IMG/VR virus record: IMGVR_UViG_3300025270_000010
Coordinates: 1,666-65,665 of that record
DNA from: a virus
Taxonomy: Duplodnaviria; Caudoviricetes
Length of the DNA: 64,000 bases
Reading direction: 5' to 3' (one strand)
Every line of letters starts with the position of its first letter. Within the stretch, counting starts at the first letter, position 1. The translations under genes and the position numbers were made by a program. This document shows, one piece after another, positions 1 through 64,000 of the stretch. Below the pieces are notes generated by a model, which was not told where the DNA came from, did not search any database, and saw nothing but the letters and a program-made list of their open reading frames with translations.

Positions 1-3
1 CTT

Positions 4-276
4 GTGCTGGTCGAGTGCCATGTCCTCCTGCTGGACGGCAACGGCAAGACCATCGTCGATACGGATGATCGCAAGGTTGACCGTCGCAAGGTGCAAGGGG
101 TCTGGGTTGTCGAGGGCTACCAAGCCAAGGCTGACCAGCAGTTCAAGTGGGATCGCGACCATGACCTGAGCATAGGTGTCCCCGAGAAGTGGGCTGGCGT
201 CAAGCTGGTGGACATTCCGGCGGACGAACTCGATGACTTCATCGCTTGGGTCCACGAGAAGCGGCCCCAGAAATAA
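4..276 (+). CDS. hypothetical early protein (may be 5'-truncated by the window edge)
   Basis: 90-aa ORF with the same codon style as neighbouring early genes; its stop lies inside the A-rich element of the next promoter. Confidence 0.7.
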   Translation: MLVECHVLLLDGNGKTIVDTDDRKVDRRKVQGVWVVEGYQAKADQQFKWDRDHDLSIGVPEKWAGVKLVDIPADELDDFIAWVHEKRPQK

Positions 277-290
277 ATTAAGAAAAGCTG

Positions 291-319
291 TTGACAAACC
301 GCAACCCATCTGCTATACT
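291..319 (+). promoter_or_regulatory. sigma70-type promoter, leaderless
   Basis: TTGACA(291-296)-17 nt-TATACT(314-319), TG extended -10, A-rich tract upstream, ATG 6 nt after the -10. Confidence 0.9.
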
Positions 320-325
320 TCTACC

Positions 326-664
326 ATGCCCATTCCCAACGATTCCTTCCGCAACTCCTGCATCGTCAATGACTGCTTCGGCGGTCGCGCCCCACTCGAA
401 ACCATCTTCGAAGCTCTCGCGGCCAAGGGGATATTCACCACCGACAAGAACGGTAACATCACCGAGGTTGATGGATTCAAGGTGGACGTTTCGCCGAATG
501 GCTACAGCGCCTCCTTTCTTTCGGCCACGCCTCGCCGCCGTGACGGCGTTTCCTCCGGCGGGACCGTCAGGCTGGAGAACTACCTCACTCCCGAGGAGAT
601 CGCCGCCGCCCTGAACGAGGACAAGCACCGCGCTGCAACCCGCAAATCCCTCACCGTTTCCTAA
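326..664 (+). CDS. hypothetical early protein (112 aa, MPIPNDS...)
   Basis: Start moved from the track's 176 to ATG326, which directly follows the promoter. Confidence 0.8.
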   Translation: MPIPNDSFRNSCIVNDCFGGRAPLETIFEALAAKGIFTTDKNGNITEVDGFKVDVSPNGYSASFLSATPRRRDGVSSGGTVRLENYLTPEEIAAALNEDKHRAATRKSLTVS

Positions 665-690
665 GCCCAGAAATAAATCAATAAAACATC

Positions 691-719
691 TTGACAAATC
701 AACCCCAACCTGCTTAGAT
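691..719 (+). promoter_or_regulatory. sigma70-type promoter, leaderless
   Basis: TTGACA(691-696)-17 nt-TTAGAT (weak -10) with TG extension, A-rich upstream tract, ATG at 726. Confidence 0.7.
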
Positions 720-725
720 ACCACC

Positions 726-1367
726 ATGCTCAAGTTCAATTCCATCATCTCCGCCTCCGGCAAAGCCCACGCCGGATTCACTTCCAAGTTCGCAACCGAT
801 GCCGAGGCCGCCGCTGCCCTCTTCGCTGACCCCGAGGCCAGTTCCTTTGGCCGCGACCTCGCCGCTAAATTCAACAAGTGGGGGAACCTCTCCGAGGCTC
901 GCCGCTTCTGGCTCCACCGAGTCGCCACTCCCGAGGCTCAGGCCCCGCCTGTCGAGGTCGATGCCTCCGCCATCGAGGCGATCTTTGCCACCGCTTCGGC
1001 CAAGCTGAAGTTTCCCAAGTTCATCCTGACTCGTGGTCCCGTCACCCTGAAGGTGGCGAAGGCCGGACCTCGGTCCAAGCACCACGGGTCCATCACGGTG
1101 GCCGCGCCGGAGTTCGGTGCTGGTTGGTTTGGCACCATCAAGGACGGTGCCTTCCATCCCTCCCGAGGTGCGACCCCCGAGGTTGTCCAGTTGGTGAAGG
1201 ACTTCGCCGCTGACCCCGCCAAGGTGGCGGCGGAACACGGTCACGCCTCCGGCAACTGCTGCTTCTGTCGGAAGGAGTTGACCACTACCGAGAGCCTGCA
1301 CGTTGGCTACGGTCCCACTTGCGCCGAGCACTACGGTCTCCCGTGGGGCAAGGTCGCCGCCGCTTAA
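726..1367 (+). CDS. DUF6011-like zinc-finger protein
   Basis: C-terminal GNCCFCRKELTTTESLHVGYGPTCA matches the CxxC..LT..S...G.GP.CA pattern of DUF6011. Confidence 0.75.
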   Translation: MLKFNSIISASGKAHAGFTSKFATDAEAAAALFADPEASSFGRDLAAKFNKWGNLSEARRFWLHRVATPEAQAPPVEVDASAIEAIFATASAKLKFPKFILTRGPVTLKVAKAGPRSKHHGSITVAAPEFGAGWFGTIKDGAFHPSRGATPEVVQLVKDFAADPAKVAAEHGHASGNCCFCRKELTTTESLHVGYGPTCAEHYGLPWGKVAAA

Positions 1368-1395
1368 CCCCAGAATTATTTACCCACTTACCATC

Positions 1396-1623
1396 ATGCC
1401 TGATTCCCACGACCCCACCCCGTATCTTGAGATCAAGACCGAGGAACTCGTCGCCGTGATCGACTCACTCGACCGCATCGTCGATGAACTCCAGACCGAG
1501 GGCGCTTACCTGAACGGTCTCGTGCCTGACCTTGAGGAGGCCACTCGCAAGTTGTCCGGCCTCTACAGTGAGGGCCTGTTGGCCGCTGTTCAGAGGGCCG
1601 TGCCTTTCAAGTTCAGAAAATAA
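1396..1623 (+). CDS. hypothetical acidic protein (75 aa)
   Basis: ATG1396 in the CCATCATG context; fills the gap between flanking genes. Confidence 0.7.
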   Translation: MPDSHDPTPYLEIKTEELVAVIDSLDRIVDELQTEGAYLNGLVPDLEEATRKLSGLYSEGLLAAVQRAVPFKFRK

Positions 1624-1636
1624 ATCAAGAAAACAT

Positions 1637-1665
1637 TTGACAACTTAACGTCTATCTGCTACACT
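1637..1665 (+). promoter_or_regulatory. sigma70-type promoter, leaderless
   Basis: TTGACA(1637-1642)-17 nt-TACACT(1660-1665), ATG1672 6 nt later. Confidence 0.9.
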
Positions 1666-1671
1666 ACTACC

Positions 1672-2874
1672 ATGCTCGAAACGCTACCATCACTCAGCTT
1701 CTCCCGAGTCGGAGAGGCCGCCACCTTCGCGGATCGCTCCGGCTCGGTCCTCGCAGTCGGTGGCCCCACCGGAAACGGCAAGTCCTCGTCCGGCAAGGAG
1801 GTTGCCAAGGAACTCGGCATCCCTGCTCAGTTCATCTCGTGGGCTGATGCCCGTGACCCGAACCACGAAGGCGGGATCGTCACCTTCAATTGTGCCGGAG
1901 TCCACGAGGAGACTGCCCGTGGCATCCAAGTCCCCCACCACGAGGGCAACGGTGACTACCGTTCGGTCAGCATCAAGCCCGAGGAGGCTCCGGTCTGGGA
2001 GACCGTGGGCGACAAGCCTATCCTCGTCATTCTGGAGGAGTGGCAGGCCGCGAGTGGTCAGATCAAGCAGGCATACCGTCCTGCTCTCTACGCACCGGAC
2101 GGTCAGGACAGATACATTGGGGTCCACCGTGTCGGTCCTAACGTGAGATTCATGATCACGTTTAACGGTCGCCTCGACGATGTCGAGAACGGGCGGGAAC
2201 TCTCTCAGCCTGACGCTGCACGGTGCAGCCAGTATCGGTTCGAGCTTTCGATTGGGGACTTCCTCAACCACACTGCCCCCACCTTCAAGGCCAGTCCTAT
2301 CTGGGCCTACCTGAATTTCTTCCGCCAAGGTGTAGAGACTCAGGGCGAGGGACTCAACCCGTGGACGGGCAAGATCAAGGGCGAGGACAAGCCGTCCCGC
2401 TACACTGGTGGGGCCGTGTGCTCTGGCCGGACATGGGAAGGCGTGATGAGGATGTTCCCCACTTGGGATTCCATTGCGGATACTGAAACCTTTTCCCTGC
2501 ACGCTGCATCCCGCATCCCCGCTCCCGTAGTTGAGGATATGGTCAGCCTGATCAAGACCGTGCTGGAGGTGGGGCCGGAGGTGACCGAGATCCGCGAGGG
2601 ACGCAAGTCCCTAGCCGATATCCCCCAGCACCAGCACCCCGCGCTGGCCTTCGCCGCCGCTCGCATCGCTCTGAACGAGGGCGGGAAGGACTACCCTGCT
2701 GCCATCAGTTCCGGCCAGTGGGACTGGGCCTTCGATCTCTTCGAGGGATGCAGCCCCGAGCTTGGTGCGTGGGTGTTCTCTACCCTCGCCGCTCACACTC
2801 AGCCCGAGGGAGACGGGGACAACCCCATCATGTTCCACGCCTCCGCCCAACGTCTCAAGGGACTGGTTTCCTAG
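1672..2874 (+). CDS. AAA+ ATPase (MoxR/CbbQ-like)
   Basis: Walker A GPTGNGKSS, Walker B-like ILVILEE, sensor N (ITFN), arginine-finger region DAARC; next to a vWA gene. Confidence 0.8.
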   Translation: MLETLPSLSFSRVGEAATFADRSGSVLAVGGPTGNGKSSSGKEVAKELGIPAQFISWADARDPNHEGGIVTFNCAGVHEETARGIQVPHHEGNGDYRSVSIKPEEAPVWETVGDKPILVILEEWQAASGQIKQAYRPALYAPDGQDRYIGVHRVGPNVRFMITFNGRLDDVENGRELSQPDAARCSQYRFELSIGDFLNHTAPTFKASPIWAYLNFFRQGVETQGEGLNPWTGKIKGEDKPSRYTGGAVCSGRTWEGVMRMFPTWDSIADTETFSLHAASRIPAPVVEDMVSLIKTVLEVGPEVTEIREGRKSLADIPQHQHPALAFAAARIALNEGGKDYPAAISSGQWDWAFDLFEGCSPELGAWVFSTLAAHTQPEGDGDNPIMFHASAQRLKGLVS

Positions 2875-2899
2875 CCCTAGAAATAAATTAAGAAAAGTC

Positions 2900-2928
2900 T
2901 TTACAACTTACCAACCATCTGCTACACT
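2900..2928 (+). promoter_or_regulatory. sigma70-type promoter, leaderless
   Basis: TTTACA-17 nt-TACACT, ATG2935 6 nt later. Confidence 0.85.
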
Positions 2929-2934
2929 ACCACC

Positions 2935-3873
2935 ATGCTCGAAATCAAATCTTCCTCCCTCCGCTCCCTCATAGAAATCTGCCTCGGCACCCCGAGCTAT
3001 GTCATCTGTGGGACCAACGCCAACGCCAAGAAAGTCCTCCTCGATCAGGTCTCCCCTGAAGAGAGGGCCGGACTGAAGCGCCTCCTCGGAGCCAGCACCC
3101 GCTTCCTCCCTGCCACCGACACTGCCATTGGCAACGCTCGGTCCTTCGTCAACCAGTTCAAGAAGGACATTGTGGCGGGTGACCCTAAGCGGGGCTACCG
3201 TGGGCTGGCCAAGACTGGTCGCCCGAACACCTACCTCTGCCGAGTGCAGGACTTCGACAGGTTCGAGGAGATCTTCAGATCCTACAAGCCGCGCATCGAC
3301 AAGTGCAACGATACTATCCGCGACCAGTGGGAGTCCCTCAAGGAGAGGGGCAAGGAGGAGATGCTCGTGTTCGGGGAGGGCTATGAATACCCCACCGTGG
3401 ATCGCTTCCTCCGCCGCTCCGAACTGAGCTTCGAGATCGAGACCACTATCTCGAATAGTAAAATCTTCGATACCGTGCTGGCCGAGACGGTCCAACGGAT
3501 CAAGGCCAAGGCCGAGGAGTCCGCCAAGAACAAGGTGCTCGCCGCTCACGCCAAGCCAGCCGAGGCTCTGCTCAGTGCCTTGGGAGTGTGCATCACGAGG
3601 CTCATCTCCGCTGACGGGAAGACCGAGGACGGGAAGAAGAGAAGGCTCCGCCCCGAGAAGTTCAGGGCTGTTGAGAAGCTCGTCGCCGAGGTCCGGTGCA
3701 AGAACTTCCTCGACCTCCCCGAACTGGAGACCGCCGCCTCCACTGCTGCCAGCCTCGTCGAGGGACTCGACGTTGTCGGTCTCGACCCCGCCGAGCGCAA
3801 GGAGAAGGCCGAGGAGTTCACCAAGGTGACCTCCGCCATCGAGGACAAGCTCGCCGCGAGTGGGCTGGCCTAA
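2935..3873 (+). CDS. DUF3150-like helical protein
   Basis: 312 aa with a YEYPTVDRFLRRSELSF segment resembling DUF3150; lies between an AAA+ ATPase and a vWA-peptidase, the usual neighbourhood of that family. Confidence 0.6.
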   Translation: MLEIKSSSLRSLIEICLGTPSYVICGTNANAKKVLLDQVSPEERAGLKRLLGASTRFLPATDTAIGNARSFVNQFKKDIVAGDPKRGYRGLAKTGRPNTYLCRVQDFDRFEEIFRSYKPRIDKCNDTIRDQWESLKERGKEEMLVFGEGYEYPTVDRFLRRSELSFEIETTISNSKIFDTVLAETVQRIKAKAEESAKNKVLAAHAKPAEALLSALGVCITRLISADGKTEDGKKRRLRPEKFRAVEKLVAEVRCKNFLDLPELETAASTAASLVEGLDVVGLDPAERKEKAEEFTKVTSAIEDKLAASGLA

Positions 3874-3892
3874 AAAAACTTTAAGAAAATAC

Positions 3893-3921
3893 TTTACAAA
3901 TCACCAACCATCTGCTACACT
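3893..3921 (+). promoter_or_regulatory. sigma70-type promoter, leaderless
   Basis: TTTACA-17 nt-TACACT, ATG3928 6 nt later. Confidence 0.85.
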
Positions 3922-3927
3922 ACCATC

Positions 3928-5481
3928 ATGCCCACCACTTCACCATTCATCGACCTTCGCCCAAGGGGAACCACTCCCCTTGAGGTCGGAGTCCGAGACG
4001 GCCACCGCTGGTGTGGGTTCCTTTTCCGAGCGGCCCTGCGAGGTCTCAAGCTGGATCTCAACTGCGACTACGGTCAGACTGACGGTCGCCATGGCTTCTA
4101 TAACGAACCCGTCCTGAACAAACTGACCCCCGCCAAGGCCGCCTACGTAGTCGGTCACGAGTGTGGTCACATCTCGCTGAACCACATCGAGAGGTTCGCC
4201 CGATATAAGGGAGCTAAGATTTTCTGGAATGGCAAGGTCTGGTCCGCCGCCAACGTGGCGAGCGATGTGATCATCAACCCGTGGCTCCGCGAACTCAACG
4301 AGGGCGCTCGTCAGGAGATGATCAACGCCGGACTCACTCCCTACGATGTGATGGTTCCACTCGGTGACATCCTCATCGACATCCCTGAACTCTACGATAC
4401 GCGGGACAAAATCCTCTGCCCTAACACGGGCCTCTGGATAACCAACCCGAACAAGGAAGACCTGTCCTCCGAGCAACTCATCGAGAAGATCCTCAAGACT
4501 CACCCCGTCCCCCCGATCAACGTCGGTGGTGGTAGTGGTGGCGACGAGGAGCAGTCCGACGAGGAAGGCGAAGAGGCTGGTGGCTCCGGCTCCGGCACCC
4601 CGAACCCTGACTCCGGCGACGAGGCTGATGAGCAGGGCGGCGGTGGCTCCGGCTCCGGCGACGATACTTTTGACGGTGATTCTTCGGGCAATGGTGAAGC
4701 CTCGTCCTCTGACGAAAGTGCAGGGGGCGGGGCAACCGTCGGAGAGTTCGGTGGAGGTCACGATGATTTCCGTGAGCCTGAGCTGGAGGACGGCGAGACC
4801 CTTGAGGAATTCCACGAGGCCAACCGTGCCGAGGCCAAGCAGGCTGTCTACGAGGACCGTGTCAACGAGGCCAAGGGACTCGGAGGTGGCGAAGGCCAGT
4901 TCGCATCAAGCGACCTGAACCGAACCACGAACCGTGTCCCGTGGACCGAGCACCTTGCCAACTGGTTTCAGACCCGCTCCGAGGAGGGGTTGGACCGCCC
5001 GTTCTGCCACCGCGCCTTCGACCGCAACGGTATCGTCCGCCGCGCTCGTGGGTCCAAGGTCGCAGGGGAGCTTGTGTTCCTCGTCGATACCTCCGGCTCC
5101 AACGTGGACAAGATGGGTCCAATGCTCGACAAGGTGCAGGAGGTGCTCGACCAGTTCCAGCCCCGCCTCACCCACGTTGTGCCAGTGGACCGGACAGTCC
5201 ACGAGACCTATGAGGTGGACGCTGGTGGGCAGCTCCCCGATACCCTCGGCGGTGGCGGCGGCACTCTCTTCAAGCCAGCCTTCGACTGGGCCGAGGAGAA
5301 CGCACCCAACGCGGACGGGATCATCTACCTGACTGACGGCTACACTTGGGAGCACGATTGGAACGCACTGGTCGAACCCAACTGCCCCGTGCTGTGGCTC
5401 TGCTTCGGCTACCACTCCCCCGAGGACATCGGTGTTACCTGCTACCACTTCGGGGAGCGGGTTGCCATCAACGTAGGATAA
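3928..5481 (+). CDS. DUF2201-like metallopeptidase + vWA domain protein
   Basis: HECGH (HExxH), A.D..IN motif, acidic Gly/Ser linker, complete MIDAS (DTSGS, GGGT, LTDG). Confidence 0.85.
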   Translation: MPTTSPFIDLRPRGTTPLEVGVRDGHRWCGFLFRAALRGLKLDLNCDYGQTDGRHGFYNEPVLNKLTPAKAAYVVGHECGHISLNHIERFARYKGAKIFWNGKVWSAANVASDVIINPWLRELNEGARQEMINAGLTPYDVMVPLGDILIDIPELYDTRDKILCPNTGLWITNPNKEDLSSEQLIEKILKTHPVPPINVGGGSGGDEEQSDEEGEEAGGSGSGTPNPDSGDEADEQGGGGSGSGDDTFDGDSSGNGEASSSDESAGGGATVGEFGGGHDDFREPELEDGETLEEFHEANRAEAKQAVYEDRVNEAKGLGGGEGQFASSDLNRTTNRVPWTEHLANWFQTRSEEGLDRPFCHRAFDRNGIVRRARGSKVAGELVFLVDTSGSNVDKMGPMLDKVQEVLDQFQPRLTHVVPVDRTVHETYEVDAGGQLPDTLGGGGGTLFKPAFDWAEENAPNADGIIYLTDGYTWEHDWNALVEPNCPVLWLCFGYHSPEDIGVTCYHFGERVAINVG

Positions 5482-5487
5482 CCTGCC

Positions 5488-5673
5488 ATGAAAACAATCC
5501 AACTCTCCCTCTCCGACGCGGCCTTCCGCAAGATCAAGAATGAAGTCTTTTGCGCCGTGCTAAGTCAGAATGCCTCCGGCCCTCACGCCGCATGGAAACT
5601 GGTGCTCGACGCAATGGAGCGCGGAGACACTGAGAAGTTAATTGAAACAAGAGAGGAAAAAGAAAACGCATGA
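5488..5673 (+). CDS. hypothetical protein
   Basis: 61-aa ORF tightly packed after the vWA gene; ATGA overlap with the next gene. Confidence 0.65.
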   Translation: MKTIQLSLSDAAFRKIKNEVFCAVLSQNASGPHAAWKLVLDAMERGDTEKLIETREEKENA

Positions 5674-5987
5674 GAGATTTAATTCAGACAATGTGGCTGC
5701 GACTGTTCGTGTTAGCAGCAGGCAAGATGGGCTTCCGGCTCATCTCCCCCTACGAGAAGGACATGGTTGTCCATGTTGCCATCTCCGAGTCCGCCCTGCT
5801 CTCCTCCATGCGCGACTACATCGCCGAGTATGAGGTGGACATGGAGCAACGTAGAAAGAAAGCATTCGCTGAAGCGGAGACTGTGATCCTGTCTGCCGAG
5901 GAGGAAGAGGAAGAAGAGAAGTGGACGAAGGAAGACTGGGAAGACTGGAGAGCCGACGACCACATCAACGATGGGGAGAAGGCTTAA
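5670..5987 (+). CDS. hypothetical acidic protein
   Basis: 105-aa ORF, translationally coupled to the previous gene. Confidence 0.7.
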   Translation: MRDLIQTMWLRLFVLAAGKMGFRLISPYEKDMVVHVAISESALLSSMRDYIAEYEVDMEQRRKKAFAEAETVILSAEEEEEEEKWTKEDWEDWRADDHINDGEKA

Positions 5988-5989
5988 CC

Positions 5990-6049
5990 CAAAAATAAAA
6001 TCTCCACTTAACGCCCGCCTAATTTATTTGCAGAAAGTTGTTGACTAAA
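5990..6049 (+). repeat. ~60-bp promoter-containing direct repeat, copy 1 (copy 2 at 7694-7753)
   Basis: CAAAAATAAAATCTCCACTTAACGCCCGC(C/T)TAATTTATTTGCAGAAAGTTGTTGACTAAA is present twice with one mismatch. Confidence 0.9.
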
Positions 6050-6069
6050 TCCTTCCCTTGTGTTATAGT
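6041..6069 (+). promoter_or_regulatory. sigma70-type promoter
   Basis: TTGACT-17 nt-TATAGT, ATG6079 9 nt later. Confidence 0.8.
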
Positions 6070-6078
6070 ATCCCCACG

Positions 6079-6312
6079 ATGAAAGCAAAACAAATCACCG
6101 TCTCCCTGTCCATCGTCTCTCGTGCGAGCGACCGCGCCACCTACCGCTTCCTGCGCCTCGATTTCGAGCCCGACAAGGTTACTGGCAAGATCAAGGCACC
6201 TTCGGGACGGGAGCTTTCCCGCAAGATCGAGAAGCGGGTGGGAGATATTCTGGAGAGTGCTGAAGTCAAGGAACTGAATACCTACAGGGAGAACACCGTC
6301 ACCATTCGATAG
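6079..6312 (+). CDS. hypothetical basic protein (77 aa)
   Basis: ATG6079 follows the promoter. Confidence 0.7.
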   Translation: MKAKQITVSLSIVSRASDRATYRFLRLDFEPDKVTGKIKAPSGRELSRKIEKRVGDILESAEVKELNTYRENTVTIR

Positions 6313-6314
6313 CT

Positions 6315-6512
6315 ATGCCGAGCATCCACCAAAGCATCACCGACCTCTTCGAGGCTGCCCGTCCCAAGGGACCGAGGCCCGAGGTAGTTGCCCGAGTCCT
6401 ACAAGACATCAAGGACTCCCTTCACGATGGACCGCGAGACTACGCTGACTTCGACGCCCATCAAATCGCAAAAGAAATCGACGAACTGGAAAGAGAAAAC
6501 CATGAGGTCTAA
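6315..6512 (+). CDS. hypothetical protein
   Basis: 65-aa ORF in a packed array. Confidence 0.65.
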   Translation: MPSIHQSITDLFEAARPKGPRPEVVARVLQDIKDSLHDGPRDYADFDAHQIAKEIDELERENHEV

Positions 6513-6723
6513 AGAAATAGAACTACAAGTAGCAACCGTCCGCATGGCGCTGGATGACAACTCACCATTCAAGGGGATGATAGACTTGCGGAGCCTTGAG
6601 AACCTGCCTGTTGAAGATGCCCGTGAAGTATGGGAAGCAATGGGGGAGGAGCTACAAGAAAAGTTTAACGCCACTTACCGCCGTGAAGATCAAACGCAAA
6701 CCACTCCCGACGACCTCCCTTGA
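6502..6723 (+). CDS. hypothetical protein (73 aa)
   Basis: ATG6502 overlaps the end of the previous gene. Confidence 0.6.
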   Translation: MRSKEIELQVATVRMALDDNSPFKGMIDLRSLENLPVEDAREVWEAMGEELQEKFNATYRREDQTQTTPDDLP

Positions 6724-6733
6724 GAAGAGGAAC

Positions 6734-6835
6734 ATGGCCCGTCACGCCATGCCCCCTCCAACCTCACGCCACCGAGACCAGAAGAAACATGCGCGGAAGA
6801 CCGCGTGTCGCAAACCAACCAACAACCAATCCTGA
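6734..6835 (+). CDS. small basic peptide (33 aa)
   Basis: MARHAMPP...KKHARKTACRK fills the gap; the next ATG follows 2 nt after its stop. Confidence 0.4.
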   Translation: MARHAMPPPTSRHRDQKKHARKTACRKPTNNQS

Positions 6836-6837
6836 TC

Positions 6838-7302
6838 ATGCAGTTCCAACCCGAGTTCCTTTCCATCAGCATCACCCTCGACCTTCGCGCCCACACGGAC
6901 GCGAGTGTATCGGACATAATCTCTGACAATATGTTAGCGGCTGTCAAGGATGCGGGGTTCTGTATGCATGACGAAAAGTTTCAGGAGTCCGAGCGCGGCA
7001 CTGTGAACTTCGACCTGATCGTCCGCCCTGATCGGTGTGACGTTGAGGGCTGCGACTGTGCCTCCCCCCGTGGCGAGCGATACGTCTCGGCGCAAGACGT
7101 TGTAGACCTGACCCACTCCATCGGCAACGTCGAGGAGGTGACCTACTTTGAGGTCTCGGCTACCAGCAAGCTGCTTGAAGCTGATCGCAGGGGCAACTCT
7201 GTCCAAGTGGACGAGAGGTGGTGGGAAGATTTCAAGGGCCTGAACATCTGCCTCAAGGAGGACGATGAGGGTAACGAGAAAAAGGAACTTCTACTTAACT
7301 GA
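6838..7302 (+). CDS. hypothetical protein (154 aa)
   Basis: Acidic ORF with a CDVEGCDC segment. Confidence 0.7.
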   Translation: MQFQPEFLSISITLDLRAHTDASVSDIISDNMLAAVKDAGFCMHDEKFQESERGTVNFDLIVRPDRCDVEGCDCASPRGERYVSAQDVVDLTHSIGNVEEVTYFEVSATSKLLEADRRGNSVQVDERWWEDFKGLNICLKEDDEGNEKKELLLN

Positions 7303-7305
7303 TCC

Positions 7306-7398
7306 ATGTCAACGGCAACCCTCTTCCTGATCCTTGTCCCCCTCACCCTACTGATTATCCTCCGGCGGAAACGCACAGAAACTACCAAGAACCAATGA
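7306..7398 (+). CDS. small single-pass membrane peptide (30 aa)
   Basis: MSTATLFLILVPLTLLIILRRKRTETTKNQ; ATGA overlap with the next gene. Confidence 0.55.
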   Translation: MSTATLFLILVPLTLLIILRRKRTETTKNQ

Positions 7399-7691
7399 AC
7401 GAATTCAGAACAGATACTGGCCGCATCGATGCAACCAAGTTAACTATGGAAGATGTGGTGGATATCATCAACATCTTCAAACCACACATCGATGTCTTCA
7501 TGGGGACGCGTAAGGATGTGATGGCACACATCGAGAAAGTGGACGGTCGCTTCTCGGACGCGTGTCCTTCACATATGGAAGGCCCAGTTAACTATCAACT
7601 CTCTTGCGAACTCAATGCTGAAGAACCAGCAAACCTGAACGGCCCCACAATCCAGTTGAATCTGGAGTGTGTGAACTGGGGCCATGAGTAA
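7395..7691 (+). CDS. hypothetical protein
   Basis: 98-aa ORF in the early array. Confidence 0.65.
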   Translation: MNEFRTDTGRIDATKLTMEDVVDIINIFKPHIDVFMGTRKDVMAHIEKVDGRFSDACPSHMEGPVNYQLSCELNAEEPANLNGPTIQLNLECVNWGHE

Positions 7692-7693
7692 CT

Positions 7694-7753
7694 CAAAAAT
7701 AAAATCTCCACTTAACGCCCGCTTAATTTATTTGCAGAAAGTTGTTGACTAAA
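7694..7753 (+). repeat. ~60-bp promoter-containing direct repeat, copy 2
   Basis: Near-identical to 5990-6049. Confidence 0.9.
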
Positions 7754-7773
7754 CTCTACCCATAGAATATACT
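7745..7773 (+). promoter_or_regulatory. sigma70-type promoter, leaderless
   Basis: TTGACT-17 nt-TATACT, ATG7780 6 nt later. Confidence 0.9.
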
Positions 7774-7779
7774 ACCCAC

Positions 7780-8760
7780 ATGACTAAGATATCTTCCCTC
7801 CGCTCCCTCTTTGAAAACACTCAAGCTGGTCTCGATCTCCTCATGGAAATGACCGACGACCAACTGGACAACCGCGAGAAGGTCGCCGAACTGACCTCCG
7901 CCCTACTACAGGAGCGCGAGTCCGCCGACGAACTTGTTGCCGGACTCCGTGAGGTTCACATCGGGTCAGGCCCGAGGGGGATGGGCTACAAGGGAAAGAA
8001 GGCACACCTTGAAGCGTTGCTCGATGAGTTCGCCGAGGCTCGCGACGAAGCGGCGGCCATGCTGGCGAAGGGTGGGGATGCCCGTGCCGAGGCCCGTGTC
8101 GCCAGTGCCGTCGAGGACATCGTGCCTCCCTCGGAAGAGGAAGAGGAAGAGGAAATCCCATCCCTCGCGGACCTCATTGCCGAGAACATCGACGGCTCTT
8201 TTACACCGGAGGACGAGACGCCTGACCCCACTAAGCGGGTGGCTTCACAGCACGACTCTGTTCGGGGGCTTGGTCTCCGCAAGAACGCGGTCAGGGCGCT
8301 TGAGCTGGCCAACATCTACAGCATCGGACAGTTGATCAGTCAAACCCCTGACTATCTTCTCAGCTTGCACCAGTTCGGAGCTGCCTCCATGGAGGATGTG
8401 CAGATAGGTCTCGACGCCCTCGACTTTGAGTGGCCCAACGGGCAGCTCTTCAGGGCGACTGGCGGAGCGGGTGAAACCCCTCTTGGCCGTCTCATCCGTG
8501 GTGACGACCTTTTCCAGACTGAGGAGGAGGAGAACCGCAAGGAGGAAGAGGAGGAGAACCGCAAGGAGGAAGAGGAGGAGAACCGCAAGGAGGAAGAGAA
8601 GCGCAAGGAGGTTCGCCGCCGCAATGCTGCTTACGCACGGGCCTATTATAGGAAGAACCGGAAGAAGATTCTGAAGCAGCAGTCAGTCTACAGGCGGCGG
8701 ACACGCGTTCGCATACAAGATCTGGAGGCCAAGGTGTCCGACGAAAGGGGGGGCCAGTAA
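7780..8760 (+). CDS. protein with RNA polymerase alpha-CTD-like domain and basic C-terminal helix
   Basis: VRGLGLRKNAVRALELANIYSIGQLISQTPDYLLSLHQFGAASMEDV aligns without gaps to the E. coli alpha-CTD (residues 257-303). Confidence 0.8.
   Translation: MTKISSLRSLFENTQAGLDLLMEMTDDQLDNREKVAELTSALLQERESADELVAGLREVHIGSGPRGMGYKGKKAHLEALLDEFAEARDEAAAMLAKGGDARAEARVASAVEDIVPPSEEEEEEEIPSLADLIAENIDGSFTPEDETPDPTKRVASQHDSVRGLGLRKNAVRALELANIYSIGQLISQTPDYLLSLHQFGAASMEDVQIGLDALDFEWPNGQLFRATGGAGETPLGRLIRGDDLFQTEEEENRKEEEEENRKEEEEENRKEEEKRKEVRRRNAAYARAYYRKNRKKILKQQSVYRRRTRVRIQDLEAKVSDERGGQ
8527..8598 (+). repeat. in-frame tandem repeat, 3 x 24 nt (EENRKEEE)
   Basis: GAGGAGAACCGCAAGGAGGAAGAG x3, exact copies. 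Confidence 0.95.
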
Positions 8761-8761
8761 C

Positions 8762-9166
8762 ATGTGGGTATTCACTAACAAAGGATTCTTCTCCATCGTG
8801 GAGGACCGGAACAATTCATACAACCTGCTCGTCCGTGCTCGGATGAAGGGCGACTTGGAGCGCGTCTTCGGTCAATTCCTCAAGCACTATGATCTTGAAG
8901 TTTCCGAGACCACCGACTCCGACTACCGATTCAGGGTCAGCCTCCCGAGGCACACGGTGGACAGCGTCATCTCCGCCGAGGTGGACGGCATCGACTACGA
9001 TAACTTCAAGAATAGTTATAGGGATAACGAGGAGATCCCTCAGACCATCCGGTCCCTCATGCACTACCACATGCACGATGCGTGGGAGGCAATGTGGAAG
9101 GCCCAGAAGAGTGGCCAGACTTACGAAGAGGCTGAAGTAGAAGTCCGTAAGCATTACAGCATCTAA
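8762..9166 (+). CDS. conserved phage hypothetical protein
   Basis: Motif series MWVFT..GF.SIV / LLVRAR / DY.FR / IDY.NFK, typical of a widespread family of unknown function. Confidence 0.75.
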   Translation: MWVFTNKGFFSIVEDRNNSYNLLVRARMKGDLERVFGQFLKHYDLEVSETTDSDYRFRVSLPRHTVDSVISAEVDGIDYDNFKNSYRDNEEIPQTIRSLMHYHMHDAWEAMWKAQKSGQTYEEAEVEVRKHYSI

Positions 9167-9388
9167 CAATTTAATCTTTGGGGTAGCTCCCCAACCGTGA
9201 GTGACTGAACATAGATTAGTCTAGAGTCTAAAAGTGTCTGTGTCTTGAGCGATGTCCAAATGGATGAGCAGAGAGAGCGGAGCGCGAAGTAGCCAAACTG
9301 ATACTTTATCTGGATGGCGAAAAGTTGAGGGTAATAAAAGCAATCCCTCCTCACACCAATTTCCCAAAACAAAAACCATAACAACACT

Positions 9389-9589
9389 ATGACTGACGGC
9401 GAATACACACTAACAGATTTCCGTAACCTGTCCGAGGAGCTTGTCGATCTTGCTGAAAAGATCCGAGGCCAACTCTTGAGCATGGAGCCGACAGGCTTCG
9501 ACCTGACCAAGGGCGATTACCTACGGTTCTTCAGTGGACTCGACTACGTCGGTGCCTCTCTCCCACAACTCGACGCGAAAGGACTGTAA
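9389..9589 (+). CDS. hypothetical protein
   Basis: 66-aa ORF after an A/C-rich leader. Confidence 0.65.
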   Translation: MTDGEYTLTDFRNLSEELVDLAEKIRGQLLSMEPTGFDLTKGDYLRFFSGLDYVGASLPQLDAKGL

Positions 9590-9590
9590 G

Positions 9591-9830
9591 ATGTCCTTGA
9601 TTAAAACCATTGGACAATCTGTTAGAAATGTGTATAATTTCTCCGTGAGTAAAATCATTGATGTGCATAAGTGGCTCCCGTCCCTCAAAAAGAAGGCGGC
9701 CCTGCTCCTCATCGACGAGGAACTCGACAACCTGAAGATCCGCGTAACCGAGATACACATCAGCCCCGTCTTTAAGGATGACCTCCATCGGAGGATCAAG
9801 GCCATCCGTTACCTGCTCAAGAAACTATAA
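9591..9830 (+). CDS. hypothetical protein (79 aa)
   Basis: ATG 1 nt after the upstream stop. Confidence 0.6.
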   Translation: MSLIKTIGQSVRNVYNFSVSKIIDVHKWLPSLKKKAALLLIDEELDNLKIRVTEIHISPVFKDDLHRRIKAIRYLLKKL

Positions 9831-9841
9831 CCCCCGAACCT

Positions 9842-10003
9842 ATGAACTCAGCGACCCTGACCATCAGCACCGACAACGAAACCCAAGCCCGTGAAATCTT
9901 GTCGGTCCTTCAGGAAGCCGAGGAGAGTGGGGAGTTGGATTTCTCGTTCGCTTGCCGGATCGGACAGGTCACCGAGAAGGTCGAATTCGACAACGCCCTT
10001 TAA
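9842..10003 (+). CDS. hypothetical acidic protein (53 aa)
   Basis: MNSATLTISTDNETQAREIL...FDNAL, read manually; below the track length cut-off. Confidence 0.55.
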   Translation: MNSATLTISTDNETQAREILSVLQEAEESGELDFSFACRIGQVTEKVEFDNAL

Positions 10004-10004
10004 C

Positions 10005-10115
10005 GTGAAAAAAGAATTAGCACTTTACGAGACGTTCACACTGGCGCTGTCCGCGTTCGTTGGAACACTGATCCTGATCCACGCGGGCCTAGCCTTGATC
10101 GAATTCCTTACGTAA
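10005..10115 (+). CDS. small membrane peptide (36 aa, GTG start)
   Basis: KKELALYETFTLALSAFVGTLILIHAGLALIEFLT; start 1 nt after the upstream stop. Confidence 0.45.
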   Translation: MKKELALYETFTLALSAFVGTLILIHAGLALIEFLT

Positions 10116-10221
10116 TCCTTTCGAGCCGCTCAGGCATGGTGTGCAGGGAGATCCTGCGACAGGTCAGCTAGTCCTAATGAAACACCTGAGTGGCTCCCCC
10201 CAAAAATATATCATAATGTCC

Positions 10222-10250
10222 TTGACCTAATCCAACCTATCGTGTATACT
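10222..10250 (+). promoter_or_regulatory. sigma70-type promoter
   Basis: TTGACC-17 nt-TATACT with TG extension, 14 nt to ATG10265. Confidence 0.85.
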
Positions 10251-10264
10251 AGCGCCACATTAAA

Positions 10265-11563
10265 ATGAGCAAGACCCTTTTCCCAAAGCAACTGGAAGCG
10301 TTCCGTTTCTTTTACAATCGTCTAACCGCTGGACTCAACACCCTCGACCAGTCCGACATGGGGACAGGCAAGACAGTGGTCGCTGTCAAGCTGGCAGCCG
10401 CCCTCGGCAAACCTATCGTGGTCATCTGCCCCAAGGCGGTCATCCCTGCTTGGAAGCAGGAGTTGGCCGAGGACAACATCACTGCAACCTTCATCCTGAA
10501 CCTTGAAGCCTTGCGGACTGGCAAGTCCGGCCACGTATCCAAGGTAGGCAAGAAGACATTCAAGTGGCTCCTCGACCCCAACACCCTTGTGTTCGTGGAC
10601 GAGATCCACAAGTGCAAGGGGCCGTTCACCCAGAACGCTGCCCTGCTGATCTCCCTCATCAAGCAGGGCTACCTGATCCATGGCATGTCCGGCACCAGTT
10701 GCGAAGACCCCACCGAGATGCGGCCCCTCGGCTTGATGCTTGGCCTCCACTCCGGCGACCAGAAGGCGGACGGCTTGAAGAGGTGGTGGCCGTGGATGCG
10801 GATGTTTGGCTGCGAGAAGAACGAGTGGGGTTCATGGGTTCTGGAAGATCCCTTCCACTTGCCACAACTTCGTCAGGAGATGTATTCCACCAGAGTTCAC
10901 CGACTCACAGTGGATGACTTCCCGACTTCCTTTAAGGAGAACCGTGTGTTCACGGTCCCGATCCAGTTCCGCGAGAACAAGAAAATTGTGAAGGCATACG
11001 AGAGTCTCGGCATCACCCCTCAGATCATCGAGGACTTCATCGAGAAGGGAACCGTGACCGACTCCGAGCATGTCCTCGCCAACATCACTGCAGCCCGACG
11101 ATTGGCCGAGGCGTTCAAGGTTGTGGATCTCGCTGAGATGGCGGAGGATCTCATGGCCAACGGTAAGTCGGTAGTTCTTTTCGTCAATTACAGCGACACG
11201 ATTGACGCCCTCCGGCTTCGCTTGAAGTGCGACCGGATCGACGGGCGGCAGGACGACGCTGACCGACAACGTGTGATCGAAGAGTTCCAACGGGACGAAA
11301 CCCATTGTGTGGCAGTCAACGCCGCCGCTGGTGGGACTGGCATCTCACTGCACGACACGCTTGGCAACCGCCCACGGGTGGCGCTGATCTCCCCGACCTT
11401 CAACTGCAAGACCTACAAGCAAGTGCTCGGTCGCATCCACCGCAACGGCGGGAAGAGTGACGCCCTCCAACAGGTGCTGGTCGCAACGGACTCCATCGAG
11501 GAGCATGTGATGCGAGCCATCGGTCGCCGCCTTTCCAACCTCAACGAACTGCACGGTGTATAA
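10265..11563 (+). CDS. superfamily 2 (SNF2-like) DNA helicase
   Basis: DMGTGKT (motif I), VDEIH (II), SGT (III), QVLGRIHRNG (VI). Confidence 0.9.
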   Translation: MSKTLFPKQLEAFRFFYNRLTAGLNTLDQSDMGTGKTVVAVKLAAALGKPIVVICPKAVIPAWKQELAEDNITATFILNLEALRTGKSGHVSKVGKKTFKWLLDPNTLVFVDEIHKCKGPFTQNAALLISLIKQGYLIHGMSGTSCEDPTEMRPLGLMLGLHSGDQKADGLKRWWPWMRMFGCEKNEWGSWVLEDPFHLPQLRQEMYSTRVHRLTVDDFPTSFKENRVFTVPIQFRENKKIVKAYESLGITPQIIEDFIEKGTVTDSEHVLANITAARRLAEAFKVVDLAEMAEDLMANGKSVVLFVNYSDTIDALRLRLKCDRIDGRQDDADRQRVIEEFQRDETHCVAVNAAAGGTGISLHDTLGNRPRVALISPTFNCKTYKQVLGRIHRNGGKSDALQQVLVATDSIEEHVMRAIGRRLSNLNELHGV

Positions 11564-11780
11564 ACATATCGTCCGCGAACTCTACCCGAACGGGATGCCC
11601 ATGCTGATTCAAGGGGAACTGCACCGTGGGGAATTTGAGGAGGGTCCAGTGGTTGACTCCTATACCTGCAAGATGTATCCGGTCATCGGGAACACGGTGC
11701 TCCCTGCTTCCCCCTCCCTCGACGCCAACTCTCAGCACAAGATCGCCCTCAGACTAACCGACCTTATCCGCAAAAATTAA
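11556..11780 (+). CDS. hypothetical protein
   Basis: 74-aa ORF overlapping the helicase stop. Confidence 0.55.
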   Translation: MYKHIVRELYPNGMPMLIQGELHRGEFEEGPVVDSYTCKMYPVIGNTVLPASPSLDANSQHKIALRLTDLIRKN

Positions 11781-11782
11781 AT

Positions 11783-12028
11783 ATGAGTAACCTAAAAAGA
11801 GACAACTGGACAAACGAAGAAATCCTTAACTTCCTTGAAGGCAGAGAAATTTATACTGATGGTCTGACCGGAGAGGCGAGGGAATTGCACCCAATGCATA
11901 CCCATGCGCTCAATGAAATCCGTGACCTCTTCGGGTCGTTCCAAATAGAATTAGACAGCTACCAAGCCCTAGCTTATGACACCGACACGAAGGAGATTGT
12001 CCATGTTGGCCCGATGCCCCCCCGTTAA
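11783..12028 (+). CDS. hypothetical protein
   Basis: 81-aa ORF, coupled to the previous gene. Confidence 0.65.
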   Translation: MSNLKRDNWTNEEILNFLEGREIYTDGLTGEARELHPMHTHALNEIRDLFGSFQIELDSYQALAYDTDTKEIVHVGPMPPR

Positions 12029-12067
12029 CCCCCCAACGTCTAACCGACATTATCCGCAAAAATTAAA

Positions 12068-12256
12068 ATGACATTATCTAAACTGCAAAGCCGCCAAGCC
12101 ACCGAGCACCAGAAACGTGCCGACGAAATCATCAAGAACGTAGCCAACCGCAAGTGGTCGAAGGACACCCTCGCCAAGAACCTCGACGCTCTCTACCTGA
12201 TGGGCATGAGGCACGGCTGGGAGGCTGCCAAGCTCGGCATCGAGGGCGAGGACTAA
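12068..12256 (+). CDS. hypothetical protein
   Basis: 62-aa ORF converging on the giant gene. Confidence 0.65.
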   Translation: MTLSKLQSRQATEHQKRADEIIKNVANRKWSKDTLAKNLDALYLMGMRHGWEAAKLGIEGED

Positions 12257-15200
12257 TCGTCCAGCTTCAGGAACCTTGGGTTCTCCGAGTGTTCATCCAT
12301 CAGCCACTTGAGTCTTTGCTGTCCTTGTGGTGTCTTCATCAGGGTCTCGACGAGGTCGGTGGTTGGGACCGGATTCTCCATGAACCCTGCGAAGAGTAGC
12401 TTGGATCTCCGCTCCCCGTATCGCGCCCCGCGTAGTTGCTGGTAGAGGTCGTAGTTGTTGACGCCGAGTCCGTTGAACCCGCGCATGGCCTGTGCCAGTT
12501 TGCTGTTGATCCTCATGCGGGACTTCCTGATGTCCCTGTGGATGCTCCTGACCTCGCCCTCACCCATGCCCTTGGTCTGCTTGAGCTTGTTGAACCTCTG
12601 CTGGACGCGCCGTTGCTCGTCCCTCAGTTGGTATACAACCCGAGAGAACTGGTCGGCTGGGTCATTTGAGCGGGGCCTTACCGGATAAAACTCACTCATA
12701 ATTATCCCGAACGGGGAGTCAGCGAACTTGTCCACCTCTCCTCCCGCTGCCTTCCACGCCTCGTGGAACTTCATCGGGGTCCGTGGGCCGTAAGCCTCCT
12801 TGCCGACGTAGCCCACCATCTTGGCCGTCTTCCGCCACAGCGGGTCCGACTCCTCGTAGATCGGCCTGCCCGATCTGGCGTCTCGGTTTTCCTTAACGTC
12901 GATGATAGATCCGGCAAGGATCTGATCCCCGAGGTATGGCTCAAGGAACGAGGCCGTGATGATCTTCTCGGCTGCGACCATCGGCTCGCCCCTCACGAGG
13001 TGCTCCATCCCACGGAGGAACGGGTCAGCAATCACGGCGAACGGGTTCAGGTAGGTGAGGTCGAACGTGGTGAGGTCTCCCTCTTCGCCCCCTGCCAAAG
13101 CTCGCGCCCCTGCTGCGACATTGACGCCCAGTATTTTCTTGTCCCCCCTGAAGTAATAGAAAGTATGATTTCTGAGATAAGGGGGAAGGGACATGCGGAA
13201 CGCCTCGTCCTCATCCTCGCCCATGTCGGACAGGAGTTTCTGAAGTAGAACAGGCATCGCGGTTGAGAACGCCGCCACCAACCCGAGGCCCGACATGCGC
13301 TGCCTACCACGAGACTTGATGACAGGGTTAGCGTCATGTATCTCCTTCCTTGCCAGCGTGAATGTGTTCACCGCGATTCGTGGAACCTCCGCCGTGAACC
13401 GGATGAACGGTGCGACGAGGAGTCCCCAACTGGACCCACTGATCTTCTTGATGACTGGGAGAGCACGGGCGTAGGACTGAGCGGTGGCCGAGATGATGTC
13501 GGCGGCGTGTTGCTTCCGCTGCATAGGGGACATGAGGGAATACTTCCGGTCCCCCTTCGGCATCCCCTTCTCAGCTTCGGCTGCTTTCTCGATGACCGCC
13601 AACTCGTGCTCGTAATATCCTATCTTGTAAAACGAGTCCATTGCGGACCCGAGGCGAGCGGCGGTATTCTGAATAGATTGTAACGCCTTAAACCCCTTGG
13701 CGGTCGCTGCCTTCTTGTTGAGTTTTTGTAGTTGGTCTTCAAGGGACACGAACGTCTCCTCGCCTTGCATCAGCTTGAGCATGATCTCGGACCTGACCTC
13801 GTCACCGAACACGCCGAGAGACTCAAGCTCGCGCAGGTATGCACTGCTACGGGCCGCGTTCCCTTTGAACGCCCTGCCCGTAGCCATGAGCGCGGACATG
13901 CCCGTCCCCTCGGTGGGGTTGCCGGAGACGAGGGACTTGCCTGCCCCCCAGTATCCTTGCGCGGGTCCAAAGAAGAGCACGTTACTGAGCATGTTGCGGA
14001 GGTAGAATCCTACCGAACCCAACGTCTTGGCAGCCATGGCGAAGCCCGTCGCCTTCTGGGCGTAGGTCATCGCGTTGTGCAGCGCCCGAGAGGACGCGTC
14101 GTTAGGCTCCCTGATGGTCTGCTGGAACATGGGCCGGATGTCTTCGTGAACGTCCCTGTCCACCCACATTCCGGCCAACGGGTTCAGCCCACTGTCAGCA
14201 CCGGAGGATATGATTTGCCTCATCGAACTGATGCGGTCGAACTCCTCCTTCGTCTTGGCATTCTTGAGGGCGTCTTCCTTCTGCTGGTGGGTCATAAGCC
14301 ACCCGCCAACTTCACCTTGCTGCCTCATCTTATTAAGGAATGACTGGTGGGCGGCGATCTTGGAGACCGTTCCCAGCGTGTAGAGCAACGAGTCTACGCT
14401 GTCCTCCGGCACGTTGTTTGCACCCATCAGGTCCGCGAGCGGCTTCGGGATCTCAGCCCTGCCCTCAAGATTCTTGGTCAGTGCCTTGAGAGAATCAGAC
14501 ATTCTGGCAGGGAGGGAGGCAGGCTTACCTGCCAAGTCGAACGCCGACGCGAAGTCCACTGGACCCGTTTCAGTTTCATACGACTGGAGAAAGTCTCTTG
14601 CCATCTGGTAGCCCAAGGACTGTCCGGCCTGTTCCCTGCTGTCGTATAGTGCTTCGGCGGCAGCACGGGCATCGGAGTCTGATCTGCCACTTGCTCTAAA
14701 CTTGTCATACTCAAACTTGATGAACTGGTCCCGCATGAAGTCGATGGCCGTGTCCCTGATGGCCTTGTCGTTTGCAGACTCCGACGTAAGTATACGCTCG
14801 ACGTAGTCGGTGTCGGAGAACATGTGATACCTGCGCGTGACGTAAAGCCCCATATTGTTATCGAACTTAACGCTCAGGTCTTTCGCGGAGAACACCCCGA
14901 ACAACTTCTTGGCTTCCTTGGACAACTCATCTGTCAGCCTGCGGAGGTCGAGCAGGACGGGGAACAGGTTGGGGGCGGTGGCCCGTAGCCTGTCGAACGC
15001 CTCGTTCCTGTCCTTGATCATGTCCGCCTTCTTCGTCTCAAACGACTTGTCCTTGGCGGCTTCATATTTTTGCTGGGCCGCTTCGTCGGCGGCTCCCTTG
15101 GTAGTCCCGAGCGCGTCCTTCGTCGCTCTTTGTTTCGCCCTGCGAGCGTCTGCCGCTGCCCTGTATAGCGGCTTGCGCTTGTCTAGGTCTGGTTCGGCGG

Positions 15201-27200: not shown

Positions 27201-27411
27201 CAAGTAGCCCGTCCTCGCGTAACATATTGGAAAGTCCTCGCCGGACTCCTATCTCGACATCTGGTGTATACGCGTCCGCCTTGATGAACTCCTCGCGGAC
27301 ATAATCCCCGAACTTTAACCTGCTCTCAAGCGGGTCGGTGTAATCATTTTCAGCGGACCACTCGGAGAACCCGAGGGTGTGGACGGTTGGGGTATCAGTT
27401 TGCTCAGACAT
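12253..27411 (-). CDS. giant (5052 aa) polyvalent virion/ejection protein with zincin-like, kinase-like, glycosylase-like and two ART modules
   Basis: Uninterrupted 15.2-kb ORF at the end of the internal-virion-protein operon; HELIH, kinase motifs, two YHGT ART motifs, seven SGI(T/Q) linkers. Confidence 0.9.
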   Translation of the reverse strand: MSEQTDTPTVHTLGFSEWSAENDYTDPLESRLKFGDYVREEFIKADAYTPDVEIGVRRGLSNMLREDGLLEPDGANAEELEQRMADIQRGKTFDQLARTFQQSLPEHGEDQQTLNDYFAAAVESPSPEYAEELQPLREKADDVVNRNRDQLLQVKVDAGELPMARLSNGQLIVGEAAAQMDLVGALKASSEGGVTMGDALAAQAQLDTPDGFSIPLYRIQRLAQATRLLEVERKQNADFDIQIDGLSTEAAQSEYSTMDWLEHKADNLGRGLKNFFGRVMGQGEDIDKAEARREAVNEARGSDIRQIASKYALKFDIRPEDMELAVEQMVLDNAVNKQMFEFHDEDDDDVGKNLRIGGYGLPTMSMQAMVNKDVFDKTLAANPELSEEVKTMLNKQRIAHLRSDFTRLDTFLSASNVSDEWGKALIVGRTAGVEDYKILEGFVADKDNYNEFAERAAGVGMSFLNGVGQLFAAIPAAFGFDPAQDYLASVSQKNADRRQLAAVFGEEFGLLQDATETAFPMLIDIAATTLLAAATAPAGGAGGVAYASLKAGGTTTASMTAKGMFKSITSNVFRKTGAKSTVDQAEDLLAANLIKGSKEGAIDILNAYNSKLSAHLGNLPAIFIPAATRSGSATYGAVYNQLKQNPDVSDDDAHDRALGAMLMAGTFTGVLTAAFSAIGRGGMEDALLRGLSTKQMKRAGEEITGKLGGNLLSSAEKSIKKIMKRYAFGGVKGLAKSVFDEGIEEGIDEFVNGLVTDAALHEDTPMLERLQQTWHAFVLGGIMGGSVPLVQRTFRALQPDVLREREKTSFYEDVLEEMSTDLTENGAPITAEVVNMLVSDMRRKDARASVVPTLEEQEALLRGGEPEATEEGTQLPSGITPDPEAEALFEEKVNPDSAARAVNNVLGSSVPVVSGSDPTTVEAKGNLMHQLELPIQEASSLENSDHQAVRNLTPRRTEGAEPDVFEGTRPPKKKTIINPARAEEAEAIEVGFREIVQQIDEAEALYKKMDQQVAGAEVAGESSVRRALEQRVREGKAVSPEQATELRGEAFKDRVLALKDLKVEQTVELEEVTEDPSVVSRVEALIEGGYPHMLTAAKLRKLGVPITEQTTSAAFLRSANDRIASEVEARFPRIPVTRPEGGMALDSAYGRGKVFLDRVGRGQFNNDPLTMLSLFETGAPIVVDPAHLDSPTLNPAFRFARVGNNVVVSDIMVPESGGLVSVLTPIDRALVLKPDYTRIVKLVERVITLRDDGLREPDAMIDSPFEPNTQMTAQEVLTQLEEGVGIDGFVAPNTGELAPEFAESAQIELRLRAQEALFTEGKVSLVGLGREVADLYMVEQTARLKHSKESFVASVSVNEAADLQADPDFNAASEVEDTYTPFPENAPPPFSESSISNLLNEAHADAVAALDGDSNLRQSVVLLVQNEVFNTSSIDFNRTSTKRLWGYVVQWMAQGSHKTSPASIEFQKALRGRQFEMGAPVREALQLMALSSASVEGTPKTDAAYRAFLRDKIRGLKGGAEPSDAEVFSFHNHVRGSVGALLLRSQPSGMSKAHDQMVNKRAIAALGLKDGDPESIIEALERIVGVSDRVQKEYDSHLVSVARLLLQSPEFIRSVELSIDETDLNYAGKFDTLTDGTPAISININGHNPRGVADTLVHELIHAYVTGVTRKPAAAQTRQETAAIGLLEGVIADIRADYKAMSNQETTPAVFSVRSVPDMGVYKYHDTRVYDALTNVDEFVAHFLTSADFQKFVKTMLADRAAPALYSRFEQVVAAIRAFFRGANPEFDSAFSAVLDLSHSSVLAAGARRRSKRDLISVEEFLNLPNKESRTAKDFVADSVFPTDPATNSTTPKEPVTVDAIVGKIAEDVSRSQQEAVRLSSGIQEATGVDVDAQQRGQASVERLMSFIRNRVVPPEMRVEVDLNHPTMMSVDSEAGTLVVNPLMLSGLLTELRTMNGGRPVSMRTQMNIIAVIANEEIAHAASVATITRAERDELIDGMTDADAEETMSNYGDEGNVANRERLLEGWRNGDRAAQVEIMEEMLRQHAQKVTRGFTTEEDVAFLRRNPNLVQTLVRYFQRFLKKLGYYRSRRNISPQLRTAVDRVVNEIRALEAGYRHSTNLKPFDPNNPESVIEQFRKQANMNKPIERADEPREAEPALASGITVEQAQVPADAGDVLDARDWTKVGPQLGSNMGGVYEDGEGNKFYFKESKTTEHARNEVLATILYETAGADILPIRLATGKDAAGQDVLGTASKWREDFTDFDPRDPAMRKSAYPDFAIHAWLANWDVVGLVYDNLMVDGDGRVVHVDTGGALKFRAQGEPKGGAWNEEGSEFATLRVMGQAGEVFGGMSTTDLQNSAAQLRKMTDETIQSAVEGVMGVGAESTEMADTLIARRDNILNVAFDRGQFVSSGITLQGQPQESPQETVSLSDFEFDGVFPEDLEYLRTNDGKFRGAPPRVTTEKDVENLEERLKNLTIEGAVGRYWYEDAAEKILEITNGDVVEAEKLIALLAIYSPQTGVEVNTYFAVRAYEQHANNVSRRDFSVKTAVQDNKARAVLYDNRDWTGRKTDNFYKNIMFHIVQQATPEQLRSMRIDTAFLEKIQQPVTVDMWVYRAMGYDTIGLTDEKGKGAFGFSEKMINRLTHSLNQNLAEGEPRYEAHQVQAMVWTAIKARSEQKEVKQKTEAESIAEGDMVRERGARGQLQRSFPNKDAERRHQRRWTENALAATGVDFVEASRSFDYFVDSMGLTATWEVIASTKTEIGQRLAAMTPEEKREFTEQAMQLIVDPETGEDLLAKELGIAVSVSKMSVGGYEGGVAPNVLSTLYPNKPKDVGGKETYDDDAIRAYARALQYIFMQDAVPWLRVVKKTKQDVFYRVTKGGRTVSEGAHFESQEDAEAWATLKNERIDTGKVVKVDDGYQIQTNKDKPYRLKNKDTGKLEAIPTFKQEEEAENFRADNLIHTAGGNEQSYGIHLTFSDDLTESKLQEIQDDLTSMHPDLGFTQVDANQIIVVNFKMDYMNMLPVLTDDTFADKIIRQYEQEAELETITTVGEYGYHDWEANQEGDQILTFSPRFTPTVQEGLRDRRQRFQRISGKRTRKGAKLTGRATKRARQAAEHLGQISRREATQRTGQLASGITVREGDEDAALVSESLRQVFEPHRDRTRRDRDRVDAEEEEPAVIKLRGFPEQQSWLDRVKKAPQIAKDERVKTRNLHTRLQEIDREFFALESRRKEAGSVERAQADVRQRELILEVARLRGYAPSMYHGTARKMSVKALFAKHGISHVRVSSHGKTKIVMQKWEDPSALPSGVRENIEKFVHEHEFKHRYPFEVYRGATGDHYTPATGLIFLSPREMSAESFAHSKRGHLESKERMMGAIEELVLPTFVKADKIFDPREDWRLVEDLLNKLRREGHLSGGAVYDADELAKPFHLPPKSETRDLTDHAVKASEQAEDYYKLTNGSWYWWERPEVIDAVFDMGYDAILVSEHSSTHAVEPDERMNLAVRDPAKIKTAHARTYDKDGNLIPPSKRFEEGKDAHMYSGITTQFGWTGAEELTAEQTKELEEIQKEHDSILNEYKHILDKGSQAWRGDGGRHRRDVLTGLTQTEEVRQGYLWNFVGEEGFGFTPDTEAYETQMGEFQAMPDVGLAESTVAEIAHRLQPLVNRAAEISGWSQRHMYHGTSHATDIPRDAGTERTVFDAETGTERPVFDTFDPTRSDYGGEKGLVFFSPRVAGAGAAEEFIGMQEGGGGHAMISVVTKSDMNLFDPRVNWEEFMDEMTMAYALRYLGPEAEGMADEDIIQRFTDDNTAHGPAGVTFMDAHLSSIKDGYWVYWEKSLVTDAILAKYDGMLIAEESRYGEAERTNGLVKDEYMNLALRNPSLVKSVAPVTLDSEGEIVPLSERFNPASPAFIHSGITFGAASDLPSEFNSEGVDYSQFIEVLEMPFIEKGPFQKVKGTWRKLFKGETDPTVQRYVRQRDSFIRTTDKVVEEYHSKYKSALEEDYDDPNDIPWDDIQAATGTTDNIDPDPDNVLLDARNKEKDAAHAQYQADLATEYAKHRQDEDAEKVKIDAAEPDLDKRKPLYRAAADARRAKQRATKDALGTTKGAADEAAQQKYEAAKDKSFETKKADMIKDRNEAFDRLRATAPNLFPVLLDLRRLTDELSKEAKKLFGVFSAKDLSVKFDNNMGLYVTRRYHMFSDTDYVERILTSESANDKAIRDTAIDFMRDQFIKFEYDKFRASGRSDSDARAAAEALYDSREQAGQSLGYQMARDFLQSYETETGPVDFASAFDLAGKPASLPARMSDSLKALTKNLEGRAEIPKPLADLMGANNVPEDSVDSLLYTLGTVSKIAAHQSFLNKMRQQGEVGGWLMTHQQKEDALKNAKTKEEFDRISSMRQIISSGADSGLNPLAGMWVDRDVHEDIRPMFQQTIREPNDASSRALHNAMTYAQKATGFAMAAKTLGSVGFYLRNMLSNVLFFGPAQGYWGAGKSLVSGNPTEGTGMSALMATGRAFKGNAARSSAYLRELESLGVFGDEVRSEIMLKLMQGEETFVSLEDQLQKLNKKAATAKGFKALQSIQNTAARLGSAMDSFYKIGYYEHELAVIEKAAEAEKGMPKGDRKYSLMSPMQRKQHAADIISATAQSYARALPVIKKISGSSWGLLVAPFIRFTAEVPRIAVNTFTLARKEIHDANPVIKSRGRQRMSGLGLVAAFSTAMPVLLQKLLSDMGEDEDEAFRMSLPPYLRNHTFYYFRGDKKILGVNVAAGARALAGGEEGDLTTFDLTYLNPFAVIADPFLRGMEHLVRGEPMVAAEKIITASFLEPYLGDQILAGSIIDVKENRDARSGRPIYEESDPLWRKTAKMVGYVGKEAYGPRTPMKFHEAWKAAGGEVDKFADSPFGIIMSEFYPVRPRSNDPADQFSRVVYQLRDEQRRVQQRFNKLKQTKGMGEGEVRSIHRDIRKSRMRINSKLAQAMRGFNGLGVNNYDLYQQLRGARYGERRSKLLFAGFMENPVPTTDLVETLMKTPQGQQRLKWLMDEHSENPRFLKLDD

Positions 27412-27442
27412 AGCTGACGCGATGGGATATGTAGGTTAGTAG

Positions 27443-28399
27443 CTAACGGAAACGGGCTTCGGTATCTTCTTGCACCACCTTACTTTCAGGGGGGACGAAG
27501 GGGGACGGGCCATGTAGCTCGTCGAACATCTGCATACGCTTCGCCATTAGCTGGTTGAGCAGGTAATTTTTCCTAGACCCTACGTCGGTGAACCCGAACG
27601 TCTTGTATGTGTCAAGGGCCTTTCCGGTAAGGTATATGTCCGCGATGCCCGACATTTGCTGCACCTCTGATTTTTGCAGAACCAACTTCTGCGCTGCCTG
27701 CACGTTCGGATCATACGTGTCGCGTTCTTCCTCGGTTTCCGGTTCCGCCCCCGCCTGCTTGCCCAAACGCCGGACGGTGGCAATCTTGTCCTTGAGATCG
27801 TCAATGTCCGCGCTGAGCCTTTTGCCCTTCTGGGTAGTGGCCGCCTTGCCACTGAGTGCCTTCGCGTGGGCCTTCGTAACCTGAAGGAGACCCTTCTCCT
27901 TCTCGGTCCTGATGCCGTCCGCGTCGGCAAGCTGTTCGGCTGCGGCCACATCTCCAAGGGACGAGATGGCGGTCATCTGCGGAATGTAGTAATCCTGCTG
28001 GGCTTCGGCCCCAGCCACGGATTGTGTCGCGCTAGTGAACAGCCCCTTGAAAAGTTGGCTGCCCGCCAGTCTGGGCTTGCTGGTATACAAGTCTTGGCGG
28101 GTCTGGTTGATGAGGTTCATCTTATCAAAATTACTCATCTCCGAGTTAAGGTTCTCGGATAGCTGCGCGGACACGACGGCCAAGTGGTCCGCCTCTTCCT
28201 GCTGCCTGCGACTCTCTTCCTTGGCCTTGTCGAACTCAAGCTGCGCCCGTTGGAAAGCCAGATCCTTCGCCTGCATCTCCATCATCGGCCTGTCGTATTG
28301 CTCGTAGAGATACTGCGACATGTGCGTGGACACAGGGCGCATACCAAAGTATTCGCCTTTCATCGGGGCGATGTCTTCACCGTAGGAGAATTCAGCCAT
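27443..28399 (-). CDS. probable internal virion protein
   Basis: 318-aa helical, Gln/Ala-rich ORF immediately upstream of the giant gene. Confidence 0.65.
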   Translation of the reverse strand: MAEFSYGEDIAPMKGEYFGMRPVSTHMSQYLYEQYDRPMMEMQAKDLAFQRAQLEFDKAKEESRRQQEEADHLAVVSAQLSENLNSEMSNFDKMNLINQTRQDLYTSKPRLAGSQLFKGLFTSATQSVAGAEAQQDYYIPQMTAISSLGDVAAAEQLADADGIRTEKEKGLLQVTKAHAKALSGKAATTQKGKRLSADIDDLKDKIATVRRLGKQAGAEPETEEERDTYDPNVQAAQKLVLQKSEVQQMSGIADIYLTGKALDTYKTFGFTDVGSRKNYLLNQLMAKRMQMFDELHGPSPFVPPESKVVQEDTEARFR

Positions 28400-29221
28400 T
28401 TACTTTTTACGATTCCGTTTTTGCTTTCGGCGTTCTCCCCTTAACGTCGCCCCCTTATCGGGGGGGAGCAGTATGGGGTCAGTAAACCCTTCGCCTCGGG
28501 GTAACGGAGGAACACCCCCCTGCCCCCTAAGTTCCACAGGCTCCACAGGCTTGTTAGTAAACGGGTCGATAGGGGGACTCGCCGCTTCAAGGAGTCTGGT
28601 GTCCCGTGCCAGTTGTCTAACGGGGGCGAGCGGTTTTTCCGGTGTGCGTGGCTCCTCACCGCGAGGGTCAAAGTCTTCAAGTGGTTCTTCTTTTTCAAGA
28701 AGCCTTTGCCGTTGGGCGGCGGCATCTTCAGCTTCGCGCAATCGGTGCTCCTGCACCAAGGGGTCAAGGGGGTCCGTTGGATCAGCAGCGCGTCCGAGAA
28801 GGGAGTTCTCAAATTCTTCGCGCTCTCGTCTTCTTTTCCACTCACCGTGCGGATCATGGCCTAGCTTTTTCAGTTGCTCTTGCAGGGCGACTGTTTCTCT
28901 CCGACCACGTTCTCGTGCTTGTTTATAATCGTCTGACCAGAGAGCCTCGTAATCACGCATAGTAGCGCGACCCTGTGGATTAAATTGCACATCCAAGGGA
29001 ATCTTACCTTCTTTCTGCATCTTCTGGAATTCCCGAGCATCCTCTCTGGTACGCTCCTTGAAGCTCTCACCGTATTCGGCGAGATACTTCTCTTTCTCCT
29101 CCTCCCGATCAGAAGCCTGTTTCTTCTCCTTGATTTTCCCCCCAAGTTTACGCCCAATAGCGGACGGAACTGGGGCCACAGTACGCAGTGCTTTTTCGAC
29201 ACTATTTAAAAAATCTGGCAT
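28400..29221 (-). CDS. probable internal virion protein
   Basis: 273-aa charged ORF in the same operon; contains IDPFTNKPV. Confidence 0.6.
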   Translation of the reverse strand: MPDFLNSVEKALRTVAPVPSAIGRKLGGKIKEKKQASDREEEKEKYLAEYGESFKERTREDAREFQKMQKEGKIPLDVQFNPQGRATMRDYEALWSDDYKQARERGRRETVALQEQLKKLGHDPHGEWKRRREREEFENSLLGRAADPTDPLDPLVQEHRLREAEDAAAQRQRLLEKEEPLEDFDPRGEEPRTPEKPLAPVRQLARDTRLLEAASPPIDPFTNKPVEPVELRGQGGVPPLPRGEGFTDPILLPPDKGATLRGERRKQKRNRKK

Positions 29222-29224
29222 GGC

Positions 29225-30808
29225 TTACGATACTGTGTTTGCTTTAATATTTTTTTCACCCTCTCGGATGATCGGGCGATCCATCGCTTCAAGTTTCGCC
29301 TGATTCCTCCTCTTCGTTTCCTCTAGTTCTAGTCGGTCCCGTTGGGACATGAGGGGGCGGCGTGGTGCTCCGGCTCGGATGGCCCCCGCTTCCTTGCGGT
29401 AGCCTCCCCCTTCCAGTTCACGCGCCAAGCGGCGGAGTCTCCCGCCTTTAGATTCAAGTTGGCGGGACGGATCTTTGAGTCCACCGACGGAACCTTCCAG
29501 CGCGGTGCCTCTTCCGAAGGGCGCTTTCTGCAAGGCTGCAAGTTTATCTAGGCCCGGTGTATCTACCCATTCGCTCCCTTCACGGGACCGGAGGTAAGCT
29601 ATGTGCTCGGCAGCCTTTTGCTTCTTGAAATCGTCATACATCTTCCGGCCCACATGGTTAAACTTGTCAGCGTCGGCTATGCCCGCGTCGATTGCCCGCT
29701 GCCTGAAGTCAGCCATGCTGTCACGAAGGGCAGCAGGGTCGTCCTGTAATTCTTCAAAGGAGGCCCGCATTTCTTCTGCGAGGGCTTTCCCAGTGAGGGG
29801 GGCGTATTCGGGTCTAACGCTCGGATCAAAATCAGAGCCGCCAGCGGCGTCGAAATCTTCAGGAGCAGGGATCAGGTCGGAGGGGACGGGGGGACCGACT
29901 AGGGCTGGCGAACGCTTTGTTCGTTGGCGTTCTTGCCATTGTTGGAACCGCGCCCTGTCTTTAGGGTGCATATGCGGCTTTACGGGAGGGGGCGCTACTT
30001 CTCCCAAACCCTTTTTTAGTTGATCTGCTTTGAAACGGGCTAATCCTTTTAAGTAATCTGCTTTATCCTCGGGGTGCTGCTGTGCTCTTGTCTGCGCGGG
30101 AGAAAGGACTGCGCGTCCCATACGTTCAAGATCGTCCTCAAAATCACGCTCCTGTTCCTGCATCAACTTCGCGGCTTGAATCGAAGCGTATGCAGAATCG
30201 GCGGGGTCTAAAAACCCAGCATAGGCTGCTCGTGCGATGTTGGCCGGAGACGCAAGGTCTAGGAGCATCTCCTTTTCTGAAGATGTCGAAACATCTTTAT
30301 CGCCTGCGGCCTCTTCTCCGTGTTGCTTTAGCGCGGCCCGACGGGCTGCATCAGCCTTCTCCCCTTTCCCAAATGCAAGGTAGCTACCTTTTGCAGCTTG
30401 GATTCCCCCATGAACCATAGCGCCGCCCCGCACAAATTTACGGGCGCGACCAGCAGTAGCGGGAACTTGGACCCCCCCAAGGGCCGTTACGGCTCTGGGT
30501 GCGAGCGTGGCAACATCCAGCGCCGCCGTGCCCGCCTGCCTTGCCGTCACTGGCTGTTTCCAGACGGAGGGGCGAGTCGCTCTTTCTTGTTTTGCTACTA
30601 ATTTAATTAATTCATCCCTGCCGCCCTTTTTCCCGTGGGTCTTAGCCGCATTTTTAATCCCCAACTTTTTTGCCTGATCAAGAAGCTCCTTTCTAGTAGG
30701 ATACCTCTTACCAATCTCCGTCGCCCTTCTGGCGAGATCCTTGGGGATCTTTTTTGGGTAGAGCTTTTTCGCGGCAGCCTCTAGGGCTTTCTTAACTGGG
30801 ATAGCCAT
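29225..30808 (-). CDS. probable internal virion protein
   Basis: 527-aa Ala/Lys-rich ORF; TAAGCCATG junctions on both sides. Confidence 0.65.
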   Translation of the reverse strand: MAIPVKKALEAAAKKLYPKKIPKDLARRATEIGKRYPTRKELLDQAKKLGIKNAAKTHGKKGGRDELIKLVAKQERATRPSVWKQPVTARQAGTAALDVATLAPRAVTALGGVQVPATAGRARKFVRGGAMVHGGIQAAKGSYLAFGKGEKADAARRAALKQHGEEAAGDKDVSTSSEKEMLLDLASPANIARAAYAGFLDPADSAYASIQAAKLMQEQERDFEDDLERMGRAVLSPAQTRAQQHPEDKADYLKGLARFKADQLKKGLGEVAPPPVKPHMHPKDRARFQQWQERQRTKRSPALVGPPVPSDLIPAPEDFDAAGGSDFDPSVRPEYAPLTGKALAEEMRASFEELQDDPAALRDSMADFRQRAIDAGIADADKFNHVGRKMYDDFKKQKAAEHIAYLRSREGSEWVDTPGLDKLAALQKAPFGRGTALEGSVGGLKDPSRQLESKGGRLRRLARELEGGGYRKEAGAIRAGAPRRPLMSQRDRLELEETKRRNQAKLEAMDRPIIREGEKNIKANTVS

Positions 30809-30811
30809 GGC

Positions 30812-31255
30812 TTAATATCCTCTGCGGCCTACTCTCCGACCTGTGCCAAACCCACCGGAGTCAAGACCCCCAGTTGTAAGCCCTTGCCCCGCTCCTCGGC
30901 CTTTTTCATCCTTGGCTGGCGCACCCTTGGCCTTTTCCAAAGCCTCCTTGCGCTTCCTCTCGGCTTCCCGCTCGGGGTTGATTAACTGTTTTTGTTGCCG
31001 CGTTCTTACTGGTGCGGCGGCAGGCGCGACGGCAGGCGCAGCGGCAGCAGCCTCTTCCCACCAAGGTGTTATTGGCGTTACAGGCTTATCAGTAAACGGG
31101 TCGATGTCTGCGGCAGGCGCAGCAGGCGTGGCAAACTTCACAGGTCGTTCATCATCGGGCGAACCATAATCTGTCCAATCCCCCGACTTGAAAGGGTCTC
31201 TCGGTTCCTCCCGATTACGTTGGCTTGGGTCACGAAAAAATTTAAATCCAGACAT
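30812..31255 (-). CDS. probable internal virion protein (147 aa)
   Basis: Start set to ATG31255, downstream of a promoter; contains IDPFTDKPV. Confidence 0.55.
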   Translation of the reverse strand: MSGFKFFRDPSQRNREEPRDPFKSGDWTDYGSPDDERPVKFATPAAPAADIDPFTDKPVTPITPWWEEAAAAAPAVAPAAAPVRTRQQKQLINPEREAERKRKEALEKAKGAPAKDEKGRGAGQGLTTGGLDSGGFGTGRRVGRRGY

Positions 31256-31280
31256 ACCGTACCGACTAAAATGCGGATTA

Positions 31281-31309
31281 AGAATATGAGTTAAGCGGTA
31301 AACTGTCAA
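31281..31309 (-). promoter_or_regulatory. sigma70-type promoter for the internal virion protein operon
   Basis: Minus strand TTGACA-17 nt-TATTCT, overlapping the TerL stop. Confidence 0.75.
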
Positions 31310-33093
31310 TCCAGCAAAACCGCATCGCGGTTCTGTAGCGCCTTGCCTAGCTGTTTGATCGTGGTCCGGCGATACGGACGGCCTTCCTTCCCTTCCTCGG
31401 GAGGATCAATGGCCACTAGGCCGAGGCGCTGACGGGCGCAGTCCAAGGCCAGAAATGCGGCGTCTGCAAGGTCGGGGCTTCGTCCGAAACGGGACTTGAA
31501 CTCCGGCTTCGACTCGATCTTAACCCGCAGGGTGCCGCTTTTGATCATGTCGTAGTTGCGGCTGGTTATCTCTTGGGCCAGATCGGTGTTCACCCCAAAC
31601 ACTTGACGGGTTCTCATCAGTTCTTTGCCCACGAACCAAAGCTCGGAGACCCTATTCACATATAGTTCTGTCCCCACAGACTTGCTATTGGCGCTGACCC
31701 TCTTGTCACTGGCCTTGCCCCCGAAGCTGACGCGCAGGAACCCGCTGGCCCACTCTCCAGACAGGACATCACAGAAAGGTGCTCCTGCGCCCGTGGCATC
31801 CACCGCCACATTCTCAGGTAGAATGTCCCGCTTCTCGCAGTGCTCCTTGATTTGCCTGACAATCTGATAAGTCCGAGGGATCGCCTTGTTGGTGGCGTCG
31901 TCGTTCAAATGAACAGCCTCCCCGAACTCAATGACGTATTGGCCTGTCGTGTCGTAGCCCACCGAGGCGGTGTAGAGGATCGTCCGGTCGCCGCCGTTGG
32001 TGAACGCGGGGTCAATGCCTGCCACTTTGATGGGCGTCCCCTCCCACTCGACCTTGGACATGGCCTTGCTCATAGTCAGTTCGTTCTCGCCGTAGATCCC
32101 CGTTGTCTCATCGGAGTCGAAAAATATAGCGCGAATCATTCGCATGTAGCCCCGTGACTCGGGACCGAGTAGCCCCTTATCCTCGTCAATCTTTTCCTTC
32201 GTAGGGAGCCACGGGTAAATGGTCTCCCCCGCGATAATGTTAGGGGAACGCTCCCCATCGAGACGGATATAATCGCCGCCCCATTTCGTAGCCCACCCGT
32301 CCGCCGTGTGCGTGTCCACCGAGTCCCAGCCATTGATCGGCTCCGACCAGATCCCGAAAGCATCGAAGCGGCTGTTAGGGTTGGACATTCCGATTAACTG
32401 GAATTCTGGATTCTTAGATAAGTTCGACAGGCCCGCCTGAAGAATGGCCTCGGATAGCTCCGAGAGTTCATCACCAATCAAAATCACTCGGGGAGCCTTG
32501 ATTCCGATGAGCTTGTTTGTAGCTTCACGGGTGCGCGTTTTTTCAGCAGCGATCAACGAGAGACCCGCCCGCTCGATGAGGGTGCCTTTCTCGTTTACGT
32601 AACTAGCGTTGCCAATCGAGTCCCGAATTTTGATGGGGGCATCGTCAATCACAGAGAGCAGGGACATTACCGACCCCCAAATCCGCTTACGGGCTTCTCG
32701 CAAAGTGGTCGAGGTCATCAGGACAAGCGTGTCCTTGGGCTTGGACAACCAGTTGGCTATCCCCCACGCAGCCATGGTGTGGCTTTTCCCCGATGACGCA
32801 GACCCCCCGATGGCCAGATACTTATTATTGAGCGCGGCCCAGATCATCTTCTCCGCCCACGGATGGCGGATCATCAACTTTTCAGGCAAGTCATCGTGGT
32901 TCCACAACTCGTCGCAGATCCTCCAGAAGTAATACTCCTTCGCTCGTAGGTGTTCGTGGTTGGCAAACCCATACAACAAAGCAGTGATGAGACTGGTCGG
33001 AGGAATCAAAAGTCCCCCGACATCCATACGTTTTGTTTTGGGGTCGATGCGCGGGTCGAGTATCTGCTTGATGCTGGGAGTGCTTACCTCCAT
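31306..33093 (-). CDS. terL: terminase large subunit
   Basis: Walker A GGSASSGKS, Walker B LIGDE, RNase H-like GIDPAF..GGDRT, C-terminal GRSPDLADA. Confidence 0.92.
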   Translation of the reverse strand: MEVSTPSIKQILDPRIDPKTKRMDVGGLLIPPTSLITALLYGFANHEHLRAKEYYFWRICDELWNHDDLPEKLMIRHPWAEKMIWAALNNKYLAIGGSASSGKSHTMAAWGIANWLSKPKDTLVLMTSTTLREARKRIWGSVMSLLSVIDDAPIKIRDSIGNASYVNEKGTLIERAGLSLIAAEKTRTREATNKLIGIKAPRVILIGDELSELSEAILQAGLSNLSKNPEFQLIGMSNPNSRFDAFGIWSEPINGWDSVDTHTADGWATKWGGDYIRLDGERSPNIIAGETIYPWLPTKEKIDEDKGLLGPESRGYMRMIRAIFFDSDETTGIYGENELTMSKAMSKVEWEGTPIKVAGIDPAFTNGGDRTILYTASVGYDTTGQYVIEFGEAVHLNDDATNKAIPRTYQIVRQIKEHCEKRDILPENVAVDATGAGAPFCDVLSGEWASGFLRVSFGGKASDKRVSANSKSVGTELYVNRVSELWFVGKELMRTRQVFGVNTDLAQEITSRNYDMIKSGTLRVKIESKPEFKSRFGRSPDLADAAFLALDCARQRLGLVAIDPPEEGKEGRPYRRTTIKQLGKALQNRDAVLLD

Positions 33094-33123
33094 AATCTAT
33101 TGTAGAGATTACGCCTAAAGAAA

Positions 33124-33699
33124 GTGTGTGACAAACCCAAAGACAGCCTCCAACAACGCGCCCTAACGATGTATAAGGCGAACTGGAAAAATATTTCCAT
33201 CGCCAAGGAGTTAGGGGTCCACCCCGGCACGGTGCGGCGGTGGCTCAAGAAGATGGGCGTCCGCGCCAAGAAGAACGGGTTGCACCCTAATGATGCCCCC
33301 GCAGTAGCGGAAGCGCCTACTGACGAACTGGCGGAAGCTATTGACCAACAGCTTGAGTCTACCACCGACGAGGCGATCCTTCGAGCGGGTCACGACGCAC
33401 GACAGGAAGAGGACGCAACGATCTTGGAGATCGCAGAACGGCAGTCCAACCCCGCTGACAAATATCAGCATTACGCCGCAGCGACAGGAATCAAACTCAT
33501 GCGTGACAGCGTGAAGAACCTGCGCCCCGCCAAGACTGTCCGTGAGTTATCCGAACTCGACCAATTCATCCGCCGGAACCTCGGCCTCAACTCAAAGAAC
33601 GGCAGCGGCGGCACAATGCAGATTGATATCTCCATACTCAACAACACGAAAGCGGATCGTGGGGAGGGGTCCGTGAAACCCATTATCGACTTGGATTGA
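33124..33699 (+). CDS. HTH protein, putative terminase small subunit
   Basis: N-terminal HTH (SIAKELGVHPGTVRRWLKK), helical middle, C-terminal beta strand (TMQIDISIL); adjacent to TerL; start may be ATG33169. Confidence 0.55.
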   Translation: MCDKPKDSLQQRALTMYKANWKNISIAKELGVHPGTVRRWLKKMGVRAKKNGLHPNDAPAVAEAPTDELAEAIDQQLESTTDEAILRAGHDARQEEDATILEIAERQSNPADKYQHYAAATGIKLMRDSVKNLRPAKTVRELSELDQFIRRNLGLNSKNGSGGTMQIDISILNNTKADRGEGSVKPIIDLD

Positions 33700-34076
33700 T
33701 GATTTACGACCTCAATAGTGGTGCGCCTGAATTTGATGGCGCTCATTACGAACCGATGGGTGACCCGTTTTTCTACCGTCAAATCGACCCCACTTGTTAC
33801 ACGGGGTTCTCGTTAGAGCCGGAGAAAGGGGAGGGTAAAAAATACCCCGGCAGCGGGGTTTTAATGTTCAGTGAACTTAAAGACGCCTTTGTTGGCATCG
33901 TCGAGCACCCACGTAACCCCCCAGTCGCCTGCTACTCGATTGCGGGGACCAAGATCATTCTCAAGGAGAAACACGGACTGAGCAAAAACGAGATCAAAAT
34001 GGCGCTCGATCAACTAAAGTCCTGCGACCTCGGGCCGAGCACCCCCTGCTTCCTTGACTCGGCCCCCCTCAAGTAA
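33696..34076 (+). CDS. conserved phage hypothetical protein
   Basis: 126-aa ORF, coupled; DAFVG..ACY..GP.TP.F pattern. Confidence 0.65.
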   Translation: MMIYDLNSGAPEFDGAHYEPMGDPFFYRQIDPTCYTGFSLEPEKGEGKKYPGSGVLMFSELKDAFVGIVEHPRNPPVACYSIAGTKIILKEKHGLSKNEIKMALDQLKSCDLGPSTPCFLDSAPLK

Positions 34077-34327
34077 TGGAGCCACTCTTTAAAAAGAAGA
34101 TAGTAGAAGTAAACCCTACCGTCTTGATCCGAGAAGACCATCAGACCAAGAACGACTTCTCATTCGCCCACCGAAAACTGGTGGGTACCTTCTTTCGGGT
34201 CATCCCCCAGAGCGCCCACGAGATTTTCTTCATTCAGGGCCTCCCCAAGAATTATATTGTATTCACGCCCGAGAGTGGAGATGGGCTGATCATATCCCCG
34301 TCATGTCTGAAGGGAATGAGGCGGTGA
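34076..34327 (+). CDS. hypothetical protein
   Basis: 83-aa ORF with TAATG overlap. Confidence 0.6.
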   Translation: MEPLFKKKIVEVNPTVLIREDHQTKNDFSFAHRKLVGTFFRVIPQSAHEIFFIQGLPKNYIVFTPESGDGLIISPSCLKGMRR

Positions 34328-34815
34328 TCGTTGGGTGTGATAATGGGCTGGACGGTGGGCTGTGTGCGATTTCCGCATTCGACGGCGGGATCATTGACAA
34401 GATCGCCATGCCCACGATGCAGCGCAGCAAGAAACGGGAAGTGGCCGCCGCCAAGATTAACGAGTGGCTCACTGACTTGAACACGCCATTCACGCTGGCC
34501 ATCGAGGAACCCTTGGCGCACGCGAAAAGTTCGCAGGCCGTTCGGTCCATGGCCATGAGCTTCGGCAAGATAGTCGGGATGGCCGAGGTGAAGGGGTATG
34601 ACATCGTGCGGGTGTCCGTACATAAGTGGCAAAAAGAAATGCTGGGTAACGTCCCAAAAGGACAAACCAAAATAGCCGCCATGAAATTAGCCGAGCAGCT
34701 AGCCCCCGCTGAGAACTGGCTCAAAAACAAACGGTGCCGCACGCCCCATGACGGGATGGTCGATGCCTATTTAATTGCTCAATATATTTTGACAAGGCGG
34801 CAGAAGGAGCTATAA
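34303..34815 (+). CDS. ruvC: RuvC-like Holliday junction resolvase
   Basis: IVGCDNG, AIEE, W.K and DGMVDA acidic active-site pattern. Confidence 0.8.
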   Translation: MSEGNEAVIVGCDNGLDGGLCAISAFDGGIIDKIAMPTMQRSKKREVAAAKINEWLTDLNTPFTLAIEEPLAHAKSSQAVRSMAMSFGKIVGMAEVKGYDIVRVSVHKWQKEMLGNVPKGQTKIAAMKLAEQLAPAENWLKNKRCRTPHDGMVDAYLIAQYILTRRQKEL

Positions 34816-34816
34816 T
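34789..34816 (+). promoter_or_regulatory. consensus sigma70 promoter, leaderless
   Basis: TTGACA-16 nt-TATAAT, ATG34824 7 nt later. Confidence 0.85.
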
Positions 34817-34823
34817 CGCGCCC

Positions 34824-35927
34824 ATGCCAGACGACCATGCGGAATTCAGCCCCTCCTCCCTTAAATATGTAGCAGGTTGCGCGGGCTACCATGGGCGCGA
34901 AGAAACTAACGCCGCCGCTGAGAAGGGAACGAGGATACATGAAGCGTTGGAAGTCGAGGACACCTCCAACCTCGAAAGCGAAGAGGAGATTTCTATCTTC
35001 CAGCAGATCGTAGAAGAAGAGGAAGCATTCCTCGCCAACTACGCCCAGAGCGGGAGAAAGCAGACGGAGGATTTTAAGGAGATCCAGTTGACCGTTGAAC
35101 TGGAGGGGACATCCACATGGGGGACATGCGACCGCCTTACTATCTTCGACGATGACACGGCGGTTCAGGCCGACTACAAGACGGGCATCTCCATGATCGA
35201 CCCGCCGGAGAAAAACTGGCAGGCCCAAGCCTACACCGTCGGCAGCTTCCAGAAGTTCCCAGAGTTGAGCGAGATCACGTTTGTATTCTACGTTCCTGTT
35301 AGAAATGAGACGCTCTTCCACACGTTCACAAGGGAGGACATCCCCGCCCTTGTCAGGAAACTGTCGGATGCAATCAAGCAGGGAGAAGCCGTCCGCCCAA
35401 AATGGGACGACGGCACCCCAGAACTGCCCGACCTGACTCCCACAGTGAACTGTCGCTTCTGTCGGCACGAGAACGCCTGCCCCGCACTAGGCGGGCTGGT
35501 GGTATCCGTGGCCAAGAAAATCAATCCCCAGCTCCCTGACGTTGACATCGACTCAATCGAAGACCCCGAAGTTGTCGAGCAATTGTGGATGATCGCCAAG
35601 ATGGTTTCCAACTGGGCGGACAGCCTGAAGAAGAGGGCCGTGAACATGGCCAAGGACGGGACCGAATTCCCCAGCCTCCGGCTCAAGAACATGGGCGCGG
35701 CTAAGAGGGTTCAGGACAACATGGGTCTTGCGGAGATCGCGCAGAATTTCGGCATCGGTAAGGATGAGATGCTGGGACTAGCCAATATCCCACTCGGAAA
35801 ACTGTCCAAGGCGGTGGGCGATCAGTTCCCCAAGGGGGACCGAAAAAGAATTTCTAAAGAATTTGTTGACGCATGTCTGAAAGCAGATATAGTCACCATC
35901 TCAGAGGCGCGGCATACGCTCGCCTGA
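34824..35927 (+). CDS. PD-(D/E)XK / Cas4-like exonuclease (DUF2800-like)
   Basis: HAEFSPSS..C, GTRIHE, WGTCD, DYKTG, CRFC....CP. Confidence 0.85.
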   Translation: MPDDHAEFSPSSLKYVAGCAGYHGREETNAAAEKGTRIHEALEVEDTSNLESEEEISIFQQIVEEEEAFLANYAQSGRKQTEDFKEIQLTVELEGTSTWGTCDRLTIFDDDTAVQADYKTGISMIDPPEKNWQAQAYTVGSFQKFPELSEITFVFYVPVRNETLFHTFTREDIPALVRKLSDAIKQGEAVRPKWDDGTPELPDLTPTVNCRFCRHENACPALGGLVVSVAKKINPQLPDVDIDSIEDPEVVEQLWMIAKMVSNWADSLKKRAVNMAKDGTEFPSLRLKNMGAAKRVQDNMGLAEIAQNFGIGKDEMLGLANIPLGKLSKAVGDQFPKGDRKRISKEFVDACLKADIVTISEARHTLA

Positions 35928-35960
35928 AACAAGAAACAAGAAACAAGAAACAAGAAACCA
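35926..35960 (+). repeat. heptamer tandem repeat (GAAACAA)4 GAAACCA
   Basis: Fills the whole gap between the exonuclease stop and ATG35960. Confidence 0.95.
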
Positions 35961-36595
35961 TGGCAGCAAGCGCAATTAAGAAAGCGACGACAAACATTAT
36001 GTCGGCAACGAACATGATGATTGAACCCAGCGACATTGAGATCCCAAGGATCAACGTCGTTCAAAAAACATCCGAGATCGAGGCCCCCTTTGGGAGTGTT
36101 GTTCTCGACAAACAATTCGTCATCGCAGACCCCGAGTCGGCGGTGCCGTGCATTCCGGTCTCTGTGACCAAAGGCTGGAGGGAGGACATCCCCTACGACG
36201 AGGACGAAGTGCCTCGTATCGCTCACTCACCAGAGGAGCGGGACGAGATCGCCAAGACCTCCGACTACTCCATGTTGGAGTTTGCGGACATCACCCTTCT
36301 CTTTGAGAAGCCGGACAAAACTGACGTAGGGGCGGCTTACCCGTTTCCTATCGGTGACAAGATGTTCGCCCTCGGGCGGATCAACGTCGCCAAGGACGCG
36401 TACCGCCAGACCTTCAAAAGGCTGGCTACGTTCACCCTGTTCAACCCCGATACTCCACCCTCCACTCGGGCGTGGGACTTCACCTCGTCTGTCATCAGTC
36501 GTGGCAAGTATTCGTGGTACGCCCCGTCCCTCACGTTCACCGACAAGGAGAGCAGTGAGGCCGTCCAGAAGTTCTGTTCCACCTTCCTCCGCTAA
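35960..36595 (+). CDS. probable single-stranded DNA-binding protein
   Basis: Lies between exonuclease and polymerase; DIEIPRINVVQKTS and GKYSWY motifs resemble phage OB-fold SSBs. Confidence 0.6.
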   Translation: MAASAIKKATTNIMSATNMMIEPSDIEIPRINVVQKTSEIEAPFGSVVLDKQFVIADPESAVPCIPVSVTKGWREDIPYDEDEVPRIAHSPEERDEIAKTSDYSMLEFADITLLFEKPDKTDVGAAYPFPIGDKMFALGRINVAKDAYRQTFKRLATFTLFNPDTPPSTRAWDFTSSVISRGKYSWYAPSLTFTDKESSEAVQKFCSTFLR

Positions 36596-36831
36596 TGTCT
36601 GAGATTGATACACAGACTGTGGAAGAAGAGGTTGTCATGCTTGGTGGCATGATTGAGGAACTCGACAAGAGCATAGAAACCGCATACGAAAGTAAGCGGA
36701 AGCTCATCTCCATCCAAACCGCCTTGGCCAGCACCATTGACATGGAGCTTCCAGTAAACGACAAGAGTCAACTTAACTTGACCTTTGTCGTGGACGGGGA
36801 AGAAGCCAATGTGGACAAAGTGGAGAACTAA
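36595..36831 (+). CDS. hypothetical acidic coiled-coil protein
   Basis: 78-aa ORF with TAATG overlap. Confidence 0.65.
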   Translation: MSEIDTQTVEEEVVMLGGMIEELDKSIETAYESKRKLISIQTALASTIDMELPVNDKSQLNLTFVVDGEEANVDKVEN

Positions 36832-36934
36832 CAAGTCAGGTATCGCGGCGGGACAACCGGAGTTTATAGTGTTCTCTAGTTGTTCTGGTTAAAGCATCGC
36901 CTTGGTGGTAATCGCGTAAAAGCCACCGCACTTT

Positions 36935-36983
36935 AGCCCCTCACTGGTCTTTGTTATATTCCGCCAGTGGGGGGCTTTCTTTT
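36935..36983 (+). terminator. intrinsic terminator-like hairpin directly upstream of polA
   Basis: AGCCCCTCACTGG / CCAGTGGGGGGCT 13-bp stem followed by TTCTTTT. Confidence 0.7.
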
Positions 36984-36991
36984 GAAAAGCT

Positions 36992-38767
36992 ATGGAAACC
37001 TACGCCCTCGACTACGAAACTTACTACGATAAACAGTGCAGCATCAGGACGCTCGGCCCACTGGGTTACTTTTCCCACCCTGAGTTTGACGCCTACCTGC
37101 TCACCGTCAAGGGAACCGACGGCACGGAGTTCGTCGGCCATCCCAAAGAGTTTAACTGGAATTTACTAATTGGTAATACGGCCCTGAGCCACAACGCAGC
37201 ATTCGATGAAACCTTATATTTATATGGCGCGACCCAATCGTGGTGGCCGGAAGTCACGCCCGTCGCGTGGCATTGCACAGCGGATCTGGCAGCGTATTGC
37301 CGCCTTCCTCGCTCGCTCAAAGGAGCGACTCATACAGCTTTTGGACTAGAGGTGGACAAGACCACCCGCGACAACATGAGCGGGAAGAGGTGGGAGTCGA
37401 TGACCGACGAGTTCAGGGCCGAGGTTAGCGCCTACGCCGTCAAGGACTCCGAGCTTTGCCTTCGCCTGTGGGAAGAATTCAGTGACCGCTGGCCAGAGGA
37501 GGAAAGAATAATTAGCACCCTGAACAGGAGGATATGTCAGGGCGGCATACCCATCGACACGGACCTCCTGAAGAAGCAACTGGAGACGATCAACGAGAAG
37601 TTGTTTGAGGCCGAGTCCGGTATCCCATGGCTCGGAAGTAAACCCCTCTTGAGCCGTGCTGCATTCGACGAGGAGTGTCAGAAGGTCGGACTGGAGCCGC
37701 CTGCAAGTTTGGCAAAGACCAATCCAGAGAGCAGGAAGTGGATGGATTACAATAGCCAGAAGCACAACTGGATCGCGGCCACGCAGAACTGGCGGAGGAT
37801 CAACGCCCTCAAGAAAAAGGTGGAGAGCTTCGACGTAGCCACAATGCCAGACGGCAGATACTACGGAGGCTTTATGTATTTCGGGGCGCACACAGGGCGC
37901 TTCAGTGGGAGCGGTGGGAACCTGAACCTTCAGAACCTTCCTCGCGAGGAGACGTTTGGGATCAACCTCCGTAACCTCATATCTACAAAAGAAGGTAAGC
38001 GGTTAGTGGTGGCCGACCTGAGCCAGATCGAGGTGCGGACATTATGCTGGCTGGCTGGAGACAGAAACATGCTCACGGAGATCGAGGAGTGTGATGATAT
38101 TTATGAAGCCTTTGCGATCCGGTTTGGTCAGTGGGAGAAAGAGAACGGGCCGCTCAAACAAGACCCCAAACTCAGGCACAAAATTAAGGCGATGGTTCTG
38201 GGGTGTGGGTATGGCGCGGGTAAAAAACGCTTCGCGGAGATGTCGGGGATGACACAAAAAGAGGCGGGCGCAGCAGTCGATCTTTACCGTAGCTCAATGG
38301 ATTCAGTGACACGGCTGTGGCGAGAATTCAACAACGACATTGTAGGCGCATATAACCTATCGGAGCAGGGAATGCCCACGCCGTTCACGGTGGATCTGCC
38401 GAACGGACGGGTGCTGGACTACGGTATGATTTCGGCGGACAATGTTGAAGGAGGCCGGATACAACACACCGCCTACTTCCCCAAGGGAGTGAAGATGGTT
38501 CCCATCAAATTGTGGGGCGGGTTTATTGCGGAGAACGCTTCCCAAGCTCTGGCCCGAGATATTTTTGCGGACATGCTTGTCAGGGTGTCGAACGCGGGGC
38601 ATAACGTCATCATGCACGTTCACGATGAGATTGTGGTTGAGGCTGACGCCGATAAAGCGGAAGACGCACTGGCAGACATCCTGAGCATCATGTCCACCCC
38701 ACCGGAATGGATTGCTGACCTCCCGCTCGCCGCCGAAGGGACGACACTAACCCGATACACAAAATGA
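36992..38767 (+). CDS. polA: family A DNA polymerase with 3'-5' exonuclease
   Basis: Exo motifs LDYET, HNAAFD, YAVKD; motif A ADLSQIEVR; motif B RHKIKAMVLGCGYG; motif C VHDE. Confidence 0.95.
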   Translation: METYALDYETYYDKQCSIRTLGPLGYFSHPEFDAYLLTVKGTDGTEFVGHPKEFNWNLLIGNTALSHNAAFDETLYLYGATQSWWPEVTPVAWHCTADLAAYCRLPRSLKGATHTAFGLEVDKTTRDNMSGKRWESMTDEFRAEVSAYAVKDSELCLRLWEEFSDRWPEEERIISTLNRRICQGGIPIDTDLLKKQLETINEKLFEAESGIPWLGSKPLLSRAAFDEECQKVGLEPPASLAKTNPESRKWMDYNSQKHNWIAATQNWRRINALKKKVESFDVATMPDGRYYGGFMYFGAHTGRFSGSGGNLNLQNLPREETFGINLRNLISTKEGKRLVVADLSQIEVRTLCWLAGDRNMLTEIEECDDIYEAFAIRFGQWEKENGPLKQDPKLRHKIKAMVLGCGYGAGKKRFAEMSGMTQKEAGAAVDLYRSSMDSVTRLWREFNNDIVGAYNLSEQGMPTPFTVDLPNGRVLDYGMISADNVEGGRIQHTAYFPKGVKMVPIKLWGGFIAENASQALARDIFADMLVRVSNAGHNVIMHVHDEIVVEADADKAEDALADILSIMSTPPEWIADLPLAAEGTTLTRYTK

Positions 38768-40923
38768 CTTATCGCTATATTGAAAATCTACGCAGTGCTG
38801 CCGCAAGAAAGACCGCCGACCTTTCCAAATTCAAACCTTCAGTCCCACAGTTCTCCTCCAAGGCAGGATACAGGGCGTGGTGTGCAGACACAAAAACCAA
38901 ACATATATTTTACTCCACGGTCGAGGGACGCGCCCCATCGAAAAGGGTATCCTCTGAGAACCCCACCAACAAAGTCTACGGCATCGTGGCCGACTACGAC
39001 GCGCCCGTAAACTGGAGCATGGTGGACGGGAAGATAGCGACCATCTGTGCGAATAGCCTGCCTACATGGCGGTCGAAAACATACAGCGGATACATCCGTC
39101 TGGTCTGGGAATTTGAGAAGGCGGTTCCCGTGCCGCCGGACATGTTTGCCGCGTTCGCCAAGGAGCTGAAGAAGATCCTGAAGCTGAACAAAATCTTCGC
39201 TGGCTTCGACGAGACCTCATTAAACCCATCACAGTATTTTGAGTTGGGGTCTGACTGGCACAAGATTGGGACGCCCTTACCCAAATCAGTCGTCCACACA
39301 GCCCTCCTCAAGGCAGCAGAGACCAGCCCGCCGCAATCTGGGGACACTGCCATCCCTATTGACGTTGTTGCGGAGAAGGTGCAGAGCACCTACAGCCATC
39401 GGTGGGTGGGTCCGTTTGAAATCGGGAGCAGGGGGCCACTGTTCTGGATCGACGACGGGGTTGACCGTGAGGGGTGTCAGGTCACCGACGACGGGATGAT
39501 CTGCTACAGCGACAGGGCCGGACGCGGATTCATATCATGGCGCGACATCTTTGGGCCGTCCTTCGTCGAGGAATATGAGCAGAAGAAACTCGGCGCTCTT
39601 CTTGACGAATACTGGTTCAATGGGAAGCGGTTCTTCAAGCTGTTGAACAACATCGCCGTGGAGATACCAAGGGACCAACTCGTTCTGGAACTCCGACAAA
39701 TGGGGTTCTGCCCCCAACAAAAAAAGGGCAAGCCCCTGTCGGAGGTTGAATCCGCGATCCTCGTAATCAGCAACCAGAACCGCATCACGGAGATTGCTCC
39801 GGTGGTCTTCTCAAAAGAACGCGTGGTGGAAGAAAGCGGCAACCGTATCCTGAACACATCCACTGTAGAACCAGTAGAACCTGCGGACGATGGAGACCCG
39901 ACGCATTGGCCATTCCTATACGCATGGCTGCATCAGCTTTTTGAGAACTCCACCCCCCGACCAACCATCGAATACTTCTTGGCGTGGATGAAGAGATTCT
40001 ACGAGGCGCTCTTGGACCGAGAGGCGAGGCAAGGTCAGGCGCTGATTCTGGTGGGACCGACCAACAAGGGCAAGAGCTTGCTCTCCAACAGGGTCATCTC
40101 GGGACTGGTGGGGGGCTTCTCCGACGCATCCGATTACCTGTCTGGCCACACCAAGTTCAACAAGGATTTGGGCCGCGTAGCGGCATGGGTGATCGACGAC
40201 ACAACGAGCGCCAGTTCGTTTCAGGATCAACGGAAGGCAACCGAACTGATCAAGCGGGCCGTGGCCAACCCACGCATTGAATACATGGCCAAATACGCGG
40301 ACTCCATATCTATCCCATGGGCGGGGCGAGTAATCATGTCACTGAACATGGACGCCAACAGCTTATCCGTGATCCCTGCCCTTGACAGCAGCAACCGTGA
40401 CAAGCTCATGGCCTTAAAGGTGCGCGACAACGCGACAAGCAACTTCCCACCGAACAAAATGCTGGAAGCAACGATCAAGAACGAGTTGCCTTACTTCGGT
40501 AAGTGGCTTGTGGACTGGATAGTCCCGCAAGAAATAGAATCCTACGGACGCTTTGGCATTGTCAGCTTCATCGACATCTCAGTCTCGGCGGCAGCCTATG
40601 ACAATTCCAGCCGCTCGGCAGTGGCTGAACTGGTCGAATTCTTTGCGAAGAAATGCCGCGCCCTGAACGATACTCACAAAACATGGGAGGGAACCCTGAC
40701 CGAGTTTCAGGTCACCCTGCACGACTTCAACAATGGACGCAACGTGGGCATGTCCAATAACCTTGAGTTTGTCCGGCGGGGAATGTCCGCACTGGAGGAG
40801 GCGGGGAAGGCCAACTCGAATATCCGCCCAATCAGGTCAACCGGACGAGGGGGTGGGAAAGTCTGGACAGTGAGCATAGAGGCGCAGTATGACATCATCC
40901 CTTCCACTATAGCCGTATCATAG
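38764..40923 (+). CDS. primase-helicase (AEP-like N-terminus, SF3/DUF5906-like NTPase)
   Basis: VADYD and SKTYSGYIRLVW at the N-terminus; Walker A GPTNKGKS and WVIDD; coupled to polA. Confidence 0.75.
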   Translation: MTYRYIENLRSAAARKTADLSKFKPSVPQFSSKAGYRAWCADTKTKHIFYSTVEGRAPSKRVSSENPTNKVYGIVADYDAPVNWSMVDGKIATICANSLPTWRSKTYSGYIRLVWEFEKAVPVPPDMFAAFAKELKKILKLNKIFAGFDETSLNPSQYFELGSDWHKIGTPLPKSVVHTALLKAAETSPPQSGDTAIPIDVVAEKVQSTYSHRWVGPFEIGSRGPLFWIDDGVDREGCQVTDDGMICYSDRAGRGFISWRDIFGPSFVEEYEQKKLGALLDEYWFNGKRFFKLLNNIAVEIPRDQLVLELRQMGFCPQQKKGKPLSEVESAILVISNQNRITEIAPVVFSKERVVEESGNRILNTSTVEPVEPADDGDPTHWPFLYAWLHQLFENSTPRPTIEYFLAWMKRFYEALLDREARQGQALILVGPTNKGKSLLSNRVISGLVGGFSDASDYLSGHTKFNKDLGRVAAWVIDDTTSASSFQDQRKATELIKRAVANPRIEYMAKYADSISIPWAGRVIMSLNMDANSLSVIPALDSSNRDKLMALKVRDNATSNFPPNKMLEATIKNELPYFGKWLVDWIVPQEIESYGRFGIVSFIDISVSAAAYDNSSRSAVAELVEFFAKKCRALNDTHKTWEGTLTEFQVTLHDFNNGRNVGMSNNLEFVRRGMSALEEAGKANSNIRPIRSTGRGGGKVWTVSIEAQYDIIPSTIAVS

Positions 40924-41454
40924 GGACAGGGGCGCTCTCAGACTGGAGATCGGGATGTGGTAACCCGACACCTTGTAGACAAACCCGTATTCGTCCTCAT
41001 CCCCCTTCCTCTTGAACTCGCCCTGTTCCAACAGGCGGTTCTTGGTTATCCATCCCAGCATCCACGCCCGTGTCAGATCCTTGCGGACGCGGACAAAGAA
41101 GTAGTGGCTGGCACGAAGCGGCTTGCTCTCCCCACAGACCACCGAGGCCGTATAGTGGAGCTTGGGCTTGTCGCGGCATGTCTTCGACTTTACGTCGATC
41201 TTTCTATTCCCCATTAAGTAGTCATGGGTCATGCTGTAGTTGCCGACGTATTTCGATTCAGGGAATAGTAGCTCAAATGCGATCTCCCCAAGGAACCCAG
41301 TCATGCGTCCGGCCCCACGGGTGAACGAATTCGGGAGCACGCCAAGGCGCTGGCTTCGCTCGAATGCCTGTTTTACATTTTCGGAGTTCGGGGTGAACCG
41401 GATAAGTTTGCCCCTGCCCTCTTTTGAGAACTGGCGGGGCAGCTTCTTCTTCAC
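40918..41454 (-). CDS. putative PD-(D/E)XK endonuclease
   Basis: GEIAF...DY...IDVKSK...YFFV...GW pattern. Confidence 0.6.
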   Translation of the reverse strand: MKKKLPRQFSKEGRGKLIRFTPNSENVKQAFERSQRLGVLPNSFTRGAGRMTGFLGEIAFELLFPESKYVGNYSMTHDYLMGNRKIDVKSKTCRDKPKLHYTASVVCGESKPLRASHYFFVRVRKDLTRAWMLGWITKNRLLEQGEFKRKGDEDEYGFVYKVSGYHIPISSLRAPLSL

Positions 41455-41458
41455 AACA

Positions 41459-41662
41459 TCAGTAGCCGCCCTTCAGTCTCTTCTCGACGGCATCAGGGAA
41501 AGAATCGCGGGTCCGCGAGGTCTTCTTCTTTTTAGAGGAAGAATGGACGTAGCCTCTCTTCCCAAGCGCGATGTGCTGGTCGTATGTATTTGCACGCGAT
41601 GACTTACCCGTCTTGGGGTGGCGCATTACGTGGGGCTTGAAGTTTTTCTTGGTGTAGGGCAT
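41459..41662 (-). CDS. small basic conserved phage protein
   Basis: KNFKPHVMRHPKTGK...A.T...H....GYVH; start set to ATG41662, just after the upstream stop. Confidence 0.6.
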   Translation of the reverse strand: MPYTKKNFKPHVMRHPKTGKSSRANTYDQHIALGKRGYVHSSSKKKKTSRTRDSFPDAVEKRLKGGY

Positions 41663-41667
41663 GTCTG

Positions 41668-41964
41668 TTAGACTTGAAATCTTTTCAGGAAGCGATCCCA
41701 AGAAGGCCAGAAGATCTCATCCATGCAGCGAATAATAGCCTCCTCCTCGTAATTCTCACAAAACCCAAGCCCAGAGAGGGACAGGGCTGCATGGAGCATC
41801 TCGTGACGAATCGTATCGTGCAGGTCTTTTCCGGTAAGGGTTTTGTCAATCGTGATAAGTTTTCGTTTGTGTGAATAAATCCCGTAGCAGTCATCCTCAC
41901 TCAGATCCCTGAAGTTGATCCTCACGCGGACCCCCGCCATAGTGATGCTCTTCGGGATGTTCAT
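41668..41964 (-). CDS. small zincin-like metallopeptidase
   Basis: TIRHEMLHA (HExxH) preceded by YG....I.I. Confidence 0.7.
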   Translation of the reverse strand: MNIPKSITMAGVRVRINFRDLSEDDCYGIYSHKRKLITIDKTLTGKDLHDTIRHEMLHAALSLSGLGFCENYEEEAIIRCMDEIFWPSWDRFLKRFQV

Positions 41965-42536
41965 CGGGGGGTAAAATTGGTTAGGGCGTGCGCGTAAACC
42001 GCCGCCAGCTTGTTTCGGCTGTCGTCGATCATCCGCCATTCTTCCGAATGGCTGCCAAAGAAAGGCTCTGCGATTACGGAATAACAGTGCGTCCTCCTCA
42101 AAAAAGCAGAACCGCGTTGGCGGGGACCGCGTGCTTTGATGCCGCGTGACTTCATATCGGGATAAGACCTCTCCATCGAATCACGTAGTGCCGTGGCCAA
42201 TTGTTGGCCTCCCCTGCTTGTGGGCCAATACAACCACTCGTGGCCCCTCGCGGTGGGGGAGGCGGAATTAAAGTGAAGTTCGATTGCGGCAGTAACGCCA
42301 TCTTCCCACAGCTTTCGGGATATGTAGCTTATTGCCCCACTGTAACTGCGGGCGGGGTAATGGTCATATATGGCATAGTCCTCACCGATGGCCCACCCAT
42401 GTTCGTTGCTCAACAAATGCCCGATTCGGCGCACCAAGTCCCTGTTGAAATCCCACTCCGACAGGATGTTGTCACCTGTAGTATAGGCTCCCTGATCACC
42501 TAGCCGCGAATGCCCTACGCATAACCCGATTTTCAT
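41961..42536 (-). CDS. endolysin, N-acetylmuramoyl-L-alanine amidase (Amidase_3)
   Basis: LCVGHS, EWDFN, ELHFNS, GHE, FLR..VIAEPFF. Confidence 0.9.
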   Translation of the reverse strand: MKIGLCVGHSRLGDQGAYTTGDNILSEWDFNRDLVRRIGHLLSNEHGWAIGEDYAIYDHYPARSYSGAISYISRKLWEDGVTAAIELHFNSASPTARGHEWLYWPTSRGGQQLATALRDSMERSYPDMKSRGIKARGPRQRGSAFLRRTHCYSVIAEPFFGSHSEEWRMIDDSRNKLAAVYAHALTNFTPR

Positions 42537-42703
42537 TTTTTGAATTTAAAAAGAAGCCGATACAGGGAAGCAAGACCGACCGCGATCCCGACCACCAGCG
42601 ACCCAACACGCAGCCAGAATTCAAACTGTTCCTGCATACTCGTGATAAGCCCTATGGTGGGTGCAGCCATGCCGACTAGAGAATCTATGATGCGCGGGTT
42701 CAT
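42533..42703 (-). CDS. putative holin-like membrane protein (56 aa)
   Basis: MNPRIIDSLVGMAAPTIGLITSMQEQFEFWLRVGSLVVGIAVGLASLYRLLFKFKK; ATGA overlap with the endolysin. Confidence 0.6.
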   Translation of the reverse strand: MNPRIIDSLVGMAAPTIGLITSMQEQFEFWLRVGSLVVGIAVGLASLYRLLFKFKK

Positions 42704-42924
42704 CACTTCTCTCCGATGATAACGGCCCTCCTATAGCTGTAGTCGCTGTGGAACTTGTGGTCTTCCCGACCCACCAGACTGCCCTCACAGAACTCGTAGA
42801 CCTTACCCTCCTTCAGCGTGATCGTCGGGGGATCGTATAAGGCGGAGGCGTTCGCGCTTGATGCGTTTGGCAACTCGTTCCATCCGCAGCTTGCTAACGG
42901 GATCACCATCAGCGGCCAGAGCAT
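42703..42924 (-). CDS. putative o-spanin lipoprotein
   Basis: Hydrophobic N-terminus with lipobox LASC; overlaps the upstream gene in another frame; lies in the lysis cassette. Confidence 0.55.
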   Translation of the reverse strand: MLWPLMVIPLASCGWNELPNASSANASALYDPPTITLKEGKVYEFCEGSLVGREDHKFHSDYSYRRAVIIGEK

Positions 42925-43027
42925 CAAGACGATCCTCCAGCGCGTCGAGGTGCCTGTCCCTTTGCAATCTGATATGTTCGATGTAGGCATTGAGGGCAGC
43001 GGTCAGCAGTTGGAAGAATGTCCTCAC
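42803..43027 (-). CDS. putative i-spanin (GTG start)
   Basis: Weakly hydrophobic N-terminus followed by a coiled coil; GTGA overlap with the upstream gene. Confidence 0.45.
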   Translation of the reverse strand: MRTFFQLLTAALNAYIEHIRLQRDRHLDALEDRLDALAADGDPVSKLRMERVAKRIKRERLRLIRSPDDHAEGG

Positions 43028-43203
43028 TTGGATTTGGCGCGGCCCACGTTCAGGGCCATCCACGATACCACGCGACTTACGCGTGCCACCCATTTGTTAT
43101 CCGATTCATTCGGCGTCATGGTCGCGATGAGTGAAGCCACAGCAATTACGCTGGCCACGATTTGCAGAAGCTGCTCTGAATTTTCGATGATGTATTGGAT
43201 CAT
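43024..43203 (-). CDS. putative holin (59 aa)
   Basis: IVASVIAVASLIATMTPNESDNKW...LNVGRAK resembles small phage holins. Confidence 0.6.
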   Translation of the reverse strand: MIQYIIENSEQLLQIVASVIAVASLIATMTPNESDNKWVARVSRVVSWMALNVGRAKSK

Positions 43204-43212
43204 GGTAGGGGG

Positions 43213-44244
43213 TTACATTAAGTTGGGGGTATAGGAACCTACACCGGAGGGATCAAATCTAATGGCGGGCTTGGCCGCGCCACGGTGGGCGTCCAGTTGT
43301 TCGTCGAGAACCGCACGGCACACAGCCCAATGGTAATTGGACCGCTCCACATCTGCGTTCTCCTCGGCAATGGAGCCGAGCAACGCGTGTTTGATAGCGT
43401 GCAGGCTGGACATATAAACAACGTCCGTGGTGTCGATCAGCTTTTTGAACTTCCGCTTGAGGAGCAGCCGCAGCGACATGGTCTTGCTGTTCCTGTTGTC
43501 GATCCGGTAGCGGCGGTAACGGGTGACTTGGTTCTTCTGTCGGAGGTTGTTGGCGGCTACGCGAGTCACTTCGGGGGATGAGCTTGTCTCGACCCACAGC
43601 AACTGGACAGGAGCAGGCAGTTCAACAGTTCCTACACGAATCTCACTGATACTCGTAATGTCAGTGTCGGTTGCGTGGGTCGTAAGCCAAGGGTCGGCCT
43701 CACCGCCGCAGGTAAATTGCCCCCCTTGGGCATTAGTAATTTCGGTGGAGACTTTGGACACATCTGTCCCGTTGGAGAAAGTAACATGTACCGTCCCAGA
43801 AGCGGGGAGGTTTGTGGATGGGTTGATCGGCTTCAGCCGCAAACTGTAAGTCTTCCCCGCCACAGGCTCCTCGACGGTGGCTGAGTAGCCGTCGTCCACG
43901 ATCCCGAATATGCCCAACGTGTTCTCCGTAGCCGTGTCGTCCCGACCAGCCAGTCGGTAGTCGTGGTGTTGGCTGCGGACTGAGCGGGGGAAAGAATAAT
44001 CAGTGCTGCTCCCGTCAGCGTCCACGAGAGCCGAAATAATTGATTCAGCGTTGTCGGGAATGGTGAACGTGCTGGCGTCCGTAGTGACAACTTCCTCGAA
44101 AACAAGGTCGCGCCACATACCCATATTGTAGAGACGGGGTAGGGCCAGATTCAATTCTTTCAGGAACTGGGCGGAGTTAGCGCCCTTGGACCCGCATACT
44201 TCCAGCAGGGCGTCCTCGACGCCTTGAACAGTCAATGTGGCCAT
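43213..44244 (-). CDS. probable head-tail adaptor / tail tubular protein
   Basis: 343 aa; helical termini around a beta-rich insert; follows the tail genes. Confidence 0.55.
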   Translation of the reverse strand: MATLTVQGVEDALLEVCGSKGANSAQFLKELNLALPRLYNMGMWRDLVFEEVVTTDASTFTIPDNAESIISALVDADGSSTDYSFPRSVRSQHHDYRLAGRDDTATENTLGIFGIVDDGYSATVEEPVAGKTYSLRLKPINPSTNLPASGTVHVTFSNGTDVSKVSTEITNAQGGQFTCGGEADPWLTTHATDTDITSISEIRVGTVELPAPVQLLWVETSSSPEVTRVAANNLRQKNQVTRYRRYRIDNRNSKTMSLRLLLKRKFKKLIDTTDVVYMSSLHAIKHALLGSIAEENADVERSNYHWAVCRAVLDEQLDAHRGAAKPAIRFDPSGVGSYTPNLM

Positions 44245-44249
44245 AGTTC

Positions 44250-44278
44250 AAAGTAGCAGATGGGGGGTCAAGGGTCAA
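44250..44278 (-). promoter_or_regulatory. sigma70-type promoter, leaderless
   Basis: Minus strand TTGACC-17 nt-TACTTT with the same CATCTGCTAC context as the early promoters; ATG 5 nt later. Confidence 0.75.
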
Positions 44279-44321
44279 GGGTCAGGGGGCTGGGCAGGGG
44301 GTAGTACGCCTGAAAATTGTA

Positions 44322-45005
44322 TTACGCCTCCGCAGCCCTAATATGAACTAAAATAGACCAATGAACATCACTGGATACGTCCTGTGTGACCTGTGCGTCT
44401 TCATTCACAGAGCCTAGTTTTACTCGATATGTTCCTTCTCCGGCAGCGCCATCTGCGGAATGGTTTGTTGTATCATCCGCGTCTGGTAGTCCGGTTAGTC
44501 TATTATGTGGAGCGGTTTGACCCGCACTATTATCATACGCTGGCTGCGCGGGAATGTTTACGGTAGCCGTCGTCCCGTCTACTGTCACCCAGCACTTGGT
44601 GACCCTATCGTCATCGTCAAGGTCAACTTTCCAATAGAGGTAAACGTCACCATACCCGTCCAGTTGATGGTATTTTGTGTCGTTGTCGTTAAAGTTAATC
44701 CCTGAAGACATTACCTCCCCGTCTTCCGTATCTATTGTCGGGACTTTGGCATTTAGACCTTCAATAGCCCCTTGCGTAAGTTGAATAATTACATGGGCTG
44801 AAGAATAAAGACTGTTTAATTGTTCAATCCTCCAAAGCAACTGCCCGTAAGCAACCTTGGCCCCGTCATCGCCGTGCATCAACGCGAACGCGTGCGGGCG
44901 GTGCAGGAGTTCAGGGTTTTCAGGGAGGTTCCCGCTGGCGTCGAGACTGCCGATGACAGATCCGTCAGGGTAGACGGTAGGCGACATATCTTCTAGTTCA
45001 GCCAT
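44322..45005 (-). CDS. tail-region structural protein
   Basis: 227-aa ORF within the tail operon. Confidence 0.6.
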   Translation of the reverse strand: MAELEDMSPTVYPDGSVIGSLDASGNLPENPELLHRPHAFALMHGDDGAKVAYGQLLWRIEQLNSLYSSAHVIIQLTQGAIEGLNAKVPTIDTEDGEVMSSGINFNDNDTKYHQLDGYGDVYLYWKVDLDDDDRVTKCWVTVDGTTATVNIPAQPAYDNSAGQTAPHNRLTGLPDADDTTNHSADGAAGEGTYRVKLGSVNEDAQVTQDVSSDVHWSILVHIRAAEA

Positions 45006-45008
45006 CTA

Positions 45009-46583
45009 TCAGGACGGGGGATGAACTGTTACCACTTCCAGCAGATACCCGCCACGGAAGGGCTTCTGTGTGGCTGACCCGACAAATGCGGAAGACGGCC
45101 AATCAGTAGGGCTGGATGCACGGCACCACGGTTTGGGGTGGGCATACTCACCCAGCTTATACGTAGGATGTTCTGAGCCGATAAAGTCGATCAAGGTGAT
45201 GGCCGGAGTCAGGACATTGGAGACGCTTACATTGTATTGCACCCCACTGTATTTCGCGCTGGCAGTCTTGAAGATCGTAGGAGTGGGAGGAGTGAGCGCA
45301 GCTTTGCTCCACACTTGCAGGACCGTCATCTTGGTGGGGCCACCGAAGCCGTCCTTACCCTCTTTCATGCGGACGGTCACGGCGGTCTGGCTGGAGCCGT
45401 CTTTTCTATTGGCCGTTGTGAACACCAGACTGTCCAAAACGGAGGGCCATGTGAAGTTCTGCCAAGTATCATATGTGCGGATTGTTTTGCCGTCCGGCCC
45501 ATAAGTAGTGTTTGCGGCAGATGATTGTGGGATCACATCCTGAATAGTCACCTTCCACCAGTCATTCGATAGCTGTTGAGCTTCCCAGTTCCGGCCAGCG
45601 GCATCCAAGCCCCATAATTCATCATCCGCTTGTTCTGCGAGATCCTCAATATAGCCAGTATCGGGAGACCCATTCGGGGGGTTAAACGTCTCTCCGCGAT
45701 GCACAACCTTCTCCACCATAGCCAACACGCCACCAGTAGCGGGGTCCATATTATGGTTAACGATATCGACGCGGTTAAAATAAACCCGCTGCTCGACAAC
45801 GAAGAGGCCGTCCAATTCCTGATCCCCGATGCGCTTCTGCTGGCGAGTTAGCAGGATGTAGGTGTCATTAGGGAATTTGGCGTCGGGAACATCCGGCATC
45901 CGGTCCCCCGCATTATACTTGGCGTCTGCTTCAGTGAAGTCCGATCGCAGAGTCACATACGTCCGCACTACCGTATCGTATTTGTTTCCCCCTAAATCTG
46001 CTTGGCTGTATTCAAAATTATAATCGTCTTGGTGGAGGCGATCCGCTGCGTAGTAGTATTCAAAATACAGCCCTTCGCCGTCGGCCTGCTTCACATAGCA
46101 CAGCTTGTGGATAGGGAAATTCTCCGTATCGGGGTGGGCGGTTCCGTAACTTGGGTGGGCCTTATAGACACGGGGGTTATTTGTAACAGAAAGTGTTGAG
46201 GGGGTGTCTTTAACAAAGTAAGAAAAAGTGTCTGTGTAAGATTCATCAATCGCAGTTATCTGGTGAGTCCCATTAGGACTCGTTCCTGTGTAGCCAACAT
46301 CCTCAACCGTAACTACATCCCCAACCTCAAACCCATGCCCATCGCAAGTCAGGGTAATTGTGAACCCGCTAGAATGGAACCCCGCTTCAACCGTGTCATC
46401 CGGTGTGTTGCCGGTGACTAAGGTAAAAGTGGCTTTACTGGCCCCTGTAATGGTTTTCCCTGTCCCCGCCCCAACGGTCTTGGCATCAACAGTCTCGTAG
46501 AACAACAGGTCCGCAACGCTCGGTGAGGCGAACGAGAGGACGCTCTGACGATCTGGTGACGGTTGGTTGCGTTGGAGGGGCAT
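45009..46583 (-). CDS. tail structural protein with beta-barrel insert
   Basis: 524 aa; TCDGHGFEVGDVVTV...NGT..I..TFSY insert typical of tail proteins. Confidence 0.6.
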   Translation of the reverse strand: MPLQRNQPSPDRQSVLSFASPSVADLLFYETVDAKTVGAGTGKTITGASKATFTLVTGNTPDDTVEAGFHSSGFTITLTCDGHGFEVGDVVTVEDVGYTGTSPNGTHQITAIDESYTDTFSYFVKDTPSTLSVTNNPRVYKAHPSYGTAHPDTENFPIHKLCYVKQADGEGLYFEYYYAADRLHQDDYNFEYSQADLGGNKYDTVVRTYVTLRSDFTEADAKYNAGDRMPDVPDAKFPNDTYILLTRQQKRIGDQELDGLFVVEQRVYFNRVDIVNHNMDPATGGVLAMVEKVVHRGETFNPPNGSPDTGYIEDLAEQADDELWGLDAAGRNWEAQQLSNDWWKVTIQDVIPQSSAANTTYGPDGKTIRTYDTWQNFTWPSVLDSLVFTTANRKDGSSQTAVTVRMKEGKDGFGGPTKMTVLQVWSKAALTPPTPTIFKTASAKYSGVQYNVSVSNVLTPAITLIDFIGSEHPTYKLGEYAHPKPWCRASSPTDWPSSAFVGSATQKPFRGGYLLEVVTVHPPS

Positions 46584-46595
46584 GGGACACGGTGG

Positions 46596-47531
46596 TTAAG
46601 AAGACGCCTGCCTTCGTTGTTCCTTGAGGTCTGTTATAAATAGCCCCTTGTCCCCCTCGATAACAAGGTCGAAAACTTTACTGGGGCTAACCCATATCTG
46701 GTCGTCGGGGTATTGAATGGTCGCCCCGCTGCCGTCAGCGGACATTCCGTTGAGCTTGATCAGGTAGTCTTTCGGCCACCGTGCTCGGGTGATCTTCAGG
46801 ATCTCACTTGTGTGGCGGAAGGTGCAGTTTGCCACGTTAACTCCAATTACATTATACGTAAAAAGGAGCGGCTGGTGGGTGGTCTCGGTTTCAAAATTCG
46901 TGATCGCGACTTGGTGCAGATCAGCAGCCTCCAGTCCTACTTCGCAGTTGTGGCTGGTGATGTTGTTCAATGCGAGGCTGTAGGATCGTTCAGGGAACTT
47001 GAACGCGGTAGCCCCGTTCACTGTGGCCGAAAGGCCACCGCCTTTGACGGCATCAATGAAGCAGTCACGCACCGTGTAGGTATCCCCGTGCAGGGCGAGG
47101 CCCGTTGCGGCACCAAAATTTCGCACCACCAGATTGTCCACACGGCAGCTTTGCTGTGCGCCCCTGAACGAGACCCCATTGACTCCGTCCTTGGATTCAA
47201 CATGGATCTGGTGGATACCCGCACCGAAGTTTGAATACTTTAAGTTTTCTTTCGGCTTCCGCCATGAGAGCACGGTGTTGCCCTCGAAATCGTCAGTCAC
47301 GTAGAATCCGTGGCTCGATCCAGAGTGGTGCTTCGCACGAACACTCCCCTCAATAGTAACGTGACTGTCGAGGACAAGCTCCCGCTTCAGCGGGTAGCGA
47401 TCCGTAAGGACAATGGTCCCACTGCTCTGGCCGTCTCCCGACTTTCCCAACCGATCCTGTGCTCGCTCAATGTAATCACACCAATCAATTACCTTTTCGG
47501 CGGTGGGTAATGTTTCATAGGTAGGCATCAA
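46596..47531 (-). CDS. pectate-lyase-like beta-helix tailspike / depolymerase
   Basis: VTIEG, GVSF.G, VDNLVV, LNNITS, VANCTF beta-helix rungs. Confidence 0.6.
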   Translation of the reverse strand: MMPTYETLPTAEKVIDWCDYIERAQDRLGKSGDGQSSGTIVLTDRYPLKRELVLDSHVTIEGSVRAKHHSGSSHGFYVTDDFEGNTVLSWRKPKENLKYSNFGAGIHQIHVESKDGVNGVSFRGAQQSCRVDNLVVRNFGAATGLALHGDTYTVRDCFIDAVKGGGLSATVNGATAFKFPERSYSLALNNITSHNCEVGLEAADLHQVAITNFETETTHQPLLFTYNVIGVNVANCTFRHTSEILKITRARWPKDYLIKLNGMSADGSGATIQYPDDQIWVSPSKVFDLVIEGDKGLFITDLKEQRRQASS

Positions 47532-47912
47532 TTAGGGGACGATTACGAAATCTAGAATGCCTTCAAAGAATTCATGGGGCGGTTCATCTTCCTCCGGTTC
47601 CGGTTCCGGTGGGGGTGGGTTCAGGATGGCCTCACGCTTGGCTACGTAGGTATCAACGCCGATCTCTTCAACCGTTCCGGCATCAATGGCGTCTGCGACT
47701 ACAACTTCGTCGTCATCGGTAAACCTCCATTTATCAATCGGGATTAAGCCCCAGCCGTTCTCTTCGTGGACAAGCCATTCAAATAGCGGCAGGCCGCGCT
47801 CAGTAGTCTCATTCGGGTATCCCCGCGAGCTGTCCACATAGTCCGTAAGCGCCGTGTAGGCTGCGGGGTCCACGCGGAAGAAGCGGTGAGTCTCTGAGAG
47901 CGTATTAGCCAT
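47532..47912 (-). CDS. tail-associated hypothetical protein
   Basis: 126-aa ORF, coupled. Confidence 0.6.
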   Translation of the reverse strand: MANTLSETHRFFRVDPAAYTALTDYVDSSRGYPNETTERGLPLFEWLVHEENGWGLIPIDKWRFTDDDEVVVADAIDAGTVEEIGVDTYVAKREAILNPPPPEPEPEEDEPPHEFFEGILDFVIVP

Positions 47913-47914
47913 GA

Positions 47915-48148
47915 CTATTCGGGATCATTGGGGGCGGTCCATGCTTCTCCAGAAAGAACCTCCGTGACCTGAGAGTGGGTAAGTTGATCCTTACCCACAA
48001 GGAAGGATGGCGTGGAGCCAATGAATTTCACAAAGGTCTGACTGCCGTCCACCGACCAACGCAGGGTGTTCTCTGATGTTTCAAGCACCTCGTTGAAGTC
48101 GATATTGATGACATCGGAGTCGTCGAGGATTACGTATTTTCGTTCCAT
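47915..48148 (-). CDS. small tail-fibre-associated protein
   Basis: IDFNEVLETS..TLRWSVDG..TFVKF...PSF pattern; directly follows the fibre gene. Confidence 0.65.
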   Translation of the reverse strand: MERKYVILDDSDVINIDFNEVLETSENTLRWSVDGSQTFVKFIGSTPSFLVGKDQLTHSQVTEVLSGEAWTAPNDPE

Positions 48149-48154
48149 GATTCT

Positions 48155-51100
48155 TTATGGGATATCGGTTGAGAATGTTGGTGAGTTGACAAGGGTGCCT
48201 GTATTGCCGTCGATTTCCTGAACGGAGATGTTGTCGAAAGTGATATCTGTAGTGCCTGATTGACGGTTTATCGACATAGCTGTCGTGCCTACTGCGGTGA
48301 AAACACCAGAGTAAATTCCTGTAGAAGTTATGTTTGCCTCAAGCACCACGCCGCCGCCAATGGGGGTAAGCCCACCAGTCGTAACGTCAGTTACCTCTAA
48401 TGAATACTGATACGTCTTGCCTACAACGACGGTGCCTGAATTGATGACGGTGTTGGTTCCATCAGAGATTAACCTGCACCTCCCGTCAGTGATTACAAAA
48501 TGAGCATCGGCGGTGAAAGCTGCTCCCCCGCTCGTCCACCCCACAAGGTTCACTGGTGCCGAACCATTCCAAGTGTCGGGGACCGAATTGATTGAAAAGT
48601 CCCCGTTGAGAACCAAGTCGTCCTGCTTCACGGAGACGTTGTCGAAGTAAGCATTGGTGGCGGCATTACCGGAATTCTGACATTGCACAAACAGACTGGT
48701 AGTTGTGGCCGTGATGTATTGAGTGATTGTGGTGTCAGCGGTAATGTCGCCGCTATTATAATACTCGACCCCTTCGCTTGTTGTCCCCAACTTGAACTGC
48801 ACATCCGTCGCGTTCCCAGCAGAGAATACCAAGTCTGCTGTTACTTTATAACGAGCGCCGACTACAACGGTGACTTCTTGATTGGCATACCCGTGATTAG
48901 TGCTGGCCTCGTTCGCAATCTTCAGGCGACCTCCCTCACTAGAAAGCGTGGCGCTAGTTCCCGCTGTCCAACCCGTAGTGTTGGCCCCGAATTCCCCATT
49001 GGAAACAAGCTCAGTAGTGGACACCACCCCAAGATCGCGAATCGTGGTGCCGCCAGCGTCATCGTCGTCGCCCATGCGCCACCAGCTATCCGGTGAGAAC
49101 TCCTTCAGGTCGGCTGGTGAGCCGCCGTTGTATATCTGGAGGACTTGGGCGGGGGTCAGCTCGCCGTCGAATACTGCGAACTCGTCTAGGGAGCCGTCGA
49201 ATTCCTGCGACCCCGTCTTGCCTATAAGAATTCCAGTAGTGTAGTCATTCACGGTTCCCGAAGACCCAGTGCTGTCTACCGTCTGGAGAACCCCATCGCA
49301 GTAAAGCAGACAATCCGAAATATCAGGGTGAATCACGACCGTCCAAAAGTGCCACGCATCGTCGTCCTGTGCAGAATTATCTGCCCAGTATCTGTAATAA
49401 GCACTACCCATATAAAGGATAGGCTTGTTACTCGTATGGTTAAAGCTAAATGCCCCAGTCGTAGCTCCCCCGTGGTCGAAGACCCCGTTATGCCCTGTCT
49501 CGTCGCTCTTGGCCCAGAACGAATAACTCTTCGTAGCCAATGTATCGTCGGCTGTAGTCGTCATCGACTGATCTGTCCCATTGAACAGGATACTCCGGTT
49601 GTTCCACGTAGCGTCCTCCGCAGGCACGCTGCGGGAGAAGGTGGGGACGCTCACAAGAGTGCCGTCGTTTTCGCCGGAACCTTCGTCAGTAATGGTAGTG
49701 CCTGCTCCCGAATCGTTTTCTCCAAATCTCCACCAGCCGATTGGGCTGAGAGAGGTCAAATCAGCAGGAACTCCACCGTTGTAGATGTCATTAATCTGTG
49801 CGCTGGTGAGGGTGCTAGTCCAGATTGCTGCCTCATCAATAGAACCCTCAAAATAACGATTTACGAATCCCACCCCAAATGCCAATACGTTTGCAACGAA
49901 ACTGGTATACAAGTTCGTAGCTGAAAATGTTTCAATGCCGTTTGTGTATCCTTTTATTGTGGAGCCTGACCAAGTTACGGCAATATGTCCCCATTGGCCG
50001 TCTACTGCGGTATAGTCAAGTGCGCCACTGGCAACCGACCCGGCCCCGTCAGTGGCATAGTATATGTACAAGTAAGGTGTCGGTCCTGCTTCCAGTCGGA
50101 TTCCTGTATTGATGACGCCATTACCAGTATCAAAAGCATTGTCGTAGTTAGCCCACTCTTGGGCTTTAACCCAGATAGAAATAGTTCCCGCTGATGTAAT
50201 CAGACCCGCGTCTCCAACAGTTACCGCGTCATCGGTCCCGTCAAACTCCATCGAGTAGTTGGAATAGTTCGGCGGATTATCCACCACGAATGTCGGGCTG
50301 TTGACCAGAACCCCGTCAGTGGCCGAACGAATCGCGGCGGGATTGGCTATGGCGGTGGAATTGATTGTGACCACTTGACCACTGGTAGCGGTGAAGCTGG
50401 TCACCCCTTTGTTCGCCAGTGTGAAGTTGGCATCGAGGACCGTGGTGCCATCAATGCCGTCTTTGATTATGGCTCTTTGGATTTTCCCGTTGAACGGATA
50501 GCTCCCCACGCCGTCCGTTCCAACGAAGACATCCTCCGTTCCTCCTCCCCATACCAGAGTAGATATAGTCTTGTCCGTTCCTAACTGAGCCCACGTATCC
50601 CCATCGTCCGACTGGAAGAACTGCACCCTGTCATCACTGACTCGGTGCGTCATTTTAAACCAAGTCTTTGTCGAGTCGATTGCGGCAGACGAGTCTGTGG
50701 ACACATCAGAACCGCTTCCCGTCCCTCTGTAATATCGAAACTTTCCAGTAGCCAATAGAAGAAGGGCATAACCCCGCGATGACCCACTATACTTAGTGAC
50801 CAAGTATTCGGAATCGGCAACTCCCTGCTCGCAATTAACGATGAGTTCCAAATCCCCCGCAATCGCGAGGGCAGTAGTATGTGGAGTGCTAGCGTTATTT
50901 GAATTGATTCCCGGAAGGTGCAGAGCCTCACCGTCAGTTGCGATAACGTCCGTCACGAAGTCTCCTGCCCCCGAATCGTTGTCGCCCATTCTCCACCACG
51001 AAACGAGGTCGTCCGTATACTCGTCGTAGTTTCCTTTATTCTGGTTAAGGTTGATGGGCGAACCGGAATTGTAAACCGCTGCAACGGCATCGGCATCGAG

Positions 51101-53542
51101 GGCTACGTCCCAGACGGCTACTTCATCTATGTCTCCCCCAAAAAATTCACTCGGAGAGGCGGAGTAGTTGACACACCCCGTCCTCCAAAAATCTGCAACA
51201 GTGCCAAGCGCCACAGTATCCGTGTGATCCAAGATTCCGTTAATATACACTTTTGCTGTAGTTCCGTCGTAGGTGCCAACCAAATGATACCATGTATCGT
51301 TGGAGAGAGCTGTGCTACCTCCCGAATTATCACTGGAATAATGCAACCTAATACCACTCGCCCCATAGTGGTAAAACTCAAAAACTTGACGGGCGCTCGG
51401 AGAACCTGTCCCGTAACCAAAGACACCACTAACGTCTGTCGTATCATCCCACCGCACCCATCCCGCTATTGTTCTGTTTGCAGTGCCCGTCGGAAAACTT
51501 GTGCCTGTAATCTCAACGTGCTCATCGGTCCCATTAAAGGAGAGCGCGTATTCACTCACCACCGAACCGTTAATCACAACCTCCCAGCCGCGACTCTGGA
51601 GCGCGGTGCAGGCTGCGCGGGTAGCAGGGGTGAGGTTGTCTACGTTTACGTTGTTGGAATCAATGGTGATTTCCTTGCCAGCAATCGCGGCGGTGTTGGC
51701 CGTTCCGTCTGTCGTTGCGTGAACCCCGCTTGCGGAAATGGAGAGGAGGATATTCTCGACTGATTGTTCGGTCAGGGCTGTGCAGTTATTCCATGTATTG
51801 TCGAAGCAATTAGCTGCAACGCTTGCAGGATTCCAGTCATCAAAGACACCAGCGGGGAAAGTGGTCAGGGCGGTGCACCCCTTCCATGCCCAAAAGAATT
51901 CTGCCCCTAAATTCATTCCAGTCGCATTGAAGGAAATCATGGAGGTGCAGTTTCTCCATGTCTGGTGGAAATTAGTTCCCGCCGTAAGGGGGATTGCAGG
52001 GAAAGTGGTCAGGGCGGTGCAGCCATACCATGCATAGTAGAAGTCCGTCGCTGAGTCCAGCCCTGTGGCAAGGAAGGAGGTCATGGATGTGCAGCTAGTC
52101 CATGCGTAACGGAAGGTAGTTCCCGCCGTAAGGGGGATTGCAGGGAAAGTGGTCAGGGCGGTGCACCCATACCATGCGTAGGTGAAGGTGGTTCCTGAGT
52201 CCAAACCTGTGGCGAGGAAGGAAGTCATGGAGTTGCAACCATTCCATGTGCTGTTGAAGTCAGTCCCCCTCGATAGGTTCAATGCGGGGAAGGATGTGAG
52301 GGCGGTGCAGCTTCTCCACGCTTGGGAGAAGTTGATATCGTCGCTCGCTGTGGTGCTGAACGTGCAAGCACCGAACGATGTCATCGCTGTATTGCCCGTC
52401 CACGCTCCCTCAAAATTGGTCCCCCTCGACAGATTGAGGGCGGGGAAAGAGGTGAATCTACAGTCATTCCATGCGTTCAGGAAGTTAAGGTCATCGTCCG
52501 CGTGAGTGGAGAACGTGACAGCAGGGAAAGAGGTGAAACTTGCATTGGAGCAACCACGCCATGCAGAGCCAAAATAAGTTCCCCGCGATAGGTTAAGGGC
52601 GGGGAAAGAAGTTAGTCCTGTGCAGGCACGCCATGTGCTGTTGAAGTTAACATCATCGTCCGCATGGGTGCTGAATGTGGCGGCAGGGAAAGAGGTCAGA
52701 CCCGTGCAGTCCTGCCATGTGTTAGAGAAATTAGTCCCCCTTGAAAGATTCAAGGCGGGGAAAGAGGTTAGGCTGGTGCAGCCCTGCCATGCGGAATCGA
52801 ACCGGATATCGTCGTCTCCATCGGTGCTGAATGTGAGAGCGGGGAAGGTGGTTAGTGCTGTATTATTCCATGTATTTCTGAAGTCTGTGGCGCTCGACAG
52901 GTCCACAGAGGGGAAAGAAGTCAGGGAACCGCAATCCATCCAAGCCAGAGGAATGGCCGTTACCCCGCCGAAATCCAACGCATCAAATTTCGGCGTCACA
53001 AGGTCGGCTCTATTGCGAAAGTAGTTGGTCAGGTTCCCAGTCGGATTCTTGGTCGCATTTGTGTCCTCTTCCAGATACCGGATGACCCCCGCCAGTTCCA
53101 CATCCGTAATGGCTGTGGTAAACAAAATGTAAGCGTAGAGGTCTATGCCTTGGAAGTAACCTTTCTCCCAACCCAATGCGGTAATCTCATCTACCGAATC
53201 AGCATCCACCTCATAGGCAAAGATGCCGTTCGATGTTGCAACCACCAGCACCCCTGCCTGTTCCACCGCACTATTGAACACCAACTTGTCATCAGCGGAA
53301 TCAAAGGTGATGTGATCGTCCGAAGTGTCGTGGGCTGGCTGAAGACTACCCGTGCCTTGAGCCAACGAGCGGGTCAGCGTGGACAAGCCAGCATCCGTCC
53401 ACGCCGAAACAGCACCACCATCTGTCGTGATATTAGCATTGGCGCGGAAATACAGGTAGTGGGCAACCTTGAGGGGGTTGCGTGCCATCGCCTTCCACAC
53501 AGCGAGGCCCGCCTTCAGACCTGTTCGTGGGGCATTAAGCAT
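48155..53542 (-). CDS. receptor-binding tail fibre: BspA-like LRR, LamG/ConA domains and carbohydrate-binding-like modules
   Basis: Repeats such as C.SLTSFPALNLS.GT.F..AW; LamG motifs F.GTD, G.IDE.A.W, WWRMG; two LV.NG.F..GW modules. Confidence 0.85.
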   Translation of the reverse strand: MLNAPRTGLKAGLAVWKAMARNPLKVAHYLYFRANANITTDGGAVSAWTDAGLSTLTRSLAQGTGSLQPAHDTSDDHITFDSADDKLVFNSAVEQAGVLVVATSNGIFAYEVDADSVDEITALGWEKGYFQGIDLYAYILFTTAITDVELAGVIRYLEEDTNATKNPTGNLTNYFRNRADLVTPKFDALDFGGVTAIPLAWMDCGSLTSFPSVDLSSATDFRNTWNNTALTTFPALTFSTDGDDDIRFDSAWQGCTSLTSFPALNLSRGTNFSNTWQDCTGLTSFPAATFSTHADDDVNFNSTWRACTGLTSFPALNLSRGTYFGSAWRGCSNASFTSFPAVTFSTHADDDLNFLNAWNDCRFTSFPALNLSRGTNFEGAWTGNTAMTSFGACTFSTTASDDINFSQAWRSCTALTSFPALNLSRGTDFNSTWNGCNSMTSFLATGLDSGTTFTYAWYGCTALTTFPAIPLTAGTTFRYAWTSCTSMTSFLATGLDSATDFYYAWYGCTALTTFPAIPLTAGTNFHQTWRNCTSMISFNATGMNLGAEFFWAWKGCTALTTFPAGVFDDWNPASVAANCFDNTWNNCTALTEQSVENILLSISASGVHATTDGTANTAAIAGKEITIDSNNVNVDNLTPATRAACTALQSRGWEVVINGSVVSEYALSFNGTDEHVEITGTSFPTGTANRTIAGWVRWDDTTDVSGVFGYGTGSPSARQVFEFYHYGASGIRLHYSSDNSGGSTALSNDTWYHLVGTYDGTTAKVYINGILDHTDTVALGTVADFWRTGCVNYSASPSEFFGGDIDEVAVWDVALDADAVAAVYNSGSPINLNQNKGNYDEYTDDLVSWWRMGDNDSGAGDFVTDVIATDGEALHLPGINSNNASTPHTTALAIAGDLELIVNCEQGVADSEYLVTKYSGSSRGYALLLLATGKFRYYRGTGSGSDVSTDSSAAIDSTKTWFKMTHRVSDDRVQFFQSDDGDTWAQLGTDKTISTLVWGGGTEDVFVGTDGVGSYPFNGKIQRAIIKDGIDGTTVLDANFTLANKGVTSFTATSGQVVTINSTAIANPAAIRSATDGVLVNSPTFVVDNPPNYSNYSMEFDGTDDAVTVGDAGLITSAGTISIWVKAQEWANYDNAFDTGNGVINTGIRLEAGPTPYLYIYYATDGAGSVASGALDYTAVDGQWGHIAVTWSGSTIKGYTNGIETFSATNLYTSFVANVLAFGVGFVNRYFEGSIDEAAIWTSTLTSAQINDIYNGGVPADLTSLSPIGWWRFGENDSGAGTTITDEGSGENDGTLVSVPTFSRSVPAEDATWNNRSILFNGTDQSMTTTADDTLATKSYSFWAKSDETGHNGVFDHGGATTGAFSFNHTSNKPILYMGSAYYRYWADNSAQDDDAWHFWTVVIHPDISDCLLYCDGVLQTVDSTGSSGTVNDYTTGILIGKTGSQEFDGSLDEFAVFDGELTPAQVLQIYNGGSPADLKEFSPDSWWRMGDDDDAGGTTIRDLGVVSTTELVSNGEFGANTTGWTAGTSATLSSEGGRLKIANEASTNHGYANQEVTVVVGARYKVTADLVFSAGNATDVQFKLGTTSEGVEYYNSGDITADTTITQYITATTTSLFVQCQNSGNAATNAYFDNVSVKQDDLVLNGDFSINSVPDTWNGSAPVNLVGWTSGGAAFTADAHFVITDGRCRLISDGTNTVINSGTVVVGKTYQYSLEVTDVTTGGLTPIGGGVVLEANITSTGIYSGVFTAVGTTAMSINRQSGTTDITFDNISVQEIDGNTGTLVNSPTFSTDIP
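51973..52177. repeat. near-identical 61-nt repeats with 144-nt period in the LRR region
   Basis: 51973-52033 and 52117-52177 differ at one position. Confidence 0.9.
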
Positions 53543-53548
53543 CGGAAA

Positions 53549-53857
53549 TCAGGCTGCGTGGTAACAAAGGACGGTGCCGGAGCGGAGAGTGACCTTGGAG
53601 AACTGCCCAACAATCGTGATGCCGTTGGGGATGGTGACCCCATCAGCGGCGGAATCACTACGCAAAAGCATTTTGGTGTTCGTTCCTGAAACGTCAGTCA
53701 ACTCAGGCCATGTAGTTGCATCCGCCCCGTGGCCGTCGAATATGGCGTCTTCGATGATGAGGATTGCACATATATCTGCGGTAACGGAATCCGTGCCAGT
53801 TAGCATAGTGGCTCCGGCCTGCCCGAAGAATTGTTTTTCGACATTAGATGTTGCCAT
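53549..53857 (-). CDS. small structural-region protein
   Basis: 102-aa beta-rich ORF. Confidence 0.65.
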   Translation of the reverse strand: MATSNVEKQFFGQAGATMLTGTDSVTADICAILIIEDAIFDGHGADATTWPELTDVSGTNTKMLLRSDSAADGVTIPNGITIVGQFSKVTLRSGTVLCYHAA

Positions 53858-53881
53858 GATTGTTTGTTGGTTGTTAGAGAA

Positions 53882-54499
53882 TTATGCTTCAGTGAGGGTG
53901 TAGCGGTATTGGACGAAATAAGTTAAAGTAACTTCTGTGCTGCTATCGTATCCACTCGACCCCGCCACCGACAGATCTTTTTTGGTGACCCCGTCTAACT
54001 CATAAACTGTTCCCGTGGTGGTTGTGTCAAATTCTATTACATAGGTGCCGGAATCATCATCACCAGTCGTAGCGACCATCCAAGCTGTTCCAACACTAGC
54101 CGCGTCATCTAGGACAATAGCGCCTGCTGACGAAGCACTAGTTATCCCTTTTCCGGTAATAGTCGCGGTAGGGCATTTCACATTGACGGGGTGATCTGGG
54201 CCAACAGATATAAGATTGGCCACGCCCGCTGGGATACTGATGTCGTAAGCACTTGTGTCCATACTGACACTCAAGGCACCATAGTTGTTGTTATTTTTGA
54301 TGAGCAACAACCCTTCAGCTCCGTCAATGGTGCCTACATCCAGAGCGGTGGTTCCCCCTACTAACGCAATGGCACCCCCCGCAGAATACTCATGTGATTT
54401 ATGAGAATAGAGGAGCGTAGACGCAGTAGTGCTAAAAGACTCGCTTTGAGTATGCGTCCCATAGGTCAGCGAGACAGATCCTGATATGTTGGTAGCCAT
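53882..54499 (-). CDS. structural-region protein
   Basis: 205-aa Ser/Thr/Gly-rich ORF. Confidence 0.65.
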   Translation of the reverse strand: MATNISGSVSLTYGTHTQSESFSTTASTLLYSHKSHEYSAGGAIALVGGTTALDVGTIDGAEGLLLIKNNNNYGALSVSMDTSAYDISIPAGVANLISVGPDHPVNVKCPTATITGKGITSASSAGAIVLDDAASVGTAWMVATTGDDDSGTYVIEFDTTTTGTVYELDGVTKKDLSVAGSSGYDSSTEVTLTYFVQYRYTLTEA

Positions 54500-54509
54500 A
54501 CGTTAACCC

Positions 54510-54537
54510 AGTCTACAGAAATCCGAATAAGGTGCAA
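54510..54537 (-). promoter_or_regulatory. putative sigma70-type promoter
   Basis: Minus strand TTGCAC-16 nt-TAGACT with TG extension, 10 nt to the ATG. Confidence 0.55.
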
Positions 54538-54543
54538 GGCCCA

Positions 54544-54891
54544 CTACTTGGCCATTCTCTTTTCGACCATGACCATGAACCCGCTGCCGTCGTCGTGCTC
54601 GTCGTGGCTGCCGCGCTCACCCGTCTCGCCCTCGTCGTGGCTGCCGGAAACGGCATCTCGGGCTGAATCGAGAGATTCGGTTGCCAGAGCTATCTTTTTT
54701 TTAACCTCCTCCGCTTGGTCATGGGGGCATTCGCACTGGGCGAGGTGCTCCAGCAGGGCATCGGCGCTCTCTTTCAGAGTGTTGAGCTGGTGCTGAACCA
54801 TCTCGTGGCCGTCGTCCACCTTGCCTTCGCCCTTGTCGGGTCCGTCCACGGGGACCATGTTCCCCTCCCTGTTGTCGTCGTTGGGGTGCAT
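54544..54891 (-). CDS. acidic His-rich hypothetical protein
   Basis: 115-aa ORF filling the gap; SHDE occurs twice. Confidence 0.6.
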   Translation of the reverse strand: MHPNDDNREGNMVPVDGPDKGEGKVDDGHEMVQHQLNTLKESADALLEHLAQCECPHDQAEEVKKKIALATESLDSARDAVSGSHDEGETGERGSHDEHDDGSGFMVMVEKRMAK

Positions 54892-54900
54892 TGTTAAAAT

Positions 54901-55998
54901 CTACAACGGCGGCAAGCCGAACGGCGGCAAGCCGATAACATCATATCCTTCTTCCCGAAGGGCTGCGATGGCCTCATCGGGGGTCATGTTGGCAAATTGG
55001 TCGTCACTGAGGTATTCACTGAGTTTGGCCAAGGCGTCTTCGTCAACGCCCTCCTTTGGGGGTCCGCCTGTTAGCATTGTGAACACAGTCTTTGCGCTCT
55101 GCTCCATCATCTCCGGTGAGAAGAACGACACGGTGGGTTCCGCTTCGTCGTCGTCATCAAAGCCTTCGTCGTCTGGTTCTGCGGCGGGTTCCGCTGGGAC
55201 GGGTTCTGTGGCATACCCCGCCTGTTCGGCGTATGAAGTGTCAGGTATATCGGCCACGCGCTCTTTAGCGGCAAGATCCCGCGCTAGTGCGTCTTCAAGA
55301 TCGGGGGTTAACTGTATCCCTTCTCCTCCTCCTTTTTCGGTATAAATATTTCCCGTCGTTGGGTCCACCACCACATCGTCCGCTGCTGGTTCTTCCGCTG
55401 GTTCTTTCGCGGCTGGTTCGGCAGCTTGCTTGTCGAGCGCCATCTTCCTCATCATCCGGCCTCGAAAGTCAGCGAAGGTCTTGGCTCTCTCGGGGTCCAA
55501 CATGCCTTCCTCGTCGAACTGTGCGTCTACATATTTATCTTCGTAGAGCTTTTTGTCCTGCTCATACTGCGCGGCAGGAATGAGAGAGGGCAGTCCCTGT
55601 GCCTGAAGTTTTGCGGACTGTTGTGCAATCCACTGGTTGTTGCCCGTGAAATAATCCCCAGTTCGGGGGTCAACCATAGCGGACCCAAAACTAGCGGCAG
55701 GGAGGTAGAGGTCTTTCTCGGCGAGGGGTTGCCCGTCGGCTCCCGTTGGGGTGCCGTATGCCTTCTGAAAATATTCGGGGGTGAGTCCTTGCTTGGCCCC
55801 CGCAGTGTAGGCCATGTTTCGTTGATCGGGGGAAAGATCGTTTATGTTAATGGTCCCCAGTTTACCAACATTAACCATCGAGGAGTCTTCCGGCGGGTCT
55901 CCATAGGTATCGGAAATAGTTGCAGTAGCGACCGTCGGATCTGGCGCATACTCCGGTATTTCGTCCTTTTTCTTCTTCGGCTTTGGTTTGGCAGCCAT
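54901..55998 (-). CDS. acidic hypothetical virion-region protein
   Basis: 365-aa ORF in the head operon. Confidence 0.7.
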   Translation of the reverse strand: MAAKPKPKKKKDEIPEYAPDPTVATATISDTYGDPPEDSSMVNVGKLGTININDLSPDQRNMAYTAGAKQGLTPEYFQKAYGTPTGADGQPLAEKDLYLPAASFGSAMVDPRTGDYFTGNNQWIAQQSAKLQAQGLPSLIPAAQYEQDKKLYEDKYVDAQFDEEGMLDPERAKTFADFRGRMMRKMALDKQAAEPAAKEPAEEPAADDVVVDPTTGNIYTEKGGGEGIQLTPDLEDALARDLAAKERVADIPDTSYAEQAGYATEPVPAEPAAEPDDEGFDDDDEAEPTVSFFSPEMMEQSAKTVFTMLTGGPPKEGVDEDALAKLSEYLSDDQFANMTPDEAIAALREEGYDVIGLPPFGLPPL

Positions 55999-56006
55999 AA
56001 TCGTAA

Positions 56007-56050
56007 AGTAAAATCCCGAACCCCGAAGGGTTACTCAGGGTTCGGGATTT
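56007..56050 (-). terminator. intrinsic terminator-like hairpin
   Basis: AAATCCCGAACCC / GGGTTCGGGATTT 13-bp perfect stem, followed by TACTTT on the minus strand. Confidence 0.7.
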
Positions 56051-56074
56051 ATGGGTTGGGATTGCGGGTGGGAA

Positions 56075-56650
56075 TTAGTCGAACTTGGGGACCAGCGTGG
56101 CGTACTCGGAAGGCTCTATAATTGAGGCGAGTACGATACAACTGCCTTGAGTGGCGGTATCAAGGTCGCCACCAGTGGATGTGATCGTGACACTCAGCGA
56201 TTGGCCAGAACCAATAAGATCGCCAGTCCAAATTTCGGCTTCTGTGTCTAGTTCACCACCAGTGTTCTTTCTGAAGACTGCATTTGTGATTTCCATTTCC
56301 GCAGCCACTAAATAGCCGTTAGTGGCACCTGTGCGTCCTGCGGCAAGCGTATAGCCAGAAATAGAGCCACCAGCAAAATGAGTAGACACAATCAAGCCTA
56401 CCTCAGTTACAACTGACCCTTCAGTCAGGGCCATCAAGTTAATCTCACCAGTGGTTGTGGCCGCTAGAGCCACAGAAACTGAGTCATAATCGAGGCGAAA
56501 CGCATGAGTAAAGCCGTGAGTTAGAAGGGCAGCAGGCACCTGTTGGATTTTGCTCCCCCCGCCCAAGTTTTCGTTTGAAATGGCAATGGAATCGTTTGCA
56601 GCAATCGCAGCGTTCTTCGCCAAGGTTGGTAAATCATCTAAGGTAGGCAT
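56075..56650 (-). CDS. probable capsid decoration / minor capsid protein
   Basis: 191-aa ORF directly after the major capsid gene and before a terminator. Confidence 0.55.
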   Translation of the reverse strand: MPTLDDLPTLAKNAAIAANDSIAISNENLGGGSKIQQVPAALLTHGFTHAFRLDYDSVSVALAATTTGEINLMALTEGSVVTEVGLIVSTHFAGGSISGYTLAAGRTGATNGYLVAAEMEITNAVFRKNTGGELDTEAEIWTGDLIGSGQSLSVTITSTGGDLDTATQGSCIVLASIIEPSEYATLVPKFD

Positions 56651-56712
56651 AATCGTAGTTGGGTTATGCGCGGGGCGGCAGTTCTACGCCACCACCCCGC
56701 ACAATTTAAACC

Positions 56713-58074
56713 TTACGCAGCGGGCGTGGTGCTCGTGCGCTTGAAGAGGATGACGTAACCGAAGTTGGTCTTGATCGGCTTGGAGGCCGAAGCAAGGATA
56801 CCACGGAAGAACCCGATTGACCCATCAGGGTTCAAGATCACATCGGGAATGTTAGTCCACTTGAAGTCGCCCTTATAATTTATGGGGTCAAACTTCAGTC
56901 CGCTGACATTACCGACAGGGGCCGGAACGAGGGACTCCATCACGTTGTCAACGAGGACGAACGCGGCCTCAAGGTCAGCAGTCTCGTAAGAGGCGTTGCT
57001 GATGATCTTGTTGTTGCCTGTGTCGTGGCTGTAAGGCTGAACCTCGGTCAGACAGTTAGCGCCTGCGTCGGGGTCATCATCCGCCTTGTCTTTCAGGGCA
57101 GTGGTGAAACGCGGGGCAAGGTCGTCGATCAGGTGGTAGAAACCACGGAAGGACTTCTCAATTCCCAACGGCGCGATGAGGTCGGAGACCTTCGCGTTGT
57201 TGTAACGAACGTCGTCACGGAAGCCCGCTTCAGTCATCAACTGGTAGGAAGCCTCGGACGAACACACCAGCGAGAAGACCGGACGGCCATTCTCACGGCC
57301 ATAGGCGTTAGCGCCTGCTCCAGCACGGATCAGCTTGAAGTAGATGTCATCAAGGATCTTGTTGGAGATGTTAGCGGTAACGTCGATGACGCCGTTGTTG
57401 GTGCCGGAACCAGCGTCAACGTCTACGCCGTCAAGGGGCGTCCCCTCCACACCCGTCTGGGTGAGAGAAGTAGCGGTCTTGGCGTAAACGATGTTGTCAC
57501 ACTGGGTGCCGTATTCCACGCGGTAGCGTTGCTCCCAAGTATTGCGGGTGGCTTCTTTGAGCATATCCATGATAGCCCGAAGCTGCTCAGTCCGGTGAGC
57601 GGCGAAGCGAAGTTCCTCGACGTTGATCCGAGGGGACTCGATCACGGCCCGCTGAAGACTGAAACTCTTGAGGGTTTTGGTGAAGTCAATCAGGTTGACA
57701 TCTCCGTGACCTTCAGTGCCGTAAAACGTAGTCCCGTCTCCAGATGAAGCCTGCTGGCCTCCGCTAAAACCGTGGGTGCCTGAAGCAGCAACAAGGCCGA
57801 GATCGGCCCAGTCAGCACCAACTCCGACAGTGTCGTTGTCGGCGAGATTCTTGTCACGAGCCTGAAGCGGAAGTGCGCGGTCGTAAACGAGGGTGTTCAG
57901 GGTGTAGCCCATTGCTTCGGGGAAGGTGGACTGCTTGATAAGGTCGATCCACGGGGAAGTGTGGAGGGTCGCCTTGTGAATGTCGTTACCGATGCGACCT
58001 GCTTCTTGTGTCAGGACGACATCAACCGCAGCGGAGGCATTGGTAACGAACGTGGAGGGTGGGGCAAAAGCCAT
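56713..58074 (-). CDS. major capsid protein
   Basis: 453 aa, after portal and scaffold; highly biased codons; has its own long leader. Confidence 0.8.
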   Translation of the reverse strand: MAFAPPSTFVTNASAAVDVVLTQEAGRIGNDIHKATLHTSPWIDLIKQSTFPEAMGYTLNTLVYDRALPLQARDKNLADNDTVGVGADWADLGLVAASGTHGFSGGQQASSGDGTTFYGTEGHGDVNLIDFTKTLKSFSLQRAVIESPRINVEELRFAAHRTEQLRAIMDMLKEATRNTWEQRYRVEYGTQCDNIVYAKTATSLTQTGVEGTPLDGVDVDAGSGTNNGVIDVTANISNKILDDIYFKLIRAGAGANAYGRENGRPVFSLVCSSEASYQLMTEAGFRDDVRYNNAKVSDLIAPLGIEKSFRGFYHLIDDLAPRFTTALKDKADDDPDAGANCLTEVQPYSHDTGNNKIISNASYETADLEAAFVLVDNVMESLVPAPVGNVSGLKFDPINYKGDFKWTNIPDVILNPDGSIGFFRGILASASKPIKTNFGYVILFKRTSTTPAA

Positions 58075-58162
58075 GATATTTGAAAATAAAAAGTTAGGTG
58101 AGAGGGTAGACCGCTCCCCCTGTCTGGGGCTTAAAGCGGCCTGACTGAATTGGTGAACACTG

Positions 58163-58280
58163 CCTGACTAGAACTACTTATACGGCTAGAGCAACCGACA
58201 GGTTCGGGTGGTATGGTTTGGAACTCAGCCCAAGAACAGCGACTTTGTAGAACTACTTGTGGCTAGAGCAACCTCGTCGC
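58163..58280 (-). repeat. tandem motif GGTTGCTCTAGCC-N2/4-AAGTAGTTCTA in the capsid leader
   Basis: Two copies (58169-58196, 58248-58273), each inside its own closing stem. Confidence 0.85.
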
Positions 58281-58327
58281 GTAGGGGGACATTCTTAACA
58301 GAAAATACAAAACTGTCAATAGGAGAT

Positions 58328-59545
58328 TTATCGGTTCAGGTTGTTCGCTCCAAACGCGGAGTTGATGGCGTCCTCAAACGAGGCGTCTCCCCCAACCCCA
58401 CTGGCAACCTGACCCGAAGTTGGGGTATTCCCCGACATGGTAGGCTCCGCGCCCTCATATTCTGCCAGTCGGTCGGTGAGCACCGTGTTCTCAGCCCGCA
58501 TGGCTACGAACTCGCGGACCACGGCGGGGAGGAGCTGGGCAGAAATAGAGTTGAAGGTGAAATCCACGGGGTGCATGACGGCGGGGTCTACTTCAGCCGC
58601 CTTCTCCTGAATCGCCGCCATGTCCAGCCCCTCGACACCGGACAGGAACGGGAGCTTCTGCTGGACACGCTCGGCCACATTCTGGGCTACTTCTTGGCGG
58701 ACACGCAAATTTTCCGCCGCCTCGTGCTGGGATTTGCGTTCAGCCAACAATTCGGCCTCCTTCAGGGCCGCATCCGAATTCTCCCACATGTTGTTTCGCA
58801 TTTGGAGAACGGGGTCAATCTGGTTGATCAGGTGGTAAATTTTTGCGCGGTCCCTGTCCGTGGCATCCTGCAAAATATCATTCAGGGCGCGGTCCTGTTC
58901 TTCCTGCTCAGAGAGGGACATGGCATCAATAAGGGTATCCGCGTCGGCCCCATACTTCTCCGCAAGCGCGGTAGCCTCCTGCACAATGGTCTGCAAGGGC
59001 TGGGCTACGGCCTCTTGGTAAGCCTGTGTCTGTTCCAGATTGGTGAACATCTGGGTCTTCTCGTATTCAGCAATTTTTTGTTGGAGCGCCTCCACATCGT
59101 TGGACTCCGCTAAACCAGAAAGTTCCTTGATCTTCGCCGCATTCTCCTCCTGCTGTTGCCGGAGAGTCTGAAGCTCGGTGCTGGTGTCCTTCAGCTCGGA
59201 CTTCAGTTGCTTGAATCGGGATGCAGCTTTCGGGGTCCAATCGTCCCCGATGTCCTCGGTTAGGTTTTCGGTTGGGTCGGGGGTGTCCTCTTGAACGGCC
59301 TCTGCTTCCGGTTCTGGAGTAGGTTCCGGTTCCGGTTCTGGTTCTGGTTCTGGAGTAGGCTCCGGTTCTGGAGTAGATTCCGGTTCTGGAGTAGACCCCG
59401 CTTCAATCCCAGCAAAAGCTGTTTCCAAGGCGTCCATGAAAGACGCGCCTGAATCCTCACTGGTGTCAGGAACATTCGCGGTTACTTCTGTCACGGGGTC
59501 TGCTGCCGACGTTTCGGCGACTTCATTCGATGTGGGTCCACTCAT
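58328..59545 (-). CDS. capsid scaffolding protein
   Basis: Acidic coiled coil with (EP)n linker, between portal and capsid. Confidence 0.75.
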   Translation of the reverse strand: MSGPTSNEVAETSAADPVTEVTANVPDTSEDSGASFMDALETAFAGIEAGSTPEPESTPEPEPTPEPEPEPEPEPTPEPEAEAVQEDTPDPTENLTEDIGDDWTPKAASRFKQLKSELKDTSTELQTLRQQQEENAAKIKELSGLAESNDVEALQQKIAEYEKTQMFTNLEQTQAYQEAVAQPLQTIVQEATALAEKYGADADTLIDAMSLSEQEEQDRALNDILQDATDRDRAKIYHLINQIDPVLQMRNNMWENSDAALKEAELLAERKSQHEAAENLRVRQEVAQNVAERVQQKLPFLSGVEGLDMAAIQEKAAEVDPAVMHPVDFTFNSISAQLLPAVVREFVAMRAENTVLTDRLAEYEGAEPTMSGNTPTSGQVASGVGGDASFEDAINSAFGANNLNR

Positions 59546-59867
59546 CTGGAGTTATGTTTGTTTGTTTGTCTGCGGGAGGATTGGCTAATTTATACAAATC
59601 ATTTAACGCGTCACGATAGCCTGCATACCAAGCGTGGCGTTGGGAGTTACCCTCGGTATCTTGCAAAGTATTAAACGAGGGTCCAGCTATTTCCTTCAGA
59701 GTGGCCGCAGCTTTCTTGAAGGCGTCCGACTCCAGAAGCTCGTTGAGTATCTTGACGGTGGCCAGATCCCGATACCAACGGTCAAGGGGGATCGGGGGCG
59801 TTATCTCTTTTTTAGACATCTGAATTCTTCCGCTCTTCCCGTAACATTGCCTTCGCCAAGATAGCAT
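59523..59867 (-). CDS. hypothetical head-region protein
   Basis: 114-aa ORF. Confidence 0.6.
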   Translation of the reverse strand: MLSWRRQCYGKSGRIQMSKKEITPPIPLDRWYRDLATVKILNELLESDAFKKAAATLKEIAGPSFNTLQDTEGNSQRHAWYAGYRDALNDLYKLANPPADKQTNITPDEWTHIE

Positions 59868-60150
59868 AGTTTACAATGTCATGACACGCATCTTCAACAC
59901 TTTCGTCGGGGACTTGTAGTTCCCTGTCGTTCACGAACGAGCGGATGCGCTGGATCTTGTCGAGCACCCGCATCAGCAGCCCGTGGACGGGGTGGATGTC
60001 TATCACTATGCTACTCTTGAAGTTGGCAAACGGATCAGTGGCATCCTTGCCGCCCGTGTAGTCTGAATTTTTTGTTCGCATGATGGCCTTGCACTCGCGG
60101 CAAGTCTCATCGTGCAGGTCAAGGAGTTCTTTCGAGTTCACTGGTTTCAC
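59812..60150 (-). CDS. DUF1599 / Nmad1-like all-alpha nucleotide pyrophosphohydrolase-fold protein
   Basis: KNSDY, DPFANF, R..DK..R, ESVED..DIVNYA. Confidence 0.75.
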   Translation of the reverse strand: MKPVNSKELLDLHDETCRECKAIMRTKNSDYTGGKDATDPFANFKSSIVIDIHPVHGLLMRVLDKIQRIRSFVNDRELQVPDESVEDACHDIVNYAILAKAMLREERKNSDV

Positions 60151-62347
60151 GGAACTCTAGCGCGGCCTTCGCATCCCGTATAGCCATTTCTTGGTCATGT
60201 TTTTTCTGCTTGATGGACATGTCCAGTTCCGCCTTCTCTTGGGCGATCTGCATCTTCATCTGGTGTTCCATCACCTTCGTGTCCTGTTCGGGGGCTTGCG
60301 GTTGCCCTTCCTCACCGCCCTGCTGGGCCTGATCCCGCTGCATCTTCTGGAGAGCCTTCATCGTGTTGTTGATGACCTCCTCGGCATACTGGAGAACCTG
60401 CTGGGTCTGGCCGACCAGCCCCTCTAGCGCGGGGTCGCCAGCCGCAAACTGTACAGTCTGGCTAACGTGTTCGTAAAATGCCTGCACCGCAGGGAGCGCC
60501 TGCATCGGGTCCGCCTCGCCCGTATTGAGTTGTTCAATTAACTGGTTAAGGGCCGGGACATGAACTTCCAAATGTGTTCCATGTAACTCGTTTCCTACAA
60601 CCGGAACCTGCGCTCCTGCCATCAGTTGCTGGTTCTCAAAGAAGGCAATCTTGAGGTCAATCGTCGGGCGCTTCTCAACTTCCGCCGGAACGTAACGGTC
60701 AGCAAGATCATGGCCCACACGAGTAGATACAATGTCGCGGGTCAGGTTGCGCCGACCAACGTCATCGAACTGGCCGCTGATGCCCTGCAATTCCTTCAGG
60801 GCCACCATCCGGTTGGCGTGGCTCCCGTTGCCAATTGATCTAACAGCTTTTGTGCGGGCAGTGTCCAGTGTCTTGATAAAACTCTTCGGGACTCCTTTCA
60901 TCTCACAACGATCATAGAAGTCCTTGATTGCCCTGTCGGGCTTCTTGGTGGTGACCACGCGCCGGACAACCTCGCGCAGGAGGCGGTTCCAACTCGCATA
61001 GAACAAGTTCAGGCTCGCGCCGGACAGACGGGTGGTGACATCCATGTCGGCCACGATCTGCATCTTGTTCCTGTATGGTGAACCCTGCTGCGGGCCATAC
61101 GTACTAACAGTATCGGTGTTGAGCTGTAGCTGGTTGGTCAGATCCTCCAAGGCGGGCTGGACCGCAGTGCCGAGGTTCGGGATTGCCTTCTCGACAATCT
61201 TCACGTTCGGGGACAGCACGGCGTAAGCGCCGTAGTAGGTGAACTGCAATTCGTCCAGAGACCTTTGGTTTTCGGGTTGGATCATCACCGCAGACGCGAG
61301 CATGGCTCCGTCGATCTGCTGGCAACGCAATCTATTACTGGTCTGGACATGGGCAAAGATGCGCTGACCTAAGCCCCGAATTGAGTGGTATGTTCCATTG
61401 CTGCCGACGCCGTAGGTGAACATCACATACGCCTGCTCGGCCTTTTCGTAACGGGAAACTTTCTTGTAGAGGAAATCCTTTGGCCCATCCTCGGCACAGA
61501 TGTAGTGGCTCACGCTGCCGTCCATCTCCTTGACCCAGAAATGCAGGACAGACACGGACGGGTTTTCAATCCCCGTGTAAAGGTCGTTGTTCTTCATCTC
61601 GGCCTGCAACGACTCATAGTCGTTATACAGCGCCCGATTATTGGTACGCACGTTTTTCTGGATAACGCGCTTCACCTCCTCCACATCCCATCCGACCTTG
61701 GCCGCCGCCTTGGGATTCTTGATGTAGGCAAACAGTTCGTGCAACAGGTAGTTGCGCCGACCGATGGCCACATCAATGGAGTCCTCGCTGGCGGGGGTCT
61801 GCCGTGGAATAAGGATGTCAGTGAACCCGCCGACACGGAAATGCCAGTCGTCTGGTGAGTCGAAATAGGAAACGGCCACACCGTGCTTGATGAAGGTCGT
61901 GCAGAGTCGCAGGTAGGCGCTGTGGAACTCAGGCCAGTTCCGCATCAGATGCGTCAGTTCTTCCGCGACGATTTCTTCCGACGGTTTAATTTCGCTCGCT
62001 TCGCCCTCCGTGCCAGTAACCTCGACAAGTCTTTCCAGCGAAGAGTAAAGGTCAACGTAAGCACTAAGAGAAATATCCAAAAGTCGTTGGGCATCTCCAA
62101 AATTCAGGTTCGTTTTGAGACCTTGCCCGCTGAATGCGAGACTCTGGGAATTATACGGCGCGGCACCGTCGAACATCGAGTCGATGCGGGCGCGGTTCAG
62201 GGCAGACTTCTCATCTGCCGTGCGGAGAGTCGAGTATATTCCAAGCGCACTCTTTACGTCCTTCAGTCTGGTCTCTACGGGTTTCCCCTTTTCGTCCAAG
62301 GAGCCGAGGTTCAGGGTGTCGATGGTATCAAGCGGGCGGTCGCTCAT
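60119..62347 (-). CDS. portal protein
   Basis: 742 aa, first gene of the head operon, Gln-rich helical C-terminal barrel as in podoviral portals. Confidence 0.75.
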   Translation of the reverse strand: MSDRPLDTIDTLNLGSLDEKGKPVETRLKDVKSALGIYSTLRTADEKSALNRARIDSMFDGAAPYNSQSLAFSGQGLKTNLNFGDAQRLLDISLSAYVDLYSSLERLVEVTGTEGEASEIKPSEEIVAEELTHLMRNWPEFHSAYLRLCTTFIKHGVAVSYFDSPDDWHFRVGGFTDILIPRQTPASEDSIDVAIGRRNYLLHELFAYIKNPKAAAKVGWDVEEVKRVIQKNVRTNNRALYNDYESLQAEMKNNDLYTGIENPSVSVLHFWVKEMDGSVSHYICAEDGPKDFLYKKVSRYEKAEQAYVMFTYGVGSNGTYHSIRGLGQRIFAHVQTSNRLRCQQIDGAMLASAVMIQPENQRSLDELQFTYYGAYAVLSPNVKIVEKAIPNLGTAVQPALEDLTNQLQLNTDTVSTYGPQQGSPYRNKMQIVADMDVTTRLSGASLNLFYASWNRLLREVVRRVVTTKKPDRAIKDFYDRCEMKGVPKSFIKTLDTARTKAVRSIGNGSHANRMVALKELQGISGQFDDVGRRNLTRDIVSTRVGHDLADRYVPAEVEKRPTIDLKIAFFENQQLMAGAQVPVVGNELHGTHLEVHVPALNQLIEQLNTGEADPMQALPAVQAFYEHVSQTVQFAAGDPALEGLVGQTQQVLQYAEEVINNTMKALQKMQRDQAQQGGEEGQPQAPEQDTKVMEHQMKMQIAQEKAELDMSIKQKKHDQEMAIRDAKAALEFRETSELERTP

Positions 62348-62355
62348 TACCCCAA

Positions 62356-62395
62356 GTGATACCGCTTTGACTGCCTTTAGTCAATTATGTATATT
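62356..62395. promoter_or_regulatory. overlapping divergent promoters with palindromic -35 boxes
   Basis: TTGACT-N6-AGTCAA (62367-62384); plus strand TTGACT-17-TATATT, minus strand TTGACT-17-TATCAC. Confidence 0.65.
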
Positions 62396-62407
62396 TCCGG
62401 TTAAGAT

Positions 62408-62494
62408 ATGATACCAAACGAACCAACCATGGTTTTATTTTTGCTCACAACAGTTGTGCTGCTGTGGGTCGCCAGCAAACTTCTGGACATTTAA
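62408..62494 (+). CDS. small hydrophobic peptide (28 aa)
   Basis: MIPNEPTMVLFLLTTVVLLWVASKLLDI, just downstream of the plus-strand promoter. Confidence 0.5.
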   Translation: MIPNEPTMVLFLLTTVVLLWVASKLLDI

Positions 62495-62543
62495 TTGGGA
62501 AATCCGGTTGACACTTAACGTGGGCTTCCCTAGAAGTGCGGAG

Positions 62544-62762
62544 ATGAAATTCAACCTCATTGCAGCAAGTGCAGCATGTGTCCTGTTTGGGGCATCGTGC
62601 TCCACGATGGACTTGGGCGGTTCAGTCCCCCTTCCGTTTACCGCTCCGGCGACGAACGCGAAATTGGATGTGGATCTTCGCCCGATCCCTCCCCGCTTTT
62701 GCATCGGCCTTGACCTCGTTCCGAGGGAAGAGGACGCTGCGGAGAACGAGACAGCAAAATAG
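62544..62762 (+). CDS. small putative lipoprotein (72 aa)
   Basis: MKFNLIAASAACVLFGASC signal (non-canonical lipobox); TTGACA at 62508 upstream. Confidence 0.55.
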   Translation: MKFNLIAASAACVLFGASCSTMDLGGSVPLPFTAPATNAKLDVDLRPIPPRFCIGLDLVPREEDAAENETAK

Positions 62763-62962
62763 GGCCACCGTGTGGGGGTTGGCCCTATTCATCCGACTAT
62801 TCTGGCAGGGTAAGTCGGAACCCCACACACAAATTTTCTAACCCGCTTCAGGAAGCGGCCCGTAGCCCCGCAACTCGGGGACTAAGCAAGGGCGGTAGCT
62901 GTGACCTGTGGCGGGTTTCTTGCGTCGAGGGGGCCGACACATCCACAGAACGTGTCGATTTT

Positions 62963-64000: not shown

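What the first reader, a model, noticed from the sequence alone, without database searches (positions are those of the whole stretch)
7780..8760. Phage RNA-polymerase alpha-CTD mimic lacking the UP-element-binding residues
Seen: residues encoded at ~8254-8428 align gaplessly with E. coli alpha 257-303 (13/47 identical by hand; hydrophobic core, G279, G296 and S299 kept). R265 is N, N268 is R, and K297/K298 are AA. The domain is fused to an acidic linker, an EENRK repeat and a very basic C-terminal helix. Known: R265, N268 and K298 contact UP-element DNA, while other alpha-CTD surfaces bind activators and NusA. Inference: a decoy that titrates host activators or NusA, or a synthetic activator whose basic helix supplies DNA binding. 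The phage's own early promoters have strong A-tract UP elements.
Basis: partly seen in the sequence, partly recalled or inferred. Interest (0 to 1): 0.8.

Follow-up and report, generated by a model that had tools for sequence, protein, structure and literature searches.

The report
Phage protein with DNA-blind alpha-CTD copy
An uncultured 65-kb phage makes an early protein containing a real but divergent copy of the tail domain of the bacterial RNA polymerase alpha subunit. The copy has lost the residues that domain normally uses to grip promoter DNA, so the protein probably meddles with host transcription, though nothing about its function has been tested.

Summary
ORF 7780-8760 (+) encodes a 326-aa protein. 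Residues about 153-219 are a genuine RNA polymerase alpha-CTD-like domain:
- Pfam PF03118 matches all 19 homologues (best E 2.4e-9).
- A family profile finds only RpoA chains in the PDB.
- A domain-only AlphaFold model (pLDDT 83) superposes on solved alpha-CTDs at 0.8-1.3 Å.

The hand alignment is exact (13/47 identities). R265->N, N268->R and K297K298->AA are confirmed. No family member has Arg/Lys at the 265 position, against 82% of 421 other alpha-CTD-like domains.

The domain lies between a conserved N-terminal helical domain and a conserved, very basic C-terminal helix (+15 over 37 aa), joined by variable acidic linkers. The EENRK repeat is only a recent 24-bp x3 tandem duplication.

The gene has its own conserved, leaderless sigma70-type promoter in the early region.

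The family is tiny (about 6 clusters at 50% identity) and restricted to one phage lineage. Alpha-CTD-like domains on phage contigs are not unique, though: Bacillus phage Goe8 gp005, small phage-contig proteins, and other notes of this scan on other DNA.

The decoy/activator reading is plausible but untested. I rate this a new variant of a known kind, of moderate interest.

The parts
7709..7773 (+). The gene's own promoter. It has a conserved AT-rich upstream element (7709-7741, shared with the promoter at 6041), -35 TTGACT (7745-7750), a 17-nt spacer and -10 TATACT (7768-7773). The ATG lies 6 nt after the -10, implying a leaderless mRNA.
   Evidence: Promoter scan: 12 sites against 3.5 expected in 1-12300. 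Aligned promoters. The upstream element occurs exactly twice in the window, 0 expected. The same design is conserved upstream of the homologues in L003, L006, L007 and L008. Transcription itself was not tested.
7780..8760 (+). CDS of the 326-aa alpha-CTD-like protein (P0001), stop codon included.
   Evidence: ORF list and translation. There are 18 homologues at 37-98% identity, all starting at the same Met.
7780..8070 (+). N-terminal conserved helical domain, residues 1-97. It has three helices (7-23, 26-63, 70-96). The hairpin tip is the most conserved part (R57, H60, G67, G69, K71, H76, L77 invariant).
   Evidence: Alignment A1. AF2 full-length model, pLDDT 63-83 here. No Pfam, PHROG or PDB sequence match. 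Only generic helical-bundle look-alikes in the atlas.
8071..8235 (+). Acidic linker 1, residues 98-152 (net charge -15). Its length and sequence vary among relatives.
   Evidence: Charge count. pLDDT below 50. Large indels in A1, including a ~100-aa insertion in P0009.
8236..8436 (+). Alpha-CTD-like (HhH)2 domain, residues 153-219. It aligns with E. coli alpha ~249-311 (V161 = V257). The DNA-contact residues R265, N268, K297 and K298 are replaced by N, R, A and A. G296 and S299 are kept. The stretch 'QTPDYLLSL' (alpha 284-292) is nearly invariant.
   Evidence: Pfam PF03118. PDB profile search. BLASTP. Domain model pLDDT 83 and Foldseek rmsd 0.8-1.3 Å to alpha-CTDs. Column counts.
8437..8592 (+). 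Variable linker 2, residues 220-271 (net -9), containing the EENRK repeat.
   Evidence: Almost absent from the more distant relatives. Low pLDDT at 218-246.
8524..8598 (+). Perfect 24-bp x3.1 tandem DNA repeat that encodes the (E)EENRKEE repeat.
   Evidence: Tandem Repeats Finder: 100% matches, score 150. The 98%-identical homologue P0002 has one unit fewer.
8593..8757 (+). Conserved basic C-terminal helix and tail, residues 272-326. The core 276-312 has 16 K/R and net charge +15. The motif is A-Y-A-R-A-Y-Y-R-K-N-R-K-K-I-L-K-Q-Q, followed by L-x-x-L-E and an N-E-G-G-x-Q end.
   Evidence: Alignment A1. AF2 helix 244-323 with pLDDT 86-92. Charge count and absence of a heptad register. Found only in this family.
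8762..9166 (+). Downstream 134-aa gene. It starts 1 nt after the stop codon and is always adjacent in relatives. Function unknown; possibly a partner.
   Evidence: Synteny in L003-L008. No significant Pfam or NCBIfam match. Atlas look-alikes are phage hypotheticals.

Best explanation
This is an early phage protein that most likely modulates host transcription.

**What is shown:**
- It carries a true alpha-CTD fold.
- In this whole family the fold has lost the Arg265-type DNA-contact side chains.
- The protein is modular: a conserved N-terminal helical domain, a long flexible acidic tether, the alpha-CTD-like domain, a variable linker, and a conserved, strongly basic helix.
- It is expressed from its own host-type (sigma70-like) leaderless promoter in the early region of a phage with no detectable RNA polymerase of its own.

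**What is inferred:**
- The alpha-CTD-like domain works as a protein-protein contact module. Its conserved helix-3 face 'QTPDYLLSL' lies where E. coli alpha has its activator-contact '287' patch.
- The basic helix supplies non-canonical nucleic-acid binding.
- The N-terminal domain anchors or oligomerises the protein. This repeats the 'anchor - flexible linker - CTD' logic of the alpha subunit itself.
- The net effect would be to occupy or bridge partners that the host's own alpha-CTD normally uses at promoters (sigma region 4, a neighbouring alpha-CTD, or activators). That would shift the host polymerase away from UP-element-dependent host and early phage promoters towards later phage genes.
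For: **Alpha-CTD homology and fold:**

**Family-wide loss of R265:** 0 of 22 family rows have R/K at that column, against 76% R and 82% R/K in 421 other domains.

**Conservation pattern:** three conserved modules separated by variable acidic linkers.

**Basic helix:** +15 over 37 aa, modelled with confidence.

**Expression context:**
- The gene has its own conserved sigma70-type leaderless promoter.
- Eight early promoters carry AT-rich UP-like tracts, 64-82% AT in a 55% GC genome.
- No T7-like or other RNA polymerase family was found in any large ORF.

**Established background (my knowledge):** alpha-CTD is the hub for UP-element, sigma-4 and activator contacts. Phages often target it, for example T4 Alt/ModA, phage G1 gp67 and phi29 p4.
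Against: - No interaction was tested and the host is unknown.
- Identity to RpoA alpha-CTDs is low (22-30%).
- The sigma-contact 261 determinant is not conserved, so mimicry of a particular host surface is unproven.
- HhH motifs can bind the DNA backbone through main-chain amides. G296 and S299 are kept, so DNA binding by the domain is not excluded.
- R167/K168 next to the 265 position are invariant in the 19 close members, although absent in P0021 and P0023.
- The N- and C-terminal modules have no recognisable relatives, so their roles are guesses.
- The giant 5052-aa ORF is unannotated and could hide a polymerase.
Confidence: 0.4

Rival explanations
1. General nucleic-acid-binding or architectural protein, unrelated to RNA polymerase. 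The (HhH)2 domain would bind the DNA backbone non-specifically and the basic helix would add affinity. The role would be in replication, recombination, genome protection or nucleoid remodelling.
For: - HhH hairpin glycines G183 and G200, and S203, are retained.
- The C-terminal helix has net charge +15.
- The gene lies upstream of an SNF2-type helicase in the early/DNA-metabolism region.
- Alpha-CTD-like domains occur in tandem arrays of 2-8 in many bacterial proteins that are clearly not RpoA.
Against: - The one residue most critical for alpha-CTD DNA binding, R265, is missing in every member.
- One distant member (P0023) even lacks G296.
- The domain itself is acidic (net -3) and the protein outside the helix is net -34.
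- The most conserved surface stretch lies in helix 3, away from the DNA face (inference from E. coli alpha).
Confidence: 0.25
2. Pure soluble decoy. The free alpha-CTD-like domain would titrate host proteins that dock on alpha-CTD (CRP/FNR-type activators, Spx/MarA-type factors, NusA) without touching DNA.
For: - The alpha-CTD fold is kept while the DNA-contact residues are lost.
- Early expression from a strong promoter.
Against: - A decoy needs to copy the host surface, but similarity to any RpoA is low and the known contact determinants are mostly changed.
- A decoy would not need the conserved N-terminal domain or the conserved basic helix.
- The NusA AR2-alpha-CTD contact is restricted to some proteobacteria (my knowledge), and the host is unknown.
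Confidence: 0.15
3. RNA-directed elongation or antitermination factor. The arginine-rich helix would bind nascent RNA, like the ARM of lambda N. The alpha-CTD-like domain would dock on an elongation factor or on the polymerase.
For: - The arginine-rich helix has no coiled-coil register.
- Alpha-CTD is a known NusA partner in E. coli (my knowledge).
Against: - No boxB-like RNA element was looked for or seen.
- Early genes each have their own promoter, and terminator-like sites are fewer than expected in 1-12300 (7 against 12.4), so there is little need for antitermination there.
- There is no sequence similarity to N or Q proteins.
Confidence: 0.08

Closest known systems
C-terminal domain of the bacterial RNA polymerase alpha subunit (RpoA alpha-CTD; Pfam PF03118; e.g. 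PDB 1LB2, 3K4G, 7VPD chain S)
   Same: - Same fold: model rmsd 0.8-1.3 Å over 55-62 residues.
- Same hydrophobic core, hairpin glycines G279/G296 and S299.
- Like RpoA, the domain hangs on a flexible linker after an N-terminal domain.
   Different: - No alpha-NTD. NCBIfam rpoA scores are 18-25 bits against cut-offs of 228-434, so it cannot assemble into core polymerase as an alpha subunit.
- R265, N268, K297 and K298 are replaced.
- The 261 determinant is not kept.
- It carries an extra basic C-terminal helix.
Bacillus phage vB_BmeM-Goe8 gp005 (YP_009849950.1, 210 aa, annotated 'RNA polymerase subunit alpha'), together with small alpha-CTD-like proteins on phage-like contigs (P0126, P0134)
   Same: These are phage-borne proteins that join an unknown N-terminal part to an alpha-CTD-like domain, encoded among small early-type genes. 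As far as I could find they are uncharacterised.
   Different: - They keep Arg at the 265 position (Goe8 'SIRSYNCL', P0126 'SSR', P0134 'RGR'), so they can plausibly bind DNA like alpha-CTD.
- Their N-terminal parts are unrelated.
- They have no basic C-terminal helix.
Non-RpoA bacterial proteins with PF03118 domains: tandem arrays of 2-8 domains, TPR + 2x alpha-CTD, sigma70 region 4 + alpha-CTD
   Same: They share the domain, and several score higher against the phage-family profile (45-94 bits) than RpoA chains in the PDB do (about 27 bits).
   Different: - Different architectures.
- 76% of their domain instances keep R265.
- Their functions are unknown.
Phage strategies that disable the alpha-CTD/UP-element contact: T4 Alt/ModA (ADP-ribosylation of alpha R265), phage G1 gp67 (binds sigma region 4 and blocks alpha-CTD at UP elements), LUZ19 Rac (alpha cleavage, PMC7552054)
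   Same: Possible functional analogy. An early phage product would interfere with alpha-CTD-dependent promoter use.
   Different: No sequence or fold relationship. Those proteins modify or block the host domain, whereas here the phage brings its own copy of it. The analogy is inference only.
TfoX/Sxy C-terminal HhH domain (PF04994), a CRP co-activator
   Same: A regulator that carries an HhH domain of the same superfamily as alpha-CTD, fused to a separate N-terminal domain (bioRxiv 10.1101/284836).
   Different: It is a different Pfam family. P0001 has no TfoX_C hit. TfoX-C is predicted to bind DNA.

Membership tests
RpoA (RNA polymerase alpha subunit) | N-terminal dimerisation/assembly domain (alpha-NTD; Pfam RNA_pol_L / RNA_pol_A_bac) and a full-length match to the rpoA equivalog models | tested here: not met
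   Pfam finds only PF03118. NCBIfam rpoA models match residues ~146-217 only, at 18-25 bits against cut-offs of 228-434. The N-terminal 97 residues are all-helical.
Alpha-CTD domain family (Pfam PF03118) | Profile match to PF03118 | tested here: met
   P0001 scores 22.2 bits (E 1.2e-4), just under the 23.8 gathering score. All 19 family members match, best E 2.4e-9. The family profile hits only RpoA chains in the PDB, best E 2.2e-5.
Alpha-CTD domain family (Pfam PF03118) | Compact four/five-helix (HhH)2 fold of alpha-CTD | tested here: met
   The domain-only AF2 model has pLDDT 83.3. The top ~50 Foldseek PDB matches are all alpha-CTDs: 7vpd_S rmsd 0.8 Å over 55 aa with TMt 0.91, and 1lb2_E rmsd 1.3 Å over 62 aa with TMt 0.84. 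This is a predicted structure, not a solved one.
UP-element-binding alpha-CTD (functional class) | The '265 determinant': R265, N268, (C269), G296, K298, S299 | tested here: not met
   R265->N, N268->R (variable in the family), C269->A and K298->A. G296 and S299 are kept. There are 0 of 22 family rows with R/K at column 265.
UP-element-binding alpha-CTD (functional class) | Binding to AT-rich upstream DNA | not testable with these tools
   Needs EMSA or footprinting.
bZIP-type basic-helix DNA binders | Basic region with an N-x7-R signature, followed by a leucine-zipper heptad repeat of at least 4 heptads | tested here: not met
   No bZIP family in the Pfam scan at E<=10. No heptad register is enriched in hydrophobic a/d positions (at most 6 of 13). 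The helix ends ~10 residues after L315.
Lambda-N-type arginine-rich-motif antiterminators | ARM that binds a boxB RNA hairpin, plus NusA/RNAP-binding segments | not tested
   Only the arginine-rich composition was seen. No RNA element was searched for.

The most novel reading that the evidence does not exclude
The phage carries a 'DNA-blind' paralogue of alpha-CTD that works by protein contacts alone. Tethered between an anchoring domain and a basic helix, it would take the place of the host's alpha-CTD at sigma region 4 or at activators, and so reprogramme the host polymerase's promoter choice. That would be the first described case of a virus copying this hub domain of RNA polymerase in order to compete with it. 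It would also offer a way into the large, unstudied set of phage alpha-CTD fusion proteins.
Probability: 0.3. Interest if true: 0.75.

Novelty: new variant of a known kind. Interest (0 to 1): 0.5.

Why it matters
Alpha-CTD is the contact point through which UP elements and most class I activators recruit bacterial RNA polymerase. Phages are known to modify, cleave or block it. I found no report that they encode copies of it, although databases and this scan show that such copies are common on phage contigs.

This family is the clearest case so far in which the copy has lost the DNA-reading residues but kept the fold under selection. That argues for a protein-contact role. It gives a simple, testable entry point (binding to holoenzyme, sigma-4 or activators; effect on UP-dependent promoters) into how these phage alpha-CTD proteins act.

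The practical limits are that the phage is uncultured, the host is unknown and the family is very small.

Tried and rejected
**Searches that found no relative or no lead**
- Known phages: megablast and tblastn against the INPHARED collection found nothing.
- PHROGs: no family for the protein or its relatives.
- N-terminal domain and C-terminal helix: no Pfam, PDB, PHROG or NCBIfam relatives. The atlas gave only generic helical bundles (FliT, PhoU). VIA-align gave only coiled coils with Z<7, which is uninformative for long helices. A word-index search with the C-terminal region returned only family members.
- Literature: six searches found no paper on phage-encoded alpha-CTD homologues.

**Models and readings set aside**
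- The full-length AF2 model was too poor in the alpha-CTD region (pLDDT 50-72; Foldseek rmsd ~6 Å). I replaced it with a domain-only model.
- bZIP reading of the basic helix: rejected, because there is no heptad register and no Pfam hit.
- Alternative alpha subunit of a phage polymerase: rejected. There is no alpha-NTD, and no RNA polymerase family turned up in the ORFs scanned.
- T4-Alt-like scenario (virion ADP-ribosyltransferase acting on host R265, with the phage copy immune): not pursued. Pfam and PHROGs give no ART hit in the giant ORF.

**Host and taxonomy leads that failed**
- Host clue: no tRNAs and no relative in 185,579 GTDB species genomes. One homologue sits in a marine 'Gemmatimonadetes' MAG contig that looks like the same phage.
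- Cluster look-ups gave no taxonomy.

**A caution on 'phage' rpoA hits**
- Most 'phage' records that match full-length E. coli RpoA look like bacterial DNA in the collection, not phage genes.

Full report
**1. What is there**

The window is bases 1666-65665 of a 65,665-bp IMG/VR virus record rated complete. It has about 55% G+C.

ORF 7780-8760 on the + strand encodes a 326-aa protein, P0001. Immediately upstream is a sigma70-type promoter: TTGACT, 17 nt, TATACT at 7745-7773. The ATG follows only 6 nt after the -10 hexamer, so the mRNA would be leaderless.

The first 12.3 kb hold 12 such promoter-like sites against 3.5 expected. Eight of them share AT-rich tracts at -60..-38 (64-82% A+T) and the same fixed -10-to-ATG spacing.

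The promoter of this gene shares a 33-nt upstream element with the promoter at 6041. That is 2 matches where 0 are expected. The promoter and the leaderless design are conserved upstream of the homologous genes in related contigs.

Promoter activity was not tested.

**2. The alpha-CTD homology is real**

Sequence evidence:
- Pfam PF03118 (RNA_pol_A_CTD) matches residues 155-209 at E 1.2e-4. The score of 22.2 bits is just under the gathering score of 23.8.
- A word-index search of 5.8 billion proteins found 18 homologues of 37-98% identity. All 19 sequences match PF03118, best E 2.4e-9.
- A profile of the family finds only RpoA chains in the PDB, best E 2.2e-5, always over the same ~60 residues.
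- NCBIfam rpoA models hit the same stretch only, far below their full-length cut-offs.

Structure evidence:
- The full-length AlphaFold model was poor in this region.
- A domain-only model (residues 143-226, 31-sequence alignment A2) reached pLDDT 83.3, with the core above 90.
- Its best ~50 Foldseek matches in the PDB are all alpha-CTDs. Examples are 7vpd_S (rmsd 0.8 Å over 55 residues, TM 0.91 by target) and 1lb2_E (1.3 Å over 62, TM 0.84).
- E-values are only 4e-3 to 0.1 because the domain is short, but probability is 1.00 throughout.

**3. The residue claims**

I took E. coli rpoA from NC_000913. BLASTP aligns phage V161 with alpha V257 without a gap through alpha 304. A script confirms 13/47 identities for alpha 257-303. 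Only 0.35% of shuffles reach that.

| E. coli alpha | Phage protein |
|---|---|
| R265 | N169 |
| N268 | R172 |
| C269 | A173 |
| N294 | Q198 |
| G296 | G200 |
| K297, K298 | A201, A202 |
| S299 | S203 |
| G279 | G183 |

I built a domain HMM and aligned every domain instance among all proteins fetched.
- None of the 22 family rows has R or K at the 265 column (N 17, T 3, H 1, P 1).
- Of 421 domain instances from 151 non-family proteins, 76% have R and 82% have R/K there.
- N268 is kept in 49% of the non-family instances.
- K298 is kept in only 23%, so K298 is a poor marker outside RpoA.
- 48 of the 421 non-family instances (11%) also lack all four residues. The loss is therefore characteristic of this family but not unique to it.

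R167 and K168, just before the 265 position, are invariant in the 19 close members. They are absent in the distant members P0021 (P-H) and P0023 (S-K), and P0023 also has G296->A.

The sigma-contact 261 determinant is not kept: D258->R, D259->G, E261->G.

The best conserved surface-type stretch is Q188-T189-P190-D191-Y192-L-L-S195-L. It aligns with alpha 284-292, next to E. coli's activator-contact 287 patch. The link to that patch is my inference.

**4. The rest of the protein**

Alignment A1 shows three conserved modules separated by variable acidic linkers.

- **Residues 1-97.** These form three helices. The hairpin tip is the most conserved part (R57, H60, G67, G69, K71, H76, L77).
- **Linker 1 (98-152).** Net charge is -15 and the model is disordered there. 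Its length varies greatly among relatives.
- **Linker 2 (220-271).** This contains the EENRK repeat, a perfect 24-bp x3.1 tandem DNA repeat at 8524-8598. The 98%-identical P0002 has one unit fewer, and most relatives have no repeat at all. It is a slippage-prone spacer, not a functional motif.
- **The C-terminus (272-326).** This is a confidently modelled helix (pLDDT 86-92). Its core 276-312 has 16 K/R and net charge +15. No heptad register fits, so it is not an evident zipper. The motif A-Y-A-R-A-Y-Y-R-K-N-R-K-K-I-L is the best conserved part.

Neither terminal module has a detectable relative outside the family. Outside the basic helix the protein is strongly acidic (net -34).

**5. Distribution and context**

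An exhaustive profile search of 1.84 billion representatives found only about six full-length clusters: P0004, P0017, P0019, P0021 and P0023, plus the fragments P0022 and P0025.

IMG/VR holds two more loci, on 61.8-kb and 45.7-kb contigs. GTDB species genomes hold none.

In every related contig the gene sits in the same early block. It is followed within 1-2 nt by a 132-134-aa gene of unknown function, then small genes, an SNF2-type helicase, and a giant (>5000 aa) ORF on the other strand.

No RNA polymerase family was detected in the ORFs scanned. With the sigma70-type promoters, this suggests the phage relies on the host enzyme. The giant ORF is unannotated, however, and could hide one.

**6. 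Alpha-CTD-like domains elsewhere**

The remaining 575 or so significant hits share only the alpha-CTD-like region. They include tandem arrays of 2-8 domains, TPR plus two domains, and sigma70 region 4 plus the domain.

Two of the best-scoring single-domain hits lie on phage-like contigs. P0134 (94 aa) lies at the end of a long run of small genes, only one of them with a Pfam hit (DUF6011). P0126 (113 aa) lies next to GcrA, DUF1064 and an Sf6-type small terminase.

In cultured phages, Bacillus phage vB_BmeM-Goe8 gp005 (210 aa, annotated 'RNA polymerase subunit alpha') joins an unknown N-terminal part to an alpha-CTD-like domain that keeps R265 and N268.

Other 'phage' records matching full-length RpoA look like bacterial DNA.

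The scan's own index lists many further notes on phage alpha-CTD fusions on other DNA. These are unchecked AI notes, but they agree with what I saw.

Six literature searches found no study of phage-encoded alpha-CTD homologues. I found only work on phages that modify or cleave host alpha (e.g. PMC7552054), and a note that TfoX-C belongs to the same HhH superfamily (bioRxiv 10.1101/284836).

**7. How it most likely works**

Shown:
- a true alpha-CTD fold under selection
- family-wide loss of the Arg265-type DNA contacts
- an 'anchor - flexible tether - CTD' layout like that of alpha itself
- an added conserved basic helix
- early expression from a host-type promoter

Inferred: the domain acts through protein contacts, the basic helix binds nucleic acid, and the protein competes with or bridges partners of the host alpha-CTD at promoters. 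It would thereby shift polymerase use during infection. I give this 0.4.

Rivals:
- a general DNA/RNA-binding protein unrelated to RNA polymerase (0.25)
This is weakened by the low similarity to RpoA surfaces and by the two extra conserved modules.
- an RNA-directed elongation factor (0.08)

About 0.12 remains for something else.

**8. Verdict**

This is not an RpoA and not a UP-element binder by the canonical determinants. It is a new, very small family that places a known domain in a new architecture, within a broader and apparently unstudied class of phage alpha-CTD proteins.

Interest is moderate (0.5).

Noticed in passing
window 255-10265 (+), e.g. promoters at 291, 1637, 2900, 3893, 6041, 7745, 10222: This is an array of strong sigma70-type promoters: TTGACA, 17 nt, (TGn)TAYACT. 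Each has an AT-rich upstream tract, and the ATG follows 6 nt after the -10, so the early genes appear to be leaderless. The scan found 12 sites against 3.5 expected.
   Followed up: partly
window 6005-6037 and 7709-7741: A 33-nt element (CACTTAACGCCCGCYTAATTTATTTGCAGAAAG) sits upstream of two early promoters, with one mismatch between the copies. It also occurs upstream of the homologous gene in relatives L006, L007 and L008. It could be an operator or a UP element.
   Followed up: partly
window 12253-27411 (-): A giant 5052-aa ORF has no Pfam or PHROG match in either half. Relatives carry a 5288-aa version.
   Followed up: partly
window 8762-9166 (+): A 134-aa gene starts 1 nt after the stop of the alpha-CTD-like gene and is always adjacent in relatives. 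Atlas look-alikes are phage hypothetical proteins with no Pfam family.
   Followed up: partly
window 1672-5481 (+): Three early genes stand in a row, each with its own promoter: an ATPase (phrog_1297), an unknown 312-aa protein, and a DUF2201 metallopeptidase/VWA-like protein (PF13203 + PF09967).
   Followed up: no
window 48155-53542 (-): A 1795-aa protein carries three Laminin_G_3 (concanavalin-like lectin) domains. It is probably a tail fibre or adhesin.
   Followed up: no
NCBIfam NF033442 (BREX PglW), model positions ~795-851: Alpha-CTD-like domains of Goe8 gp005 (P0168) and P0126 match this stretch of the BREX kinase PglW model weakly (E 1e-3 to 3e-3). This hints that PglW contains a related HhH domain.
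   Followed up: no
INPHARED records OR851339.1, OR846589.1, OR844994.1, MT83xxxx and others: Several records filed as phages contain full-length bacterial rpoA at 42-100% identity to E. coli. They look like bacterial DNA or contamination in the phage collection.
   Followed up: no
L006 (GCA_002714465.1, PAXL01000063.1, 15.3 kb): A contig binned into a marine 'Gemmatimonadetes' MAG carries the same early gene block, including the giant ORF. It is most likely a phage contig in the bin rather than evidence for the host.
   Followed up: no

What the first reader, a model, noticed from the sequence alone, without database searches (positions are those of the whole stretch)
58080..58320. Tandem structured RNA motif in the long leader of the major capsid gene
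Seen on the minus strand: a TTGACA box near 58314-58319, then two copies of GGTTGCTCTAGCC-(AC/GTAT)-AAGTAGTTCTA. Copy 1 is closed by GCGAC/GTCGC (58239-58280) and copy 2 by a different stem, CCTGTC/GTCAGG (58163-58202). A further GGCCGCT/AGCGGTC hairpin follows. A conserved core inside different closing stems is the signature of selection on RNA structure. Inference: tandem protein- or ligand-binding sites that autoregulate capsid synthesis (capsid or scaffold feedback), or a packaging-related RNA.
Basis: partly seen in the sequence, partly recalled or inferred. Interest (0 to 1): 0.7.

Follow-up and report, generated by a model that had tools for sequence, protein, structure and literature searches.

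The report
Tandem structured RNA in capsid leader
Two copies of a previously undescribed, compactly folded RNA element sit at the very start of the major capsid messenger RNA of a large group of uncultured ocean and lake phages, and probably serve as docking sites for a factor that controls how much capsid protein is made.

Summary
On the minus strand, a sigma-70-like promoter (58319-58291) is followed by two exact copies of GGUUGCUCUAGCC-linker-(AAG)UAGUUCUA, each inside a different closing stem, then a third hairpin and an A/U-rich, Shine-Dalgarno-less tract before the ATG at 58074. The downstream gene is a genuine HK97-fold major capsid protein; its closest solved folds are N4-like capsids.

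The motif is a real, conserved RNA structure. It occurs in more than 100 related viral and metagenomic contigs, always on the sense strand 50-200 nt upstream of the capsid homologue, and nearly always in tandem. Closing stems differ completely between loci yet stay complementary. The inner helix is 99.7% paired, with eight different compensated sequences. Variants carry a hairpin inserted in the apical loop. A 3-bp pseudoknot (GGY with RCC) is suggested but not proven.

No Rfam family, paper or cultured phage matches it, and it is absent from bacterial genomes apart from mis-binned phage contigs. Function is inferred. I favour a tandem operator for a phage-encoded protein that controls capsid mRNA translation or stability. 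One weak lead for that protein is a small, very basic protein (63498-63824) that was lost together with the motif at least twice. Riboswitch, self-contained 5' stabiliser and put-like antiterminator readings remain open.

The parts
58291..58319 (-). Sigma-70-like promoter: -35 TTGACA (58319-58314), 17-nt spacer, -10 AAGAAT (58296-58291)
   Evidence: A promoter-like site of at least 9/12 matches occurs in 69% of 75 distinct upstream regions of relatives, against 3% of control windows. The -10 end lies 12-21 nt before G1 of copy 1. The TSS is predicted, not mapped.
58239..58280 (-). Motif copy 1. P1 is 58280-58276 with 58243-58239. The core is 58273-58248: 13-mer 58273-58261, linker plus AAG 58260-58256, 8-mer 58255-58248.
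   Evidence: Covariance model score 46.8 bits, E = 3.6e-10. Closing-stem test. Inner-helix covariation.
58220..58231 (-). Small inter-copy hairpin (GGG-loop-YCC type)
   Evidence: Seen by eye in the leaders of many relatives with spacing of at least 66 nt, including GGG/CCC to GAG/CUC changes. Not tested statistically.
58163..58202 (-). Motif copy 2. P1 is 58202-58197 with 58168-58163 and can extend to 58205 and 58155. The core is 58196-58169.
   Evidence: Covariance model score 54.2 bits, E = 3.6e-12. Supporting tests.
58108..58142 (-). Third conserved hairpin: outer 8-bp stem 58142-58135 with 58115-58108, and an inner CCCC/GGGG stem
   Evidence: In 23 diverse leaders the outer stem is 86.6% paired, against 35-49% for slid controls. 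Only 3-5 of 500 shuffles reach the observed values.
58075..58098 (-). A/U-rich, Shine-Dalgarno-less tract before the start codon (UUAACUUUUUA type; relatives carry CUUAA repeats)
   Evidence: Almost no gene in the window has a Shine-Dalgarno sequence.
56713..58074 (-). Major capsid protein gene (453 aa, HK97 fold)
   Evidence: AlphaFold model from a 67-sequence alignment, pLDDT 82.7, pTM 0.80. Foldseek against PDB gives N4, DEV, Moo19 and B2 capsids at E = 4e-11 to 4e-10 with probability 1.0, and 232 hits at E <= 1e-3.
56667..56703 (-). Strong G+C-rich hairpin directly after the capsid stop codon (-30 kcal/mol, no U tract)
   Evidence: An equivalent hairpin is present in all 18 relatives examined, and several are full intrinsic terminators with U tracts.
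58328..59545 (-). Upstream gene, scaffold-like (405 aa, acidic Pro/Glu repeats)
   Evidence: Conserved upstream of the leader in relatives and in genomes that lack the motif. The scaffold role is inferred from position and composition only.
63498..63824 (-). Lead only: small, very basic, Tyr-rich protein (108 aa) whose presence tracks the RNA motif
   Evidence: Present in 18 of 21 motif-bearing genomes and 0 of 5 complete motif-lacking genomes, even with a profile search at E <= 1. No Pfam or PHROG family.

Best explanation
**What is shown.** The two repeats are two copies of a new, compact, structured RNA module at the extreme 5' end of the major capsid mRNA. Each copy has:

- a variable closing helix, P1;
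- an invariant asymmetric internal loop, GGYY opposite UA;
- a 6-7 bp helix, P2, made of an invariant G:C, two invariant pyrimidine-pyrimidine mismatches and 3-4 freely covarying Watson-Crick pairs;
- an apical loop that always begins with CC and ends with AA, varies from 5 to about 25 nt, and can hold an extra hairpin.

**What is suggested, not proven.** GGY probably pairs with RCC. That would make an H-type pseudoknot nested in P1 and bring all invariant nucleotides together at one junction.

**Mechanism I favour (inferred).** The two modules are a tandem operator for a trans-acting factor, most likely a phage-encoded protein that binds as a dimer or as two protomers. Occupancy would set the translation and/or lifetime of the capsid mRNA. 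This would give post-transcriptional control of the most abundant virion protein, which is otherwise driven by a near-consensus host-type promoter. The third hairpin and the unstructured A/U-rich tract link the operator to the Shine-Dalgarno-less start site, much as the 5' pseudoknot and A/U-rich tract do in the phage T4 gene 32 operator.
For: **RNA structure**

- Native P1 flanks give a mean duplex energy of -9.0 kcal/mol, against -3.7 for mismatched flank pairs (Mann-Whitney p = 4e-33). 95% reach -5 kcal/mol or better, against 26% of controls.
- P1 is more stable on the sense strand than on the antisense strand, and 12% of its pairs are G-U.
- P2 is 99.7% paired in 72 distinct cores, with 23 doubly changed cells. 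No shuffle of 500 reaches this, and slid controls stay at or below 50%.
- Eight different compensated helix sequences occur. A structural descriptor hits 158 times in 43 kb of upstream sense sequence, against 6 times in 577 kb of control.
- The apical loop tolerates GNRA-capped hairpin insertions.

**Cis-acting on the capsid gene**

- Every covariance-model hit is on the sense strand upstream of the capsid homologue.
- A conserved promoter lies just upstream.
- The genome holds only these two copies.

**Partner likely phage-encoded rather than host or metabolite**

- In one genome per species of 185,579 bacterial and archaeal species, the tandem motif occurs only on phage-like contigs that also carry the capsid gene. 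Single hits are at the level expected by chance.
- The unusual C-U to U-C mismatch swap is present in both copies of the same phages.
- No phage RNA polymerase was found among the ORFs scanned, so a strong constitutive host-type promoter would need another layer of control.
- The small basic protein at 63498-63824 is in 18 of 21 motif-bearing genomes and 0 of 5 motif-lacking genomes. On the capsid tree, the motif-lacking genomes form at least two separate lineages.
Against: - No experiment or transcript data exist. The TSS is predicted only.
- Copy 2 ends about 95 nt before the start codon, so direct occlusion of the ribosome site is not possible. A relay through the third hairpin and the A/U tract is assumed, not shown.
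- All invariant bases cluster into one compact junction. That pattern is at least as typical of a ligand pocket or a self-contained tertiary fold as of a protein site.
- The co-occurring protein has no recognisable RNA-binding domain. It is missing from two motif-bearing genomes that are at least 91% complete. Other genes show a similar clade pattern, so the correlation could simply reflect shared ancestry.
- The pseudoknot stem rests on one covarying position: U-G 7, C-G 7, U-A 5, C-A 0 (Fisher p = 0.11).
- The parallel change in both copies could be gene conversion.
Confidence: 0.42

Rival explanations
1. Self-contained 5' stabiliser or translation-enhancing fold. The pseudoknotted hairpins need no specific partner. 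Their compact tertiary fold at the 5' terminus would block 5'-end-dependent decay (RppH, RNase E or RNase J) and perhaps provide a ribosome standby platform. Sequence invariance would reflect the fold itself, and duplication would give robustness.
For: - Hairpin 1 starts within a few nucleotides of the predicted TSS.
- The capsid cassette also carries a strong 3' hairpin or terminator in every relative examined, as expected for a long-lived, highly expressed mRNA.
- The motif is invariant across phages with roughly 33-55% G+C in the motif segments, and presumably different hosts.
- A phage-only distribution is natural for such an invention.
Against: - Any stable 5' hairpin protects an mRNA, so this reading does not explain why 15 or more non-Watson-Crick positions are invariant.
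- It does not explain why copy 2, which is internal, is equally conserved.
- It does not explain why related clades dispense with the motif while keeping the promoter and the leader.
Confidence: 0.22
2. Tandem riboswitch. Each module is a small pseudoknot aptamer for a metabolite or a phage-made small molecule, and ligand binding tunes capsid expression.
For: - The architecture (P1 enclosing a small pseudoknot, an A-rich third loop, invariant junction nucleotides, variable peripheral helices and insertions) resembles small aptamers such as preQ1-I, SAM-II or fluoride (my knowledge).
- Tandem aptamers are known, for example glycine and guanidine-II.
- Structural evidence.
- A nucleotide-modification-associated gene (DUF1599) lies in the same gene block.
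Against: - There is no match to any Rfam riboswitch.
- There is no adjacent expression platform. No terminator or start-site overlap was found, and about 95 nt with a separately conserved hairpin intervene.
- The motif is absent from all bacterial genomes searched. That would be unusual for a riboswitch, as far as I know.
Confidence: 0.15
3. put-like antiterminator. The nascent tandem hairpins bind the transcribing host RNA polymerase in cis and make it resistant to terminators downstream, as the put RNAs of phage HK022 do.
For: - The hairpins lie immediately downstream of a strong promoter, and there are two of them.
- The target, RNA polymerase, is universal. That would explain invariance across hosts.
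- Hairpins or terminators follow the capsid gene, and a long co-directional block of structural genes lies beyond it.
Against: - The two put stems differ from each other, whereas here the two copies are equivalent repeats.
- Clear intrinsic terminators sit right after the capsid gene in several relatives. This fits a deliberately monocistronic, high-output cassette better than read-through.
- No put model was available for a test.
Confidence: 0.07
4. Other readings: double-stranded DNA operators for a transcription factor; or a processed small RNA, packaging RNA or decoy (for example a mimic of an antitoxin or CRISPR repeat).
For: - The repeated 24-nt conserved sequence lies between about +8 and +115 of the predicted transcript.
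- The phage encodes HTH proteins.
Against: - The variable 2-6 nt (up to about 25 nt) spacing between half-sites and the compensatory changes in P1 and P2 are not expected for duplex DNA sites.
- No terminator releases a discrete RNA.
- The copies are not contiguous direct repeats and there is no adjacent toxin or cas gene.
- The fixed position before one essential gene in every member argues against an accessory decoy.
Confidence: 0.06

Closest known systems
Phage T4 gene 32 translational operator (5' pseudoknot plus unstructured A/U-rich leader)
   Same: Both are phage mRNA leaders with a compact (pseudo)knotted element at the 5' end, followed by a long, unstructured, A/U-rich, repeat-containing tract that runs to the start codon. 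In both cases the gene product is needed in very large amounts.
   Different: There is no sequence or model-based relationship. Here there are two modules plus a third hairpin. The regulated gene is a capsid protein, not a single-strand-binding protein. Autogenous binding is unproven, and the pseudoknot stem is only suggested.
Orphan phage cis-regulatory RNA motifs in Rfam (GP20-a/b upstream of the portal-type GP20 gene; Mu-gpT-DE next to the Mu major head gene) and the 10,006 viral candidate structured RNAs of PMC10690425
   Same: These are conserved, covarying structures tied to one structural gene of tailed phages. They were discovered by comparative genomics and their function is unknown.
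   Different: There is no covariance-model match to any Rfam family, and the fold and the gene differ. I could not check whether this motif is one of the unnamed catalogue entries, because the supplements are not held. That catalogue examined RNAs within 25 nt of genes with known domains, which this leader and capsid family would not satisfy.
HK022 put RNAs
   Same: Two stem-loops with conserved internal irregularities directly downstream of a strong phage promoter, acting in cis.
   Different: The put stems are not repeats of each other. Antitermination activity is untested here, and terminators directly after the capsid gene argue for a closed cassette.
Small pseudoknot riboswitch aptamers and tandem hairpin riboswitches (preQ1-I, SAM-II, guanidine-II)
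   Same: Similar size, nested-pseudoknot topology with an A-rich loop, invariant junction, variable periphery and tandem arrangement.
   Different: There is no model match, the motif is not associated with metabolic or transport genes, it is not found in bacteria, it has no expression platform, and its loops lack the ACGR signature of guanidine-II.
thrS operator and ssRNA-phage coat-protein operators
   Same: Hairpins whose non-helical nucleotides are recognised by a protein. In thrS the two sites are matched to a dimeric repressor.
   Different: Those operators overlap or abut the ribosome-binding site, whereas this one is about 95-200 nt upstream.

Membership tests
Any Rfam 15 family (4227 models) | Covariance-model match at the gathering score, or at least E <= 1-10 | tested here: not met
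   No match at gathering score in the whole window. In 57900-58500 at E <= 10 there is only one unrelated chance hit outside the leader. There is no relevant hit in 20 diverse related loci at E <= 1.
preQ1-I / glutamine (glnA, Downstream-peptide) / other small pseudoknot riboswitches | Model match and linkage to the cognate metabolic or transport genes | tested here: not met
   No model match. The only linked gene is a capsid gene.
Guanidine-II (mini-ykkC) | Two tandem hairpins | tested here: met
   Two hairpins 52-90 nt apart, start to start.
Guanidine-II (mini-ykkC) | Conserved ACGR tetraloops and a 3' hairpin that overlaps the ribosome-binding site | tested here: not met
   The loops are CC...AA and variable in length, and copy 2 ends 47-136 nt before the ATG.
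T4 gene 32-type operator | 5' pseudoknot followed by an unstructured A/U-rich tract reaching the start codon | tested here: inconclusive
   The P2 helix is proven. The pseudoknot stem is only suggested. The A/U-rich tract is present, but a conserved third hairpin intervenes.
T4 gene 32-type operator | The regulated product binds its own leader | not testable with these tools
   Needs binding assays.
HK022 put RNA | Two stem-loops just downstream of a promoter, upstream of terminators | tested here: inconclusive
   The position is met. Hairpins or terminators follow the capsid gene. No put model or activity test was available.
Type III toxin-antitoxin antitoxin repeats / CRISPR-like solitary repeats | Contiguous direct repeats next to a toxin or cas gene | tested here: not met
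   The copies are separated by unrelated spacers, have different flanks, and lie between the scaffold-like and capsid genes.
HK97-fold major capsid protein (the downstream gene) | HK97 fold with spine helix, and synteny with portal and scaffold genes | tested here: met
   Model pLDDT 82.7 with a long helix at residues 158-191. The top 50 Foldseek PDB hits are all tailed-phage capsid proteins, E down to 4e-11. The gene order is a 742-aa gene, small genes, an acidic 405-aa gene, then this gene.

The most novel reading that the evidence does not exclude
The tandem modules are a phage-only class of small pseudoknot aptamer, that is, a riboswitch. It would sense a metabolite or a phage-made small molecule, for example a precursor of a DNA modification or a signal of host energy state, and gate capsid synthesis accordingly. 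To my knowledge this would be the first riboswitch class confined to viruses and the first to control a virion structural gene.
Probability: 0.12. Interest if true: 0.9.

Novelty: new variant of a known kind. Interest (0 to 1): 0.6.

Why it matters
The capsid protein is the most abundant product of a tailed phage, and how its output is set after transcription is poorly known outside a few model phages. Here a strongly conserved, covarying RNA fold with about 15 invariant non-helical nucleotides marks the capsid mRNA of a widespread, abundant and uncultured group of marine and freshwater phages. More than 1,400 capsid homologues occur in metagenomes, and none is annotated.

- The motif gives a ready-made, small (about 130 nt) target for structure probing, ligand screens and protein pull-downs.
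- It provides a sensitive sequence marker for this phage group in metagenomes.
- It makes a hypothesis of assembly- or timing-coupled translational control testable in phages whose genes almost all lack Shine-Dalgarno sites.
- If the partner is the small basic protein, this would define a new RNA-protein regulatory pair. If the partner is a small molecule, it would define a virus-specific riboswitch.

Tried and rejected
1. **Loop-loop kissing through the self-complementary CUAG in the 13-mer.** Rejected, because variants replace it with non-palindromic sequences that remain paired with the 3' half.
2. **Resemblance of UGCUCU to the NusB/NusE boxA element.** Rejected as a working model. These bases are base-paired, and positions 8-10 change freely with compensation.
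3. **Simple hairpin within the 13-mer alone (the RNAalifold consensus).** Incompatible as the sole fold with the proven pairing of A10 to the 3' half. It survives only as the pseudoknot stem.
4. **Single matches in bacterial genomes (Methylophaga, Wolbachia and others).** These have no second copy and no capsid gene, and their number is at chance level (my estimate is about 40 expected).
5. **Broader pattern scan.** It returned mostly chance singles and added no new variant class.
6. **Cultured phages.** No capsid homologue was found. The only leader-like hit, in Roseobacter phage CRP-2, is antisense inside a coding sequence at E = 1.
7. **First AlphaFold model from 17 close homologues.** It was poor (pLDDT 48). 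It was replaced after a profile search of 1.8 billion representatives.
8. **Pfam, PHROG and PDB sequence searches of the capsid.** All negative.
9. **The look-up of encoding contigs was closed.** The single-protein scan showed that a distant capsid clade (about 35% identity) lacks the motif.
10. **Fixed-column counting of P1 on the covariance-model alignment.** It understates pairing (44%) because stem offsets vary. The flank-duplex test was used instead.
11. **Earlier-findings look-ups.** They returned nothing on this locus.

Full report
**Observation**

- TTGACA at 58319-58314, then 17 nt, then AAGAAT.
- Copy 1: GGUUGCUCUAGCC-AC-AAGUAGUUCUA at 58273-58248, closed by GCGAC/GUCGC.
- Copy 2: the same core with linker GUAU at 58196-58169, closed by CCUGUC/GUCAGG with one U-U mismatch.
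- A third hairpin at 58142-58108.
- An A/U-rich tract leading to the ATG at 58074.

The bipartite pattern occurs twice in the window and never in 100 shuffles. Neither half occurs elsewhere in the window, even allowing mismatches. The whole 65.6-kb virus record, which CheckV rates as 100% complete, holds only these two copies. A covariance model run with filters off finds nothing else below E = 1. The promoter-like site is the best in 53-64 kb. The single-sequence fold is unremarkable (z = -0.55), so the case has to rest on comparison with relatives.

**The downstream gene**

The 453-aa product has no Pfam, PHROG, PDB-sequence or cultured-phage match. It does have more than 1,485 unnamed homologues in marine metagenomes, and 552 representative clusters at the 50% identity level.

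A first AlphaFold model was poor. A second model, built from a 67-sequence alignment, reached pLDDT 82.7. It matches HK97-fold capsid proteins with probability 1.0. The best matches are N4-type capsids (N4, DEV, Moo19, B2) at E = 4e-11. Together with the gene order (a 742-aa gene, small genes, an acidic 405-aa scaffold-like gene, then this gene), the 'major capsid gene' label is now established.

**Distribution**

- An exact-pattern scan of IMG/VR found 13 contigs, and a relaxed pattern found 87 contigs of mostly 50-65 kb.
- Nearly all carry the motif in tandem. Every contig with enough downstream DNA has a capsid homologue (44-100% identity) starting 50-200 nt after copy 2.
- Searching the other way, from the capsid protein, 25 of 26 and then most of 80 loci carry the motif upstream. 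So do 27 metagenome loci.
- Every covariance-model hit is on the sense strand.
- In one genome for each of 185,579 prokaryotic species, tandem copies occur only on five short MAG contigs that also encode the capsid. These are mis-binned phage. Isolated single hits are at chance level.
- A few sub-clades (8 contigs) and a distant soil clade lack the motif.
- No Rfam family matches in the window or in 20 diverse loci.
- No paper contains the 13-mer.
- The large catalogue of viral candidate RNAs (PMC10690425) could not be checked, because its supplements are not held.

**Structure**

*P1, the closing helix.* The flanks of the core are unrelated in sequence between loci, and between the two copies within one phage, yet they are complementary.

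- Mean duplex energy is -9.0 kcal/mol for native flanks, against -3.7 for flanks paired across loci (Mann-Whitney p = 4e-33).
- 95% of native pairs reach -5 kcal/mol or better, against 26% of controls.
- The sense strand pairs better than the antisense strand, and 12% of pairs are G-U. This points to RNA rather than DNA.

*P2, the inner helix.* Variants reveal how the invariant core folds. I number the 13-mer G1 to C13 and the 8-mer U1' to A8'.

- The pairs are G5:C6', C6-U5', U7-U4', C8:G3', U9:A2' and A10:U1'.
- Eight different compensated versions of the last three pairs occur, for example CUA:UAG, CCA:UGG, CUG:CAG and UCG:CGA.
- On 72 distinct cores the helix is 99.7% paired with 23 doubly changed cells. 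No shuffle of 500 reaches this, and slid controls stay at or below 50%.
- A descriptor of this fold hits 158 times in 43 kb of upstream sense sequence, against 6 times in 577 kb of control.
- The two pyrimidine mismatches are kept. One lineage swaps C-U for U-C, and it does so in both of its copies.

*Apical loop.* The loop always begins with CC and ends with AA, and it varies from 5 to about 25 nt. In a freshwater group that has a single copy, the loop carries a GNRA-capped hairpin.

*Possible pseudoknot.* G1, G2, C12 and C13 are invariant. Position 3 and the base before CC occur only as U-G, C-G or U-A, and never as C-A (7, 7, 5 and 0 among 19 sequence classes; Fisher p = 0.11). This suggests a 3-bp stem that turns the module into an H-type pseudoknot nested in P1. 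Loop lengths would be 1-2 nt, 0-1 nt and 5 nt or more, which suit a 6-7 bp second stem. I regard this stem as likely but unproven.

*Third hairpin.* It is conserved: 86.6% paired, against 35-49% for slid controls.

**Context**

- A promoter-like site of at least 9/12 matches precedes copy 1 in 69% of 75 distinct loci, against 3% of control windows. It ends 12-21 nt before G1, so hairpin 1 should sit at the very 5' end of the transcript.
- The capsid stop codon is followed by a strong hairpin in all 19 loci examined. Several are full terminators.
- Almost no gene in the window has a Shine-Dalgarno sequence.
- No phage RNA polymerase was detected among 37 ORFs scanned.

The picture is of a self-contained, high-output capsid cassette driven by host polymerase.

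**Mechanism**

The distribution argues against a host factor or a common metabolite, because the motif is restricted to one phage group, tied to one gene and absent from bacteria. The tandem, equivalent copies and the parallel mismatch swap favour a shared, phage-encoded partner.

To look for one, I compared whole genomes. The set was five complete motif-lacking genomes, five tandem-motif genomes, five single-copy genomes, and the window.

- On the capsid tree the motif-lacking genomes fall in two places. One clade sits beside the window's lineage, and one genome is nested inside the single-copy group. The motif was therefore lost at least twice.
- A 108-aa, very basic, Tyr-rich protein (63498-63824) is present in all ten motif-bearing genomes and in none of the five motif-lacking ones, even by profile search at E <= 1.
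- In ten further motif-bearing genomes it is found in seven. The three without it comprise one complete genome, one 91% complete and one fragment.
- The protein family is small and unannotated.
- Two other genes show a weaker version of the same pattern.

This is a lead, not proof.

My estimates are as follows.

| Reading | Probability |
|---|---|
| Tandem protein operator controlling capsid mRNA translation or stability | about 0.4 |
| Self-contained 5' stabilising or translation-enhancing fold | about 0.2 |
| Riboswitch | about 0.15 |
| put-like antiterminator | about 0.07 |
| DNA operator, or released RNA or decoy | about 0.06 |

**Comparison and novelty**

The nearest functional analogue is the T4 gene 32 operator (pseudoknot plus A/U-rich leader). 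The nearest in kind are the orphan phage motifs GP20-a/b and Mu-gpT-DE. None is related by model or sequence.

This is a new RNA family of a known general kind. It is well supported as a structure, and its function is open.

Noticed in passing
window 1642-1671, 2905-2934, 3898-3927 (+) and 44245-44274 (-): Four genes (starts at 1672, 2935 and 3928 on the plus strand, and 44244 on the minus strand) carry a shared box of the type AUCUGCUACACUACCACC directly before the ATG. Almost no gene in the window has a Shine-Dalgarno sequence. Capsid leaders of related clades end in a similar CUACUAC tract. This may be a non-SD initiation signal and a clue to the host.
   Followed up: partly
window 56667-56703 (-), and the equivalent place in L016-L041: A strong hairpin directly follows the capsid stop codon in all 19 loci examined. 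Its stem sequence is partly conserved, and in several relatives a second hairpin with a U tract forms a full intrinsic terminator.
   Followed up: partly
L016, L017, L028, L038 and others, 20-60 nt before the capsid ATG: The leaders of A+T-rich relatives contain 3-5 tandem CUUAA units. The window has UUAACUUUUUA instead. From memory, this resembles the epsilon translational enhancer of the T7 gene 10 leader.
   Followed up: no
window 63498-63824 (-): A small family of 75-108 aa very basic proteins with two Tyr-Tyr-x-x-Asn-type repeats. It has no Pfam or PHROG match and only 115 relatives in 5.8 billion protein clusters. Its presence tracks the RNA motif.
   Followed up: partly
window 7780-8760 (+): A 326-aa protein with a weak match to the C-terminal domain of the RNA polymerase alpha subunit (E = 1.2e-4, just below the Pfam cut-off). 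This is possibly a transcription-hijacking factor.
   Followed up: no
L044, L046-L048, L054 (genome contigs): Phage contigs carrying the capsid gene and the tandem motif are binned into MAGs labelled Acidimicrobiaceae, Opitutae, Blastopirellula and Verrucomicrobiales. This is either mis-binning or a hint at hosts.
   Followed up: no
L153-L166, L175-L179 (freshwater 'group B'): This group has one motif copy with a hairpin inserted in its loop. It is followed by a different conserved hairpin whose 8-nt loop (CUGCUUCU) resembles the 5' half of the motif. This may be a degenerate or re-modelled second copy.
   Followed up: no
L159/L032, L161, L167-L169, L171, L172, L190: Capsid leaders of the motif-lacking sub-clades keep the promoter and a long leader with other hairpins. 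In several, an upstream terminator is also visible. A different, unanalysed structure may replace the motif.
   Followed up: no
window 59812-60150 (-): A DUF1599 'nucleotide modification associated domain 1' gene lies between the portal-sized gene and the scaffold-like gene. This suggests DNA modification in this phage.
   Followed up: no
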